Positions 1-64,000 of a stretch of 64,000 nt of DNA are shown here, piece after piece (the stretch's first letter is position 1; each line of letters begins with the position of its first letter). Location: the IMG/VR virus record IMGVR_UViG_3300007735_000883, positions 2,141 through 66,140 of that record; one strand, written 5' to 3'. The notes under the pieces were generated by a model, which was not told the DNA's origin, made no database searches, and was given only the letters and a program-made list of their open reading frames with translations. Source of the DNA: a virus (Duplodnaviria; Caudoviricetes). The position numbers and the translations under genes are program-made.

Positions 1-2457
1 ATGATGAATCTTCCGTATATTGTCGGTAAATATAATGAAGATCCATTTTTTAAAGTAAGACCAACCCCCGCCGATTATTCCTATAATTCCGCGTGTACAA
101 ATTTTTATGAACCGCGTACACCACACAACACTGACCGCATGAAAGCCCCTATAATAGCTAATCTCAGGGCGTTCTTACAAGTGATGTATCTTGCACCGGA
201 CGGATTTAACGGATATCCGTTCCAAGGAATTAAAGGGTTTGAAAGTGCTGTGATTGTACCAGGAATGTTTGATAACGGGTGGATATTCATGTGGCCTCAA
301 GAAGCCAAGTCTGGAGAATACAATGAGGCTATAAGCCAGCTGTTAACACCAGACGCTAAAACTTGGGAGAGATGTAAAAAAGTTTTAAAAGAACCATCAA
401 TAACCGGAACTGCTGTTGGTGCTGCTCCAGGATGTCCTGATTGTATTACTGACCCGTGTTTAGGCGGCGGCAGAGGATCACAACCATGCGAAGGTAGTGG
501 AACATTAGTTCGTGATCCGGGAGAGATAATAACACTTCCTGCTCTTCCGGGAACATTTGTTCCAGCACAAAAAGCAAACATATATTATTCTGGAGCCAGC
601 GATTCTGAACTTTCTAAAATATCAAAAAGAAGTTTGATGTATTTTACTTTAAACGGAGAAACAAAATTTGCTTCTTGTCCTTTAGATGGAGGTTCTAGTA
701 ATGATTATACAATAACCTCGTGTGGTGGAACGTTTATATTCGGTAGATGTTGTTTTGGAGGTGGTAGTGTTGCTACTCCCAGATCAAACGGAGAACCGGT
801 TTGTCCAAACAGATCTGGAACATCGTTTCTAACAAAATATACAATGGGAGAAATTATATACGATATACAAAAAATTAAAACAAACGATCCATTTATACGA
901 TTTTATATAAATCCAACAGGTCGTGGTTTATATTTTGGAGATCCCGCATATAAAACATCATCTAAAGTTTATAATATACAATCAAAAATATTAGAACAAA
1001 AAAGTGGATGTGGTAAATGGTTAGGACCGGCAACACATGCAATATTAAACGACAATGCCATCTATAATTGGTGGAATATGGATGATGCAGAACTGTTGAT
1101 GCCAGAGAAAGACACAACAACCACATTAAATTTAATAGAACCCAGACCATTACTGTGGCAAGGAACACAGGCCGTATTAGAACCGGGCTTACAAAATTCA
1201 GAAGGCACGTGCACATGTTGCGACAAAACGTGTCAGGCGCGTAAAGGATGTGTTGGTAGAGCGTGTATAGAAGCAGAAATAGTTTCTGGACAAGGATGTG
1301 GTGAAGAACCCACTTCTAGTATAACTTACAGATACGGAACACCAACTTGTACTGGGTGTGTACAAAAAGAAGGAAGATCAGAAACTGGAGATTGTGGTTC
1401 TGATGGCGGGACGTGGAAAACTGAAGTAAGTTATAGTTACACTATAACAACATATTGTGGTGCTGCACAGTTCTTCCATAATCAGTACTGTCTACGAAAT
1501 CCAGATTTGTGTGATCCATTTTGCGAGTCTGGGGACGGTCCGTGTTGTTGTTGTGCAGATGATGGCGACGATGACTGTGAAAGTGATGCCCCTCCAGAAG
1601 GTTTTTTTTGTAACCAGAAACCGGATAAATGGAAAAACAATCCTGGTGTTATTCATACAGAAGATGGTTATACTAATTATGGAGCAATGTTATCTGGAAT
1701 AGGCAGTATGTACGCGATCAAAACGTTTAATAAAAAAGGTTATAAACAAACAAGTCCATATAATGGAATTGTATTGTCTATCACAACCAGACAATACAAA
1801 CAGACATTAATTACAAGTTTATACGGGAAAGATTTAGAATTTGGAAGTATAGATCTTCAAACATTTGCTGCAGATGAAACAACATTTAGAAAAAATTTAT
1901 CTTCGCCTAGAGGGGGTGTAGGAGAAGCTGAAATTATTACATCGACTATTGGGATAGGAACAGATCCATTTTCTCTTTATTGGAGACAGAATTGGGGTAG
2001 AGGTGTATTTGGAACAACAAAATATTTACGTAAACGTAGTTGGCCACAAGGAGTTATGGTTGATCCTATAAAGAAAAAACCAGCCTCGGCACAACCACTT
2101 CCAAACGAACAAGAATTTATACAAAACGTGAAAGAAATTCTTAAAAATAGAGTTTCTAAATATCCCACACAATCAATTAGAGGCGGAGATGATGATGGTT
2201 GTGATTTTGGAGAAGTTACTACTTATTGGAAAGAACGAGCAATATACGAACTGGCTGATATTTTTGCGATAAAATCGGATCCCACAGTGAAAACCGACTA
2301 TTATCCTGCAGGAATACCTGATCTTAGTTCTACTTCTGTAAAATTAGTAGTAAAAGGTAATGGTATAGTTACTATTAGTTCGGGATATGAAGAATATGAT
2401 TTAAATTGGTTTTTTACATCATATAAAAATATGTTAGATTTAACACCACTAGTTTAA
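1..2457 (+). CDS. Large cysteine-rich protein, probably virion-associated; may be 5'-truncated by the window edge
   Basis: 818-aa ORF open from base 1. Dense Cys clusters (GRCCFG, CTCCDKTC, GPCCCCAD) resemble those of the 30-39 kb fibre-like genes. No family recognised. Confidence 0.6.
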   Translation: MMNLPYIVGKYNEDPFFKVRPTPADYSYNSACTNFYEPRTPHNTDRMKAPIIANLRAFLQVMYLAPDGFNGYPFQGIKGFESAVIVPGMFDNGWIFMWPQEAKSGEYNEAISQLLTPDAKTWERCKKVLKEPSITGTAVGAAPGCPDCITDPCLGGGRGSQPCEGSGTLVRDPGEIITLPALPGTFVPAQKANIYYSGASDSELSKISKRSLMYFTLNGETKFASCPLDGGSSNDYTITSCGGTFIFGRCCFGGGSVATPRSNGEPVCPNRSGTSFLTKYTMGEIIYDIQKIKTNDPFIRFYINPTGRGLYFGDPAYKTSSKVYNIQSKILEQKSGCGKWLGPATHAILNDNAIYNWWNMDDAELLMPEKDTTTTLNLIEPRPLLWQGTQAVLEPGLQNSEGTCTCCDKTCQARKGCVGRACIEAEIVSGQGCGEEPTSSITYRYGTPTCTGCVQKEGRSETGDCGSDGGTWKTEVSYSYTITTYCGAAQFFHNQYCLRNPDLCDPFCESGDGPCCCCADDGDDDCESDAPPEGFFCNQKPDKWKNNPGVIHTEDGYTNYGAMLSGIGSMYAIKTFNKKGYKQTSPYNGIVLSITTRQYKQTLITSLYGKDLEFGSIDLQTFAADETTFRKNLSSPRGGVGEAEIITSTIGIGTDPFSLYWRQNWGRGVFGTTKYLRKRSWPQGVMVDPIKKKPASAQPLPNEQEFIQNVKEILKNRVSKYPTQSIRGGDDDGCDFGEVTTYWKERAIYELADIFAIKSDPTVKTDYYPAGIPDLSSTSVKLVVKGNGIVTISSGYEEYDLNWFFTSYKNMLDLTPLV

Positions 2458-2459
2458 AT

Positions 2460-3773
2460 TTATGCTTTTATTAAAACAACAGAAGATACAGACAAATCAT
2501 TTTCTGTTAAAAGATATAGAGTGTCTATGGTATCCTCTGTTATTTTAAGATAGAGCTCAGAACCAATACCTTCTGGATTAGTTGTTCCAAATACACTATC
2601 GTAATAATATTGAATGTCTTTTCTGTCTGTTGTGTTTGGTGTTTTGGTAATTCTGATAGGAAGACCCAAATTAGTAGAATCGTTCTGTATAATTTTATAA
2701 ATTTTTCCTGTTTCTACTAAAATTACATCTACAACTTTTCCGTTTATCATTATTTTATTTTCGCCATCAAAAGAAATATACAGATCTTCTTGAAGTGTCG
2801 AATCAAACAAAGTATATTCTAATTTTGTTGTTTCTATAATTTGGCTGTTTACTGTAATTGTACTTAAAATAATAGGATCAGGAATTGCAGTACAAATACC
2901 GGGAGAAAATTGAAATAAACTATTGCTCCTTACATCACACTCATATTCTGTTGTATTATTAATGTATTTTTTTTCTGTTAAATTATAACAACAGCCAATT
3001 GTGGTTTTATTTAAACTACTTGCTCTGGTTTTATTTTTTGCTTTTGTGTATACATTTATAAGAGTGGGAGAGCCCAGCAATGATTCGTTTGTAGCTTTAG
3101 ATTTTAATTTTAGTACTTCTTTGTTGTTTATAGTTGTAAATTCTAATACTTCAAATTTTTTATTATTATTTTGAGAATTTAAATTAATAATCTCTATTAA
3201 ATCTCCTTCTTGAAAATAATAATCACTTAATGAATTTTTTGTATTAGGATTTACACCAACCACTAAAGAATTTTTTATTGCATTTATATCAGACCAAGAA
3301 GCAGAAGATGGAGTCAGGATTGGAGAAGATATAAAATAATCTCCCAAAAATACTTTTTGTAAATCTGTGGAGTTTATACTTGTTGTGGTTTTTGCAAAAA
3401 GAATATTGTCTTTAAATTCTCTAAAATACAAATCTAAAGTAAAAGTTTTGTCGATATTTTTGGTTTCATCTAGATACGATGCATTTGAAAACGATAATCC
3501 TGATAAATTGTTTAAATTTTTAAATAGTATTTGTAAATATGTTTTGTCTTTATCCGATGCGCCACTATAATCCAACATAACTTTTGTTTCTGCATCTTCT
3601 GTATAAAATACTAAATTTGGTTTAGATTCTAATGGTCCATCAGAATTAAATAATTCACGTTCATTGTCTGTTATTTGGATATAGTGAAATACACCACCAC
3701 GAACTAAAATATATTGATCTGGTTCTTGTTCAATACTATTAGCTAACAGTATATTTGTGTTTTGAATTGGCAT
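2460..3773 (-). CDS. Hypothetical protein with a GCC module and a C-terminal cupredoxin-like phage domain
   Basis: 437-aa ORF; IGCCY...C...C module; C-terminal GKIYKIIQNDSTNLGLPIRIT...TLY pattern. Confidence 0.55.
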   Translation of the reverse strand: MPIQNTNILLANSIEQEPDQYILVRGGVFHYIQITDNERELFNSDGPLESKPNLVFYTEDAETKVMLDYSGASDKDKTYLQILFKNLNNLSGLSFSNASYLDETKNIDKTFTLDLYFREFKDNILFAKTTTSINSTDLQKVFLGDYFISSPILTPSSASWSDINAIKNSLVVGVNPNTKNSLSDYYFQEGDLIEIINLNSQNNNKKFEVLEFTTINNKEVLKLKSKATNESLLGSPTLINVYTKAKNKTRASSLNKTTIGCCYNLTEKKYINNTTEYECDVRSNSLFQFSPGICTAIPDPIILSTITVNSQIIETTKLEYTLFDSTLQEDLYISFDGENKIMINGKVVDVILVETGKIYKIIQNDSTNLGLPIRITKTPNTTDRKDIQYYYDSVFGTTNPEGIGSELYLKITEDTIDTLYLLTENDLSVSSVVLIKA

Positions 3774-3774
3774 A

Positions 3775-5013
3775 TTACGATGCGATATAGTTTATAGTTA
3801 CAGGATATGTTCCAGAACTACTGAAGAAAAGATTTTGTAGATTGTTGGTTTCGATGAAAATACTCTGGCCAGAACTAAGTGGATATCCTGTGCCGTTACT
3901 TTCTCCGTTTCCTTCAATAACTACATCTTTTCCGGTGTTGGTTGCTGAAGCTTTAATAGTTATACCAGAATAAAGAGCTGTAGACGTATCAAATGTTGTC
4001 ATGGGGCTGTTTATTGTTAACGTTCCAATATAAACTTGTCCTGGTTTTTGAGATACTGTGCTTACTCCGGTAGCAACCTTGTTGTAGATGGACTCAATGC
4101 TGGAACACTGTGTTTGCAGATCTGTTAGCTGACTTTGAACCACTTGTAAAGATGCGTATAGTGCATTAAGATCTACAGACACTGCACCATCTATGGATAC
4201 CGGCATAGAAGTAGACCATACTACAGGAACAGCATCGCTGGCACCCAATCCTTTAATACGAACAGCTGGTCCGGTGGTAGCTCCAGCCACGAATAAAGGA
4301 ATTGCTTGATTGGCTTGACAAATACCAATAATAGTACCTACAGACACGGTTGCAGTAAATCCAGATCCCACTAGATTTACATTTAATGCCCCTGAGGTGG
4401 AGTTAATTGCGTTTCCAGAACCGTCACGCAGAGTGACTGGAATCATGGTTTCGCCATTGTTTCCCCCGTAAACCCTGACACCATCGTATCCAGGTAGCAG
4501 GTATCGACCACCAGTAACACCAATGGTTCCTGAAACGGTTACGCTATCTGTGGTGGAATTTAGTCTACGACCACCGGTAATGCCTATTTCGATTCCTCCG
4601 GTAACGCCCTGAACATACACATTACCTAATACGCTAACATTTCCGGTAACGCCAAGACGCACGCCGTTTGTTACGCCTTGAACGTACCCGTTAATTTGCA
4701 CTGGAGTATACGAAGTAGAAGTTGTGCCAGATACTACCAACGGAATGGTGCTGCTACCAGACAGCCCGTTTACCATACGGAAATTTCCAAGTCCTCCAAC
4801 GCTACCAGTAATTCCTAAAGTCGCTGTTACGGTACGAATATCTACTGGAAGTGGAGCACTTGTGGTTACTCTGGAACTAGTATTTGCTGGGCCCCAAGCA
4901 AGTTTTACTATTTGTACGTGGCCGTTTGTGATGCCTGTACTGCTGTAATCTGTGGCTATGGAAGCGGTATTTCCTGTTATATCTACTGTTAAATTTTCGT
5001 CTATGTCTGGCAT
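3775..5013 (-). CDS. Gly/Thr/Val-rich putative virion (fibre-like) protein
   Basis: 412-aa ORF with repeated G[IV]TG motifs and a short coiled-coil (LYASLQVVQSQLTDLQTQ). GGAG SD upstream on the minus strand. Confidence 0.6.
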   Translation of the reverse strand: MPDIDENLTVDITGNTASIATDYSSTGITNGHVQIVKLAWGPANTSSRVTTSAPLPVDIRTVTATLGITGSVGGLGNFRMVNGLSGSSTIPLVVSGTTSTSYTPVQINGYVQGVTNGVRLGVTGNVSVLGNVYVQGVTGGIEIGITGGRRLNSTTDSVTVSGTIGVTGGRYLLPGYDGVRVYGGNNGETMIPVTLRDGSGNAINSTSGALNVNLVGSGFTATVSVGTIIGICQANQAIPLFVAGATTGPAVRIKGLGASDAVPVVWSTSMPVSIDGAVSVDLNALYASLQVVQSQLTDLQTQCSSIESIYNKVATGVSTVSQKPGQVYIGTLTINSPMTTFDTSTALYSGITIKASATNTGKDVVIEGNGESNGTGYPLSSGQSIFIETNNLQNLFFSSSGTYPVTINYIAS

Positions 5014-5083
5014 TTATTTCTCCGGAGGTAATGGAAAAAGTGTGGTGTAACACCTATATATAGGTATACTAAGAGGTTTATAT

Positions 5084-5314
5084 ATGGTCTTATATTTTGA
5101 TGAAGAAACCCAAAACGATTTTTGCCGCCAGATAGAAAAATATGTTGAAAAGTGGGGTGTTCGTTATATGGATGCGGTTATCGCTATCTGTGAAACCAAA
5201 GACATTCCTGTGGAAGGTGTGGCAAAGGTGTTGTCTAAGCCCATAATAGAAAAAATTAAAGAAGAGGGAGAAAATTTAAATTTTCTTCCAAAAACAACAA
5301 AATTGCCAATTTAA
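5084..5314 (+). CDS. gp33: Late-promoter transcription coactivator, T4 gp33-like
   Basis: 76 aa, F..QIEK.V.....YMDAVI..CE...I..E.V.K.LSKPI.EKI..E...LNFL.K...LPI matches gp33; directly upstream of gp32. Confidence 0.85.
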   Translation: MVLYFDEETQNDFCRQIEKYVEKWGVRYMDAVIAICETKDIPVEGVAKVLSKPIIEKIKEEGENLNFLPKTTKLPI

Positions 5315-5315
5315 T

Positions 5316-5343
5316 TTGACTTTGTTGATACGTGTTGTATATT
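5316..5343 (+). promoter_or_regulatory. Sigma70-type promoter for gp32 (TTGACT-N16-TATATT)
   Basis: TTGACT 5316-5321 and TATATT 5338-5343; same architecture at 39555 and 61371. Confidence 0.6.
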
Positions 5344-5361
5344 TGCATTATAGGAGATTAT

Positions 5362-6231
5362 ATGGGATTTAAAGATCTAAAGAAGAATTCGTCGTCAATG
5401 GCCTCCAAGCTCCAAGAAGAGCTAGAGAAGAGCAACAAGACCAATGAGTATAAGGATGACCGTTTTTGGCGTCCTACTCTGGACTCTGCTAGTAATGGAT
5501 ACGCGGTTATTCGATTCCTTCCTGCAGTTGAGGGTGAGGATATTCCGTGGGTTAAGCTGTACTCTCACGCGTTTAAGGGCAAGGGTGGTTGGTTTATTCA
5601 CAACTGTCCTACAACTCTTGGCGAGAAGTGCCCGGTTTGTGAAGCAAACTCTGAACTTTGGAATAGTGGTACTGAAAGCGATAAGCGTATTGCTCGTGAT
5701 CGTAAGCGTAAGCTTAATTACGTGTCTAATATTCTTGTTGTGGAAGATCCTGCTGCTCCTCAAAACAAGGGCAAGGTGTTCCTGTTCAAGTACGGCAAAA
5801 AGATCTTTGAGAAGATTCAAGAGCAAATGAATCCGGAATTTGATGACGAGACTGCGGTTAATCCGTTTGATTTCTGGAAGGGCGCAAACTTCAAGCTTAA
5901 GATTCGCAAGGTTGAAGGTTACGTAAACTACGACAAGTCAGAGTTTAGTGCTGCCACAGAACTGTTTGATGGTGATGACGCCAAGCTTGAGGCTCTGTGG
6001 AAGAAGCAATACGCTCTCAAGGAGTTTATTAATCCTAAGGAGTTTAAGAGCTACCCTGAACTCAAGACCAAGCTTGTTGATGCTCTTGGTGGCGATCTAC
6101 GTGCGTCTGGTGGTAATGATGAAACAGTAGAAGACGAGCCAGTGGTTCGTTCAAGCCGTAAGCCCCTGCCAAAGTCAGAACCTGACGAGGATGTTGATGT
6201 AGAATCGTATCTAAAGTCTCTGGAAGACTAA
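5362..6231 (+). CDS. gp32: Single-stranded DNA-binding protein, T4 gp32-like
   Basis: DDRFWRPT...NGYAVIRFLPA, Zn-binding HxF...NCPTT.GEKCPVC, FDFWKGANFKLKIRKVEGY.NYDKSEF, acidic C-tail. Start moved to ATG 5362, which follows a GGAG SD. Confidence 0.97.
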   Translation: MGFKDLKKNSSSMASKLQEELEKSNKTNEYKDDRFWRPTLDSASNGYAVIRFLPAVEGEDIPWVKLYSHAFKGKGGWFIHNCPTTLGEKCPVCEANSELWNSGTESDKRIARDRKRKLNYVSNILVVEDPAAPQNKGKVFLFKYGKKIFEKIQEQMNPEFDDETAVNPFDFWKGANFKLKIRKVEGYVNYDKSEFSAATELFDGDDAKLEALWKKQYALKEFINPKEFKSYPELKTKLVDALGGDLRASGGNDETVEDEPVVRSSRKPLPKSEPDEDVDVESYLKSLED

Positions 6232-6234
6232 AAG

Positions 6235-6266
6235 AAAAGGCCCCGTAAAGGGGCCTTTTTTATTTT
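6235..6266. terminator. Bidirectional rho-independent terminator
   Basis: AAAAGGCCCC-GTAAA-GGGGCCTTTT followed by T-runs, between convergent genes. Confidence 0.9.
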
Positions 6267-6925
6267 TAACCCATTTCTACACGCCAAGACGGTAAACTTC
6301 TCATTGTATTTTTTATACCCGCTAAAGGATCTCCACGATTCACAGATCCTCTTGGTGCTTGGCTGTTACTGTAGTTATTAATTATGGCTGTTGGTTGTGG
6401 TTTTTCTATACCAGCTCTTTGTTGAGACTGTTTCATTTTTTGATCTAAATTCATTATTTCTTTATTTTTTTGTTGTATTTCAGAAATATTAAAAACCGCT
6501 TTACTAATGCTTTCAGTTTTTAATAAATTTTCTCTGGTTACATTTCCACTCATTATATTACTTTTTTGATCCATTTTAAACGATTGACCAAGATTTGTGT
6601 TTAATGAACTTGTTGGTGTTAGTTGTAACGGAGTAGAGGATTGATTTACGTTTGATTTTGTTGGTGCTGATTGTACCGGCGTAAACGATTGATTTACGTT
6701 TGATTTTGTTGGTACCAATTCTACTGGAGCAGAACTACCGTAACTAATTTTTGTTTTTTGTGTGTCTTTGGTTTCAGTTTTTGCTGTATTGTCTAAATTT
6801 TCATAAAATTTATTTCCGGTTAGCTCTTTAGTATTGTTGTTAAAGAATTTATTGTTCTTTGCTATATCCGGAAGTTCGTTTATTTTTTCGGTGCTTGTAT
6901 ATGTTTTGACGTCTTTGGTGGTCAT
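6266..6925 (-). CDS. Low-complexity protein at the tape-measure/hub (gp29-like) locus
   Basis: 219 aa directly after gp26/gp51, where T4-like phages often place the tape measure; AIINNYSNS C-terminal motif. Function inferred from synteny only. Confidence 0.4.
   Translation of the reverse strand: MTTKDVKTYTSTEKINELPDIAKNNKFFNNNTKELTGNKFYENLDNTAKTETKDTQKTKISYGSSAPVELVPTKSNVNQSFTPVQSAPTKSNVNQSSTPLQLTPTSSLNTNLGQSFKMDQKSNIMSGNVTRENLLKTESISKAVFNISEIQQKNKEIMNLDQKMKQSQQRAGIEKPQPTAIINNYSNSQAPRGSVNRGDPLAGIKNTMRSLPSWRVEMG
6639..6713. repeat. 27-bp direct repeat (48-bp period) in coding sequence
   Basis: GATTGATTTACGTTTGATTTTGTTGGT at 6639-6665 and 6687-6713; encodes PTKSNVNQS twice. Confidence 0.9.
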
Positions 6926-6926
6926 A

Positions 6927-7823
6927 TTATCCCTCTATTCCTTGATATTTCATGTTTCTTTCGTCGTTTAGATGTTCTTTTATCTGTTCTACGTAGATTG
7001 TTTTTTCCCAAGGAATCATGCTTTCAATCTCTGATGCATCATAATTATGATAATATTTTAATTGAAAGAATTGTTTGTACAGATTTTCTATAGTTAGGTG
7101 TTCAAAAAAAAAATTTATATAGTTGAAAATGCCTTTTATTGTTATAGAACGTGTAGTTCCGTCACTGGTTTTATACTCTTTTATTATTTCGGTTCTAGAA
7201 ATGTTTTCAAAATATTCTAAAACGTGTTTCATTTGTTGAGTGGTTAAATTTTTAACAAAATCAATAATTTCGTCTATGCTTATTTCTTTACAGTCTTTTA
7301 TTTCATTTATTGTTTGTACTTGTTTTAAACACAACGCTATAAACTTATAAAATCCGTCTTCGTTTAAATCGTATTCGGTGGCATTCAACAAGGTTTCTAC
7401 ATTTGGTTCTGTCATTACTAACAAAAGATTGTCTGATAATTTTATTTTGTTGTTTGCCGTTCTTTCTTCTGCTTTAAGATCTTTTAATACGTCTATTTTT
7501 AAAGAAACATCTTCACCTGTATACGGGCATTTTAAATTAAACCCTTCTACTTCTCCTATAGATTTTGCTCGAAGTAGTAAAAATAGATACTCTAAATCCG
7601 ATATCTTTAATTTTTTATAGTCTGCCTTTTTTAGATCTGTACAGCACGCTAACACTATATTTTCTAAAGTTTTAAGAATTCCAAGTCTGTCACTAGTATT
7701 CTTAGAGATAAGTAAAGCTTTCTCTTCGGACACAACCATAGGACGAAAACACACCTTTTTACCTGACGGTAAATTTTCACAATATTGAGGTAGGCTTGAA
7801 AGTAGTACGTCTTTTAAAGGCAT
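6927..7823 (-). CDS. gp26: Baseplate hub assembly protein gp26 fused to a gp51-like C-terminal domain
   Basis: LP.Y...LPSGKKV.FRPMVV.EEK.LL, DLEYLFL.LRAKSIGE, CP motif (gp26). C-terminal LYK.FFQL.YYHNY...EIESMIPWEK.IYV is gp51-like. Confidence 0.85.
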   Translation of the reverse strand: MPLKDVLLSSLPQYCENLPSGKKVCFRPMVVSEEKALLISKNTSDRLGILKTLENIVLACCTDLKKADYKKLKISDLEYLFLLLRAKSIGEVEGFNLKCPYTGEDVSLKIDVLKDLKAEERTANNKIKLSDNLLLVMTEPNVETLLNATEYDLNEDGFYKFIALCLKQVQTINEIKDCKEISIDEIIDFVKNLTTQQMKHVLEYFENISRTEIIKEYKTSDGTTRSITIKGIFNYINFFFEHLTIENLYKQFFQLKYYHNYDASEIESMIPWEKTIYVEQIKEHLNDERNMKYQGIEG

Positions 7824-7828
7824 AATAA

Positions 7829-8350
7829 TTATATTAATCTATAGTATCTATAGTTAAAATCCACCATTAAACTCAAATATTGATTAGGAACATCGTTTGA
7901 AAATTGAGACGGTAATATAAGTTTTGGAAACGCTTCGTACAGTATAAACGTTGCATTCACTGCACTGTCTTCTCCTATGGCCTTTATGGTTATATTTGAC
8001 AGATTTCCTGATCCGTTTCTGTAATCCATAGTTTTAGATTTTCCGGCTAACAGTGGAGAAAACATGCCATCAATCCAGGTTTCAAAGTATTTTCTGACTT
8101 GCCAGCCGGTCTCTACTATAAAACTGATAAGAAACTGTTTGTCGTATTCTCTTTTTACGGGTATTTGAATAGTAGGCCCGGACGGAGACATGGTGGTGTC
8201 TTGAAACCACTCCACTGCTTGTTCTGGTATCTGACATTCTGACGCCCAAAACTTTGCGTTTCCTCTAGAAAATGTTACTTCAAAACGATTTACTTTTTGA
8301 AATCCTCTTGAAAAGTAACTGGTTATTTCACTTATACTGTTATTTGGCAC
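7829..8350 (-). CDS. gp54: Baseplate tail-tube initiator (gp54-like, tube-fold)
   Basis: NRFEV.F, ..IP, R.YFE.W.D, YEAFPK.I, V.F.YRYY tube-family motifs; between gp4 and gp26. Confidence 0.65.
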   Translation of the reverse strand: MPNNSISEITSYFSRGFQKVNRFEVTFSRGNAKFWASECQIPEQAVEWFQDTTMSPSGPTIQIPVKREYDKQFLISFIVETGWQVRKYFETWIDGMFSPLLAGKSKTMDYRNGSGNLSNITIKAIGEDSAVNATFILYEAFPKLILPSQFSNDVPNQYLSLMVDFNYRYYRLI

Positions 8351-8786
8351 TTTTTTGACCTTTAAAAATATCTTCTTCCGTTAATATTTTAAATATCCAC
8401 CCGTTCTTTTTACAATAATCGTTTGCGGCATTCCATTTACACGTATTAGTCTCAAAAGTTATACATTCGTTCAGATATGCTCGCTTGTTTTTTCGCGTTT
8501 TAGGCCGCAGAGTTTGCTTTTTGGGTTTTATTTCTACAATAAATGTTTGAACGTCTTGCTCTTTACGGGCCTCAAACACAAAATCTGGATAATAATGATG
8601 AATTTGGTGGTCTATTGTGGAATAATACGGTATTTTTAATTCTTCGCTGGACCAGCGCATAATTGTTTCATTTTTATCCAAATATTTACAAAACTTTCTT
8701 TCCCAGTTTGATCTGCAAATAATATTATTAACGTTACCTACGTATTTATGAGGAAATTCTGGAATATATTTGGTTTTATACGCCAT
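8340..8786 (-). CDS. gp4: Head completion nuclease (TnsA-like), T4 gp4
   Basis: MAYK.KY.P..P.KY.G....I..RS.WERKF..Y.D.....WSSEE..IPY, YYPDF, VEIKP, W.FKILTE. Confidence 0.95.
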   Translation of the reverse strand: MAYKTKYIPEFPHKYVGNVNNIICRSNWERKFCKYLDKNETIMRWSSEELKIPYYSTIDHQIHHYYPDFVFEARKEQDVQTFIVEIKPKKQTLRPKTRKNKRAYLNECITFETNTCKWNAANDYCKKNGWIFKILTEEDIFKGQKSAK

Positions 8787-8817
8787 AAAACTTAAATATA
8801 TATGTTAGAAAACAAAA

Positions 8818-9546
8818 ATGGGAACAACAATTTTATTTCCTGGAGACACAGACGCTAACGAAATACCAGTATTTCTTAATTTTCATTGGGGAGATTATAG
8901 CAAATACAATTCCGACAGAACTACCGATAAAATTATCGGGAAGGGTAATGTCATATCTGTTCCGTATCCCAGTAAATTCAATGTGATGAATGATGTTCCG
9001 TACACCAACAGTGCCAGCATATCTGGTGGTCCTTTAGACAATTTAAAGATGGCGTTTGATAACATCACATTTAATCTAGAAAAGGGGCTAAACTACTTTT
9101 TTGGAGGCGGTAGTAGTTTTACGTATGATAATATGGAATCGGTTTTAACGCCAGGTGCACGCCGAGTATACGACGTTACTATAGATTTAGTAGCAAAGTC
9201 ATTGATACAGTCTACCAACACAAAAACAATAGTAGACACGTTTCAAAAAAATGCTTTTTCTTCTTGGTCTGGTGGAAATCGGTTATTGTGGAAGCATCCT
9301 CCACTTTGGGTTATAACAGCTAGTACTACTGCATCGGGTAGTGGAACCGCTCCTGGCTGGGATCCTGTGGGTCTCCCGTGTGTTTTAAGAAAAGTTCAAA
9401 TAAACAGAAATCCTGTATTAGATATTCCGTTTAATTTACCTAATAACCATCCACTGGCAGTACGTTTAGATCTTACGTTTGTTGAGCTAGAGCCTGCAGT
9501 TAATACTACAGCAGGACTCAAGAACCGAGCTTGGACGTTTACTTAA
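8818..9546 (+). CDS. gp48: Baseplate tail-tube cap, gp48-like
   Basis: Divergent from gp4; R.Y...DL.AKS, HPPLW, PCVL..V.IN, P.AV.L.LTF.ELEP. Confidence 0.7.
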   Translation: MGTTILFPGDTDANEIPVFLNFHWGDYSKYNSDRTTDKIIGKGNVISVPYPSKFNVMNDVPYTNSASISGGPLDNLKMAFDNITFNLEKGLNYFFGGGSSFTYDNMESVLTPGARRVYDVTIDLVAKSLIQSTNTKTIVDTFQKNAFSSWSGGNRLLWKHPPLWVITASTTASGSGTAPGWDPVGLPCVLRKVQINRNPVLDIPFNLPNNHPLAVRLDLTFVELEPAVNTTAGLKNRAWTFT

Positions 9547-9565
9547 AGATAATATATACTTTACC

Positions 9566-10036
9566 ATGAGATTAACAAGTCCGTTTAGTACACAATTAAA
9601 TCTTGGTGGTTCAACCACAGATAATATTAAATCGGTTTATTCATTTAAAGACACATTTTTATACAGTTCTCCAGCAACTTTGGCTGGTGTGTCGATATCT
9701 GCGTTGAATAATTTGTCTGCTGGACTTACTTTTTTTGCAAAAGCAATGCGTGAACACCATAAGCAAAAAATGTTAAATTTTATAGATGGTTTTTTTGGTC
9801 CAAGTGGTCCCGGATACAATTACGGAGGACTCACATCAGATTCATATGAAAATTTAAATTTAAATACTTTAGGTTCTCAAACATCAAATATGGAATTGAC
9901 CACATTTAGAGCAATTTATAGATCATTAACGGATGGAATTACAAGTTCAGCAGAACATTTTCGTACTCTGTTTAACAGCAGAAATACTTATGTACCAAAT
10001 GGTTCTCAATCAACAATACCAATACAAATAATATAA
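9566..10036 (+). CDS. Hypothetical protein between gp48 and gp53
   Basis: 156-aa ORF tightly packed in the operon; no family recognised. Confidence 0.6.
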   Translation: MRLTSPFSTQLNLGGSTTDNIKSVYSFKDTFLYSSPATLAGVSISALNNLSAGLTFFAKAMREHHKQKMLNFIDGFFGPSGPGYNYGGLTSDSYENLNLNTLGSQTSNMELTTFRAIYRSLTDGITSSAEHFRTLFNSRNTYVPNGSQSTIPIQII

Positions 10037-10039
10037 TAT

Positions 10040-13000
10040 ATGTTTGAAAACTTTTCTAAAATTAATTATTATTTAAACGGTCAAACTTTAGAATTGACTG
10101 ATATTTTTAAATCTATAAAAATAGACACAACCAATACTTCTGCTGTCAGTACAACAACAAATACTAATCAATCACGACCGGATCAACTAGCAAAAAAATT
10201 ATACGATGATCCTAAATTATTTTGGATTAATTTTGCAATAAACGGTATTAAAAATCCATTTAGAGAATGGAATCAATCTAGCACATCTTTAGTTGAACAA
10301 AATTCTGAAGATTATGATACTAAAGTATTTCAATTTGGTAATACTAGCAAATATTTACCAACTGTTGAAACCTATTTTAATCCAGAACAGATTGATTCTT
10401 ATTCTGGAATTTCTTTGGCCAATATTCAACAGGACGATGTTATTATATTTGAAACCGGTTCAGGAGTATTTGAATTAAAAACATACGGTGCAGGCCAAAT
10501 CGAAGCACTAAATTCCTGCGGCTATCCTCATTTTGGCCAAACCGATATTCCTGATAATTTTTTAAACAGAAATAATATTATACAGATATCTTGTGGTAAA
10601 AATTTTACAGCATGTTTGGACGACACCGGATATATCTGGGCGTGGGGTCAGGATATAGGACTGGAATCTAGTGGATTTATTGTTAATGGTAGGCTGTACA
10701 ATTCACCACGTGGTGGTTATAAACATATTGATACCACACATAATAAAATTATTGCCGTTACTTATAATGGAGGATTAGAGTGTTTTGGTACGTGTGGTGA
10801 TTTTACGTATACTAGTGAAACCAGTGTTGCTAAAAGTGCGTGGATGGGCGGACTAACGTTGGCAGGCGTAGTTATTAAAACAGACAATACCGTAACTCCT
10901 TTAGGGCCTATTGTTTCTACCAATCCTACTCTTCAATATTGTTCTGATGTTTCTTGTGCTGACGATTATTGTTTAGGCGTAGTAACTGGTCCTGTCTCAA
11001 ACGGAACTGTTATTGGATTTGGTTCTACTGGTTATTTTTCTCAGATAGGCCAAAACACATTTTATTCTAAAGAACTTACCAAATTAGGTTCTGTTTCTAC
11101 AACAAATCCGGTTTATCCGTTTACAGACAACAATAATAAAATAATAAAAGATTACGAAAATGGCGTATTAGAAGTATCAATAAAAGATCTACAGCCGTTT
11201 ACATCTCCAAGCGGAAATTCAGATGAAGGATATAGAGCGTATTATAATCAAGTGTACGCATCACAAGATGAAAATAAAATATTAATAGGTATCACTGATT
11301 TTGACACGTACAGCAAAGAAGGATATATTATAAACAATCCCAAAACATTTGCTGGTGCTGGGTATGAACCATATGCTTCTAACACTTACGATTATACACA
11401 ATCATATGATAAAAATTTAAAACCAAATAGAAATTATAATTTATTTAAAGATTCTATTAGAAAATTTCCTGGAATCACTTCATTAACTGGTATAAATTTT
11501 TATCCAACAGCTGTTCCAGTATTAACCGGACCATTTAGATGGACTGTACTTCCTTCATTTAAATTTAATTATCTAAATGACAGTAGTTCTTATTTTAGTT
11601 CTTCAATAAATTATCGTAATTTATTTGGAATATCGTTTGTAAATCAAATCGGAACAGATATGTTTACTGATAACCTTGGTTTAAATACAAACTATTCAAA
11701 CAGCGGAATAACAGCAATTACTAATATTATAGATGGTGTAGGTCATTATATCGAAATAACTAATGACAAAAAAATAAAAATATATACAAAATATTCGGTT
11801 ATTGACGGTACAGAAAGTGATTATTCTCCCAGTAGGAGATACGTTAATGTTGCATCGTATAGAGATCAACCATCAGGTTTAACTGTTGATTTTCATAGTG
11901 ATTATTTTGAAACATCTTTTGGTTCAATTGATTATTGGGGAGAAAACACGTCTCGTGGTTTGTGGGTTTTAAAAGACAATGGTGTTCCTTATCTTATTCG
12001 TCCCGCAGAAGATCATATAAAAATACTAGCAGAACTAGAGCCAGAAACATGGGGATATGCGTATAACTTTAAACAAGACTGCCTTCCGCCCCCAGGTACT
12101 ACTTTCAAAAAAATAGACTTTGCTTCTTGCTCTGCATTTTGGGCGGCTGGTTTAAAAAATAACGGCGAAATTATGATATGGGGAGTAACATCGGATTTAA
12201 ATTGGTTGATGGGAATAACAAATCCACCATACACAATTCCCGGAATTACAGCAAAAGACATAACAATAAATGGCGATAATATTGTTGGTATAAGAAATAA
12301 TGGCACAATTTTTACGTTTGGTGGAACCACATTTGATGCGTTACACACATTTAATAATTTTTATGGAGGTGTAACAGTAACTAATGCGGTTAAAGTGGTT
12401 GGACCAAGCTTGAAACAGTATCTTGACCCCATGACTGTTTTAACGTCAGATAATAAACTTATTCATATGTTTCCGGATGCTAATTATTTTGGCCTGGAAA
12501 CAAATTTATGGAAAGCGTTTTTGGGAATTACTCTAGGTGGATTTGAATTAAAATACAATAAACCTATATCAGAACATCTAGATGATGTGTTCCGTGTTGA
12601 AAAATTAAATATTTCTTATATTTTAAATGCAGATACACAAATAAAAGATATTTCAGGAAACTCTCATAATCTTATAATAACAAAATTAGATGATACCAAA
12701 ATATTCACACAGCACGATCCTTCTGGAGTCTTTGGTACCATTCAATCGTGGTATGCTAGTGGAATAAAATTGCATACAGCCTTATACGGTCTGGATGTTA
12801 GTAAATATAAGAGAACAAAAGGAGAATATTGGCTAGACAATTATTTCTTAAATAAAGATACCGGTCATAAAGTTTTAATTAATGTTTTTGATATAAATTC
12901 TATAAATAATAAAACTGGTTATTCATCCGTACAAAATAGAAATGAATATCCGGTATTAGGTTTGGGTGTGTACAATGATATATTTACAGCTAATACTGAA

Positions 13001-13981
13001 TTGAATGCAAATTCAAATAACGGAATTCGCAGAATATCGCTTGAAGCAGAATGGAATCCTAATTTTTGGGCTACAAATGTAGACTATTTTTCACAAATTG
13101 ATAATGTTATAAATGGAGGATATACTCTTTCCGATTATATCACAACACAGTATGGTGTACTTTGGTTGTACGAAACATACTCTAAACAAAAAAAACCACT
13201 TATAATACATACTCCAAATTTAAATTATGGTTATCTTTCTGAATCAACACTGCAAACAAATAAAATAATTTTAGGTAATGGATTCATAATTAATTTACAT
13301 CCCAATAATAAATTAACATTTATATCTGGCGATAAACAACCATATAATATTGTGAAAGATTTTTCAAATCTTTCAACACTTTATACAGTTGATTTTAATA
13401 ATGAGGACGATTTTAAGTTTTGGGAAAACAGTATTGTTGAAAAAATAGCTATAGGAACAAATAGATTTTATACGTATAAACCAAGATATGTTGAAAATTC
13501 TGTTAATTATTGGGGATCTAAGGGAGAAAATATAGAACCTAAAGGATTAACCTACACACAAATAGATTGTTTTAGTACACACTGTTGTGGTATACGTCTA
13601 GACGGTAAAATTGAATGCTGGGGTTCAGATGATTCTGGTATCTGGGTGGAAATGCCCGATGGAACGGTTTTAAGTGGAGGATTAGCAGTTCCGCCTTCGC
13701 TGGGAGTTTGTAACAAAGTTTCTGTTGGTTATGACCACAGCTGTGCAGAAGACGTATCGGGAAATATAGTTTGTTGGGGTAATAATAATTACGGCCAAGT
13801 TACTGTTCCTTCGTATATAAACGATGGAACACCAAATCAAATTTTAGACTGTAGTAAATATTTTAGTGCAGTGCAAAAAACTGATGGAAGAATACTGATT
13901 TGGGGCAGAGCAATAACGGGCCCAGCAGAAATTATAGATTTAGGAAATTCTGTGCCCACAGAATTAACATTAGAGAGCTAA
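10040..13981 (+). CDS. gp53: gp53 N-terminal baseplate wedge domain fused to RCC1/BLIP-II-like repeats
   Basis: MFENF.KI.Y...TDIF...RPDQLA.KLY.DP.L.W....N.I.NP..EW (gp53), then ISCGKNFTACL...IWAWG and VSVGYDHSCA...CWGNN.YGQ repeats. Confidence 0.8.
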   Translation: MFENFSKINYYLNGQTLELTDIFKSIKIDTTNTSAVSTTTNTNQSRPDQLAKKLYDDPKLFWINFAINGIKNPFREWNQSSTSLVEQNSEDYDTKVFQFGNTSKYLPTVETYFNPEQIDSYSGISLANIQQDDVIIFETGSGVFELKTYGAGQIEALNSCGYPHFGQTDIPDNFLNRNNIIQISCGKNFTACLDDTGYIWAWGQDIGLESSGFIVNGRLYNSPRGGYKHIDTTHNKIIAVTYNGGLECFGTCGDFTYTSETSVAKSAWMGGLTLAGVVIKTDNTVTPLGPIVSTNPTLQYCSDVSCADDYCLGVVTGPVSNGTVIGFGSTGYFSQIGQNTFYSKELTKLGSVSTTNPVYPFTDNNNKIIKDYENGVLEVSIKDLQPFTSPSGNSDEGYRAYYNQVYASQDENKILIGITDFDTYSKEGYIINNPKTFAGAGYEPYASNTYDYTQSYDKNLKPNRNYNLFKDSIRKFPGITSLTGINFYPTAVPVLTGPFRWTVLPSFKFNYLNDSSSYFSSSINYRNLFGISFVNQIGTDMFTDNLGLNTNYSNSGITAITNIIDGVGHYIEITNDKKIKIYTKYSVIDGTESDYSPSRRYVNVASYRDQPSGLTVDFHSDYFETSFGSIDYWGENTSRGLWVLKDNGVPYLIRPAEDHIKILAELEPETWGYAYNFKQDCLPPPGTTFKKIDFASCSAFWAAGLKNNGEIMIWGVTSDLNWLMGITNPPYTIPGITAKDITINGDNIVGIRNNGTIFTFGGTTFDALHTFNNFYGGVTVTNAVKVVGPSLKQYLDPMTVLTSDNKLIHMFPDANYFGLETNLWKAFLGITLGGFELKYNKPISEHLDDVFRVEKLNISYILNADTQIKDISGNSHNLIITKLDDTKIFTQHDPSGVFGTIQSWYASGIKLHTALYGLDVSKYKRTKGEYWLDNYFLNKDTGHKVLINVFDINSINNKTGYSSVQNRNEYPVLGLGVYNDIFTANTELNANSNNGIRRISLEAEWNPNFWATNVDYFSQIDNVINGGYTLSDYITTQYGVLWLYETYSKQKKPLIIHTPNLNYGYLSESTLQTNKIILGNGFIINLHPNNKLTFISGDKQPYNIVKDFSNLSTLYTVDFNNEDDFKFWENSIVEKIAIGTNRFYTYKPRYVENSVNYWGSKGENIEPKGLTYTQIDCFSTHCCGIRLDGKIECWGSDDSGIWVEMPDGTVLSGGLAVPPSLGVCNKVSVGYDHSCAEDVSGNIVCWGNNNYGQVTVPSYINDGTPNQILDCSKYFSAVQKTDGRILIWGRAITGPAEIIDLGNSVPTELTLES

Positions 13982-13985
13982 TACC

Positions 13986-16900
13986 ATGAGCGGAGTATAC
14001 AAAGTATCTGTAGGATATAGTCACGGCCTCTTGATAAAAGACGGTAATTTATATGCTTGGGGTTATAATTATGACGGTCAATTAGGATTAGGAAATCCTG
14101 GCTTAACGTATCAACACAATCCAAAATTAGTATCTGGTTCTGGTAATTGGACTGATATTTCTGCTGGTTACGATCATTCGCTGGGAATATGTGGTGGATA
14201 TCTGTACTCGTGGGGTAGTAATTATTACGGACAATTAGGTTTAACGTATGTGCACGATGATCTTGCGACGCTTGGTTTAAGTGGTTATGGTCATTCTGCT
14301 CTGGGAAAATCAGCTGCCAAAGAATATTCACCCCAAAGAATAGGCGGGGGTTCTAATTGGTCTAAAATATCTGCAGGAAAAGAAATTTCTTTTGCCATAA
14401 GAAACGGATATCTTTACGGTTGGGGAAATTCAGGTGGTCCAAATTTTAATGATCGTTTAGGTGTTCGTTTCTCGGAAGATAATGGTCCATATACAAAGAT
14501 TAATGTTCTTACTCAGTTTGTTCCTGTTCCTATTAGAGTATCTACTTTAAGTACTTGGTCTGATATTTCAACAAATTGTGCTAATAATGATAACTCTATC
14601 GGAATTGCCGGTGGTAAATTGATGTCTTGGGGGTTGGAAGTGTTAGGAAAATTAGGAAATGGTGTTAATGCAACAACTAATAGATCACTAACTAAAATTA
14701 ACCCTTCTTTGTTGGTATCATATTTAAACAACGAGAATGGGTTTTTTAACTGTTTGTATGACCGCTCTTTTACCAATCCGGTTCCAACAAACACAACCTG
14801 GTCTGCTGTTTCTGCGGGGCGGTTACACGCACTAGGAATATCTGGCGGCGATCTGTACGCTTGGGGGAGTAATAATGGTGGTGCTTTGGGCGACGGAACT
14901 ACTTTAGATAGATATGTTCCAACTTTAATAGATTCTGATCCAACATACGATTGGGTTAAAGTTTCTGCAGGAGCAAACTACTCTCTAGGTTTGTTAGAAC
15001 CTGGGGGAGTAGGTTATTATGAACCGTGGGCATGGGGATCCAATTTAAACGGACAGCTAGGTGACGGAACTCTTAATAGTTCTCCTAGACCTAAACCAAT
15101 ATCAATCACAGAAACATATCAGGATATAAGTGCTGGTTATAATTATGCAGCCGGTATAGAATCTTCTTCAGGAACTTACAAAACATACGCGTGGGGATTT
15201 GATACATTTAAACCTGTATCGCAAGCTCCAAACGTTTTAACTAATCCTAACGATAAAATACCAGCACAATATAAAAGAGCAAACACAAAAGTAAAAAAAA
15301 TATCTGTTGGGTGGAATGATATTTACATTTTAGATAAAACAGGAAACTTAGATTATATTCCAATAAATGGAAATGATATAATTAGTCCAGCCGTATTACG
15401 AGAATTTAATTATACTTCTTATGGACCAACAAAAATATATCAACCTATAACAGATATAGCGGCAGGATTTAATACTGCTATAGTATCTAAAGCAGACAAT
15501 ACAATTAATATAGACGCTCGTGGATACAATTCACAGATACCCGTACCATCACCATATTATGCACAAACACCGGAATTGGAAAATATAACACAAAGAGCAT
15601 GGATTAAATTAAACAGAAGAGACACCATTACCGCTGTTTTCTGTGGTGGTAGTAATTACGCAATAGTGTTTGGTGATGGTACTGTAGAAACTTGGGGTAA
15701 ATATAAAGACTGGAGTAACTATCAACCAATACACATTAAATGGAAACAGGTAGTTAGTGGCGGTAACCATATTGTCATATTAAATACAAACAATCAGGTA
15801 TATTGTTTTGGAGATAATACGTATAGTCAATGTAATGTACCGTCTGGTTTAACTGGAATCAAATCTGTTTTTGCTACAGCAACAGCTTCTGGAGCATTAT
15901 TAGAAAACGGAGATGTTGTTTATTGGGGTGCATGGGATCGTTTTGACGGAACAGATCAATTAAGTTTATACTCCGTATTACAGACATCATATCCACATAC
16001 AACCGCTGCTCTTCCACTAAACAGAAAATATAAACATAACCTTATAGGTTACACTTTTGATGGAGATTGGGGAGAAACGTTATACAAGAATTCTATAAAA
16101 ACAAAACTCCAAGAATACTATACCCAAACAGGAAGTTATCCTAAAAAATTAATCCTTAATATACAAGACGGAACAAACAATCCTCTACGGTGGTTTAATG
16201 AGCCTGCAACCATTAAATACTTGGGTTTTACTTTAAATGCTTCAGGCATTTCTTCTGCAAACGATGGAGTAACGTATCAAAACTTAGTTTCAAACAATTA
16301 TTCTGTTGCCCCCACACGTTACGAAGATTTTACAAAAGTTTTACAAACAATCACGGATTTTTATAGTCTCGGTTACACTTTGGCAAAACAAGCAATCTAC
16401 GAACTGTCCGGCGATAAAAATACAACAGCGGTAGGATTTAATACAGGGCAGCTATTACCTGATTATACGTTCTTAGGATTTAGTGCCGCCAGCAGTAGCT
16501 ATACACTAAATTATAAAAACAGTTGGTTAACCGGAAACACTCTTGTTAATTACAAAGAATATTCTAACGATACTGAATGGGCTCCGTATATTATACAAGG
16601 ACCAGATTCGTATCTGCCTATTTCTGGTTTTGATGTATCAAATAAATCGTATAAACCGTATTCTGGTACTACTGCTACCAATAATTATCATGTTAATTCT
16701 GTTGGTATTACCAGTGCAGTTTATACTGCGTACTACAACAGATGGAAAGAATTCTTAAATAGTGTAGATTTTGATTTTGTTATCGATAATAATATAAGTA
16801 AATTTATTCTGCCAGATGAAACGTCTAATACTCCAATACTGTGGGCTAAAACCAAACAAATACTAAAAGATTACGAAACAAGTACAGGAACGATACTAAA

Positions 16901-18158
16901 TAAAAACTTACTCACAAATTTTGCCAACTATTCAGATTCTAACATAGGAACAACTCTTGGCGTTGTGGATAAAGGTCCCGTTCTTATACAGGGTGCTACG
17001 GGTATACGTGTAAATCTGGACCAATTTAAATCTTCTGTCACTACTTCAAAAGCTGCACCGTACAACTACAATACTGTAATTAATAATTTAAATATTTTTG
17101 ATCTGGGAATACTGGCAATTCTGGGCTCAACTCTAGAGCAAAGAATTTTAGATCAGTGGTATTACTATGGAATACGTGGTGGTACTTTTAATTGGTCTAA
17201 TAAAACAACCGATCCTGGGTTTACGTATATTGATTGGTCTACCATACAAACAGAACTGGTAAATGAGACGTATTCTGTATTTGGTTCGTCTAAACCTAAT
17301 GTTAACAAGTTTGTTAGTTTATTAAATTATTTTAATGCGTTAAATTTATTACCCAATCAACAGTTTGATTTTTATAATCTTAAGGATGTAATAAAAATTA
17401 AATCCGGTAAAGATCACAGCATACTTTTAAATAAATTAGGTAAACTGTATTTCTTAGGTGCAACTTCTGATAATAGACAGAATCTGCCAGACGGAGAATA
17501 CACGGATATTTCTGCAGGCGATCTACACTCTGCTGCAATAAGCACTACTGGTGCTTTATTTACCGCAGGAAAACTTATAACAGATTCTGGAGGATGTTCC
17601 GGTTCTACTCTAACTGTAGACCTTACTCCTATTTCTGGTGTGTTTGATACTGTAGAATCTGGAGGTAACCATCTAGCACTGTTTGAAACCGGGCAAAATA
17701 AAAAATACTACGGAACTGTTGATCGTGTTGACGAGATATTCAAGAGAATATATGTTAAAAACTACTCTGCTGCAGACGAAACCAATATATCTTTTGGTGA
17801 TCCGTCTGGAACAAACGTCACAATAATACGAGACGGAACCGTAATAAAAAATATACAACATAAATTATTAAGTATAGACTCATACGTTTACACTGTACAG
17901 AATATTATTAATGGTTCTGGTGTTGTGCAAGACGTTTCTGCTAATAATGGAGCTGTTTGGAAAACGTATTTTATAAATTCATATAAAAATGCAGAAAATA
18001 ATCCATATTTGGTCACCCCATTTAAAGTACAAATAGAGACTATACAGGCACAAGACATTAAGTATCTAAATAAAGAGGTATTGTACACATTTGAAAACAA
18101 GTTTAAAGACCTAATAAAAACTGAAAATAAAATTGATATAAAAATATCTGACTTATGA
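13986..18158 (+). CDS. RCC1-repeat beta-propeller protein with a gp53-like C-terminus
   Basis: Many ISAG.xHSL...LY.WG.N..GQLG repeats; ends VTPF...IKYLNKEVL..F...FKDLI, like gp53 C-termini. Confidence 0.8.
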   Translation: MSGVYKVSVGYSHGLLIKDGNLYAWGYNYDGQLGLGNPGLTYQHNPKLVSGSGNWTDISAGYDHSLGICGGYLYSWGSNYYGQLGLTYVHDDLATLGLSGYGHSALGKSAAKEYSPQRIGGGSNWSKISAGKEISFAIRNGYLYGWGNSGGPNFNDRLGVRFSEDNGPYTKINVLTQFVPVPIRVSTLSTWSDISTNCANNDNSIGIAGGKLMSWGLEVLGKLGNGVNATTNRSLTKINPSLLVSYLNNENGFFNCLYDRSFTNPVPTNTTWSAVSAGRLHALGISGGDLYAWGSNNGGALGDGTTLDRYVPTLIDSDPTYDWVKVSAGANYSLGLLEPGGVGYYEPWAWGSNLNGQLGDGTLNSSPRPKPISITETYQDISAGYNYAAGIESSSGTYKTYAWGFDTFKPVSQAPNVLTNPNDKIPAQYKRANTKVKKISVGWNDIYILDKTGNLDYIPINGNDIISPAVLREFNYTSYGPTKIYQPITDIAAGFNTAIVSKADNTINIDARGYNSQIPVPSPYYAQTPELENITQRAWIKLNRRDTITAVFCGGSNYAIVFGDGTVETWGKYKDWSNYQPIHIKWKQVVSGGNHIVILNTNNQVYCFGDNTYSQCNVPSGLTGIKSVFATATASGALLENGDVVYWGAWDRFDGTDQLSLYSVLQTSYPHTTAALPLNRKYKHNLIGYTFDGDWGETLYKNSIKTKLQEYYTQTGSYPKKLILNIQDGTNNPLRWFNEPATIKYLGFTLNASGISSANDGVTYQNLVSNNYSVAPTRYEDFTKVLQTITDFYSLGYTLAKQAIYELSGDKNTTAVGFNTGQLLPDYTFLGFSAASSSYTLNYKNSWLTGNTLVNYKEYSNDTEWAPYIIQGPDSYLPISGFDVSNKSYKPYSGTTATNNYHVNSVGITSAVYTAYYNRWKEFLNSVDFDFVIDNNISKFILPDETSNTPILWAKTKQILKDYETSTGTILNKNLLTNFANYSDSNIGTTLGVVDKGPVLIQGATGIRVNLDQFKSSVTTSKAAPYNYNTVINNLNIFDLGILAILGSTLEQRILDQWYYYGIRGGTFNWSNKTTDPGFTYIDWSTIQTELVNETYSVFGSSKPNVNKFVSLLNYFNALNLLPNQQFDFYNLKDVIKIKSGKDHSILLNKLGKLYFLGATSDNRQNLPDGEYTDISAGDLHSAAISTTGALFTAGKLITDSGGCSGSTLTVDLTPISGVFDTVESGGNHLALFETGQNKKYYGTVDRVDEIFKRIYVKNYSAADETNISFGDPSGTNVTIIRDGTVIKNIQHKLLSIDSYVYTVQNIINGSGVVQDVSANNGAVWKTYFINSYKNAENNPYLVTPFKVQIETIQAQDIKYLNKEVLYTFENKFKDLIKTENKIDIKISDL

Positions 18159-20152
18159 CAACACAAATAACTGTTCCAAATATTGAAATTAAAGAAATCA
18201 CTCTGATCAACAGTGATCCTAATATTGGTTCACAGATGGTTGCTTTTACAGTATTTCCAAGAGACAAAAACGAACCTGTAATATTTGATTCTTTAATTTT
18301 AGATGAAGATATGTTTGCAGAATCTGTGACCGGAACTTTGTATTTTTATGATCCTGCGTTTATAGTAGAACAATTAAATTTTACTTCGTATGATATTGTG
18401 CAGATACAGTATTCAACTGTTGGTGGTATAACTAAAAAATGTAAATTTAAAATTGTAGAAATTGCATCAGAAGCTAATACTGTTTCTAAACAAATTCTTG
18501 GACCGTTTGGAAACACTATTCCTGTTGCTATTAAATTTACTTCAGATCAATTAATCTATAAGAATTTTGATACCATGTTATTGAAATCTTTTATAGGAAG
18601 AATTTCAAACGATTCTAAAACGTCTGCTCCATATACCAGTCAAGTTCCAGGACTAGAGGCGTGTGGTAAAATAGACAGTCCAGGATTTGTTCAGTACGTT
18701 TTTGAAGAGTTTGGATTTGGTAAAAATCAAGGCGATGAAGTTGCTAAAAAATTAGAAGCAGACGCCACATTTAATGACGTTTGGTTTAAAATAAATCCTA
18801 GTCATTATCCGTGGAGTAAAATTGGTGTACCAGCAAAAATTGGTCAGATGATGAATTACGTTTGCGAGTACGCATGTTATCTTAAAAATCCAAATGCAGT
18901 AAACTTTTTCTTCTGGGAAGATTTGGATAAGTTTAATTTTAGGTGTGTAGAGTCTCTGTTAGACAAACAACCAAAAGCAACATATACTCCATCATTAAAT
19001 GAAAACGACACTGATGCTATAGTGGATCTACAGATTATTACAGAGACTCCAGTATCTAAACTGGTTGATAATGGAGCATTTAGTGGTGAATATATACGAG
19101 TTAAACCCGATTGGATAAACCCGTATAAATTTGTTGTGGATACTGCAGAATCGTTAAAACGAACACAGGTTGTTTACGACTACTATACCGATAAAGGATT
19201 TAAAAAAATATCAACGTATCCGCCTGTAGACAGAAAAGACGTGTCGTTGGTGTATTCTCCTAATAGAATTTCAGATTCTAATTACGGCTATTTTCAAGAC
19301 GCATACGGTCAGGGAAATAGACCTTGGTGGAATTATTGGGATTCTTCGTATAAGCACTTTGAAGGAGAAAAAATAGGAGGAGTAACGTCCGAAGTAGAAC
19401 GAATAGAAGGTAACTATTGGCAAGCTCAGTTTGATTTTTGTGAACTTCCTGGTTCGTGTTTAAAGAAAATTTACGAAAAAATTAAATGGCCTAGATCGTC
19501 CGCCAGAGCAGCGTACTCTGCAATGAAACGAGCAGACACAAAATGGAAATTTTATAGACAGACCATTTTGGGCGAAAGAAACCAACCTACAAGTTTTTAT
19601 GCACTGTTATTGAGTGCAACAAACATATACGATAATGGTGCTGGCGGTATATATGAATATTATTTTGAAGAAGTAGAATTCTGGCCTAAACGAACAAATG
19701 GATTTAGAAGTGTTAAATCGGTTCAACGAGTTATTTCTGACCCAAACTATCCGTTTACCATAGTCTCTGTTCCTTGGGGGATTAAAGGAAACGCCTATAA
19801 TTTGAACGAACTTTTAAATAGCGGATTACCCAGATCAAAAGAAGATGATGCATCTATAAAAACAGCACTAATATCGCCAGGAGCGTCCAGCAAAGTAACA
19901 AGCGATGGCGTAGACGGTATAATAATGCAACCTGTTGGTGGATTTAGAGTTAGATCTACTCCAGAAGATGGAACGCCCAAAGACGTATACGTTGGTAGAG
20001 TAGTAAAAATTGATGTAGTTAGTTCAAAAATGGTAGACATGTTAACACCTGCCACTAGTTTTCCGTGCGGATTCCCTATAAAACAAGAAGTTGGGCCGAT
20101 TTATATGTTTGATGTAGAAAATTCAGGAGTTTGCTCTACTACAACACCATAA
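18155..20152 (+). CDS. Baseplate hub (gp27-like), N-terminal part
   Basis: IKEI.L, EDMF...VTG.L..YD, NFFFWEDL..FNF..VESLL typical of T4-like hub proteins; follows gp53. Confidence 0.6.
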   Translation: MTTQITVPNIEIKEITLINSDPNIGSQMVAFTVFPRDKNEPVIFDSLILDEDMFAESVTGTLYFYDPAFIVEQLNFTSYDIVQIQYSTVGGITKKCKFKIVEIASEANTVSKQILGPFGNTIPVAIKFTSDQLIYKNFDTMLLKSFIGRISNDSKTSAPYTSQVPGLEACGKIDSPGFVQYVFEEFGFGKNQGDEVAKKLEADATFNDVWFKINPSHYPWSKIGVPAKIGQMMNYVCEYACYLKNPNAVNFFFWEDLDKFNFRCVESLLDKQPKATYTPSLNENDTDAIVDLQIITETPVSKLVDNGAFSGEYIRVKPDWINPYKFVVDTAESLKRTQVVYDYYTDKGFKKISTYPPVDRKDVSLVYSPNRISDSNYGYFQDAYGQGNRPWWNYWDSSYKHFEGEKIGGVTSEVERIEGNYWQAQFDFCELPGSCLKKIYEKIKWPRSSARAAYSAMKRADTKWKFYRQTILGERNQPTSFYALLLSATNIYDNGAGGIYEYYFEEVEFWPKRTNGFRSVKSVQRVISDPNYPFTIVSVPWGIKGNAYNLNELLNSGLPRSKEDDASIKTALISPGASSKVTSDGVDGIIMQPVGGFRVRSTPEDGTPKDVYVGRVVKIDVVSSKMVDMLTPATSFPCGFPIKQEVGPIYMFDVENSGVCSTTTP

Positions 20153-20160
20153 GGATTTAT

Positions 20161-20997
20161 ATGAGCCAAGATCAAATAAACACTTCTAATTTTAATGCAG
20201 ACGACTACAGTGGATTTACTCCTCATAAATTTAGTATTAGTTCCAGAGAACACAGTAAATTTGGCCCGTCTTTAAATCCTGATTATTTTATATCCAATCC
20301 TAAACTAGTTCCGTATGCTACCACCCCCCCAGCACATCTCTCAAAATATAGACCAAATGAATCAGAACCCAACGAAGACCAGTTGCTGTGCGCTAAAAAT
20401 GCAGCAACAGAGTGTCCTGCAATTAAAACAGAACTGGGTTCTGAGTGGTTAGGTATAGATTACAGCGATCCTAATGCTGCTTATAATTGTTTTTGTTCTG
20501 ATGTTAGAGATAGACCGGATGCTTCATGGTGGTCCACAAAAGGACATATAAGTGAAGGAGAAGCTGGAAGACTGTCTAAATTACCCTCAGAAATACCAGT
20601 AGATCGATATGTTCCTGCCTCGTACCCTTCAGGAAATTGTGGTACACAATTTGAAAAATATGTAGAATATTCTAAAACAAATGCAACATTTTGGAATACT
20701 CCTCCAAAAACGCCACTGTATAGAAGAGCTCAAATGGCCCTACTCATGTACAATCGTATACGAATTTTAGTCCATGGAGATTTTAATATTAAACCGGGAG
20801 ATCTAATAAACATAGCGTATAGTGTAAACATGCAAAATAACACACAAATTAAAAAATCTCGCCACGACGGTAAATGGATGGTGTATAAAGTTCAAAGAGT
20901 TTTAACCGCAGTAAAACATTCCATGTTTTTATATTTAATGCGAGACGGATCAGAGGTTGATCCAAAAGCATACAGAACAGTTGTATTAGAAAATTAA
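20161..20997 (+). CDS. Baseplate hub (gp27-like), C-terminal part
   Basis: I.I.V.GD..I.PGD.I.I...DGKWMV.KV.....H.M.L.L.RDG hub C-terminal motif. Start set to ATG 20161, which follows AAGGA. Confidence 0.55.
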   Translation: MSQDQINTSNFNADDYSGFTPHKFSISSREHSKFGPSLNPDYFISNPKLVPYATTPPAHLSKYRPNESEPNEDQLLCAKNAATECPAIKTELGSEWLGIDYSDPNAAYNCFCSDVRDRPDASWWSTKGHISEGEAGRLSKLPSEIPVDRYVPASYPSGNCGTQFEKYVEYSKTNATFWNTPPKTPLYRRAQMALLMYNRIRILVHGDFNIKPGDLINIAYSVNMQNNTQIKKSRHDGKWMVYKVQRVLTAVKHSMFLYLMRDGSEVDPKAYRTVVLEN

Positions 20998-21005
20998 TAG
21001 TTTTA

Positions 21006-21013
21006 TATAAATA
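21006..21013 (+). promoter_or_regulatory. T4-type late promoter TATAAATA (gp25 operon)
   Basis: Exact T4 late consensus 6 nt before the gp25 ATG; gp55 and gp33 are encoded in this window. Confidence 0.8.
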
Positions 21014-21019
21014 CCATAA

Positions 21020-21385
21020 ATGCCGTATTATTCAGATATAGATTTTTTTTTAACAAAAAACGAGTTAACAAGCGACATTTCGTTTAAACTCGGAGTTTAC
21101 GCTATTAGCCAAAGCATAGGAAATATAGCATTAACACGTAAAGGCGAAAGAGTATTTAATCCAGAATTTGGTTCTGATTTAATTGTGGGATTACAAACAA
21201 AAACCACAGATTTAGATCTTATTATTTTAAAACAAATAGTTAAAGCCCAAATACAAACACAAGAACCCAGAGGAGTAATAGATAATATAGAATTTACTAG
21301 ATTACCCGAGGGGTATAAAGTTGATATAACATTTCATCTAGCAAATGATGAAACAGCAACAGGAACATTAAGTTTAACGGTTTAA
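21020..21385 (+). CDS. gp25: Baseplate wedge subunit gp25
   Basis: YSDID, AI.QSI.NI.LT.KGER.FNP.FGS, EPR. Confidence 0.93.
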   Translation: MPYYSDIDFFLTKNELTSDISFKLGVYAISQSIGNIALTRKGERVFNPEFGSDLIVGLQTKTTDLDLIILKQIVKAQIQTQEPRGVIDNIEFTRLPEGYKVDITFHLANDETATGTLSLTV

Positions 21386-21395
21386 AGGCAAATAA

Positions 21396-23132
21396 ATGGC
21401 AAACCCTCCACCACAAATAAACATTTCTTCTTTGGACTTTGAAGGTCTAAAAGCATCGTTTAAAGAATATTTAAAAACTTTACCAGATTCAGCTTTAAAT
21501 AGTTATAATTACGACGGTTCTGCAATAAATTTATTATTAGACGTTTTTGCATATAACACATTATATTATGCGTACTACGCAAATATGATTGCAAATGAAA
21601 GCTTTTTAGCTACAGCGCAATCTGAAAATAATTTTGTTTCTCTTCTAAAACCACTAGGAGTACTTTTACCCAGTAGAACATGTTCTGTAGCAGAAATTAC
21701 AGGTACTTCTTCTGTAACTAGTTCATCAATAACTGCTTATTCTGATACTTTTGTAGGCACAAGCAGTACTGGTTTAGTGTATCAGTTCTATACTATAGAA
21801 AATATTGATTTAGACGCACAACCAAAAACATTTAAAGTATACGAAGCAACTACAGTAGTAAAAGATCTAACAGTTTCTGTAGATTTAACGGAACAAAAAG
21901 CATTTATAGCAACTAAAAATTTAGATATTAATACTTTAACAGTTAAAGTTACTTCTGGTGGAGTGGAAGAAACCTGGGAATACGCACAAAATACACAAAC
22001 TGTTGGTCCTGATGCCAAAGTTTACTTTTTAGACAGAACAAATACGGGATTTTATTTAATCTTTGGTAAAAGAAGTATAAACGATTTTGATAATAATTAC
22101 GGTAAAAATATTCAAACTGGCGATACTGTAAAAGTTTCATATCTTATTCCAAACGGAGAATCCGCTAATAATGTGGTGTCGTTTAGTTCTTCCGCTAATA
22201 TAAGTATAAGTCGAGTGGTTCCTTCTGCCGGTGGAAGAAGTTCTGCAGATTTAGAACTGTATAGATTTTCTGCACCAAAACTATTTGCCGCAAACGACAG
22301 AGCCATAACAAAAGACGATTATTATGGACTTTTATTGAATTCTGGTTTATTGCCTTCAGACATTACATCACAACAAGAAATAAACGTTTGGGGCGGAGAA
22401 GAAGCTACACCTCCTGCATACGGTCGAGTTTTTGTTTCGTTTGCAAACGAAGGATTGACTGCAGGTTCATATTCTGTAAGAAATTGTATTGCGTTTTTAA
22501 AGAAAAAATCAGCATTAACAATACTGCCAGAATACACACAACCACAAATTATAACAGCAAACATTTATCTGACAGTATTAGGGCCAAATATCAATAATAC
22601 TGCTGTAAAAAATCTTATTAATGATTATTATAACACAAACTATAAGTTTAATAATACTATATTTTTAGGAGATTTAAGAGGATTAATTTCTGACCGATAC
22701 ACCGTAACAGGTATAAATTTAAACTCTATAACTTTATCTCTTGGTGTTTACGGATCTGTTACCGACCGAATAGTGTCATTTAAAAATGAATTTGCAAACG
22801 CTGCAGTGGATTCTGTTTTTACCGTAGTTAAAACTACAGGAATTACTTATAACGGACAATCTGCATTTTTAGGCGATTCTCCGGTAAAATTTGATGCTAG
22901 CGGTAATTCTATATTAGGTAAACTGTATCCATTTAAGACAGTGAATAACACAAAAATAGGATCTGATGCAGTTGGTGATGTTGATTATTCTAGAGGGGTG
23001 ATAACAATACGCGGTAATATTCTACCAGAAACACAATACACAACTGTAACAGTGGTACCAAAATATCAAGACGCGTTGGTGTTTAACAATGAATTTTTAT
23101 TAAAATCAAATGCAATTGTAAACGGAACTTAA
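21396..23132 (+). CDS. gp6: Baseplate wedge subunit gp6
   Basis: LDF..LK.S...YL, YNY.GS....LLDV.AYNT.Y..YYANM.ANESFL.TA, AP..F....RA.T.DDY, VWGGEE..PP.YGRVF. Confidence 0.95.
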   Translation: MANPPPQINISSLDFEGLKASFKEYLKTLPDSALNSYNYDGSAINLLLDVFAYNTLYYAYYANMIANESFLATAQSENNFVSLLKPLGVLLPSRTCSVAEITGTSSVTSSSITAYSDTFVGTSSTGLVYQFYTIENIDLDAQPKTFKVYEATTVVKDLTVSVDLTEQKAFIATKNLDINTLTVKVTSGGVEETWEYAQNTQTVGPDAKVYFLDRTNTGFYLIFGKRSINDFDNNYGKNIQTGDTVKVSYLIPNGESANNVVSFSSSANISISRVVPSAGGRSSADLELYRFSAPKLFAANDRAITKDDYYGLLLNSGLLPSDITSQQEINVWGGEEATPPAYGRVFVSFANEGLTAGSYSVRNCIAFLKKKSALTILPEYTQPQIITANIYLTVLGPNINNTAVKNLINDYYNTNYKFNNTIFLGDLRGLISDRYTVTGINLNSITLSLGVYGSVTDRIVSFKNEFANAAVDSVFTVVKTTGITYNGQSAFLGDSPVKFDASGNSILGKLYPFKTVNNTKIGSDAVGDVDYSRGVITIRGNILPETQYTTVTVVPKYQDALVFNNEFLLKSNAIVNGT

Positions 23133-23135
23133 TAT

Positions 23136-24269
23136 ATGATTTTACTGTTTACAAATCAACTTAGAAATATTGAACTCCAATTAGAAGAAGAATTGGGTGG
23201 AATAAAATCGCCTCCAATACAAGATTTACCTCCACCACTAAAACAGACTGTATTGGCATTTTACACACCACACGAACAACCGTCTCCCACATGTTCGTAT
23301 CCCATGAATGTGGCAGATTTATTTCCATTTTGGTTGCGGCAAAACACAGAAGGAGAATCTAAACTAATATTAATGACCAAAGCGTACTACAACTGGTTGA
23401 GTTGTGGTATGTCTACTAATGATATTAGTTTTTTTAATTTAGAAGATCTGATCGATATCGAAACAACTCCAGATCGCCTGTTAAAATACCACCTGTATTC
23501 GTATATTAATTCTTTTCCTGTAGATGACATACTAACCACTGATACTCCTCAAGGTAACATAGATCCTGCTGCCGTTAGAAAATTATTTGATAATGTAAAA
23601 ATAAATTTATACTCTAAAAAAGGAACCGAAGAAAGTATACGATTTGTTTTAGAGTCTTTGTTTAATATAACACCAGATAGAGTATCGGTTTCATATCCTA
23701 AACGATATATTATGCGATTAAATGGTGGTCATTACGACTGGATGCGAGACGATCTCCAAATACGTTCTACATATTCTTCCAATCCTAATTCATACAATCC
23801 ACAATTAGTTGGAAGTTTTTTAAATTATTCTGTATTACAGGACAATGAGTTGTGGCAAGAATATTCGTATGTTTTAAATATAACAGGTCTTTCTGCAGGT
23901 TATTATGAAAATGCAGTTAAACCTCTGGTTCATCCTGCCGGAACTAAAGATTTTTACGACGCAATGCATCATGTTTTTAATAATGCTTCCGATTCTACTT
24001 CAAACATCTTTGTAGAAATACCGGTAATTAAAAATTACGCAAAATATAACTTATTTTCTTTTGACAGTTTAAATGTGTGTAGTGGGTGCAGCGGCAGTTC
24101 TGATAATCCTGGACCACAATTTAGATTTCCAACTTGGGATGTTGATATTAATACTAAATACTCTGTGGGTGTCACATTTGGTGCTATAAAAGCAGTGGAT
24201 TTTTTGCGTTTAAGCCCCGCTACTGGATTTACTTTTGTAAACGAAACTCTTTCTTGTATAGGTTGCTAA
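23136..24269 (+). CDS. gp7: Baseplate wedge initiator, gp7-like (short)
   Basis: FP.W, .AYY.WL, DI..T, LY..KGT.ES.RF....LF, LQDN..WQEYSYV, VK.LVHPAG; follows gp6. Confidence 0.8.
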   Translation: MILLFTNQLRNIELQLEEELGGIKSPPIQDLPPPLKQTVLAFYTPHEQPSPTCSYPMNVADLFPFWLRQNTEGESKLILMTKAYYNWLSCGMSTNDISFFNLEDLIDIETTPDRLLKYHLYSYINSFPVDDILTTDTPQGNIDPAAVRKLFDNVKINLYSKKGTEESIRFVLESLFNITPDRVSVSYPKRYIMRLNGGHYDWMRDDLQIRSTYSSNPNSYNPQLVGSFLNYSVLQDNELWQEYSYVLNITGLSAGYYENAVKPLVHPAGTKDFYDAMHHVFNNASDSTSNIFVEIPVIKNYAKYNLFSFDSLNVCSGCSGSSDNPGPQFRFPTWDVDINTKYSVGVTFGAIKAVDFLRLSPATGFTFVNETLSCIGC

Positions 24270-24275
24270 AATTCT

Positions 24276-25640
24276 ATGTCTAACAAATTTTCATTAACAG
24301 CATTAAACATACCCAAAGAACTGTTTTTAGTAACTGGAGGAATTTCTGGTGGAGCTAAAACAGAATGGGAGCCACTCTCCGATTCATTTTTTGCTAAACG
24401 TATACCTGAAACCCAAAAACATTATATTGCGCCCATAAACACCTGGCAAACACGAATAAAGTATAACAGATACGTGTCGGTAGATAATTACACTACAGTT
24501 TACAATGAAGACAACCAAACGGTTTATCTGTGCCTTCACAATCACCCAGACTTTAGAGACGATTTAGAGCCTGGTCTATCTGTTCAACAGCCATCACATT
24601 CGTCTGGGCGACAAACATATGAAGACGGATATACTTGGTTGCCCCTCTTTAAGGTAGATTTTACCGAATGGGAATTTATTGCTCCAGGAGAAATTCCTGT
24701 TCCAAAAATAGAAACGGAAACGGACTACACAACATTTTCACAAAAATATGAGCCATTATGTGGTCCTAAAGGAGTTACTTCATTTGGTTGTTGTTGTTTA
24801 TACTTTAAAGAAAATAGTGTGGACGAAGTTACCGGAGAAGTTTATACTGCAGGTGACGTAACAAATGAAAGTATTTTTTCTGATTGTTATGAATGCCAAA
24901 AACTAGCAGAAGCTTTAGACAGAGACGTTACGTTTTTAAGTGGAACTTTGCCTAGTGGAATTACTTTAACTCACCCATTAGAAAATCCGTTATGCCCAGC
25001 AACAAAAACAATTAAAACGTTAAAAGAACAATTACAAGAACAACAGTACACTATTGTTCCCGGTTCTAGTAAAGAATATCAATTATTTTTACTAAACAAT
25101 CATAACAACAAAGGAATAATGGCAGTAGGAATTGATCTAGACGGCCTAACCGACGCACAAAAAACAATCAGTGTAGACAATCCTGTTTTAAATGTTGCAG
25201 ATCCTTCAGGGTCTGGCGCAACCGTTAAAATAAAAACTAATCCTATAGGCTTAAGTAGTCATTTTATATACGGTATAGAACTGGTAACAGAAGGATCTGA
25301 ATACGGCGAACTTCCGGTCGTGAATAACATTTCTAATGTTATTAGTTCTGTGGTTCAAGACAGAATAACACTAATACCGTATGATTCTGAAATATACACT
25401 AATCCACAAACTTACGCCAAACCAAATAAACTAAAAGCGTCAATAACCGTAACAAACAATGAAGTGGCATCCCTTGTTCCTGCTGCAGTACAACACACTA
25501 AAATTGCAGTAATGACGGATCCTAAATTTTTAAGTACTTCTGCTTTAGCAGAATATACAAAAAACGATAGCAGCACTCAAAGACTGCCAACGATAGTAAC
25601 ACTATACAAACCGTCAACCAAGGTTGATGTTGGAGCATAA
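24276..25640 (+). CDS. gp8: Baseplate wedge subunit gp8-like with a Cys-rich insertion
   Basis: W.....Y.RY, VY.CL.N, P.H.......DGY.W..LF gp8 motifs; follows gp7. Confidence 0.75.
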   Translation: MSNKFSLTALNIPKELFLVTGGISGGAKTEWEPLSDSFFAKRIPETQKHYIAPINTWQTRIKYNRYVSVDNYTTVYNEDNQTVYLCLHNHPDFRDDLEPGLSVQQPSHSSGRQTYEDGYTWLPLFKVDFTEWEFIAPGEIPVPKIETETDYTTFSQKYEPLCGPKGVTSFGCCCLYFKENSVDEVTGEVYTAGDVTNESIFSDCYECQKLAEALDRDVTFLSGTLPSGITLTHPLENPLCPATKTIKTLKEQLQEQQYTIVPGSSKEYQLFLLNNHNNKGIMAVGIDLDGLTDAQKTISVDNPVLNVADPSGSGATVKIKTNPIGLSSHFIYGIELVTEGSEYGELPVVNNISNVISSVVQDRITLIPYDSEIYTNPQTYAKPNKLKASITVTNNEVASLVPAAVQHTKIAVMTDPKFLSTSALAEYTKNDSSTQRLPTIVTLYKPSTKVDVGA

Positions 25641-25652
25641 ACGGAGTAAAAA

Positions 25653-26051
25653 ATGGAAGATCTAGGTTTAGGAAACGACACTGCTTTTTTTCAAATAGGA
25701 TCACGAGCATTTGTGGTCGATACGAGTGCGAATCAGGTTGGTTATTTTGCGGATTCCATAGCAGCAGTTACCGGTGTCGGTGGATACGTTTGGCTAAACT
25801 CATCAAAAACACAGAAAGCTATAGGATGGGATTTGTATGTAAATGACGAGCCAGATTCGTACACAACAGGAAAGATTGTTGAATTTGCAGGTGCTACCTA
25901 CACGGTAGGACCAATACAAAAGCCAACATTAGACGTAAAATCTGCAAAATTCTTTAATGTTACTGATATATCGTCAACCCCTCTAGCAGGAACTACCAGC
26001 GCAAACACGACTAGAGGAACTGTTTTTAATATATCCATAAACTTATTATAA
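25653..26051 (+). CDS. Hypothetical protein, possibly a detached gp8 C-terminal part
   Basis: 132 aa with GGAG SD; C-terminus weakly resembles gp8 ends. Confidence 0.5.
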   Translation: MEDLGLGNDTAFFQIGSRAFVVDTSANQVGYFADSIAAVTGVGGYVWLNSSKTQKAIGWDLYVNDEPDSYTTGKIVEFAGATYTVGPIQKPTLDVKSAKFFNVTDISSTPLAGTTSANTTRGTVFNISINLL

Positions 26052-26054
26052 ATA
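26047..26054 (+). promoter_or_regulatory. T4-type late promoter TATAAATA
   Basis: Exact consensus 7 nt before ATG 26062. Confidence 0.75.
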
Positions 26055-26061
26055 ATAAAAA

Positions 26062-26745
26062 ATGACCATTCCTTCTCCATTTACATCCGATTTTCCGTTA
26101 AGACCTACTCCGTTTCGTAGTCGTGTAGAGCAACAGTTAGACTACAATAAAAATTATTATGCTGTTGCGTTTAAACCAGGGTTTCCACTACAAGCTTCAG
26201 AGTTAAACGAAATACAAGAGATATTTTATGTTCAAAATACTTTGGACAAAAAATTACCAAGTGGGGGATGGACCGGTCCCGTTCCCTGGTCCGGAGCAAC
26301 TCCTATGAATTGGAGTATGATTACAATGAATCTAACAGGCCCAGTTACTGTTGGAGCGGGATGGTACCATATAATGGACACCCAAATTAACGGTGGAGTA
26401 GGAGTCTGGGTTTACAACGAGACTGCTCGCACCTTAACACCGTCCCACACAGAAAGTAGTTCTAGTTCTCCAGAATACGGATTAAAAGTAAAACCAGTAA
26501 CTGTAGAATGTTCTAGGTCATCAACGCCCGGAACAAATGAAGATCCTAATTTGCAAGACCAGTCTAACTTTAATGTTATTGGTGGCCCGTGCGGAGCAGC
26601 ACGTTTACAGCTACAAGTTACAGGAGTTGGCTCTACAGCTCCTGCAGGAGAATACGTTATACCGATGTTTACTGGTCCGTTTACTCGTGGCCCAGAAATT
26701 AGAGAAATTGTATTCAAAAATAACGATACCAAGCAACAAGTATAA
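26062..26745 (+). CDS. Short DUF4815/VrlC-like virion structural protein
   Basis: KNYY.V.FKPG.PLQA.EL.E.Q N-terminal motif, at its usual position after gp8. Confidence 0.65.
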   Translation: MTIPSPFTSDFPLRPTPFRSRVEQQLDYNKNYYAVAFKPGFPLQASELNEIQEIFYVQNTLDKKLPSGGWTGPVPWSGATPMNWSMITMNLTGPVTVGAGWYHIMDTQINGGVGVWVYNETARTLTPSHTESSSSSPEYGLKVKPVTVECSRSSTPGTNEDPNLQDQSNFNVIGGPCGAARLQLQVTGVGSTAPAGEYVIPMFTGPFTRGPEIREIVFKNNDTKQQV

Positions 26746-26756
26746 AGTAAAACGAT

Positions 26757-29171
26757 ATGCCCATAACACCACTAACAAATACAGATACTTTTCAAACTTG
26801 GTTTACCACAACCAACAGTGTTATTTCTGCAGTGAACGGGATGACTGTTTACAACATTTTACCCGGTGACGGCATCAGTCTGACAAGCAGTGCTGGTGTA
26901 TTTACAATTAAACACGGCTCATCTGTAGGAACTCCTGTTACATTTACCGGCCCGGTTTCGTTTACAAACACGGTTTCGTTCAGTTCTAATCCGTCAATTA
27001 ATGCGGTAACTGTTTCTGTATCTCCTAAATTAACCGGTATCACAATAGGTAATGTGGTGCGTGTAACAGACAGTGGATTAACTTTATCTAAAGCAGATTC
27101 AGCAGAAAATGCAGAAGTTTTGGGTATAGTTGTGGGTGGTGATGCCACATCACACACGGTTGCCACATCAGGTTTAGTAAACAACTCCACATTTGCTAAT
27201 ACTATTAGTAATCTGTTGGGAGTAGCTGGCGGCACACTGTCCCTGGGATGTGCGTACTTTTTACGTGCAGACGTTGGTGGTGGAATCACTACTGTAGAAC
27301 CAAATACATACGGACAAGTATCTAAACCAGTGCTGTTGGGTGTTACCGGTTCTGTCGGTGCCATACTTCCGTATCGTGGTATCATGATTGACGGCATTAG
27401 TGCTGGTATAACTGCAGAGCTAGACAATAAAATTATTATACAGGTAGAATACGGATACAGTTATAATGGTCCTGCCAGTGATTATTTTGCTCCCTTAAAT
27501 AAGGGAGACGTTTTAGTATATGTTGGTGCCTCTACAGATATAGATTGGATGGGTCTATTAAATTTATCTGTAGGTGCCATAAAACTACTAGGAAAACTTG
27601 CAGGAGATGTTACGATTGATAATAGACCAAACGTTCTTGTTACACAGTATCCCGACCCTCAATTTACTGCATCGCCTGCTATGGTTTTAGGAATTGTTTC
27701 TGAGATTTTAAACGATACTGGTTCTGTTTTAACACTAGAAATCACAACTAGAGGTGGTGCGTTCACAGTAAAAAAATCAGAACTAGATCCCAACTATTAC
27801 GATTTTACTAATACAATATCACCGTATAATACTATTAAGGGAGGAATATTTAAATATAATACAGATTTAAACAAATATGCTTCTTCTAGTGTTTCAATTC
27901 CTAAAACTTTGTTCGCTAATTTAATCTCACATAATGATGCCGAAGAAACGCTTACTTTTATTTATCAAGGCACCGAATATTCTACCGAAGGTGGATCAGT
28001 AAGTCCATTTACTTCTCCTATGGGGTTTATTAGTACTAGTGGTGTAACCGGAGACATAGAATACGATAATCTGATACCTAACGGATCGTTTACTATCTGG
28101 CAACGAGGATACACTCCATTTAATGGTGTAACTTTAGGCGATTTATCGTCTTCAAACACTCCAGTATGTGACCGTTGGTTTTATATGAACGATAAAAACG
28201 GAAACATATCGGGACTAACTTTGTATATTGAACGACACGATTTTGATACGTATCAGACAACAGTTCCAGGTTCTCCTCGTTACTGGATAGACTTAAAACA
28301 AAACTACTCCAGTGTTACCGGTCTAAACTACAGACCTCGTTTTGAAAATATTCAGAGAAGTGCTCGTTTACTACAAGGCCAACAAGCAACGTTAAGTTTC
28401 TGGGCTCTCGCTGGCGTGTGTGGTGCAACAATGGATCTGATATACAACAGGTATCCTGAATCTGAATATTACATTACAGTAAATGACGTTAGCGATGCGT
28501 TAGCGGCCAGAGAAACTATTGCAAGTGGAATAGAAATAAGTTCCGCGTGGAGCAAATACTCGTATACGTTTACTACCACACCAGAAAGCGTGTTAACCGA
28601 TTCTGCAGATGAAGGTTGGTATGGAATAGGATTTGAGTTCCCATCATCAGGCGTAACTATGAGTATAGCTCAAGTTCAATTAGAATTAGGACCAACGACC
28701 ACAGAAATTGTGTACTCTTTACCCCAAAAAGAACTTGATCGTTGTTCTCCGTACTATCTCCGAACATACGATTGGGATCAATCAACAGGATTTACGGGAA
28801 CATCGCAGTTAAACGAAGAATACGTAACTTTAGGTAATCTTCAATCACAAGACATATACGATATTAAATTTCCGTTGGAAATGGTTGATACTCCAACAGT
28901 AACTTTATACTCTCCAACAGGTATGGCAAACGAGGCGTATAACGTAACCAAGAAAGCAGATATGCGGTATCCTCGTTGTGAGGGGTGTCCCATACACGTA
29001 AATCTTCCATGGGATACAACCACGGTAAGAACTTCTCTGTCGTCTGGAAATATAACAGTACCAAACACCAGTAAAAACGGAATGCAAATAAAAATTAATA
29101 ATGGAGCTACGCATCTAGACACGCTTAAATTCCATTATGTAGCAGATGCAGACATTAAATTAGAAGTATAA
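26757..29171 (+). CDS. Tail fibre/baseplate-associated protein
   Basis: TDTF..W...TN fibre N-terminal motif, KADS..NAEVLG domain, NLIPNG.F.IWQRG...DRW and VQLE.G...EL.RC..YY motifs common in fibre proteins. Confidence 0.7.
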   Translation: MPITPLTNTDTFQTWFTTTNSVISAVNGMTVYNILPGDGISLTSSAGVFTIKHGSSVGTPVTFTGPVSFTNTVSFSSNPSINAVTVSVSPKLTGITIGNVVRVTDSGLTLSKADSAENAEVLGIVVGGDATSHTVATSGLVNNSTFANTISNLLGVAGGTLSLGCAYFLRADVGGGITTVEPNTYGQVSKPVLLGVTGSVGAILPYRGIMIDGISAGITAELDNKIIIQVEYGYSYNGPASDYFAPLNKGDVLVYVGASTDIDWMGLLNLSVGAIKLLGKLAGDVTIDNRPNVLVTQYPDPQFTASPAMVLGIVSEILNDTGSVLTLEITTRGGAFTVKKSELDPNYYDFTNTISPYNTIKGGIFKYNTDLNKYASSSVSIPKTLFANLISHNDAEETLTFIYQGTEYSTEGGSVSPFTSPMGFISTSGVTGDIEYDNLIPNGSFTIWQRGYTPFNGVTLGDLSSSNTPVCDRWFYMNDKNGNISGLTLYIERHDFDTYQTTVPGSPRYWIDLKQNYSSVTGLNYRPRFENIQRSARLLQGQQATLSFWALAGVCGATMDLIYNRYPESEYYITVNDVSDALAARETIASGIEISSAWSKYSYTFTTTPESVLTDSADEGWYGIGFEFPSSGVTMSIAQVQLELGPTTTEIVYSLPQKELDRCSPYYLRTYDWDQSTGFTGTSQLNEEYVTLGNLQSQDIYDIKFPLEMVDTPTVTLYSPTGMANEAYNVTKKADMRYPRCEGCPIHVNLPWDTTTVRTSLSSGNITVPNTSKNGMQIKINNGATHLDTLKFHYVADADIKLEV

Positions 29172-29184
29172 AGGAACATTATAA

Positions 29185-30288
29185 ATGCCTTCTTGCCGAT
29201 CCAGTAGCAACCAAAACACACGCGTATTTGCACCTCACGTTATTTTTCAACAAGACACTACGCGTCTGGCAATAACTCTTACTAGTGGTCAGGGGTATAC
29301 TTTAGAAGGAATAACTGCTGGTGACGTTATTCGCTACGATCCTATAAACGGAAGTTATAAAAAGTCTTTAGCAAACACAGAAATAAACGCAGAAGTTTTA
29401 GGTGTTGTTGAAAGCGGTATAACTGCGCCGTATACTGTTGTTATATACGGGTCGATTAAATATCCACAAAGTCGTTTAAATCAGATCGTGAGTGGTGCGG
29501 ATGGTGGAATAGACGTTTTATTTTTAGACGATCAAGTAAGTGGTGGTCTAACAGGAAGTATAGATTTAACAACAGGAGTAAAGATAGTTAAACCTGTTAT
29601 GCAGGTTGCTCCACACGGAGTATATAATGGTGTTGTAACAAATTATATTGGTTATAAAACCGGTAGTGCGCCTTCATCGGGGCCTGGGTTTGCACCACCC
29701 GATGGTGGAATTATTATGGGACCTAAAGGTTTAGACAACGAATACTGGTTAGATTTATCATTAGATCAAACAATATCTGCCAGCGATTATCCTACAGTTT
29801 ATCAGACATATGGAACCGATTACGGTCCGTATCAAGAACTGGTGACTGTTAGTAGTGGTACAGTTACTAGTGGTCTAATCGGAAAACAAGCGTATCAACT
29901 GATTAATAATATAAAAAATTATGTGGGAGTTGTAACTGCTGTAGACATTATAGGAACAATTACCGTAGAGAAGGCTTCAGGAACACAATTATACGATACA
30001 TCAAAAACTTTATACGTTGATAAAACTCCTTTTGGCATTTCTAGTACCTCTGTTTCTTCGTTCTTTGTACCAAAAGTAAATATAAACGCAGAACAAAACG
30101 GAGAAACACTTACAGCGTATTTAAAGCTGTTTGATGATCCCAGAACAGTAACAATACCAAACGAATTATCGGTCAACCAATTAACAGCGGAATCTACTTT
30201 AACTGTAAATGGTGTAGATGTTGGTGCTAAATTAGCGGAACTGGAAGTAAAAATAAATCTACTGAACGCCAGGGTTAGTGCATTCTAA
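29185..30288 (+). CDS. Virion structural protein, paralogous to the N-half of 26757..29171
   Basis: GIT.GDVIR...SLA....AEVLGVV...GGLT...KPV shared with the upstream gene; C-terminal coiled coil. Confidence 0.6.
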   Translation: MPSCRSSSNQNTRVFAPHVIFQQDTTRLAITLTSGQGYTLEGITAGDVIRYDPINGSYKKSLANTEINAEVLGVVESGITAPYTVVIYGSIKYPQSRLNQIVSGADGGIDVLFLDDQVSGGLTGSIDLTTGVKIVKPVMQVAPHGVYNGVVTNYIGYKTGSAPSSGPGFAPPDGGIIMGPKGLDNEYWLDLSLDQTISASDYPTVYQTYGTDYGPYQELVTVSSGTVTSGLIGKQAYQLINNIKNYVGVVTAVDIIGTITVEKASGTQLYDTSKTLYVDKTPFGISSTSVSSFFVPKVNINAEQNGETLTAYLKLFDDPRTVTIPNELSVNQLTAESTLTVNGVDVGAKLAELEVKINLLNARVSAF

Positions 30289-33077
30289 TGAATATTGTAG
30301 GATTTAGTTCTGTTAAACAACTAGGCAATGCTAGTATTAGTATTGGTAATACTGGCCCTACTGGTCCTATAGGCAATACTGGCCCCATAGGATTAGGTTT
30401 AACAGGAAATACCGGATCGGGTATTGTTGGAATAACTTTAATTGATCGTTATTTAGTTACTGCGTTTTCTAATGGAACTACGTATTCAACACCGAATAAA
30501 ATATACGGAGCTACTGGCGGATTTACTTACATAGTAGATTTTTTAAATGCCGGTTCTGGTATTTCTATAGGTTATGGAATTACCGGTTCTAATGGGTTGA
30601 TTTTACGACCAATACGTATAGTAAATAATACAGCCAATAATTTATCTGTAACTTCTACATCTAGTGACGTGACCGTAAATCTGGCTACTGTAGGTGGTGC
30701 TGGGGTTACGCTTGTTCCTAACTCTACTTTTACTGACGCGTATCTTTTAAAATTTAAAAATAAAAAATTAAAAAGAATTGCGGCCACTAAAGGAGTAACT
30801 TCTGGAGCATCTTCATATTATGGTTTAGATTTTATAAATTCAAATTTATTTGAAAGAGTACGTGGAATGGGTTGGACTGGTTCTACTGGTTCAGTTAATT
30901 GTGTTATTTCTGGTGTCGGTGTTACATGTGATATTGATCCGTTTGAAAAAGAATATGATGAATTAATGTACGGATTGACTTCTAAAATATTTGTTGGTGA
31001 TTTTAATGGCCGAACTGCTAGTATCAATATTGCTACATGCCCAACAGACGGAAACGCTTACGGTTTTGAAATGTACATTCAGAACGCAAAAAACCCAATA
31101 AATTTAAATAATAGATTTACGTCTACAAGCCCCATAAAATGGCCATTAAACAGAACTCCGTGTTTTAGTTCTGATGGGGCAACTTGCGATATCAGAGTAT
31201 CTTTTTTTGGTATTCAAGGAATTTGGTATGCTACCGCAAAACATATTGGTGTAAATTCTGTATGTAATGATGAAGGACTATTTTATAGAACTTGTACATC
31301 TTCAGAAGGATTTGATGTTTTTATACCGGATCAACCACAAATTATAGGAGCATGCTGTAAACCTGATGGTACTTGTACAGAAACTAGTGCAACAATTTGT
31401 ACTGGTTATTTTCATGGAATAGGAACTACATGTGGTTCTGTTTATAATTCTATATGCAATAAACCTGGTGCGTGTTGTGTGGTTCCTCCGGGACAACTAA
31501 ATTTTTGTTTTGAATTAACATCTAGTGAATGTTTGGGTATATCTTTTTCGCATTTTGCAGGAAACAGCACTAATTGTTCTGGAGTAAATTGTGGCCAAAT
31601 TACTGAAAGACTAGGAGCTTGTTGTGACGGTTTAGGTGGCTGTTCTCAAACCACAAAAACTGATTGTGTTAATAATTCTGGTTATTTTCAAGGAGTAGGG
31701 TCTGAATGTGTTAGTAAATATACTGGGTTATCCATATGTTCTGGTGGAACTGGTCCGTGTTGTATAAATGGTGTGTGTTCCACTAATTCTGGTTCAGAAT
31801 GTCTTGCAAATAATGGCTATTATCTGGGAACTGGAAGAAGCTGTTTTGAATTTGTTTGTCCTGCTTCAGTTTCTTGTCTTGGCTATGTAAACGGAATTCC
31901 TGTCCGTAGTGGTCAAGAATATGGTGGTGGTATAATTGTTGGTAGATTTGAACCAGGAAAAAGTAAAATATTAGGAGCAAGCAGTCTATTTAATCCCACA
32001 AATATTGATACTATAGGTGGCACTACAGTATTTGATTGTGAATTTTATACTTCATTTTTAGACCATACAGCATACGGCATAACAAAAGATTGTGGATTTA
32101 ATAATGAAGCGTATATTATTATAGTGTACCCAGAAGATGTTGTTATAAATGGAAACAAAACATTTTTATGGGGAATTACAGGTTCTTCTTGGGGTCCGTT
32201 GTTAGACAGTGGAGGAAATTATTCTGATTTTAGTTTATTATCAGATCCCTCTGATCCCAATTCAACACCTATACAGTATTACGATACTCATTTACGTTAT
32301 AGCGAAGGATTTTGGTCTACACAATCCACCGAACCTTTACAAAATTTAATTGTAAAAACATTTCCAACTTGCTCTAGTTCTGTTGTGTATGGTAATGGTG
32401 GTGTTGCCAGAGTATTTTCTAAATCACCATATGGACTTCACGGATCCTGGCATCATTCTTGGGGCTTGTATAATACAGTAAGAGCAATATCAGCAAACAA
32501 TACGTATGTAAAAAATGTATCATTAGCTGGTGTATTTAAGTTTAATGAATTTGAATACACTAGTGGTTATAACGCATTTAAAGCTGTAAGAACCATACCG
32601 GACGGACTAACTTCTCCGGTTCAAGGAATTACAGCAAATTCTGCCAGTTTATCTGGTTGGTATCTACCAAGTCATGACGAACTTGCGTTTATTGCATCTA
32701 GCACTGCTAACATGTACGGATTTAATATTAACACCCATTTGATGACTGTTTATGATGGTGAACCACTAAATGGAATTTATTGGTCTTCAACAGGAACTTT
32801 TGATTACGATAAAGACGAAGGCGTTTACGATACCACTACACCAAATCAAAAACCAAAACCAGGTTCTGTAGCAATTGCTATGGACATGGATGTAAATGGT
32901 AGTTCTTATAAAGCATATAAATCAGAAAGAACCAAAAAATATAAAGTTAGACCTATTCGTATGTTGCGTTGCGATGCAACCATACCACAAAATAGATACT
33001 TATGGTTGATTCCTAGTGTATACGAATCAAAAATAAATCAAAGAAATATTGATACACTTAATATAGAAGCAATATGA
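30288..33077 (+). CDS. Cys-rich fibre-like protein with GxTG collagen-like N-terminus, GACC repeats and DUF1566/Lcl-like C-terminus
   Basis: GNTGPTGPIGNTG; four G[AP]CC modules; GQEYGGGI, GWYLPSHDEL, YWSST, VRPIR. Confidence 0.7.
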   Translation: MNIVGFSSVKQLGNASISIGNTGPTGPIGNTGPIGLGLTGNTGSGIVGITLIDRYLVTAFSNGTTYSTPNKIYGATGGFTYIVDFLNAGSGISIGYGITGSNGLILRPIRIVNNTANNLSVTSTSSDVTVNLATVGGAGVTLVPNSTFTDAYLLKFKNKKLKRIAATKGVTSGASSYYGLDFINSNLFERVRGMGWTGSTGSVNCVISGVGVTCDIDPFEKEYDELMYGLTSKIFVGDFNGRTASINIATCPTDGNAYGFEMYIQNAKNPINLNNRFTSTSPIKWPLNRTPCFSSDGATCDIRVSFFGIQGIWYATAKHIGVNSVCNDEGLFYRTCTSSEGFDVFIPDQPQIIGACCKPDGTCTETSATICTGYFHGIGTTCGSVYNSICNKPGACCVVPPGQLNFCFELTSSECLGISFSHFAGNSTNCSGVNCGQITERLGACCDGLGGCSQTTKTDCVNNSGYFQGVGSECVSKYTGLSICSGGTGPCCINGVCSTNSGSECLANNGYYLGTGRSCFEFVCPASVSCLGYVNGIPVRSGQEYGGGIIVGRFEPGKSKILGASSLFNPTNIDTIGGTTVFDCEFYTSFLDHTAYGITKDCGFNNEAYIIIVYPEDVVINGNKTFLWGITGSSWGPLLDSGGNYSDFSLLSDPSDPNSTPIQYYDTHLRYSEGFWSTQSTEPLQNLIVKTFPTCSSSVVYGNGGVARVFSKSPYGLHGSWHHSWGLYNTVRAISANNTYVKNVSLAGVFKFNEFEYTSGYNAFKAVRTIPDGLTSPVQGITANSASLSGWYLPSHDELAFIASSTANMYGFNINTHLMTVYDGEPLNGIYWSSTGTFDYDKDEGVYDTTTPNQKPKPGSVAIAMDMDVNGSSYKAYKSERTKKYKVRPIRMLRCDATIPQNRYLWLIPSVYESKINQRNIDTLNIEAI

Positions 33078-34174
33078 CCAGAGTAGGAAATAGTACATTT
33101 GTTGTTGGGAACATATTTCTAGATACACAAAAGTATCGGGGAAATACTGGTCCTACTGGTCCTGTGGGAAATACAGGACCTGATGGTATTTCTGGACCAA
33201 CAGGAAATACTGGTATAGGCGTTTCGTATATTCTATATGTAAATTCGGATGGTATTACAATATTTTTAACAGACAGTACCGAAATATATGTAAACGGATT
33301 ATCGGGAAATACATTTACAGATTTTACTTCAACAGGAACAGACGTTTATTATAAATTATCTGGCGCTACCGGAATTATCCCAAATCAGAGTTTTGAAATA
33401 CGTGGTTCGGTATTGGGTTTTACTGGTTCATTCAAGCCTATAAAATGGCTTGGTGGTTTAACGTCTGCTTATTCAGGCAACGATTTAATTATTTCTGGTG
33501 TAACAATTAGTGGTGGATACGCTCTAGGTGAGTTTGGTTCGGGACTGCGTAGTGATGGAAATACCGCCTCTGTTTTTCCTGTAAATATTTTTAAATACGA
33601 AGAAAATACTGCAGGATTAACAACAGTTCATATTGCCAGAGTAGCTCTTTCACAATTTCATCAAGGTTATGAAGCAAATAACACAAATATCACCGAATCT
33701 TTAAGCACTACAATCAACACATATCTAGGAAATACTGCAAATATTGCGTTTCAACAACACCAATTTTCTTCTACTGATGGAACAATCGACAGACAGACAC
33801 AAACTACTCTGTTTTCAGAATACGCCAAAATAGGAGCAATAACTGGCCCAAAGAAAATATTTAGAACAGAAAAGACCTATAATGTTGACGGTGATGTAGG
33901 TGTTCCGTATAGCCCATTTGTATACGGTTCGTGTTGTTTTTGTGATGCTGATGGTCGTCCAAGATGTATAGATTACGTAAATTCAAATTTATGTGGTACT
34001 TTAATAAACGGAACGTATTCACAGCAATCATGCCAAGACAGAAAAACCGGAGACTGTAGAGACGTAGGAAAATGCTGTATTAATAATAAGTGCCAAAATC
34101 TTGATAATTTTACGTGTAAACGTTTAGGTGGAGTTTTTACGAGAAATCAGGTGTGTTCTGGGCCATCGTGTTAA
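33074..34174 (+). CDS. Cys-rich fibre-like paralog
   Basis: GNTGPTGPVGNTG N-terminus; GSCC and GKCC modules at the C-terminus. Confidence 0.65.
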   Translation: MTRVGNSTFVVGNIFLDTQKYRGNTGPTGPVGNTGPDGISGPTGNTGIGVSYILYVNSDGITIFLTDSTEIYVNGLSGNTFTDFTSTGTDVYYKLSGATGIIPNQSFEIRGSVLGFTGSFKPIKWLGGLTSAYSGNDLIISGVTISGGYALGEFGSGLRSDGNTASVFPVNIFKYEENTAGLTTVHIARVALSQFHQGYEANNTNITESLSTTINTYLGNTANIAFQQHQFSSTDGTIDRQTQTTLFSEYAKIGAITGPKKIFRTEKTYNVDGDVGVPYSPFVYGSCCFCDADGRPRCIDYVNSNLCGTLINGTYSQQSCQDRKTGDCRDVGKCCINNKCQNLDNFTCKRLGGVFTRNQVCSGPSC

Positions 34175-34192
34175 TACTAAATAAATATAATT

Positions 34193-37100
34193 ATGCCATC
34201 CATATCCATAGGTAACAGCACAATATCAGGAAATGCGTTTTCTCTAACAGGACCAACCGGTAATACTGGTCCTAGAGGTATTACAGGAAACGTTGGCCTT
34301 ATAGGTATTACTGGTGGCCCCACCGGTTCTACAGGTATTTACATAAAAAATGTTGTAAAAACTGATGCTGGATTTTTATTTTCGATGTTTGGTGGAACTA
34401 CTATTGGTCCGATATCTGGATTCACGGGCCCTAATATATTGTATTATTCGTCCAAGGGAATAAGTGCTGCATTCGGTACCGACTACTCTAGTGTATTTTT
34501 ATACGCAACTGGAGGCATGACTTTTGCGTTTAGAGGAATTTGTGGTGGTAACGAATACGTTACTTCTTCAGTGAGTTCAGATGGCAGAGAAGTATTAGTA
34601 ACTGTTCAAAACCTCCCATCAGGTTCTGTCTTATACGGTATAAGCACAGATAATTTCTTAGCGTATACTAACAGTTCATACACTGCTACTAAAACTAAAA
34701 TTAAAATTGAAAATCAAACAACAGAAGACGATACTAGTTCGTTTAAATCTTCTACAAATTTTGGAACATTAAATTTTGGTTTGACTGCAAATGCTGTTTC
34801 CAATAAAATAAACGATGTTGAAACGTATTTGGATTCTACCCATCCATTTTTACCTATATCAAGTTTAAACAGAAGTTTTAATCCTGTTAGCGTTTTAAAA
34901 ACAAATGGAATACGTAGCATAGATTCTGGTGGTTACGTGTTGGATATGAATAAAGCTTCTGTTTTTAAAATTAGTACTCCAGTTGGTATAACTTCATTTT
35001 ACGTAGACACAAACGCTCCACAAAAATTAAAAACTTGGTTATTTTTTATTGAAGGCAGTGATGTTTGGAATTTTCCACAAAATGTGTACTTTGAAAATGG
35101 AATAACAGGTATACAAAATTACGCGTTTAGTCCAGGAATGAATATTCTTAGAATTGAATCAGATCCTATAAATAATAATTCTTTTTACGCATCATTTGTT
35201 GATCGTTTCTTTGGCGATTCTGGTGTTGGTATTAAATACGGTGGTATAGGTTCGTGTTGTAAAACAGACGGCACTTGTGAAGACTACACCACACAGTCTG
35301 TTTGTACTGATGTATATCGTGGTGTATTTACTCCTTTAGCTAGTTGTGCTAATACCTGTGATGTTGGTTCGTGTTGTATAAACGGAACATGTTACGATAC
35401 TGTTCAGCGCAGCGTATGTGCTGCCGCAGGTGGTGTGTTTGGATCTTCTAGCTGTAGTGTTCGTGGGCCGTGTAATCTGGTGTATACGGTAGAAACCGTG
35501 GATCCCCCAGAATCGTCTACAGTTATTGAATACTCTAATTCTGCATCTGTAGCAAATCCACAGATAATAGCAACATTTAACGTAAAAACAAATCAAGCAA
35601 ATTCAAAGGTAGAAATACCAAATGCAATTAATGATTCCCAAGGAGCGTTAGAAGGAGAATTTTTCATCAAAGATCATCTGGGCGTACAAGATGTTTCTGG
35701 AGTATATACTATATCAACCCCTAATCTAAATCCGGGATTAACATTTACTCTACAATTTAATAATTCTCAAGATGCAATGGTTCCGGGAACAGTTTATATT
35801 CCTACTGACTTTACTGTAAAATTAAAAGACAGTTCTGGTGTAGATAAATCTAGTTTAATATACAACCTAAAACCCAGCGTGATAAATACGTGTGCTGGTG
35901 TTCCTAATAGTGTGCTGATAAAAACACACTATTTTGCTAATCGTTATTGTAGAGACTGTTATAATAAATTATACAGTAGAACAACGTATTATCCTGTCCA
36001 AAAACAAAACGGATCTTTTGATTTTTGTGTAAATTTAACAAAAAATGAAGAAGGTAACTACGTTACTACACCAGTTTGTACCGTAACATCTGATGTGGAA
36101 CACGTTAATGACTGTAAAATTACAGCTTTAAATGAATACAGCTCAATGGGCGATACTGTTGCAGAACAGTGCCCACATATAGATCACCAATTTAATCCAG
36201 CAAACTGCAATACTCCATGTAATATTGCAGTTCCTGTCACGGCTTATAGTGGACCTGGATCTGGATCACAAATAGATGTAGATAGCTGCAAAGGCATTTC
36301 TTTAGAAAATCAAACCAGATATCCATATTGGCATGAAGTTTCTATAGAAAACACATCACAACTACAAAACGATCTTGTTAGAGCGGGAGTGACACTTTCT
36401 CAAGATATTGATTATATAATGAGCAGTATAAAAAACAGTATTAGCGACAGTTTAAATCCAGACAATAATCTTCAAGTTTTATTTAATTCCACAAATCAAG
36501 GTAAAGGTATAACATTTGTTAGCAATCCTGCTTACGCTAGTTGTTGCCCCGCCGATGTTATAACCAGTCCTTCTGGTGCTTCAAGTTGTTTAGATTTTAC
36601 TGGATCCGCAACTTCTAAACCTAGATTTTTTGTAATTTATACTGGGACTGTAGACAGTATGTATTGTTCCGGTGATGGTGGTGTGCCAAGGCAGGTTCAG
36701 CGCTGCGCATTTAGAACAAGTACCAAGTACACTTATGCTATAATAATTAAAGCTTGGTTTACAGTGGCAACAGACGGAACAGTTACAGATTTTATAGACG
36801 CAACAAAACCGGGGTGTGTAGTCGATATAATTTGTACCAGGCGTGAAGCAGAAAGAAGCTGTGGTTCTGGAGGCAGTTCAATTTGTACTGGTGTTTCTTG
36901 TGTTTCTGAACACGATAACGAATATTCTATAGACAGAATATCAGAAATTAAAGTTTCAAATACCACCGGAGCCAGTTCGTGTAAAAAATTAATATTAACA
37001 AAAACCGAATATCAAGATGGTGCATGTTCTAGTGCTGGAACAAAATCTTTCAGAATAGACATAAACGAAACTACAAACTGGTACAGCAGTAGTCAGCAGT

Positions 37101-38269
37101 ACGCACTTATAGAACAACAGTTATACGAACTTTTTTGGTATCCTTTATTTTGTTCTGATTGTGATGGGTCCGTTACTGCGTGCACTACCGGTGATTGTTT
37201 AAATCTTTGTTTTGGAAACGGGTCCCCGTATTCTTCTTCTATAACAAGCAGTAATGTTCAGTGTACAATGCAACCGTCTGTAAACAGAATAATAATAATA
37301 GAAAAAACAATAAGTGGAACAGATACAATACTGACTCCCAGAATTTATGGTCGTGGTGCTTCAGGGCTAGAAGAAAAAACAAACGAGTCTGTGTATTACG
37401 TGTTAGGTCAACCTACCGATCCATCAGATGTAAATACATTATACCGAGATTCGTGTAATAACCCAGACAATACGTATAAATTTTTTAACTTGCCGCGAAT
37501 TTTAAGTGGAACCCCCGTACAGATAAAATCTAATTTATTAGAAACAAATGAATTTACGGTGTATTATACCAACGGACAACAAAAAGAATTTTACGAATGG
37601 TATGCGTATTCTTGTGATGGGGGCGACACAAGAAATGCTCCAGTTCGTATAGTAAAAAAACACAAAGAAAGCACTTCATTTTTGCCCGGTATAGACTTTA
37701 ATTGTGTTGTAAACCCTAGGTCAGCAGACGAATTTGAAATTAACATAACAACAAAATGTGAAAATAATAACCCATCATGCATAGATGTAGAATATGACCA
37801 AGATATACCAGGATATGTTATAAAAAATACTAAATGGAAAATTGTAGAAATGCAGTCTAATGTGTGGTACGAATATAAAGATACAGATGGAAAAAACACT
37901 AAAATTGTAAATTATACCGACAATGTTACAACATTTGGCCCAGATTACATTTCGTCTATTTACGATATGGACAGCCAATATATTTTAGATAAAAATAGAT
38001 TCCCAACAGATAGGTACAGCACTCCCGGTAAAATTAATATGTTTATATCAGTTAGAGCGAATCTATACTACCAACCGGTTGGATATAGACTAGTAGAAAA
38101 AACTAAAGTTATAAGCATAGATCGCAACACACTACGTCTTAGTTTAACTTCTTCTGGGTCTAGAAACACTAAATATAAATTAATAACAGACGAAGAAACA
38201 GGCAAATCTCAATGTGTGTTGATGGATTGTTCTGTAACTACCGATTGTAACACTCTTCCGGATTGTTAA
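34193..38269 (+). CDS. Large Cys-rich fibre-like paralog
   Basis: 1358 aa; GPTGNTGPRGITG N-terminus, two GSCC modules, many further Cys. ACTAAATA late-like motif at 34176. Confidence 0.65.
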   Translation: MPSISIGNSTISGNAFSLTGPTGNTGPRGITGNVGLIGITGGPTGSTGIYIKNVVKTDAGFLFSMFGGTTIGPISGFTGPNILYYSSKGISAAFGTDYSSVFLYATGGMTFAFRGICGGNEYVTSSVSSDGREVLVTVQNLPSGSVLYGISTDNFLAYTNSSYTATKTKIKIENQTTEDDTSSFKSSTNFGTLNFGLTANAVSNKINDVETYLDSTHPFLPISSLNRSFNPVSVLKTNGIRSIDSGGYVLDMNKASVFKISTPVGITSFYVDTNAPQKLKTWLFFIEGSDVWNFPQNVYFENGITGIQNYAFSPGMNILRIESDPINNNSFYASFVDRFFGDSGVGIKYGGIGSCCKTDGTCEDYTTQSVCTDVYRGVFTPLASCANTCDVGSCCINGTCYDTVQRSVCAAAGGVFGSSSCSVRGPCNLVYTVETVDPPESSTVIEYSNSASVANPQIIATFNVKTNQANSKVEIPNAINDSQGALEGEFFIKDHLGVQDVSGVYTISTPNLNPGLTFTLQFNNSQDAMVPGTVYIPTDFTVKLKDSSGVDKSSLIYNLKPSVINTCAGVPNSVLIKTHYFANRYCRDCYNKLYSRTTYYPVQKQNGSFDFCVNLTKNEEGNYVTTPVCTVTSDVEHVNDCKITALNEYSSMGDTVAEQCPHIDHQFNPANCNTPCNIAVPVTAYSGPGSGSQIDVDSCKGISLENQTRYPYWHEVSIENTSQLQNDLVRAGVTLSQDIDYIMSSIKNSISDSLNPDNNLQVLFNSTNQGKGITFVSNPAYASCCPADVITSPSGASSCLDFTGSATSKPRFFVIYTGTVDSMYCSGDGGVPRQVQRCAFRTSTKYTYAIIIKAWFTVATDGTVTDFIDATKPGCVVDIICTRREAERSCGSGGSSICTGVSCVSEHDNEYSIDRISEIKVSNTTGASSCKKLILTKTEYQDGACSSAGTKSFRIDINETTNWYSSSQQYALIEQQLYELFWYPLFCSDCDGSVTACTTGDCLNLCFGNGSPYSSSITSSNVQCTMQPSVNRIIIIEKTISGTDTILTPRIYGRGASGLEEKTNESVYYVLGQPTDPSDVNTLYRDSCNNPDNTYKFFNLPRILSGTPVQIKSNLLETNEFTVYYTNGQQKEFYEWYAYSCDGGDTRNAPVRIVKKHKESTSFLPGIDFNCVVNPRSADEFEINITTKCENNNPSCIDVEYDQDIPGYVIKNTKWKIVEMQSNVWYEYKDTDGKNTKIVNYTDNVTTFGPDYISSIYDMDSQYILDKNRFPTDRYSTPGKINMFISVRANLYYQPVGYRLVEKTKVISIDRNTLRLSLTSSGSRNTKYKLITDEETGKSQCVLMDCSVTTDCNTLPDC

Positions 38270-38270
38270 T

Positions 38271-39551
38271 ATGAGCATACATTTTAGATCAAGAATAACC
38301 AATCAACAGCTAAAACCAACAGTAATTACGACTGGTAGTGGTTGGTGTTGTTCTACATCACGAGTGGTTGCTAACAGAACTCTTTGTCAAGGTGGATTTT
38401 TTATTCTCGGCGGAACAAATAATGCGTTTTGCCCACAAACTGCAACTTGCAGATCTGGGTTTATAGGTACAAATGGAGCGTGTTGTTATTGGGAAAAAAG
38501 CAATGATATCTATTCACAAGTGTGCGAAAATGTGGACAGTGCTATAGACTGTGCTGAAAAAAATCAAGGGTTAACAGACGGATTATACCCCACATTTACT
38601 CTGGGCGGATCGTGCATTGAGCAAGGTGGAAGTGTGTCGTGTGGTGGGGTGGAGAATTTAAATCCAGATCAAGTATTTTTAGACAACAGAGACGCCGATA
38701 TAACGCAAGATGTACTTGTAGGCTATTGTTGTGGAGATGTAGGAGATTGTAGCAAAACACTAGAAAGAAAGTGCAGTGGAACTTGGGCACCACCGCATAA
38801 TACACAGTTATATTCGTGTGAATCTGATATTTGTTCTGGTATTTTAAGATCAATGACGGACGATCCTCGAATACCACCAGTTATAACAACATACGAGTTA
38901 GAAAACACAACAAATGAACTTCAAAAAGTACCACAGATAGGACAGTATTATCAGGGTGGAATTTATATTGGAACGTTTAGTGTTATAAAAAATAGTGAGT
39001 CTACAGTTTTTGGAAACACCAATACAGGTGATGGTAATCCGCATAAAGCAAGGTCCAGCAATTCTTTTAATACTATAGGAAAATGGATTCTTATTGCTGA
39101 TGATGAGGATTTAGAGTTTGAAATGCCGTTCAACGAGTCGGATGAAGCTCCAGCAAATATAAATGTGTCGTATAGTGACGGCTTATACAATACACAAAAC
39201 AACACTGAAACTAAACTGTTTAAAATAATAAAAAATTATAAGAAAAATGGATTTCAGGACTGGTATCTTCCAAGTCAAGACGAACTTGCGTTTTATTTTA
39301 ATAATATAAAACTGGACACAGAAATATACAAACAAGCAAATATGAAAGAAGGACTGTATTTGTCGTCTACAGGATTTAAATTGGGCAACACTCAACAAAT
39401 ACAATCCAACTATTATAATTACGCTCAAACTACACTAGAAACCGACACTTACGGAAAAGTGTCGTTATTAAACAGAAAAGCACCAGCAAAAATTCGTTTG
39501 TTTAGAAGAATTTATGTAATAGATCCAATTTTAGTGAGAGAAACAAATTAA
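38271..39551 (+). CDS. Cys-rich protein with DUF1566/Lcl-like C-terminus
   Basis: GWCC, GACC, GYCC modules; IGQYYQGGIYIG, GF.DWYLPS.DEL, YLSST, IRLFRRI. Confidence 0.7.
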   Translation: MSIHFRSRITNQQLKPTVITTGSGWCCSTSRVVANRTLCQGGFFILGGTNNAFCPQTATCRSGFIGTNGACCYWEKSNDIYSQVCENVDSAIDCAEKNQGLTDGLYPTFTLGGSCIEQGGSVSCGGVENLNPDQVFLDNRDADITQDVLVGYCCGDVGDCSKTLERKCSGTWAPPHNTQLYSCESDICSGILRSMTDDPRIPPVITTYELENTTNELQKVPQIGQYYQGGIYIGTFSVIKNSESTVFGNTNTGDGNPHKARSSNSFNTIGKWILIADDEDLEFEMPFNESDEAPANINVSYSDGLYNTQNNTETKLFKIIKNYKKNGFQDWYLPSQDELAFYFNNIKLDTEIYKQANMKEGLYLSSTGFKLGNTQQIQSNYYNYAQTTLETDTYGKVSLLNRKAPAKIRLFRRIYVIDPILVRETN

Positions 39552-39554
39552 TTT

Positions 39555-39582
39555 TTGACTATTAATTTTTTTGTTATATACT
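39555..39582 (+). promoter_or_regulatory. Sigma70-type promoter (TTGACT-N16-TATACT)
   Basis: TTGACT 39555-39560, TATACT 39577-39582, then AGGAG SD before ATG 39608. Confidence 0.6.
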
Positions 39583-39607
39583 ACTATATACTATAGGAGT
39601 TTATATT

Positions 39608-40201
39608 ATGGGATGTGGATGCAATAAAAACAAAAATCAACAACCGGTAACTGAAACCAATACTCAAGAACAGACTCCAACAACTAATTCTGTTCCTACT
39701 TTTAGAACTGTAAACCAAATTCCTCAAGAAAACGGTATCTTAAATAAGATGAGCATGGTTAAAAGCTTTGCCTCCGCTATGGCGTCTAGAGGAATAAATA
39801 ATAAAAAAACAAGCATTCCAGTAAAACAATTACGTGTTTTAAGTTGTTTTGGTAATACAGATCGTGGTGGTGAGCTGCCTCCATGTGAACATCTAAAACA
39901 AAGCCAGACTCCTGGTAAACATTTTTGTGGTGGTTGTGGTTGTGGTGATAAGCCTCATACTTGGCTGATGGCAAAAGAATCAGAGTACAGTAAATTAGAC
40001 TACCCAAATCTAAACTGTCCTTTAAATATGCCAGGATTTACCAACTACAAACAAAGCGAACCGGATGAAGCAAATGAGCCTATTACTAGACGATACTATA
40101 TTGAAAATATAGATTTTAATGAAATATTGGCAACACCAGTGTCGTCTCCGGATCCTAAACAACCGCCACAGAATCCAGAAACCCAACAAACAAACCAATA
40201 A
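39608..40201 (+). CDS. Small Cys-cluster (putative metal-binding) protein
   Basis: MGCGCNK N-terminus; C...C...CGGCGCG...CPL motif. Confidence 0.7.
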   Translation: MGCGCNKNKNQQPVTETNTQEQTPTTNSVPTFRTVNQIPQENGILNKMSMVKSFASAMASRGINNKKTSIPVKQLRVLSCFGNTDRGGELPPCEHLKQSQTPGKHFCGGCGCGDKPHTWLMAKESEYSKLDYPNLNCPLNMPGFTNYKQSEPDEANEPITRRYYIENIDFNEILATPVSSPDPKQPPQNPETQQTNQ

Positions 40202-40213
40202 ACTTTAAAATGC

Positions 40214-40221
40214 CATAAATA
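40214..40221 (+). promoter_or_regulatory. Late promoter variant CATAAATA (gp13 operon)
   Basis: One mismatch to TATAAATA, 14 nt before gp13. Confidence 0.6.
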
Positions 40222-40235
40222 CGTATAGGTAATTT

Positions 40236-41036
40236 ATGGCAAATCCAAATTCTAGACAAACTTTAATCGAATACTGCTTACGTAAGCTTGGCTCTCCCGT
40301 TGTTGAAATAAACGTAGACTGGCAACAATGCGAGGACCGCTTAGACGAAGCTTTAGATTTTTTTACAGAACGCCATTTTGATGGTGTTGAAAAGATATTT
40401 TTTAAATATCAAGTAACAGAACAAGATATAACTAATCAGTACATTTCCACAGAGAATATTTCGTATCCTAATGGAGTAGACGGACCCACAGGAAAAGAAA
40501 TAGTCACTGTGGTTAAAGTTATGCAATTTGGTAATTTTGCAAACATCAACATGTTTGATATTCGTTATCAGATGGCCCTAACCGATTACTTTGGTGTAAA
40601 CAGAAATCTTCAAGGGACTCATTCTATGGGTCTTGCTAATTATGATGCCATGATGCGGTACATAAAACTAATTGAAGATTATTTTCAACCAGAAAAAGCA
40701 GTTAATTTTAGTAAAGTAACTAATAAAATTCATTTAGACATGGATTGGGGGAAAGAAGTTGTACCAGGCGAATGGTTGGTTATACAAGCATACGCTGCTT
40801 TAGACCCACAAAAATATACAGAGATATACAATGACCGTTATCTTAAACGATATCTTACAGCGTTATTAAAAAAGCAATGGGGAGCAAACATGTCAAAATT
40901 TGACGGTGTTGCTTTGCCCGGTGGTGTAACTATGCGCGGCGGAATACTGTACGCCGAAGCTATACAAGAAATGGCACAAATAGAAGCAGAATTTATGAGT
41001 AATACTCAGCTACCGATAGATTTTATGACAGGTTGA
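40236..41036 (+). CDS. gp13: Neck protein gp13
   Basis: P.SR..LI.YCLR.LG.PV.EINV...Q.EDR.DEAL..F.E.H.DG, KKQWG.N..KF.GV.LPGGVT. Confidence 0.95.
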   Translation: MANPNSRQTLIEYCLRKLGSPVVEINVDWQQCEDRLDEALDFFTERHFDGVEKIFFKYQVTEQDITNQYISTENISYPNGVDGPTGKEIVTVVKVMQFGNFANINMFDIRYQMALTDYFGVNRNLQGTHSMGLANYDAMMRYIKLIEDYFQPEKAVNFSKVTNKIHLDMDWGKEVVPGEWLVIQAYAALDPQKYTEIYNDRYLKRYLTALLKKQWGANMSKFDGVALPGGVTMRGGILYAEAIQEMAQIEAEFMSNTQLPIDFMTG

Positions 41037-41037
41037 T

Positions 41038-41661
41038 ATGCCAGTAAATCCATATTTCAAAGATTATTCAGGAGAGCAGAATCTTGTAGAAGATCTGACC
41101 ATTGAAATTATTAAAACAATGGGTAGAGATATGGTGTACATTCCCAGAGAAAAATACAACCAAGATGTGCTATTTGGCGAGCAAACAGGAGTTAGTTTTA
41201 AAACCGGTATACCACTAGAAATGTATATTGATTCTGTTACTGGGTTTCAGGGTCAAGGAGATATAGTAAGCAAATTTGGTATTGAAATCAAAGACAATGT
41301 TAATCTAACTGTATCTAAAAAACGTTTTATAGAAGAAGTTCAAACTCGTGTGCCATCAATAACCAGACCACGCGAAGGTGATCTAGTATTTTTTCCGTTA
41401 GCCCGAGCTTTATTTGAAATAAACTTTGTTGAGCACGAAAATCCGTTTTATCAGTTAGGAAAACTGTATTCGTATAGATTGTCGTGTGAACTGTTCACTT
41501 ACAATCAAGAGGATGTACATACCGGAAATACGGATATTGATGCTGCAGACACAGAAAATAAAGGTCTTACTGCCGAGAATGATGAGATTGAGCGTTTAGA
41601 TAAAGATTTTGAAATTTTAGATTTTACTGAAACAGATCCTTTCTCTGAAGGAAACTACTAA
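41038..41661 (+). CDS. gp14: Neck protein gp14
   Basis: NPYF, EQ.L.EDL..E.I...G.D..Y.PR, SKFG.EI.D, RP.EGDL..FP, FEI.FVEHE.PFYQLGK, DF.E.DPF. Confidence 0.95.
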   Translation: MPVNPYFKDYSGEQNLVEDLTIEIIKTMGRDMVYIPREKYNQDVLFGEQTGVSFKTGIPLEMYIDSVTGFQGQGDIVSKFGIEIKDNVNLTVSKKRFIEEVQTRVPSITRPREGDLVFFPLARALFEINFVEHENPFYQLGKLYSYRLSCELFTYNQEDVHTGNTDIDAADTENKGLTAENDEIERLDKDFEILDFTETDPFSEGNY

Positions 41662-42335
41662 TGTTTACATACTACAATAACGAATCGATACGAAAGCTTG
41701 TAGTTGGATTTGGTTCGTTATTTAACAACGTTCATATAATGCAAAAATACACTAATGGATCTGACCGAGATTTTTTAGTGCCTCTAACATATTCCGCCAA
41801 AGAAAAATATGTTAAACGTTTAACACTACCTAGCTCTATTAGCGACAAAACTCGTGTGGATGTAAATCTACCACAGTTAAGTTTTGAGATGACAAATATT
41901 ACATATGATCCAGCAAGACATTTAAACAAAATACATAAAAAACAACAGAGCACCACTGGATTGACTGGTGATACTTCTTATATGGAAGTTCCATATAATT
42001 TTACATTTGGTGTGTACGCGTATACCAGAAACATAGAAGAAAATCTTCAGATAATGGAGCAAATTTTACCAAATTTTTCTCCAGAATTTATTATAAGTTT
42101 AAATTTTACAAGTATTCACAGAAAAGTAGACGTTCCTATATCTTTGTTACAAACTAGTCTATTAGAAGATTACGAAGGAGATTTTAGTACTAGACGTATG
42201 GTTGTTAGTTCGTTTATATTTAATGCAAAATCGTACGTGTTTGGTAGAGTAAAATCCGATTACAATGTTACTTCGTATCAAGGTATTGGAGAAATTCTTA
42301 TTGACGGAATTACATTTGGCATAACAGGACCTTAA
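41661..42335 (+). CDS. gp15: Tail sheath stabiliser/terminator gp15
   Basis: Y.N..IRK.V..FG.LFN, VPL.Y..KEK, LP..SFE...I.YD..R, VPYN, QI.EQILP.F.P. Confidence 0.93.
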   Translation: MFTYYNNESIRKLVVGFGSLFNNVHIMQKYTNGSDRDFLVPLTYSAKEKYVKRLTLPSSISDKTRVDVNLPQLSFEMTNITYDPARHLNKIHKKQQSTTGLTGDTSYMEVPYNFTFGVYAYTRNIEENLQIMEQILPNFSPEFIISLNFTSIHRKVDVPISLLQTSLLEDYEGDFSTRRMVVSSFIFNAKSYVFGRVKSDYNVTSYQGIGEILIDGITFGITGP

Positions 42336-42339
42336 TTAT

Positions 42340-42786
42340 ATGAGTGATGATATTATTTCTAAATCATTAGGTATTGATTTTATTGGCCCAGTACAACCAA
42401 TAACTTCCGAAGCCTTACCTGCTAAGGAAGAAAAAAATTTAGATAAAGATTTTGAGTACGCTAAAGACAATATAAAACTGTTAATATCTAACGGTACGGA
42501 CGCAATAGAAGAAATATTAAAAGTAGCAAAAGCTGGCGACTCTCCTCGCGCATATGAGGTTGTGTCGCAGCTGTTAAAAACTGTTGCAGATATGAATAAA
42601 GACCTATTAGATCTGCACCAAAAAGCTAAAGCTGTTAAGAAAGAGACAGTAAACGTTAAAAACACAACCAACAATTCTATATACGTTGGTTCTACTAGTG
42701 AATTACAAGATTTGATTAACAAAGACCGTAGCCGTAAAAAGGCTTTGGATAGTCAAACGCTTTTTGATAATACCAATGGGCTATAA
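42340..42786 (+). CDS. gp16: Terminase small subunit gp16
   Basis: D.EY...N...LI..G..A, SPRAYEV..QL.K, TNNS.YVGST.ELQ. Confidence 0.92.
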   Translation: MSDDIISKSLGIDFIGPVQPITSEALPAKEEKNLDKDFEYAKDNIKLLISNGTDAIEEILKVAKAGDSPRAYEVVSQLLKTVADMNKDLLDLHQKAKAVKKETVNVKNTTNNSIYVGSTSELQDLINKDRSRKKALDSQTLFDNTNGL

Positions 42787-44422
42787 AAAGAAAACAGGAT
42801 ATTTAGGCAATCCCAACTTGAAAGAAGTTGGGATGCAAATACAGTTCACAAAAGAACAGGTAGAAGAATACATTAAGTGTTCTAATGACCCTGTTTATTT
42901 TATTAAAAAATATATTAAGATAGTAACTCTGGATAAAGGATTAGAGCCTTTTGAACTATACGATTATCAAGAAAAAATAGTCAATACAATACAAAATAAT
43001 CGCTATGTTATAGCAAAATTGCCTCGTCAAACAGGTAAAACCACAACTACAGTTGCATGGATGGTTCACTATCTTGTGTTTAATCAAAACGTTAATATTG
43101 CTATTCTTGCCAACAAACTAAAAACTGCCACAGAAATTATGAAACGCTTGAAAGAAGCGTACGAATATCTTCCAAAATGGTTACAACATGGAGTTGTGGA
43201 ATGGAATAAAACATCCATTTCTTTAGAAAACGGGTCGCGGGTAATGGCATCCGCAACTTCGGCGTCCGCTGTTCGTGGTGGTTCGTATAACGTTATATTC
43301 TTAGACGAGTTTGCTCACGTTCCACCAAATGTTGCTGACGAGTTTTTTAGCTCCGTGTATCCCACAATTACTTCCGGTCAGACTACCAAAGTTATAATAG
43401 TATCAACTCCTAACGGATTAAATATGTTTTACAGTCTTTGGCAGGGGGCAAATCGCAGCCCCGGCGAAGAAGGCCGAAACGAATACATTCCTATTGAAGT
43501 TCATTGGGGCCAGGTTCCGCTGTATCCCGGTGGTCCTATGCGTGATCAAAAATGGAAAGAACGAACCATTAAACAGTTAGGCGGGGGCTCTGGTGGTGAG
43601 CAAAAATTTCAAAGCGAATACGACTGCGACTTTATCGGTTCTTCTAACACATTAATATCGTCTGCAAAACTACACACCCTTAGCCCTCAGACTCCTCTGG
43701 GCAAAACCAAAGAAGGATTGTGGATCTACGAAGAACCTAAAGACAACAGAGTATACGTGATGACTGTAGACACGTCTAGAGGTCAGGGTAAAGACTATAG
43801 TGCTATATTGGTTTTTGATATAACGGACGCCCCATACAAAGTGGTTGCAAAATATAGAAATAATATAATATCTCCCATGTTACTGCCAACCATCATAGCA
43901 ACCATGGGCAAAAAATACAAAGACGCATATGCTTTGGTAGAAGTAAATGATATTGGGGGTCAAGTTGCAGATATATTACACTATGACTTGGAATACGACA
44001 ATATTCTTATGAGTATGAGTAAAGGTCGTTCTGGTATGGTGCTGAACGGTGGATTTGGAAAAGGAGAAGCTCTTTTTGGTGTTAGAACTACTGCAACAGT
44101 TAAAAAGCTGGGCTGTTCTATACTTAAAAGTTTAATAGAACAAGACAAACTACTAATACACGACGAAGATATTATTAAAGAGTTATTATCATTTGTGGCA
44201 AAATACAATACTTTTGCCGCAGATGATGGCCATACAGACGATTTGGTTATGTGTTTGGTATTATTTTCTTGGTTAACAAAACAATCGTATTTTAAAGAAT
44301 TAACAAATATAGACATCAGAAAAGAGCTTTTTGACGGAGAAATTAAGAAAATAGAAGAAGAAGACTGGTTTAGTTTTGGTTTTATTTCCTCTCAAGACAG
44401 TGAAGAAGACTTAAATCTATAA
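42776..44422 (+). CDS. gp17: Terminase large subunit gp17
   Basis: YLGNPNLK, Walker A PRQTGKTT, Walker B IFLDEFAH, STPNG, VDTSRG.GKDYSA, DDLVM. Start set to ATG 42776. Confidence 0.98.
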   Translation: MGYKKKTGYLGNPNLKEVGMQIQFTKEQVEEYIKCSNDPVYFIKKYIKIVTLDKGLEPFELYDYQEKIVNTIQNNRYVIAKLPRQTGKTTTTVAWMVHYLVFNQNVNIAILANKLKTATEIMKRLKEAYEYLPKWLQHGVVEWNKTSISLENGSRVMASATSASAVRGGSYNVIFLDEFAHVPPNVADEFFSSVYPTITSGQTTKVIIVSTPNGLNMFYSLWQGANRSPGEEGRNEYIPIEVHWGQVPLYPGGPMRDQKWKERTIKQLGGGSGGEQKFQSEYDCDFIGSSNTLISSAKLHTLSPQTPLGKTKEGLWIYEEPKDNRVYVMTVDTSRGQGKDYSAILVFDITDAPYKVVAKYRNNIISPMLLPTIIATMGKKYKDAYALVEVNDIGGQVADILHYDLEYDNILMSMSKGRSGMVLNGGFGKGEALFGVRTTATVKKLGCSILKSLIEQDKLLIHDEDIIKELLSFVAKYNTFAADDGHTDDLVMCLVLFSWLTKQSYFKELTNIDIRKELFDGEIKKIEEEDWFSFGFISSQDSEEDLNL

Positions 44423-44425
44423 AAA

Positions 44426-44433
44426 TATAAATA
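44426..44433 (+). promoter_or_regulatory. T4-type late promoter TATAAATA (gp18)
   Basis: Exact consensus upstream of an AAGGGGAG SD and gp18. Confidence 0.75.
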
Positions 44434-44455
44434 TAATGTATAGTAAGGGGAGAAT

Positions 44456-45595
44456 ATGGCATATAACTTTAAAGCTGCAACTCTGTCTACCAATGGATTA
44501 ATTCCTGCACTGGGGGTTACTGCAGAGATAGAACGTGGTCTGATGACCGTTCCCAGCAAAACTGATTGGATTTCCAGACTAACCAATAAAAACTACACTA
44601 CTGGTCCCACAGGGGCTTGGCGTGGTGAATGGCTTTCTGTGTATCAGTTTCTTGATTACGGATACGGAACCTGTTATGTTGGTGGCACGGGTTCTACGGG
44701 ATCGTACACATCTTATAGCCTAACATCAACCCCCCTTCACAATTTAGGACTAGTTCCAGAATTAGATGTAGTATTTGATTGCGGAAACACGTATTCTGCA
44801 GGTGGTGCGGCTAATATTGCTAATACCCGCCAAGACTGTGTTGCAATTATTGGAAATAAATCTAATCTAACAGGTATTGATGCGTTATACGATTCCGAAG
44901 TGGAAGATTTTGGTGTTACTCTAGCCGATACCGAATACGTTTCGTTTATTGGTGGCAGAAAAACCATAGACACCAAAGTGTTAGCAACTTGGCCCAGTGC
45001 GTATCAGGTTGTAAACTGTAGTGCTGATATTGCTGGTTTAATTGCGTATAATGCTAATATTTCAGACATATCTGCAATTGTAGCCGGAGTGGGAGCAACG
45101 AAAGCTATTAAAAATGTGGTATCACTTCCACAAATATTAACAGACATAGAAATTGGATATTTAAAAACAAACAATATAAACCCGGTGGTTCAGTATGCAG
45201 GAATCGGCGTGTTCCTTATGGGCAATAAAACCTATAAAAATAACACAAGTTCTATACTAAATCGGCTTAACGTTGTAGTAACTCTAAATTATATTAAACG
45301 AAACCTAAAAAGCATACTTAGAGAGTTTTTATATCAAGCAAACACCGCAACTCTGCGAGAAATCGTGACTCAGAGTGTAGACTCTTTCTTGAAGAGTTTA
45401 TACGTGTTTTCTCCTGTTGCTGGTGGCACATATTCAGTATTGTGCAACGATACCAACAATACAACGTCAACAATAAGTCAGGGTCAACTTAGAGTAAATA
45501 TATCACTAACACTGCCTGCATACACAGAAACTATAATACTCAATGTACTAAATGATGCTGATGGAGAAACAGTATTTAGTGTCACAATAATCTAA
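44456..45595 (+). CDS. gp18: Tail sheath protein gp18 (short, divergent)
   Basis: RQDCVA, SAD.AGL, L....INPV, G.KT, R.NV, V.C...NNT sheath C-terminal motifs; between gp17 and gp19. Confidence 0.8.
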   Translation: MAYNFKAATLSTNGLIPALGVTAEIERGLMTVPSKTDWISRLTNKNYTTGPTGAWRGEWLSVYQFLDYGYGTCYVGGTGSTGSYTSYSLTSTPLHNLGLVPELDVVFDCGNTYSAGGAANIANTRQDCVAIIGNKSNLTGIDALYDSEVEDFGVTLADTEYVSFIGGRKTIDTKVLATWPSAYQVVNCSADIAGLIAYNANISDISAIVAGVGATKAIKNVVSLPQILTDIEIGYLKTNNINPVVQYAGIGVFLMGNKTYKNNTSSILNRLNVVVTLNYIKRNLKSILREFLYQANTATLREIVTQSVDSFLKSLYVFSPVAGGTYSVLCNDTNNTTSTISQGQLRVNISLTLPAYTETIILNVLNDADGETVFSVTII

Positions 45596-45608
45596 TAAAG
45601 GATTTAAA

Positions 45609-46199
45609 ATGGCCGGAAATCACTCCATTAACGACTTCATACAAAACTTTAAAGGTGGAACACGTCTAAACAGATTTACTGTGGAAGGAAATGTTGGGCC
45701 AGGAACCAGCACCACAAACAGATTAACTCCGTTTCACGTAAGAAGTGCCAGCATACCAGAAGCTACTATTGGTCCCGTTTCTGTTAATTATAGAGGAAGA
45801 ACCGTTACTTATTCTGGTGATCGTGTGTATCAGCCATGGCAGATTACTGTTTTAGATGATCATGCAGGCGGCCAAAGCGATCCTCAGAATTTATTTAAAA
45901 TGTTCCACGATTGGCACGACCAAATTAATTCACATACCGGAAATATTACCACATTTGAAACCGGTATTGATTTAAGCAGTTTATGGAGTGACGTTTGGAC
46001 TGTAAAACAATATCAGTTAAATTGCGATAGTGCTCTGTACGGTCGTGCATTTAAACTGTTTAATGTGTGGCCCATAGGAATCGGGCCTCTAGTTCTAGAT
46101 ATGAGCCAAGATAATGTTTTAGCTTCATTTGCAGTAACACTGGTGTATTCACACTATACATATGAAGGTGCTCCGTATAGCACTCAAAGCGGTATCTGA
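45609..46199 (+). CDS. gp19: Tail tube protein gp19
   Basis: GG.R.NRF.V, A..P....G...V.YRGR.....GDR....W.ITV..D, WP..I....L. Confidence 0.93.
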   Translation: MAGNHSINDFIQNFKGGTRLNRFTVEGNVGPGTSTTNRLTPFHVRSASIPEATIGPVSVNYRGRTVTYSGDRVYQPWQITVLDDHAGGQSDPQNLFKMFHDWHDQINSHTGNITTFETGIDLSSLWSDVWTVKQYQLNCDSALYGRAFKLFNVWPIGIGPLVLDMSQDNVLASFAVTLVYSHYTYEGAPYSTQSGI

Positions 46200-46213
46200 A
46201 ATTAGGATATATT

Positions 46214-47800
46214 ATGGAATTTGAATTATTTGGATATTCTATAGGAAAAAAGAGAAAAGAAGAATCAAGACCATCAGGTGAAATTTTAACTCCTGATGCG
46301 TATGACGGTTCTTATATTTTAGAAACAGGTGGTGTTTTTGGAACATTTGTTGATTTTTCCGGAGCTATCCGTGATGAAAATCAGATGCTTGCACAGTATC
46401 GTGCAATGTCTTTATACCCAGAGGTTGATGCTGCCATAGAAGACATAGTCACCGAAGCAATAGTATTAGACCAAGACCGAAAGCCTATTAAATTAAATTT
46501 AGACAGAGTTAATCTGTCTGATTCTATTAAAACAAAAATTTATACGGAATTTAATTACATTTTACGTTTAATGGACTTTTCAAATAAAGGATCTGATATT
46601 TTTAGAAGATGGTATATTGATTCTAAACTTTTTTATTACAAGCGAATCGATAAAACCGACATTAAGAAAGGTATAGTAGAACTTGTTCCTGTAGATCCCA
46701 TTAAGATAAAGAAAATTCGTAAAATAGAAAAAGATAAAGCTATATGGGGCGGTTCTGCTCCGTTTTCTCCTGTAAAGAAAATAGAAGAATTTTATCTGTA
46801 TTCAGATACAGATAAAGATGCTGCGTATCCCACAACAAGTACAGGCTGGAGAATTGCGCCAGATTCGGTGGCGTATGCGTCTTCAGGTATTATAGACGCT
46901 ACCACAAAACGTGTCGTGGGGTATCTGCAAAAGGCAGTTCGTCCATTAAATCTCTTACGCCAGATTGAAGATGCAGTTGCAATCTATCGCATATCTCGTG
47001 CACCGGAACGTCGTATTTTTTACGTAGACGTAGGTAATCTTCCCAAGCAAAAAGCAGAGCAATATTTACGCGAAATTATGAATCGTTATCGTAATAAAAT
47101 TACGTACGATTCTGCAACAGGCCAGATTCGTGATGGTCGTAATCATATGCACATGTTGGAAGACTACTGGATGCCTCGTCGTGAAGGTGGTCGCGGTACG
47201 GAGATCACTACTCTAGACGGTGGACAAAATTTGGGTCAGATGGAAGACGTTCTGTACCTACAACAGAAACTCTACCGAGCTCTTGGTGTTCCCCTGTCTC
47301 GTATGATGCCCGACACTGGATTTAATATGGGTCGTTCTGCTGAGATTACCAGAGACGAAGTTAAGTTTGGTAAATTCATTGACGCACTTCGTCAGCGTTT
47401 TAGTGTGTTGTTCTACGACATTCTAAAGACACAAGTGCTATTAAAAGGGCTAATGTCCGAAGAAGATTGGAACCGTATAAGCCAAGATATTGCTTTTACG
47501 TTCAATCAAGATTCGTACTTTACCGAACTAAAAAGAAACGATATTCTTCGTGAAAGACTGGATATAATTGCTGCTGTAACTCCATACGTTGGAAAATTCT
47601 TTTCTGAAGAATACGTGCGTAAACACTTCTTGATGCAATCTGAAGAAGAAATACTAGAAATTAATGCCCAAATAAACAGAGAGCAACAACAACAAATAGA
47701 AGCTCAAGAAATGCAAATGTATCAGCAGATGCTTAGTGGTCAGACTCCTGAAGAAGGACAGCAAGACCAAGACCAAGGTCAAGAACAAGGAACACAATAA
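46214..47800 (+). CDS. gp20: Portal protein gp20
   Basis: LFG.SI, YR.M...PEVD.AIEDIV.EAIV, IYRISRAPERRIFY.DVGNLPK.KAEQYL, EDYW.PRREGGRGTEI.TL.GGQNLG. Confidence 0.98.
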   Translation: MEFELFGYSIGKKRKEESRPSGEILTPDAYDGSYILETGGVFGTFVDFSGAIRDENQMLAQYRAMSLYPEVDAAIEDIVTEAIVLDQDRKPIKLNLDRVNLSDSIKTKIYTEFNYILRLMDFSNKGSDIFRRWYIDSKLFYYKRIDKTDIKKGIVELVPVDPIKIKKIRKIEKDKAIWGGSAPFSPVKKIEEFYLYSDTDKDAAYPTTSTGWRIAPDSVAYASSGIIDATTKRVVGYLQKAVRPLNLLRQIEDAVAIYRISRAPERRIFYVDVGNLPKQKAEQYLREIMNRYRNKITYDSATGQIRDGRNHMHMLEDYWMPRREGGRGTEITTLDGGQNLGQMEDVLYLQQKLYRALGVPLSRMMPDTGFNMGRSAEITRDEVKFGKFIDALRQRFSVLFYDILKTQVLLKGLMSEEDWNRISQDIAFTFNQDSYFTELKRNDILRERLDIIAAVTPYVGKFFSEEYVRKHFLMQSEEEILEINAQINREQQQQIEAQEMQMYQQMLSGQTPEEGQQDQDQGQEQGTQ

Positions 47801-48213
47801 TGGACACTAAAAAAAGACTAATTGAATTTGTTCTTCATGGCCATCCGGATAAATTTAAAGCAGTTTTAAAGGAAGAAATAACAAACAGAGCCACAGACAT
47901 TTTATATAATACGTCTTTAATGGAACGCCAAAATATATTAAATACTTCTGAAACAGGTTCTGCTTGTAGTGAGAAAAAACAAGAAATAAAAGAAACTGTT
48001 CAAAAATTTTATCCGGATAAAACATACAGCTTAAAAGACGGAAATATAGGTATTTTAGATGTGGAAGAACAAAATTGTGTCAGTAAACTCTATGAAAATC
48101 TAAATAATATTAACAAAGAAAGACTACTAAAATTACTGTCAGAATCACAAGAATCTTTCAACAGAATAGTGAAACTGGCAAAAATAGAAAGTAAAAGGAT
48201 GAACCATGAGTAA
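47800..48213 (+). CDS. Hypothetical protein (prohead-core locus)
   Basis: 137 aa, translationally coupled to gp20. Confidence 0.65.
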   Translation: MDTKKRLIEFVLHGHPDKFKAVLKEEITNRATDILYNTSLMERQNILNTSETGSACSEKKQEIKETVQKFYPDKTYSLKDGNIGILDVEEQNCVSKLYENLNNINKERLLKLLSESQESFNRIVKLAKIESKRMNHE

Positions 48214-48577
48214 TAAATCAATACACGCTCTGATCAATATGATTGCTGAAGAGAATTTAGTTCAAGCACAAACTCTCTTAAAAGAGCAATTAAACGAAAA
48301 ACTTACACAAACTTTAAGTGAAAAGTTTGAATCGTATGCTCCAACCCTGTTTGAAAAGTGGGATATGGAAAAAGCCGATAAAAACAAAGACGGTGAAGTT
48401 TCGGATTGGGAAAAGGCTTCTACAGAATGGGCAAACAAAGAGGGCGATGATGAAGAAACCGAGAGTAAGAAACAACACGAAGAAGAAGAAGAAGACGACT
48501 CCGAAGACCAAGAAGATGAGGAAACTGATGAGGAGTCAGAAGAAGATGAAGAAACTGATGAAGAGGAAGACGAATGA
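48206..48577 (+). CDS. Acidic prohead core-like protein (gp67-like)
   Basis: Between gp20 and gp21; helical N-terminus, EF-hand-like loop, D/E-rich tail. Confidence 0.6.
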   Translation: MSNKSIHALINMIAEENLVQAQTLLKEQLNEKLTQTLSEKFESYAPTLFEKWDMEKADKNKDGEVSDWEKASTEWANKEGDDEETESKKQHEEEEEDDSEDQEDEETDEESEEDEETDEEEDE

Positions 48578-49218
48578 AACTAATAACAGAAACAGTTGAA
48601 GAGGTAAAATTTCTAACTGAATCTGACGAGAACGGTGAAAAGACCTACTTTATTGAAGGTCCTTTCATGCAAGCAGATACCCTTAATCGTAATAAAAGAG
48701 TATACCCTAAAGGTATTTTGCTAAACGAGGTTGCTCGTTACAGCAAAGATTATGTTCAAAACAATCGTGCGTTTGGCGAACTAAATCACCCTGCAAGTCC
48801 TACCGTAAATCTTGATCGTGTTTCACACATCATCAAAGAATTTAACACCAACGGTAATGATGTTTGGGGTAAAGCCAAAATCATGAAAACTCCCATGGGC
48901 AACATTGTTAAAAATCTTATTGATGAGGGTGCTAAACTAGGTGTGTCTAGTCGTGGCATGGGTTCACTAAAACAACGTAACGGTTACAACGAAGTTCAAT
49001 CAGATTTTATGCTTTCTGCTGTTGATATTGTTGCGGATCCTTCGGCTCCTGGTGCGTTTGTAAACGGTATCATGGAAGGTAAAGAATGGATCTGGAATAA
49101 CGGAATTTTAGAAGAACGAACTATAGAAGAGTATCGACAAGAGATTAAAAAAGCGTCTTCACGAAAACTAGAAGAAAAAGCAATAAAACTCTTTGAAGAT
49201 TTCTTAAAAAGGATTTGA
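48574..49218 (+). CDS. gp21: Prohead protease gp21
   Basis: MKLITE, IEG.F.Q...NRN.R.YP, GEL.HP, LGVSSRG.GSL, DIVADPSAP.AFV.GIMEGKEW. Confidence 0.97.
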   Translation: MKLITETVEEVKFLTESDENGEKTYFIEGPFMQADTLNRNKRVYPKGILLNEVARYSKDYVQNNRAFGELNHPASPTVNLDRVSHIIKEFNTNGNDVWGKAKIMKTPMGNIVKNLIDEGAKLGVSSRGMGSLKQRNGYNEVQSDFMLSAVDIVADPSAPGAFVNGIMEGKEWIWNNGILEERTIEEYRQEIKKASSRKLEEKAIKLFEDFLKRI

Positions 49219-49219
49219 T

Positions 49220-51127
49220 ATGCGAGTAGATCTTAGATTTTTAGTAGAACAAACCGATGTTAAAAAACCGGATTGGATTCCAGATGAAACCTGGAATGGT
49301 ATGGATTCTAAAGATAAAGAAAAGATGGCTAAAACAGAAGAAACCATAGCCAATATTAAAAATCAAGATAAAAATGTAACACAAACAAGCCCTGGTTCTG
49401 ATTCTGTTAAAGACTTTTTAAATAAAGTAGACGAATGGGGAAGGCAAGCACGAGAGACCGGCCAAGAGATTGGTGATGTTCGTAATCGTGAACTCGCAAA
49501 AGATCCTAACTACGGTCAAAGAATACCAACCGCAACAGACCCCACAACCGGTAGAAGCGATACCAGCAGCACAGTTCTTGCTCCTAACACATCAGTCGTT
49601 GGTGGTCATTTAACCACTGTGGTTGGAACTCCTGAACAGTTTGCACAAGCAAAAGCGGAAACAGAAGCCCGAGCCAAAGCGCGAGCTGAGGGAAAAAATA
49701 AAGTAGAATGGGAACCTGATCCCGAGCGTCCTGGTTTACAGCGTGCAAAACTTTCGCCAGAAGAAGCTAAAGCCAGAGAAGACAGGAAAGCCGGTCAAAA
49801 GGCTGTTGAATTAGAATGGGCAAAAAGACGTCAAGAAAAATTGGCAACACGTTCAGGAAAAGTAACTCTTCCAGACGGACAAGTAATTGATATGGACGAA
49901 TTAAAGAAAGCCGATCCGTCTAACCGCGAAGTTCAACGTCAATTAGGATTATTACAGCGTCAGTGGAGCAAAGAAGATACAGCTCAACGGGAAGCAGAAG
50001 CAGAAGCAACCAGAGAAAAAAATAGAGCTGTACGCGAACGAAACATGAAGGCAACTGCTGTTCAAGCAGAAGTTGCAAAAAATCCAAAATTTGCTTTAGG
50101 TTTGGGTGGCGCATCCTCTGTTAGTCCACCAAAACGAGCACAATATTCTGATGCACAACAAACCCAACAATCTGAAACTATTCCTGTAGTTCCGGGTAGT
50201 ACTCCATACGGTGAACGTGTTGACGGTGCTGCACCAAGTTCAAGCGGAGCAAGCGGCGTGTTTGGTGGAAGACAACAACCTGCCGTACCAGCTCCAACAA
50301 GCGCAACAGGGCAGCCGTTGTCACCAAGAGGTGCACCCCCAAGCCAAATTCCTATTTCTCCGATTACAAGCCGCACACCAGAGGATAAAATACAAATTAG
50401 AGCTATGGCAAATGCTGCTAAAGCACAACCAATTTTAACCACAGGTCTTGCAAATAGGGGAATGTCTGGATTAAATTCATACGGTCAGAGCACAGACAGC
50501 ACCGGAGATGTTCGTTATAAAACTATGCGAGCAACAAAGACCGGACCTCAAGCAGTAGCAGAAACTTTTAATTTTAATCGTGGCGAATTAAAAGTTCTAC
50601 TGGAAGCACCATACGGAAGTCCGTTTGGTGGGCCGTCTGGTATGGACTGGTGGAAACAAAAAATTTCTGATATTGGTACCGCAATTAAAACAAAACAAAC
50701 TTCTACCGGTAAAACAGTAAAACGCACACCGTCTATAGCAATCCGCGACGTTTTAATGGGATTAAATCCGTTACAACTTGCCCACCCTCAAGATCGTTGG
50801 GCGTTTACTCCGTCTCAAACAGGCTACTCTAAAGCCAAAGCTGAACGAACCATACAACATATGTTATCCAGACCAGGATTAACAAATATTATTGCCACTG
50901 CCGCAGGTGCTCCAAGCCCTGAATTGGTTAGAAAAGGAATAGGATTAGCCCAGACCGCAATAGCAGGACCACTACTGACATCTAAATCTAAGGCACTTCG
51001 CCAGATAGGATCGGGAATAAATCTTGGCGGAAATATACTACAAAATATAGCCGCAAGTGCTGGTGGACCAGGTAGCGATCTAAACAGGGCTAGACTAGCC
51101 GCCAGTATTATAGGGGATGTACGCTAA
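49220..51127 (+). CDS. Hypothetical protein, putative internal head protein
   Basis: 635 aa inserted between gp21 and gp22; charged helical N-half, Pro/Ser/Gly linker, basic C-part. Confidence 0.65.
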   Translation: MRVDLRFLVEQTDVKKPDWIPDETWNGMDSKDKEKMAKTEETIANIKNQDKNVTQTSPGSDSVKDFLNKVDEWGRQARETGQEIGDVRNRELAKDPNYGQRIPTATDPTTGRSDTSSTVLAPNTSVVGGHLTTVVGTPEQFAQAKAETEARAKARAEGKNKVEWEPDPERPGLQRAKLSPEEAKAREDRKAGQKAVELEWAKRRQEKLATRSGKVTLPDGQVIDMDELKKADPSNREVQRQLGLLQRQWSKEDTAQREAEAEATREKNRAVRERNMKATAVQAEVAKNPKFALGLGGASSVSPPKRAQYSDAQQTQQSETIPVVPGSTPYGERVDGAAPSSSGASGVFGGRQQPAVPAPTSATGQPLSPRGAPPSQIPISPITSRTPEDKIQIRAMANAAKAQPILTTGLANRGMSGLNSYGQSTDSTGDVRYKTMRATKTGPQAVAETFNFNRGELKVLLEAPYGSPFGGPSGMDWWKQKISDIGTAIKTKQTSTGKTVKRTPSIAIRDVLMGLNPLQLAHPQDRWAFTPSQTGYSKAKAERTIQHMLSRPGLTNIIATAAGAPSPELVRKGIGLAQTAIAGPLLTSKSKALRQIGSGINLGGNILQNIAASAGGPGSDLNRARLAASIIGDVR

Positions 51128-51181
51128 AAACAAATATCGTAAACGTTAAATAAACCGTAATTTATTTAAAACAATAAAAAT

Positions 51182-51189
51182 TATAAATA
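51182..51189 (+). promoter_or_regulatory. T4-type late promoter TATAAATA (gp22)
   Basis: Exact consensus upstream of an AGGGG SD and gp22. Confidence 0.8.
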
Positions 51190-51211
51190 ACAATAGTATT
51201 AGGGGAATAAT

Positions 51212-52147
51212 ATGCCAGAACAAAAACAACAAATGAAATATCCTACATTAATTGATGCCAGAACCTACACCAAAGACGCCTCAGGCAAAGGTGTATTTCT
51301 AGGCACTGAACAACCCGTTCACGATCAATCAGAAAACATCAGCAAACTTGGACCAGGCGTTGCTCCTGTGGAGGCTCCTGCCCCACTAGGCAGCAAGGTT
51401 GCTGTCGCAGAAGAACTAGAAGGTCTCTTCTCTGGCGAAAACCTTAGCGAAGAGTTCAAGACTAAAGCTCTAGTAGTCTTTGAAGCTGCTCTCAACGAAA
51501 AAGTTAATCTTATTCGTGAGCAACTAATCAAAGAAAGTGCAGATCTTGTTGAGAACGAAGTTTCAAGCGCAGTTGAAGGTCTTGCTGGTCGTCTAGACGA
51601 GTACCTCAACTACGTTGTTGAAGAGTGGATGAAAGAAAACAAGCTCGCTGTTGAAGGCGGCATTCGTACCGAGATTGCTGAAAGTTTTATGAACGGCTTA
51701 AAGAATCTGTTTGAAAGCCATTACGTCGAAGTACCAGAAGCCAAGCACGATGTTCTTGAAGACCTGTTTGCTGAAAATCAACAGCTTGAAGCTGCTCTAA
51801 ACGAACAACTTCAAGAAAATATAGCTTTCAAACAAGAGATTGTTAAAGGTCAAGCTCGTGCTGTTTTCTTAGAAACCACCAGCGATATGACTAGTGTAGA
51901 CGCCGAGCGTCTTGCTTCTCTGGCTGAAAGTATTGAATTCAGTAACGCTGAAGAATTCAAAAACAAAGTTTTAATTCTCAAAGAAAACTACCTTAAAGCA
52001 GCACCAGTTGTTGCCAAGGAAACCGAAATTGCTACTACCGGCACACTAAACGAATCTGCTGGTATTAGCAACGATCTTGTAACAGACAGTGCTGGACCAA
52101 TGTCTGTGTACATGAACACACTGTCTCGTCAAATGAAAAAAATCTAA
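51212..52147 (+). CDS. gp22: Prohead scaffold protein gp22
   Basis: LF.GE.LSEEFK.KA..VFEAA, D.YL.YVVEEW..EN..A.E.GIR.EIAESF..GLK.LF..HY..VPE, M..Y..TL. Confidence 0.95.
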   Translation: MPEQKQQMKYPTLIDARTYTKDASGKGVFLGTEQPVHDQSENISKLGPGVAPVEAPAPLGSKVAVAEELEGLFSGENLSEEFKTKALVVFEAALNEKVNLIREQLIKESADLVENEVSSAVEGLAGRLDEYLNYVVEEWMKENKLAVEGGIRTEIAESFMNGLKNLFESHYVEVPEAKHDVLEDLFAENQQLEAALNEQLQENIAFKQEIVKGQARAVFLETTSDMTSVDAERLASLAESIEFSNAEEFKNKVLILKENYLKAAPVVAKETEIATTGTLNESAGISNDLVTDSAGPMSVYMNTLSRQMKKI

Positions 52148-52149
52148 AG

Positions 52150-52157
52150 TCTAAATA
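52150..52157 (+). promoter_or_regulatory. Late promoter variant TCTAAATA (gp23)
   Basis: TAAATA core upstream of an AAGGAG SD. Confidence 0.5.
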
Positions 52158-52181
52158 TATTTAACTCAAGGAGAAACTAAC

Positions 52182-53678
52182 ATGTCAATGGACTTTTCAC
52201 AAAGCACACCCTACGATACCCTCGTAGAAAAATGGAATCCTCTACTAAATCACGAGGCCCTTCCTGAGATTGGTGACTCGTATCGTAAGAAGGTTACTTC
52301 AGTTCTACTAGAAAACCAAGAACGTGCCCTCAAGGAGCAATACCTTGCTGAGTACGGCAACCAAATGGCCGGTAATTTTAGCGTTACCAACGTAAGCCCC
52401 GGCATCGGTGGCGGCGGTAATCTTGCTGGTTATGACCCCATCCTCATCAGCCTAGTTCGTCGTGCAATGCCTAACCTCATGGCTTACGATCTAGCTGGCG
52501 TTCAACCCATGACTGCACCAACCGGCCTAATCTTTGCCATGCGTAGCCGCTACGGCAGAAATGACAGTCAAGGTCTTCTAACCGGTGGCCGCTTCGGTGA
52601 CGCAGTCGGTAACGGTCGTGAAGCTCTGTTCCAAGAGCCTTACTCAGTATTTGGTGGTTCGGGTGGTACTGCTGCTGGTGCTGCATTCTCGGCAACCGGT
52701 GGCGTAGCTCCAATCGCTCCAACAGGTTGGACCCTAAGCGGTGGCGTAGGTAATCTTGGTGGTGGCGATGCTAAGAACAACTCTGCTGCATCTTTCAACG
52801 ATTTCCGTGCAATGCTTACCAACACTGGCGAGCAACTTGGCAACAGCCGTGCATTCGGTGAAATGTCGTTCAGCATTGAGCGTGTAGCTGTAGAAGCTAA
52901 AACTCGCGCTCTAAAGGCTGAGTACACCACTGAGCTAGCCCAAGACCTCAAGGCTGTACACGGACTTGACGCTGAGAGCGAACTTGCTAACATCCTTAGC
53001 ACCGAAATTCTCAACGAAATTAACCGTGAACTGATCACCACCATTTACCGTGTTGCTAAGGTTGGTTGCCAACAAGGCGATCTCAGTGCAATGACCAACG
53101 GTTTCAACTACGGTGGCGTATACGATCTCAACACCGACTCTGACGGTCGTTGGAGTGCAGAGCGTTTCCGTGGCCTCATGTTCCAAATTGAACGTGAAGC
53201 TAACGTAATCGCCAAGGAAACTCGTCGTGGTAAGGGCAACTTCATTGTCTGCAGCAGCGACGTTGCTTCAGCTCTCGCCATGGGTGGTTTCCTCAACCTG
53301 ACCCCAGCCCTACAACCTCAACTAGAGGTCGATGACACCGGCAACACCTTTGCTGGTATCCTCAACGGCAAGTTCAAGGTCTATATTGATCCATACGCTC
53401 AATTAGGCGTTAACTTTGTTACCGTAGGTTATCGCGGAGCCAGCCCATACGATGCTGGTCTCTTCTACTGCCCATACGTTCCTCTACAAATGGTACGTGC
53501 AGTCGGTGAGAACACTTTCCAACCCAAGATCGGATTCAAGACCCGCTACGGCATGGTCGCCAATCCGTTCTCGGAGAGCATGGATCTTCTCACTGCTGGT
53601 AGTGCTACCGCTGGTAACGTGTACTACCGCATCTTCCGTGTAGACAACCTCCACGGTAACACCGGTTTCGGTCTCTGA
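52182..53678 (+). CDS. gp23: Major capsid protein gp23
   Basis: L.EKW.P.L, LLENQE, DP.LISLVRR.MP.L.A.D..GVQPM..PTGLIFAMR, RALKAEY..ELAQDLKA.HGLDAE.EL, YCPYVPL, FQPKIGFKTRYG. Confidence 0.99.
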   Translation: MSMDFSQSTPYDTLVEKWNPLLNHEALPEIGDSYRKKVTSVLLENQERALKEQYLAEYGNQMAGNFSVTNVSPGIGGGGNLAGYDPILISLVRRAMPNLMAYDLAGVQPMTAPTGLIFAMRSRYGRNDSQGLLTGGRFGDAVGNGREALFQEPYSVFGGSGGTAAGAAFSATGGVAPIAPTGWTLSGGVGNLGGGDAKNNSAASFNDFRAMLTNTGEQLGNSRAFGEMSFSIERVAVEAKTRALKAEYTTELAQDLKAVHGLDAESELANILSTEILNEINRELITTIYRVAKVGCQQGDLSAMTNGFNYGGVYDLNTDSDGRWSAERFRGLMFQIEREANVIAKETRRGKGNFIVCSSDVASALAMGGFLNLTPALQPQLEVDDTGNTFAGILNGKFKVYIDPYAQLGVNFVTVGYRGASPYDAGLFYCPYVPLQMVRAVGENTFQPKIGFKTRYGMVANPFSESMDLLTAGSATAGNVYYRIFRVDNLHGNTGFGL

Positions 53679-53704
53679 TCTAAACCGTAACTAAAACTAA
53701 CGTC

Positions 53705-53734
53705 AAGGGCTCCCCCTAAAAAGGGAGCCCTTTT
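53705..53734 (+). terminator. Rho-independent terminator after gp23
   Basis: AAGGGCTCCC-CCTAAAAA-GGGAGCCCTT then TT. Confidence 0.88.
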
Positions 53735-53740
53735 CGTTTA

Positions 53741-53748
53741 CATAAATA
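53741..53748 (+). promoter_or_regulatory. Late promoter variant CATAAATA (gp3)
   Basis: Just after the gp23 terminator, 5 nt before the gp3 ATG. Confidence 0.65.
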
Positions 53749-53753
53749 ATAGT

Positions 53754-54275
53754 ATGTCAGGATTTACAGGTTCACATAATCCGTTATTAGCAAACTATTT
53801 TGAATTTACACTTAACCGTGTTTCTAATTTATCGTATTTTTGCCAAACAGTAAATCTTCCAGGAATTGTTACAGGAGTGGAACAGCAACCTACAACTTTT
53901 GGTTTGCCTGTGCAAATTCCTATAGGTAATTTTAGATTTGAAAATTTACAAATAACATTTAAAGTAGATGAAGACTTAAAAAACTGGTTAGAAATATGGA
54001 ACTGGTTGAAAGGAATTGGTAATTTGGATCAGTCGTGTTCCTCAGACGTATTGCCGTATTCGCCTGGTGGATCTGGTCTAGGAAAAACTACATCTAACGG
54101 AGCATTATTGCTAACCAATAGTTCATTTAAACCAAAATTTAGAATTAATTTTAAAAATTTATTTCCTGTATCAATATCCGGTCTTTTGTTTAGTTCTACA
54201 CTACCAGAATCGTCAGAAGTAGTTGCTACAGCAGAATTTGCATTTACAGGATATAGCGTAGAAAGAGTTGTTTAA
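53754..54275 (+). CDS. gp3: Tail tube terminator gp3
   Basis: N.L....F.F...R.....YFCQ..N.PGI, F..L.I.F.VDEDL.NW.EI..W, F..LFP.S.SGL.F, A.A.F....Y. Confidence 0.9.
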   Translation: MSGFTGSHNPLLANYFEFTLNRVSNLSYFCQTVNLPGIVTGVEQQPTTFGLPVQIPIGNFRFENLQITFKVDEDLKNWLEIWNWLKGIGNLDQSCSSDVLPYSPGGSGLGKTTSNGALLLTNSSFKPKFRINFKNLFPVSISGLLFSSTLPESSEVVATAEFAFTGYSVERVV

Positions 54276-54312
54276 TATTTGTTTTGACTCTTATTTTGAT
54301 GTATAATACAAT

Positions 54313-54747
54313 ATGAATTTTGATGAATTAAAAACAATGATTGCCAAAGATTTAAAGATCGATGAGACCGCTCTAGATCGTGAATCCGCAAACACGCCCC
54401 AACTCCACAACAAGTATCTCATCATGTATATGGACGAGAAGTTGCGTTTAAAGAAACTAAAATTGGAACAGTCTGGATTACGTCGTAACAAGTGGCTGTA
54501 TTATACGGGGCGTCTTAGCAAAGAAGAATTAGAACAGTTTGGCTGGGAACCGTTTGAACTAAACGTGTTAAAGACCGAAGCAGACATTTTGATTGAATCT
54601 GATCCAGAGTGGTTAAAGTTAGAAGAACGTATCGGATTTCAAACTGAAAAAGTAGAGTATCTGGAAAGTATAGTAAAAGTTATCAACAATCGCCAGTGGC
54701 AGATACGCTCCATGATAGACTGGCTTAAATTTACCCAAGGGGTTTAA
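54313..54747 (+). CDS. uvsY: Recombination mediator UvsY
   Basis: D..ID...L..ES...P.LH.KYL, K..YY.G, PF...VLK.....I..D, I..R..QI...I.W.KF..G. Confidence 0.92.
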   Translation: MNFDELKTMIAKDLKIDETALDRESANTPQLHNKYLIMYMDEKLRLKKLKLEQSGLRRNKWLYYTGRLSKEELEQFGWEPFELNVLKTEADILIESDPEWLKLEERIGFQTEKVEYLESIVKVINNRQWQIRSMIDWLKFTQGV

Positions 54748-56273
54748 TGGTAGATATCAAGATCACACAAACCGATTCTGTAAACGTCAAGGTAGAGTGT
54801 GATCGTTCTCTGGCTAGGGAGCTAAACGGATATTTTACGTTTACTGTTCCTAACTTTCAATACACTCCTGCGTTTAAAAAAAGATTATGGGACGGTAAAA
54901 TTCGTTTATTTAATTTGTACACTCAGACCATTTTTGCTGGTCTAGTCGATCTGGTGGTAAAATTTGCCAAAGATCGTGGGTACACGTGGGAGCAAGAACT
55001 GCTACCGTACACCTCTCCTACTCCAAACGAAGTTAAAGGGTTTATAGACGGCCTGAGCATTACCGCAGGGGGCAAAGACGTGCGCCCATACGATTATCAG
55101 GTACAGGCCGTCCAACACGCCCTGAGCCATTCTAGGGCCCTTCTGGTGTCTCCTACGGGCTCTGGTAAGTCGCTAATGATCTACCTGCTGTGTCGCTGGA
55201 TACTGGACCACCACTCAACTGGAAAAATACTAATTGTGGTGCCTACCACCAGTCTGGTAGCCCAGATGTTGGCTGATTTTCGAGAATACTCCAAGCGCGA
55301 CTCGTGGAAAGCAGACCGTAATATTCACACCGTAATGTCCGGTAAAGACAAAACATCCACCAAACGTATAATTATTTCCACTTGGCAAAGTATTTACAAC
55401 CAGCCGTACGAGTACTTTGACGACTTTATAGGAGTGTTTGGTGATGAGTGTCACTTGTTTAAGGCTAAGTCCTTAACATCAATCATGAGCAAAGCCAAGA
55501 AGACCGTGTACCGGATTGGTACAACCGGAACACTAGACGGCACACAAACACACAAACTGGTTATTGAAGGCTTGTTTGGTCAAACGTATCACACCACAAC
55601 CACTAAAAAATTAATTGATCAAGACCTGTTATCGCAGATTAATATTGATTGTTTACAGCTTCAGTACTCACCTGAAGACATTCAAACCACCAAAAAAATG
55701 ATGTACGTGGACGAGATACGCTGGGTTGTTAGCAATCCACGACGTAATCAGTTTATTAAAAACTTGTGCAATAAATTGCAAGGCAACACTTTAGTGTTGT
55801 TTAACTTTGTAGAACTACAAGGCAAACCGCTGTACGAACTAATACAAGCGTCATCACAAAAACCGGTGTACTTTATTCACGGAGCCACCGAAGTGGAAGA
55901 GCGTGAACAGATTCGTAAAGTTATGGATAAAGGATCGGACGCAATTCTTATTGCGTCGTACGGCACATGTTCAACAGGCATAAATATAAGAAACATACAC
56001 AACATTGTGTTTGCCTCTCCGTCCAAATCAGTCATTCGTGTACTACAATCTATCGGAAGAGGTTTACGTAAAAGCGACACAAAAGTTCAGATGAAACTGA
56101 TTGATATTGCGGACGATCTTCGTTACAAGAGCTACACCAATCACGGTATGAATCACTTACGCGAACGATTAAAAATATATACTAATGAAGGATTTCCTTA
56201 CAAATTAATTTCTGTTCAGTTACCAAAGGAGACACATGAAACATTACAAGATCATAAAACTCAAATCGGGTGA
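54747..56273 (+). CDS. uvsW: SF2 helicase UvsW
   Basis: WDGKIRL, YQ, SPTGSGKS, VPTTSLV.Q, DECH, STGINI, QSIGRGLR. Confidence 0.97.
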   Translation: MVDIKITQTDSVNVKVECDRSLARELNGYFTFTVPNFQYTPAFKKRLWDGKIRLFNLYTQTIFAGLVDLVVKFAKDRGYTWEQELLPYTSPTPNEVKGFIDGLSITAGGKDVRPYDYQVQAVQHALSHSRALLVSPTGSGKSLMIYLLCRWILDHHSTGKILIVVPTTSLVAQMLADFREYSKRDSWKADRNIHTVMSGKDKTSTKRIIISTWQSIYNQPYEYFDDFIGVFGDECHLFKAKSLTSIMSKAKKTVYRIGTTGTLDGTQTHKLVIEGLFGQTYHTTTTKKLIDQDLLSQINIDCLQLQYSPEDIQTTKKMMYVDEIRWVVSNPRRNQFIKNLCNKLQGNTLVLFNFVELQGKPLYELIQASSQKPVYFIHGATEVEEREQIRKVMDKGSDAILIASYGTCSTGINIRNIHNIVFASPSKSVIRVLQSIGRGLRKSDTKVQMKLIDIADDLRYKSYTNHGMNHLRERLKIYTNEGFPYKLISVQLPKETHETLQDHKTQIG

Positions 56274-56919
56274 AGATATTATTGGTACGGTAAGAACAAG
56301 TAAAGACGGAAACGTTAAAGTGTATCGTCCTATGATCTTTAAATCTATAGTTCAATCTGATCTATTTGGTAACATGAAAGAACTGTTTATGTTAAAAAAC
56401 TGGTTAATGTTGTCTGACGACAAATTAGCAATAATTTCTAAAGACGCTATTAATACTATTATTAATGCTTCTGTGGACGCGTCTACTTTATATGAAGCAG
56501 AAAAAAATAAACAAAACGAACCCAAACAAAAAGCAAAAAAACCTAATCCTATGGAGCTACCAGAAGCTCAAGCAGGATTAGATCCTTTTGACATAATAGA
56601 CAAACATATACAAGAGTTACTCGAAAAGAGTGATAAAATGTACGAACAAGATTCTAATGTAAAAGATCTTGCAAAACGCAAACCAGATGATAAAATGGTG
56701 TTTATGAACATGATCTTTTCACCAGAAGTTTTAGTTGAACTGCTCCGTAGCGGTATTTTAGACCGTAAAGAGTTTGGTGAAATGATCAATCAAATTACTA
56801 ATGGTAATGGTGAGGGTATGAATCCCGGTAAGTTTACCGGAAATAAGAAAGATAAAAAGAATTTTGGTAATGATTGGACAGATTGGAATCCCGATCCGTC
56901 ATCTGATGATTACAAATAA
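56236..56919 (+). CDS. Conserved hypothetical protein (Sm-like N-terminus) between uvsW and gp55
   Basis: IKLKSGEDII N-terminal motif and position shared by many T4-like phages. Confidence 0.7.
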   Translation: MKHYKIIKLKSGEDIIGTVRTSKDGNVKVYRPMIFKSIVQSDLFGNMKELFMLKNWLMLSDDKLAIISKDAINTIINASVDASTLYEAEKNKQNEPKQKAKKPNPMELPEAQAGLDPFDIIDKHIQELLEKSDKMYEQDSNVKDLAKRKPDDKMVFMNMIFSPEVLVELLRSGILDRKEFGEMINQITNGNGEGMNPGKFTGNKKDKKNFGNDWTDWNPDPSSDDYK

Positions 56920-56969
56920 CTAATACTCTTTTTTACTCAGACAATATATTATAGCAGGAATTTTACATC

Positions 56970-57569
56970 ATGTCAAGTGAAAAATCTAAAAAATCTAAAA
57001 AAGAAGAACCAAACTTAAAAATAATAAAACAAACTAAAAAAGCATCTAAAAAAGTAAACGACGAACATTACGTCGATAACAAACAATTTTTAGATGAAAT
57101 GATTAAATGGAAAAAAGAAATACGTGAAGCAGAAGAAAGCGGTGACGACCGGCCACCAGTATCGGATTTTATAGGACAATGTTTTTTAAAGATAGCTGAA
57201 AGGCTGTGTTCTAAATCTAATTTTACAAAGTATTCATATAAAGATGAAATGATAGGCGATGCAATTGAAAATTGTTTAATGTACGCTCATAATTTTAATC
57301 CCCGAAAATCCAAAAATCCATTTTCTTATTTTACTCAAATAATTTATTATGCGTTTTTACGCCGAATAGAAAAAGAGAAAAAACAAGCTTATGTTAAATT
57401 TAAGTTGACAGAAGAGATGGATGATGGTACACTACATAAGTGGTTTAAAGAAAACTATTTTGAAAAAGATAATGAACGAGAAGCATTGGGTGAACTATTT
57501 CAAATATCAGAAAATGATATAAAGAAATACGAACCTAAGAAACGCAAAAAGCGCCGTAAGAAAATATGA
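56970..57569 (+). CDS. gp55: Late transcription sigma factor gp55
   Basis: HYVDNK.F, IG.CF.KIA..L....NF..Y.Y..EMI.D.IENC..Y..NFNP.KS.NPF.YFTQI.YYAFLRRI.KEKKQ. Confidence 0.97.
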   Translation: MSSEKSKKSKKEEPNLKIIKQTKKASKKVNDEHYVDNKQFLDEMIKWKKEIREAEESGDDRPPVSDFIGQCFLKIAERLCSKSNFTKYSYKDEMIGDAIENCLMYAHNFNPRKSKNPFSYFTQIIYYAFLRRIEKEKKQAYVKFKLTEEMDDGTLHKWFKENYFEKDNEREALGELFQISENDIKKYEPKKRKKRRKKI

Positions 57570-58603
57570 AAATTGCAGTTATTAGTGATACCCATTTTGG
57601 GGCACGAGGTGATTCTCCGCTGTTTTTGAATCATTTCTTGAAGTTTTTTGAAGATCAGTTTTTTCCGTACCTCAAAGAGCACGGAATTACAAAAGTTCTT
57701 CATCTAGGCGATTTATTTGACCGCAGAAAATTTGTAAACTTCAATACTCTTCACCACACCAAGAAACGATTTATTGATTGGTTTGATGCTAATAGAGTAG
57801 AACTTCACTGTATTCTTGGGAATCATGATGTGTTTTACAAAAACACAAACCGGTTAAACTCACCCAAAGAAGTACTAGCAGAATGCCATACCTCATTTCA
57901 CTTATATGAGGACGTTCAAGAAGTGTGTTTTAACGGTGCAACTATTCTGATGGTTCCGTGGATCAACGAAGAAAACAAAGACCGCTTCATGCAAAAGATC
58001 AAGGACACCAAGGCAACCATACTAGCAGGCCATCTAGAACTAAGTGGTTACGAAGTTATGCCCGGTGTGAAGTTTGGTGAAGGCATGGACGACAAGTTCC
58101 TAGAGAAGTTTGATCTGGTGCTGTCTGGTCACTTCCACAAGAAGAGTTCCAAGGGAAACGTGCATTATCTGGGCACACAATACCAGATGACCAGTATTGA
58201 TACCAACGAGATCAAGGGATTTCATGTGCTGGATACAGAGACCCGTGATCTTCAGTTTATTCCCAATCCCATGAAGATGTTCCATAATGTGGAATGGCGA
58301 AACGGAACCCTAATTCAAGACTTTGATCCGTCTCGTTACAAGGGAACGTATGTAAAGGTGCTGGTGTACGAGAAGAAAAGTGAAACTAAGTTTGATCAGT
58401 TTATCGACAGCCTGTACGCTGCTGAACCAGCAAACGTTAGTATTATTGAAGATCTCACGGATCGTACCAAAGAAGAGGGCGAACTGGATATATCCGAAGA
58501 TACTCTGAGTCTTATCAATAAAGAAATTGACGGTATGGAAGCAGACAACAAGGAAGAGCTAAAGAATATTGTGCGTGAAATTTACATGGAGAGTTTAGAG
58601 TGA
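57566..58603 (+). CDS. gp47: Recombination nuclease gp47 (Mre11/SbcD-like)
   Basis: SDTHFG, HLGDLFDRR, GNHD, GHLE, SGHFH. Confidence 0.96.
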   Translation: MKIAVISDTHFGARGDSPLFLNHFLKFFEDQFFPYLKEHGITKVLHLGDLFDRRKFVNFNTLHHTKKRFIDWFDANRVELHCILGNHDVFYKNTNRLNSPKEVLAECHTSFHLYEDVQEVCFNGATILMVPWINEENKDRFMQKIKDTKATILAGHLELSGYEVMPGVKFGEGMDDKFLEKFDLVLSGHFHKKSSKGNVHYLGTQYQMTSIDTNEIKGFHVLDTETRDLQFIPNPMKMFHNVEWRNGTLIQDFDPSRYKGTYVKVLVYEKKSETKFDQFIDSLYAAEPANVSIIEDLTDRTKEEGELDISEDTLSLINKEIDGMEADNKEELKNIVREIYMESLE

Positions 58604-60324
58604 TCACATTCAAGACTGTTCGTTTTAAAAACTTTGGTTCGTTTGGTAATACATTTACCGAAATCAACCTGAACAAAAACAACACAACTCTGGTGTGTGG
58701 TTCTAACGGTAACGGCAAATCGTTTGCGTTCTTAGACTCTATTAGCTTTGCCCTGTTCGGCAAACCGTTCCGCAACATGAACATTCCCCAACTTGTAAAC
58801 AGCATCAACAAGAAAAATTGTGTGGTGGAATTAGAGTTTAGTATTGGCAAGACAGAATATAAAATTGTTCGTGGTCTGGCTCCCAAAGTGTTTAAGATCT
58901 ATAAGGACGACGAACTGGTAAACGAAGACGCCAAGAGCAAAGACTACCAGAAGATCTTAGAAGAACAGATCGTGGGCATGAACCACAAAACGTTCTCTCA
59001 GGTAGTTGTGCTAGGCTCGTCTTCGTTTATTCCGTTTATGCAGTTAACCCCTGCAGATCGTCGTCTGGTTATTGAAAATATCTTAGACATCGGTATTTTT
59101 TCGGAGATGAATGGTGTACTAAAAACCAAGATTGGTACTGCCAAAGGCAACCTACAGGCAGTAGAGTCTGAACTATTGTTAGTAAACGAGAAAGTTTCTG
59201 CAACCAAAGAGGTGTTGGAGTCGTACCAACGCAACACGTCAGATCGTGTGGCAGACCGTAAAAAAACTCTGGAAGAAAACACCGAAACCATCAAGGCCCT
59301 TTCCAAGGAGATCAAAGCTCTTCAAAAGACCATGAAGGAACTGGAAGTTGAAACAGAACCAGGTGATCAGATCAGTGCTGAACTTAAAAAACAACAAATT
59401 GTACTTTTTAAACTGGAAAGTACTATTGAGGGAGTTCAAGAAGACATCAAGTTCTTTGAAAAGAACCAAAGTTGCCCAACCTGCAAACAAACCATCAGCA
59501 AGGAACACAAAGAAACAGTTATTGCCGAAAAGACAGAAAAAGCACAAGAACATAACCGTTCACTGGAACGCATAAAAGAAGCAATCAATATGTCTAAGAA
59601 TAATTTGAACAAGATTACCAGTGTTCAAAATAAACTTAATGATCTAATCATCAAAGCTTCTGCCAAAGAGCAAACAGTAGAGTCTCTGGTTAAACTAAAC
59701 CAAAAGTTAGATCAGGAGATGCTGGCGGTTGTAGAAACCGCAGACACACAAGCCAAGATTCAAGAAGCACAGGAACGTCTTTCTGATCTGCTATCCAAAC
59801 AAGAAAAACTTTTGGAAAAGAAACAGAAAGCTCTTGACACACTTCGTTCGTATGATAAACTGGTATTCTTGTTCAAGGACAGTGGAATCAAAGCCAAGAT
59901 TGTAAAATACTACATTCCACTAATTAACAAGTACGTGAACAAGTATCTGAACAACATGGACTTCTACGCAAACTTCCATCTAGACGAGGAGTTTAACGAA
60001 GTCATTAAGAGCCGCCATCGTGACGAGTTCTGTTACGAGTCGTTCAGCGAAGGCGAGAAGATGAGGATCGATCTGGCACTGCTTCTGACATGGCGAGAGA
60101 TCGCAAAGTTGAAGAACAGTGTCAATACTAATCTGCTTATTCTGGATGAAGTATTTGATTCCAGTTTGGACAGTGGTGGAGTGGATGAGCTAATGAAACT
60201 GCTGTCTAGTTTTGGTGCCCGTGCAAACGTTTATGTCATTAGCCATAAGACGGACCAGTTACTAGATAGATTCAATCACGTTGTTCAATTCGACAAGAAA
60301 AAGAATTTTAGCAGGATTGTATGA
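58600..60324 (+). CDS. gp46: Recombination ATPase gp46 (Rad50/SbcC-like)
   Basis: FKNF.S.GN, GSNGNGKS, CPTC zinc hook, FSEGEK signature, LLILDE, VISH. Confidence 0.97.
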   Translation: MITFKTVRFKNFGSFGNTFTEINLNKNNTTLVCGSNGNGKSFAFLDSISFALFGKPFRNMNIPQLVNSINKKNCVVELEFSIGKTEYKIVRGLAPKVFKIYKDDELVNEDAKSKDYQKILEEQIVGMNHKTFSQVVVLGSSSFIPFMQLTPADRRLVIENILDIGIFSEMNGVLKTKIGTAKGNLQAVESELLLVNEKVSATKEVLESYQRNTSDRVADRKKTLEENTETIKALSKEIKALQKTMKELEVETEPGDQISAELKKQQIVLFKLESTIEGVQEDIKFFEKNQSCPTCKQTISKEHKETVIAEKTEKAQEHNRSLERIKEAINMSKNNLNKITSVQNKLNDLIIKASAKEQTVESLVKLNQKLDQEMLAVVETADTQAKIQEAQERLSDLLSKQEKLLEKKQKALDTLRSYDKLVFLFKDSGIKAKIVKYYIPLINKYVNKYLNNMDFYANFHLDEEFNEVIKSRHRDEFCYESFSEGEKMRIDLALLLTWREIAKLKNSVNTNLLILDEVFDSSLDSGGVDELMKLLSSFGARANVYVISHKTDQLLDRFNHVVQFDKKKNFSRIV

Positions 60325-61061
60325 AAAAGAAAAAGAAAAAGGTGTCACGTCGTATTGGTAGGGGAGACTCTGTAGACTCTCTGATTATGGGCAGTGAGCC
60401 TGCTTGGAAAGATACAGACAAACTAACTCCAGAAGAATACGACACCAAAATCCTTAAGGCTATTAATTGGTACAGTTATTCGTGTGATAATAATATGTGC
60501 AAGCCTTGGGTCATTGACTGGATGATGAAGAATGGTTATTCTAAAAAGGATATCAAGGCGGCTGCAGCATGCGATATCAATGCCATGGAGTTTATGTACA
60601 TTGGTAGCCGCTGTCGTATCATGAATCTGGGAGCCAAACTACGACCAGAAACTCTGGATATGATCAAGAAAAACGTAGACCAGATTATCCACCAAGGGCT
60701 GGTTCGTCCGGCCAAGGTTGAAGACCCTAACAAGGAAAAGGTAAATGTTCAAGAACGTATTCTAAAGAAAAGTATAGAATACATGGCTGTGATTGAAGGC
60801 CGTATTGACCATTTTTACGATCTAGCAATTCACGACGGTTTAAAAAATGTAGACCATACCGAATGGCTTCGTAGTGAGGGCATCAAACCCGTACACCATA
60901 AGCGTCTAGCTAAAGTTCTAGACCCCCACATTAAAGAACTAAAAACTGCATATAAAGGACAAGATGCAGATCTAAAAGAAGGGTTTTCGTTTCTCGGCAA
61001 ACGTAAGATCAAACAAATCATAACTACTTTAGAGGAATTTAAGGACGTTTTAAATGGCTGA
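60321..61061 (+). CDS. Hypothetical protein
   Basis: 246 aa, coupled to gp46; G.EP, A.NWY, V.VQER, L.EGF motifs seen in T4-like hypotheticals. Confidence 0.7.
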   Translation: MKKKKKKVSRRIGRGDSVDSLIMGSEPAWKDTDKLTPEEYDTKILKAINWYSYSCDNNMCKPWVIDWMMKNGYSKKDIKAAAACDINAMEFMYIGSRCRIMNLGAKLRPETLDMIKKNVDQIIHQGLVRPAKVEDPNKEKVNVQERILKKSIEYMAVIEGRIDHFYDLAIHDGLKNVDHTEWLRSEGIKPVHHKRLAKVLDPHIKELKTAYKGQDADLKEGFSFLGKRKIKQIITTLEEFKDVLNG

Positions 61062-61374
61062 TCTTCCACAAGTTTTTAAAGTTTCTGATTCATCAGGATC
61101 ATGTATACAGTATATAAAAGGCGATATTGTATATAAAAAAGGGAAAGCATATATTGCAACCAGAAACCCAGATCTGTGTAAATCGCCAGAACACATAGAT
61201 TCTGGCTGGGCTCCCTTAAACAGTGAACGTGCAGGAAAATCTGTAATATTTTTTAGTTCTACTACTCCACCAACTAGAGTAGACTCTGGTGACGAATGGT
61301 ACAATCCAAACACTGGAAAATTATACAAATACATTGTTGATACAGATTCAGAACAATGGGTGCAAATATTTTGA
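61054..61374 (+). CDS. Small protein with CBM-like and fibre-like motifs
   Basis: Y.KGDIV.K.GK.Y.A and PP....GD.WY....GKLY.Y......QWV motifs. Confidence 0.6.
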   Translation: MADLPQVFKVSDSSGSCIQYIKGDIVYKKGKAYIATRNPDLCKSPEHIDSGWAPLNSERAGKSVIFFSSTTPPTRVDSGDEWYNPNTGKLYKYIVDTDSEQWVQIF

Positions 61375-61398
61375 CTTTTGTTTTTTATGTGGTATAGT
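61371..61398 (+). promoter_or_regulatory. Sigma70-type promoter with extended -10 (TTGACT-N16-TATAGT) for rnh
   Basis: TTGACT 61371-61376, TGG-TATAGT 61390-61398, ATG 6 nt later. Confidence 0.65.
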
Positions 61399-61404
61399 TA
61401 AAGT

Positions 61405-62241
61405 ATGTTACTTATTGATAACAACCAGATTATTCTGGCTAATATTTTTCAGGCATCTAAAGATGGCGAACCTCTAAACGAAGATTACATTCGCCACACA
61501 GTTCTGAACACGTATCGTAAATATCGCACAAAGTTTCGTCAATACGGAGAGATGATTCTCTGTAATGACGGCAATAACTATTGGCGTAAAGATATTTTTC
61601 CGTATTATAAAGCCAACCGTAAAAAGCAGCAAGAAGCTAAAAAGGACGAGTGGAAAGCCGTCTTTGATGTGTTGGATACCATTCGTGAAGAAATCAAAGA
61701 TATATTTCCGTATCCTAGTCTTCGCCTAAAGGGAGCAGAAGCAGACGATATTATCTATACACTTTGCAAGACGTATTCACAAAGTGAAAAGGTTCTTATT
61801 GTATCTAATGATAAGGATTTTCAACAACTACAAATTTTTCCTAATGTGGAACAATACAGCCCCACTACAGATAAATACCTTATGTGTTCAGATCCTCGTG
61901 GAGTGCTTTTTGAACACATTCTAGGGGGCGATTCCAGTGATGGAATTCCTAATATTCTTAGTGATGATGACACTTTTGTGCGAGATGGTAAGCGGCAAAC
62001 GCCAATGACACAAAAGCGTATCGCGCAGCTAAAGGCTGATGCAGAGCAATCTGGATTTTATGAAAATCCTAAATATATTCGTAATAGCACCCTGATTGAT
62101 ATGAGTAATGTACCCCAAGATCTACAAGATCGTATTCTAGAAACCTACGAATCACAGAAAGGAAAAGGCAGAGATAAACTGCTTCAGTATTTTATTGATC
62201 ACAAACTGAAGACTCTTATGCCACATCTAGAGGAATTTTGA
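61405..62241 (+). CDS. rnh: RNase H / 5'-3' exonuclease (T4 rnh)
   Basis: L.D.NQI, YWR...FP.YKA.R, AEADDII, S.DKDF.QLQ, GD..DGIPN.LS.DD. Confidence 0.95.
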   Translation: MLLIDNNQIILANIFQASKDGEPLNEDYIRHTVLNTYRKYRTKFRQYGEMILCNDGNNYWRKDIFPYYKANRKKQQEAKKDEWKAVFDVLDTIREEIKDIFPYPSLRLKGAEADDIIYTLCKTYSQSEKVLIVSNDKDFQQLQIFPNVEQYSPTTDKYLMCSDPRGVLFEHILGGDSSDGIPNILSDDDTFVRDGKRQTPMTQKRIAQLKADAEQSGFYENPKYIRNSTLIDMSNVPQDLQDRILETYESQKGKGRDKLLQYFIDHKLKTLMPHLEEF

Positions 62242-62423
62242 TGTATACCCCAGAACCTGAATCAGAGTATGAGCGTTGGAGGCGCGAACAGAAAGAAGCA
62301 GCAGCACGTCGAAAGAAAAAGCGTGGCCGAAAACCCAATCAGCAAGGTTGGTTAAATGATCTACGCCACGGCCACACTTCTGATAATGATGATTTTGAAA
62401 ACTTTGAACGATTCAACAAATAA
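62241..62423 (+). CDS. Small basic hypothetical protein
   Basis: Fills the rnh-gp45 gap; AGGA SD; TGA/ATG overlap with rnh. Confidence 0.6.
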   Translation: MYTPEPESEYERWRREQKEAAARRKKKRGRKPNQQGWLNDLRHGHTSDNDDFENFERFNK

Positions 62424-62437
62424 AGGAATTTTATATT

Positions 62438-63124
62438 ATGACTAAAGCGACAACAACAATTTCTAAGGACACCCTGAACATTCTTAAGAACTTCAGTGGT
62501 ATTAACTCTAATCTGTACGTAAAGCCCGGATCTAAACTGGTAACCATGTCTCCTACTAAGAACATTATGGCAGAAGCGGAAGTAGACGAGACGTTTGATA
62601 CTGAATTTGGTATTTGGGATCTCAACAAGCTGCTGGGTGTAATTTCGCTGTTCCAAGATCCAGAAATGGCATTTGGAGACAAGCACATGACCATTACCGG
62701 TGCTCGTGGATCCACAGTAAAGTATTACTACTCTGATCCTAAGCTTCTATCGTATCCCACAAAGAGCATCAAGAAAGTTGATGCTGTGGTAGAGTTTGAT
62801 CTCACTGCAGACGACTTTAAAGAGCTACAGCGAGCAGCAGCAGTTCTAGGTAATCCAGATCTCTCATTTATTTCTAGAGACGATACCGTTCTTGCGATTG
62901 TTCGTGATCTCAAAGATCCTACCTGTAACGTTTTTTCTATTGAGGTTGGTGAGAATCCTGAAGGTGCAGATTTTTCGTTCAACTTCAAGATGGAAAACAT
63001 GAAGATGCTGGACGGTGACTACCATGTAGCACTATCCAAGAGTGTGATCGGTCAGTTTACCCACGCCAGCCGTCCCCTGACGTACTGGGTAGCCATGGAT
63101 GCCAGCAGTACCTACAAGGCGTAA
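62438..63124 (+). CDS. gp45: Sliding clamp gp45
   Basis: IS..TL.ILKNF..IN, NI.A.A...E.F...F.I.DL..L, F..EN.K...GDY.V, YW.A.D. Confidence 0.95.
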   Translation: MTKATTTISKDTLNILKNFSGINSNLYVKPGSKLVTMSPTKNIMAEAEVDETFDTEFGIWDLNKLLGVISLFQDPEMAFGDKHMTITGARGSTVKYYYSDPKLLSYPTKSIKKVDAVVEFDLTADDFKELQRAAAVLGNPDLSFISRDDTVLAIVRDLKDPTCNVFSIEVGENPEGADFSFNFKMENMKMLDGDYHVALSKSVIGQFTHASRPLTYWVAMDASSTYKA

Positions 63125-63125
63125 T

Positions 63126-64000
63126 ATGCTAACCGCAAACGACAGTATCGGACTTCTTGTAGAGAAGTATCGTCCGGCTATTATTCAAAACTGTGTACTT
63201 CCCAAAGATCTTAAAGCCACCTTTGAGGCAATTGTAGATTCTGGAGAGTGCCCTAATCTACTACTAGCAGGTAAGCCCGGTATGGGAAAGACCACAGTGG
63301 CAAAGGCTCTGTGTACTCAACTGGGAGCAGACTATATTTTAATCAACTGTTCTGAAGACGGTAATATTGATACTCTACGAACCAAGATTCGACAGTTTGC
63401 CAGTACGGTATCTCTGTCGGAGGGAGCCAAACAAAAGATTGTTATTCTGGACGAGTTCGACTACTCGAACGCTCAGAGTATTCAGCCAGCCCTTCGTGGA
63501 GCTATTGAGGAGTTTGCCAAGACGTGTCGGTTTATCCTGACGTGTAACTACAAGAACCGTATTATTGAACCTATCCATTCTCGCTGTACGGTTATTGATT
63601 TTACCTTTCCGTCCAAGGAACGTCCAGAACTAGCCAAGGAATTCTTGGCTCGTTGTCAGGCTATTCTGGATGAGGAAGGTATCCAGTACGATCTCAAGGT
63701 GCTGTCTAAGGTCGTCGTCAAGTTTTTTCCGGATTTTCGTCGTACCTTGAATGAACTCCAGCGGTATTCTGCTGCTGGAGTTATTGATATTGGAATTTTG
63801 AGCACCGCTGGAGAACTTAATATCAAGGAACTGATGGGATTCCTAAAGACCAAGAACTTTACGGAGATCCGTAAGTGGGTGGCTAACAACCTAGACAACA
63901 GCCCCCAGGACGTGTTTAGGAAGGTCTACGATGGCTTATACGAGCATCTAGACCCCAAGAGCATCCCTCAGGCGGTTGTGATTCTAGGCGAATACCAATA
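63126..64000 (+). CDS. gp44: Clamp loader large subunit gp44 (3'-truncated by the window; missing from the supplied ORF track)
   Basis: My translation: MLTANDSIGLLVEKYRP...PNLLLAGKPGMGKTTVAKALC...ILDEFD...QPALRG.IEEF...FILTCNYKNRIIEPIHSRC...FPDFRR.LNELQRY. Confidence 0.96.
   Translation, partial: MLTANDSIGLLVEKYRPAIIQNCVLPKDLKATFEAIVDSGECPNLLLAGKPGMGKTTVAKALCTQLGADYILINCSEDGNIDTLRTKIRQFASTVSLSEGAKQKIVILDEFDYSNAQSIQPALRGAIEEFAKTCRFILTCNYKNRIIEPIHSRCTVIDFTFPSKERPELAKEFLARCQAILDEEGIQYDLKVLSKVVVKFFPDFRRTLNELQRYSAAGVIDIGILSTAGELNIKELMGFLKTKNFTEIRKWVANNLDNSPQDVFRKVYDGLYEHLDPKSIPQAVVILGEYQ

Follow-up and report, generated by a model that had tools for sequence, protein, structure and literature searches.

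A gp53-like baseplate wedge gene of a T4-like phage, probably enlarged by RCC1-like propellers and cut in two

We think it likely that the gp53 (BW4) gene of an uncultured freshwater T4-like phage has been enlarged and cut in two, and now consists of two adjacent giant genes, ORF1 and ORF2. They lie in a 64,000-nt stretch (the window) of a 66-kb viral record, in different frames and 4 nt apart (Table 1). The N-terminal end of ORF1 and the C-terminal end of ORF2 would be halves of one protein, because single-chain relatives, a conserved break between the genes and a model of the complex all point that way; for the same reasons, of the two options put forward in an earlier note on this DNA, we prefer assembly of gp53 from two chains to a cassette that can excise or swap.

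The ORF coordinates and the gp53 N-domain described in that note are real. ORF1 aa 2-92 match Pfam Phage_gp53 (PF11246, profile positions 3-101 of 200) with 33.3 bits (E 4.9e-8) against a curated cut-off of 21 bits, the N-terminal end matches PHROG 232, baseplate wedge subunit (E 1.3e-13), and aa 1-83 align by hhalign with a compact 167-aa gp53 (probability 98.5%, E 3.6e-15); such compact relatives in turn match solved gp53 chains (9f4a_AL, E 1.2e-12; 5hx2_F, E 3.4e-10). This is the single PF11246 match in the whole record, which is 37% complete by CheckV estimate, so that a second gp53 could still lie elsewhere in the phage genome. The order gp48-gp53-tail protein is common to the window, Vibrio phage D528 and all related loci examined, and the ORF1/ORF2 pair would sit in the baseplate at the gp53 position.

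Table 1. Features of the split gp53 locus, in window coordinates
Feature	Position	Strand	Evidence or remark
gp48-like baseplate tail tube cap, upstream synteny anchor	8818..9546	+	PHROG 230, E 4.6e-8
Small ORF, 156 aa, function unassigned	9566..10036	+	Seen where the giant form is split, and in no other locus
ORF1, 1313 aa, with gp53 N-domain, start of scaffold propeller and insertion (first half)	10040..13981	+	
gp53 (BW4, LysM-type) N-terminal domain, ORF1 aa 1-92	10040..10315	+	PF11246; hhalign
Beta segments of ORF1 aa 92-153, with FETG at aa 137-140	10313..10498	+	Pack against ORF2 C-domain in the complex model
11-mer TTTGAAACCGG, copy 1, chance repeat	10448..10458	+	
Scaffold BLIP-II/RCC1-like propeller, N-terminal part, ORF1 aa ~154-332, ~4 blades	10499..11035	+	P0002 alignment
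Insertion part 1, ORF1 aa 333-1313: hypervariable, then C-end RCC1 blades	11036..13981	+	
Stop/restart junction TAA-TACC-ATG, ORF2 in +1 frame	13979..13988	+	
ORF2, 1390 aa: second half of insertion, last part of scaffold propeller, C-terminal domain	13986..18158	+	
Seven RCC1 repeats, ORF2 aa 7-413	13986..15224	+	Iterated blade HMM; PF25390
Second RCC1-like region, ORF2 aa 421-680	15246..16025	+	PF25390 E 1.2e-20; RCC1_2 E 2.7e-15
Conserved region, fold unassigned, ORF2 aa 681-1134	16026..17387	+	Conservation against L002/L003
Scaffold propeller, C-terminal part, ORF2 aa 1135-1235, ~3 blades	17388..17690	+	P0002 alignment; RCC1 blades at aa 1138, 1175
11-mer TTTGAAACCGG, copy 2, chance repeat	17682..17692	+	
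C-terminal domain, ORF2 aa 1236-1390, gp53-like strand-helix at end	17691..18158	+	
Downstream tail protein, 665 aa, downstream synteny anchor	18155..20152	+	PHROG 350

The slot taken by ORF1 and ORF2 is filled, in nine related viral contigs (L004, L017-L022, L025 and L026), by one ORF of 585-609 aa that begins with the gp53 N-domain. An ORF of 665-796 aa follows directly in all eight loci with downstream sequence (the L004 contig ends), and was checked by sequence as a homologue of the window tail protein in L017 only, where the ORF right after the 602-aa gp53 shares 50% identity with it over its full length. The protein database holds seven more full-length single-chain members (38-83% identity, 100% coverage); the single-chain gp53-RCC1 proteins are P0002, P0004-P0009 and P0011, and carry as their only source label 'hypothetical protein' (P0009), otherwise no function name. 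All share an architecture of gp53 N-domain, inserted seven-bladed BLIP-II/RCC1-like propeller and C-terminal domain of ~155 aa. The 606-aa P0002 matches ORF1 aa 1-331 (46% identity, E 2e-92) up to about its residue 338 and ORF2 aa 1135-1390 (45% identity, E 8e-57) from residue 351, so that 12 residues separate the two parts. Compared with this form, the window has an extra insertion of ~2,116 aa in one propeller loop, with the stop and restart inside it.

The propeller itself is best seen in the AlphaFold2 model of P0002, where aa 170-450 form a closed fold (pLDDT 80-90) with BLIP-II (TMt 0.74-0.77) as its best solved match (3qhy_B and 1jtd_B, E 5e-16 and TMt 0.74-0.76). Both gp53 parts of that model are poor (pLDDT 31-76); within aa 1-70 (pLDDT 45-73), helices at aa 47-55 and 58-67 would fit a LysM-type fold but do not decide the matter. 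From the identity to P0002 and the two-chain model described below, we infer a closed scaffold propeller in the window too, whose blade counts on each ORF are estimates from model strands. The RCC1/BLIP-II-like repeats reported earlier are found in both ORFs: ORF2 matches PF25390 (E 1.5e-92), PF00415 (E 1.2e-42) and PF13540 (E 5.1e-33), ORF1 matches PF13540 (E 4.3e-16) with RCC1 at aa 1170-1292, and the pair accounts for every one of the 11 RCC1_2 matches across the 66-kb record. In ORF2, repeats begin at aa 7, 58, 128, 201, 275, 326 and 381 by the iterated blade HMM, PF25390 spans aa 4-334, and the seven repeats of aa 7-413 are probably a complete propeller of their own.

The insertion is uneven in its conservation. 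Two contigs with the same split form, L002 and L003, share 66-79% identity with the window scaffold (ORF1 aa 1-400, ORF2 aa 1201-1300) and 60-81% with ORF2 aa 701-1000, against 34-47% for ORF2 aa 101-300 and 16-41% for ORF1 aa 401-1100, save for aa 701-800 at 48-58%. The first part of the insertion (ORF1 aa 333-1313) has no counterpart in the ~600-aa relatives, its hypervariable part matches no known family, and ORF2 aa 681-1134 yielded no credible Pfam family and an unusable AlphaFold2 model (pLDDT 29.7). The hypervariable propeller parts may bind host surface structures. The small ORF upstream of ORF1 shares 36% identity (E 1e-11) with a 138-aa ORF of L003 and corresponds, by position alone, to a 164-aa ORF of L002; it has no counterpart in the L004, L017 and L019 loci, and this lineage-specific protein might be an aid to assembly.

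By the P0002 alignment the extra block is bordered by ORF1 aa ~331 and ORF2 aa ~1135. The 916-aa P0010 has a different insert of ~310 aa at the same alignment position, and the 920-aa P0013 a similar one, judged by eye, which suggests from sequence comparison that the same propeller loop was hit by insertion more than once. The tree groups the three split forms together (100/100), with three single-chain forms as their sister group; its root is a midpoint only, and it is by parsimony that we read the change as an insertion and not a deletion. No PF11246 was found among the best 120 of 1483 matches, weak evidence that a fused form of ~2,700 aa is absent.

These borders bear on the earlier proposal that a ~7.2-kb receptor-binding cassette, bounded by in-frame direct repeats, can excise or swap by recombination at TTTGAAACCGG and leave a 294-aa gp53, which we find scarcely credible. 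The observations behind it are real: the 11-mer occurs at 10448, 17682 and 45954, the first two begin in phase, at codon 137 of ORF1 and codon 1233 of ORF2, joining them removes 7234 bp and gives 136 + 158 = 294 aa, and hypervariable stretches do lie between them. However, its caveat that the repeat may be chance proved apt. ORF1 and ORF2 share 23 11-mer positions, 17 in phase and including a 15-mer, against 18.8 +/- 5.7 (13.1 in phase) in codon shuffles, of which 74 of 300 reached at least 23 and all 300 held at least one shared in-phase 11-mer; a single-word shuffle (expected 0.05) tests one word picked after the fact. The gene that holds the third copy is unrelated, and neither L002 (TTTGAAACTGG / TTTGAAATTGG) nor L003 (TTTGAAACCGG / TTCGAGACCGG) retains the DNA repeat. 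Relatives without the large block break far from FETG, an outcome that the earlier note itself had named as refuting its proposal, the copies being ~195 and ~98 codons from the true insertion borders, where no word longer than 9 nt is shared, a length reached by 119 of 300 shuffles. Both FETG sites are instead kept within single-chain relatives (FEKG and LETG in L004), and the gp53 forms observed are of 167 aa (compact) and ~600 aa (with propeller), not 294. A search for the 10458/17693 joint found none in contigs of four sequencing runs, contigs being prone to drop rare variants; three joints were seen, each with only 20-21 letters on one side. The 11-bp repeat is a coincidence and has no part in the split.

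The break between the ORFs could in principle be an illusion, the stop at 13979 being an assembly or sequencing error, or bypassed by programmed frameshifting, to give a single polypeptide of ~2,700 aa. RCC1-type sequence does reach the ORF1 stop and restart directly after the ORF2 ATG, and formally a +1 shift could occur at AGC-TAA, with the ORF2 frame open only 4 codons upstream of its ATG. We hold this to be very improbable. In L002 and L003, at ~70% protein identity to the window, the break falls at the same point of the alignment, with different spacers and frames (TAA-AA-ATG, +2, and TAA-AAAC-ATG, +1, compared with TAA-TACC-ATG, +1, in the window), so that the shift needed would differ, and no slippery motif is common to the three. 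In each case the ATG that opens ORF2 follows the stop by 2-4 nt, an arrangement typical of translational coupling. Contigs from another sample (X3 record 11, covering 10520-16613) and from another study (X6 record 18, covering 13783-14197) bridge the junction with no gaps. Because of this shared position, these different spacers and frames and the independent contigs, the break is real and old.

Whether the C-terminal domain of ORF2 is gp53-like is less clear-cut. The earlier note's reading holds insofar as the last ~34 aa align, profile to profile, with residues 158-191 of gp53 from the T4-type phage RB51 with a score of 20.4, reached by none of 200 column shuffles (10.75 +/- 2.0, maximum 17.3); it falls short in that the hhalign probability of this alignment is only 6% (2-6% against the gp53 C-half), and no gp53 match was found in Pfam, PHROGs or by tblastn against phages. 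Pfam reaches only the N-half of compact 167-aa gp53 as well. Among 1.84 billion representatives the domain has 17 matches; most of those examined form the C-terminal end of gp53-N/RCC1 proteins, with at least one exception, the unrelated P0024. The 154-aa database protein P0016 is this domain alone, which could be free-standing or a truncated gene call.

Such a solitary C-domain, and a similarity to gp53 short of significance, would fit two independent proteins: ORF1 a lone gp53-anchored adhesin, and ORF2 a separate fibre-like RCC1 protein attached elsewhere by its C-domain. We regard this as improbable. All 16 single-chain members (9 loci and 7 proteins) carry both ends on the same chain, joined by a single propeller, and the window scaffold propeller is split over the ORFs, neither chain having a whole copy. 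The N- and C-terminal fragments were also predicted as a complex (ORF1 aa 1-340 with ORF2 aa 1130-1390), giving a median score of 0.90 and 0.00 for the best of three controls, a result of limited weight here: the fragments come from the two halves of a split gene, solved structures include many RCC1 propellers, and the alignments include single-chain relatives. Of 80 solved complexes, 58 reach that mark, as do 2 of 110 mismatched pairs; runs agreed in at least 88% of contacts, with partner pLDDT of at least 83. In the model, the interface involves ORF1 residues 92-109 and 128-153, the lowest-error contacts join 1:96-99 with 2:124-127 and 2:164-168, and the propeller part of ORF2 (aa 1135-1235) touches ORF1 aa 302-336 and 159-192. 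The model shows the pieces as parts of one predicted fold, and says nothing on the chains binding in the cell.

Returning to ORF1 and ORF2 as one divided gp53, we propose the following course. The gp53 of the wider clade is one chain of ~600 aa, with N-domain, seven-bladed propeller and a C-domain of ~155 aa ending like gp53. In the lineage of the window, an inter-blade loop (about blades 4/5) has, by parsimony, gained ~2,116 aa, comprising further RCC1 propellers and two regions without an assigned fold, and this insertion contains a stop, with a new start 2-4 nt on, which would give two proteins of 1313 and 1390 aa. The N-domain would be whole on ORF1, and the propeller and adjoining beta-rich domain, as modelled only, would need ORF1 aa ~92-335 together with ORF2 aa ~1130-1390. 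It is about as likely as not that the two are obligate partners, the propeller and the adjoining gp53 beta-domain each being rebuilt in trans as a natural split-propeller complementation. If so, the hypervariable part of either gene could be exchanged by recombination with the anchor undisturbed, because the halves are separate genes. Perhaps there are six copies per baseplate, as of T4 gp53, with ~300 kDa of propellers per wedge; in that case the innermost small wedge protein would anchor ~1.8 MDa of propellers on the baseplate.

How do these genes compare with known systems? RCC1-like propellers are frequent in predicted phage and giant-virus protein structures (among them a phage Noxifer virion structural protein and, from an uncultured phage, a 'Tail tubular protein Gp11'), and passages of a report on phAPEC6 list eleven RCC1-like proteins, role unassigned (PMC7247149). 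The seven-bladed propellers of BLIP-II, RCC1 and UVR8 resemble the P0002 model (Foldseek E 5e-16 to 1e-13, TMt 0.53-0.77); unlike them, the window propeller is inserted into a wedge protein, interrupted, and split over two polypeptides, and no beta-lactamase-inhibitor or nucleotide-exchange role is implied.

T4 gp53 / BW4 (PF11246), solved in PDB 5IV5, 5HX2 and 9F4A, is like the pair in the N-terminal ~90 aa of ORF1, above the Pfam cut-off, and in gene position, downstream of a gp48-like gene and upstream of one for a tail/hub protein. It differs in being one gene of 167-212 aa and not two that total ~2,700 aa, in lacking both the propeller insert and the second, nested insertion, and in a C-half that in ORF2 is beyond recognition by family models. 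Published descriptions present BW4 as a small protein of LysM fold, conserved universally and fused to other baseplate proteins or domains in different systems; the fusions named in the relevant passages are end-to-end joins to baseplate proteins, whereas the window has an inserted binding-type propeller (PMC10811340, PMC10966104). A close likeness is to the ~600-aa single-chain gp53-RCC1 proteins, the same in slot, N-domain, scaffold propeller and C-domain; these consist of a single chain and lack the ~2,116-aa block with its stop and restart. A small baseplate protein already bears a propeller add-on in relatives, and in the window this form is ~2,100 aa longer and carried by two giant genes.

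ORF1 and ORF2 together take the place of one gene. ORF1 opens with a gp53 domain: Pfam Phage_gp53 (PF11246) matches its aa 2-92 above the cut-off, covering profile positions 3-101 of 200 only, and PHROG 232 matches the same residues. RCC1 repeats are found in both ORFs, which hold all eleven RCC1_2 matches of the record. Relatives were gathered from viral contigs by scans with the N-domain and a family alignment, and locus classes were read from the ORF beginning with the gp53 N-domain. Apart from the window, 18 distinct loci resulted, L023 and L024 being repeats of the L003 and L002 contigs. Three giant split forms were found (the window; L002, 1357 + 1400 aa; L003, 1349 + 1391 aa), alongside nine single ORFs of 585-609 aa (L004, L017-L022, L025, L026) and four compact gp53 genes of 167 aa (L005-L008). 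The remaining two are L027, with a poorly matching ORF of 55 aa, and L028, with an ORF of 347 aa. When the C-terminal 158 aa of ORF2 served as the pattern for a scan of viral contigs, no relative came up. In the eight single-chain loci with downstream sequence (the L004 contig stops just past the gene), the next gene is an ORF of 665-796 aa; in L017, the one locus where homology was confirmed, it is a homologue of window 18155-20152 with 50% identity. It is because a single ORF fills this slot in the single-chain loci that we read ORF1 and ORF2 as the counterpart of one gene.

The alignment of the two ends carries the same message. P0002, the 606-aa protein of L004, matches ORF1 aa 1-331 with 46% identity (E 2e-92) and, twelve residues further, ORF2 aa 1135-1390 with 45% identity (E 8e-57); the protein database holds seven further full-length members and one of 916 aa. 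The extra block of the window is ORF1 aa 332-1313 plus ORF2 aa 1-1134, ~2,116 aa in all. When a fused long form was sought among proteins of at least 2434 aa, generic giant RCC1 proteins were returned, and PF11246 was absent from the 120 that were listed out of 1483. Two Synechococcus phages, ACG-2014d (L010) and S-RIM14 (L014), have annotated gp53 genes of 933 and 969 nt (~310-322 aa), longer than the 196-aa gp53 of the T4-type phage RB51, and these appear to extend past the stretch alignable to compact gp53, so that gp53 length varies in other marine T4-like phages too.

ORFs of the window and of the other split-type contigs, with sizes and matches
Feature	Position	Strand	Size	Remarks
Major head protein				PHROG 138, E 2e-146; identity to cyanomyophage gp23 ~53%
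Large terminase and gp6-like wedge subunit				part of structural module
gp48-like tube cap				part of structural module
Small ORF, window	9566-10036	+		no family match
Small ORF, L003	3733-4149			no family match
Small ORF, L002	1812-2306			no family match
ORF1	10040-13981		1313 aa	gp53 N-domain end
ORF2	13986-18158		1390 aa	4 nt after ORF1, other frame
Tail protein ORF, first	18155-20152	+		PHROG 350, profile positions 154-297 of 436
Tail protein ORF, second	20131-20997	+		PHROG 350, profile positions 316-432 of 436
Large structural-module ORF	30288-33077	+	929 aa	no PHROG match at E <= 1e-5
Large structural-module ORF	34193-38269	+	1358 aa	no PHROG match at E <= 1e-5

The source is a 66-kb IMG/VR record of 37% CheckV completeness in which a T4-like structural module is present. 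Identical or near-identical DNA occurs in metagenomes of river, sediment, reservoir and lake; among the runs listed, 20 from 12 studies hold part of the window's DNA, and in 9 of these half or more of the words sampled are present. Run X11 leaves 9 of 30 bins without cover and several runs hold small shares only, and no conclusion is based on this. G+C ranges from 28 to 39% over the region with no step where the insertion borders fall, and thus gives no sign of recent foreign origin. Just downstream, the PHROG 350 profile is divided over two adjacent overlapping ORFs, one family spread across both, and related loci repeat this pair of ORF sizes.

The single-chain form reveals what was interrupted. 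An AlphaFold2 model of P0002 from 9 sequences has a mean pLDDT of 67, with aa ~170-450 at 80-90 and both ends poor. Foldseek matched the confident part to BLIP-II (3qhy_B, 1jtd_B; TMt 0.74-0.77), and also to UVR8 and RCC1; matches of the whole model come mostly from the propeller and do not probe the gp53 core. Together, model and matches describe a protein in which a propeller is inserted between a gp53 N-domain and a C-terminal domain. On the model, the block of the window falls after strand 331-336 and before strand 351-356, in an inter-blade connection which, by our own count, would be approximately the step from blade 4 to blade 5. At the same alignment position the 916-aa P0010 carries another insert, of ~310 aa (aa ~345-655), and the 920-aa P0013 a similar one as judged by eye (aa ~350-700); both proteins are from metagenomes. 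The motifs '...SAQHF...' and 'GDSSSP' in these inserts recall a chymotrypsin-like serine protease; Pfam gave no match on the P0010 insert. In P0014 (1014 aa), extra RCC1 blades stand elsewhere, directly after the gp53 N-domain and outside the propeller loop, which gives the family a second insertion-tolerant site.

These borders differ from those proposed in the earlier note, in which direct repeats of an 11-mer, at ORF1 codon 137 and ORF2 codon 1233 (the FETG sites), bounded a ~7.2-kb cassette. The 11-mer does stand at all three places named there, and joining the two copies would indeed remove 7234 bp and leave a 294-aa product. However, the true borders lie ~195 and ~98 codons from the FETG sites, both of which fall in sequence that single-chain relatives retain, and no repeat marks the true borders. 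The two ORFs have 23 11-mer positions in common, 17 of them in phase; codon shuffles share similar numbers (18.8 +/- 5.7, with at least one in-phase shared 11-mer in 300/300 and 23 reached by 74/300), so the repeat is no signal. The 11-bp DNA repeat is absent in L002 and L003, and contigs of four runs hold no joint at the FETG sites. Three other contig joints, 10592>18130 and 11725>13437 in run X6 and 11792>12893 in X11, were not counted as evidence, since each occurs in a single contig with 20-21 letters on one side. A repeat-bounded cassette is very unlikely to be real.

Could the stop and restart between the ORFs instead be a sequencing error, or a conserved recoding signal? In the window, L002 and L003 it stands at the identical aligned position, but with differing spacers (TAA-TACC-ATG, TAA-AA-ATG and TAA-AAAC-ATG, respectively) and frame offsets (+1, +2, +1), which argues against both. 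Two contigs span the junction, one of 6094 nt from run X3 (10520-16613; 9 differences, 0 gaps) and one of 415 nt from X6, a run of another study (13783-14197; 1 difference, 0 gaps), and no indels are listed among the contigs of four runs. The split is real and old, and probably functional. We considered that the break might cut one propeller, and judged this the less likely reading because ORF2 opens with seven RCC1 repeats of its own (aa 7-413); for the same reason the break probably lies between two propellers within the insertion. In the tree built from the scaffold parts, the split forms of the window, L002 and L003 group as one clade (100/100) whose sister is L004, L017 and L018; the six other single-chain forms lie across the midpoint root. 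On this midpoint-rooted tree, the simplest reading would be one origin from a ~600-aa ancestor.

All three split-type contigs carry a small ORF of 138-164 aa, placed after the gp48-like gene and before ORF1. Its copies in the window and L003 share 36% identity (E 1e-11), and it is absent from the three single-chain loci checked (L004, L017, L019). Given its co-occurrence with the giant split form, it may be an assembly helper. The idea that gp48 is split as well, into 242-aa and 156-aa ORFs equivalent to the 386-aa ORF of L005, was dropped as there is no similarity.

Can the two ends form one fold? The earlier note had suggested modelling the fragments as a complex. With ORF1 aa 1-340 and ORF2 aa 1130-1390 (a 12-row alignment each), the predicted complex reached a median score of 0.90, the highest-scoring of 3 controls reaching 0.00; the score mark is met by 58/80 solved complexes and 2/110 mismatched pairs, counts that are only rough as our own alignments were used. 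Contact agreement between runs is at least 88% and partner pLDDT at least 83. The 461-488 contacts of the model include those of ORF1 aa 302-336 and 159-192 with the ORF2 blades and those of ORF1 aa 92-153 with ORF2 aa ~1224-1300; error is lowest for the pairs ORF1 96-99 with ORF2 1253-1256 and 1293-1297. Since both pieces come from one split gene and their fold class is well known, the result indicates that they are parts of a single fold, rather than that they bind in the cell.

The C-terminal domain itself is rare: a full scan of 1.84 billion representatives gave 17 proteins only. Most of those examined are gp53-N/RCC1 proteins that end in it; at least one hit is to an unrelated repeat protein (P0024), and a few short entries may be fragments. 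P0016 (154 aa) consists of this domain alone, starting at a Met, and reflects either a truncated gene call or a different split of the gene. At the ORF2 C-terminus, called gp53-like in the earlier note, family models give no gp53 match. In a comparison of profiles, the last 70 columns align to RB51 gp53 158-191, its terminal strand and helix, with a score of 20.4 against 10.75 +/- 2.0 for column shuffles (0/200 reach it), but with an hhalign probability of 6%; the P0002 model ends in strand, helix, strand. By this profile comparison, the last ~35 residues are likely remotely homologous to gp53.

Within the insertion, Pfam on inner segments found RCC1 and noise, nothing else, and no usable match came from ESM Atlas feature searches with ORF2 aa 670-1134 and ORF1 aa 335-700. 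AlphaFold2 on ORF2 aa 660-1134 (3 sequences) reached a mean pLDDT of 29.7, at which the fold is unreadable; none of the three assigned a fold or family to the non-RCC1 parts. Compared with L002 and L003, the scaffold (ORF1 aa 1-400, ORF2 aa 1201-1300) keeps an identity of 66-79%; it drops to 16-41% over ORF1 aa 401-1100, but with 48-58% at aa 701-800, ORF2 aa 101-300 stands at 34-47% and ORF2 aa 701-1000 at 60-81%. A role in host-binding decoration would fit such a fixed anchor with fast-changing outer parts.

A whole clade of uncultured phages thus carries a BLIP-II/RCC1-like propeller on gp53, one loop of which occurs with at least three different payloads, namely no insert, one of ~310 aa and one of ~2,116 aa. 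The gene fission is unusual in dividing two domains at once, yet it has been kept intact across lineages only ~70% identical, making the window's split form a natural test case for in-trans β-propeller folding and for the mass limit at the wedge position. It also offers a testable lead on the role of many unexplained RCC1-like phage proteins. The annotation of ORF1 and ORF2 should name both as components of a single gp53-derived unit, and the label 'regulator of chromosome condensation' should not be used for them.

Among the papers listed by full-text searches, none describes in its title or the opening of its abstract a gp53 carrying an RCC1 propeller. In the parts of PMC10811340 and PMC10966104 consulted, gp53, or BW4, is a small, universally conserved baseplate protein of LysM fold near the hub and wedge; no host-binding role is mentioned for it there, and various systems fuse BW4 to other parts. 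In the window, this universal BW4 part is whole on ORF1.
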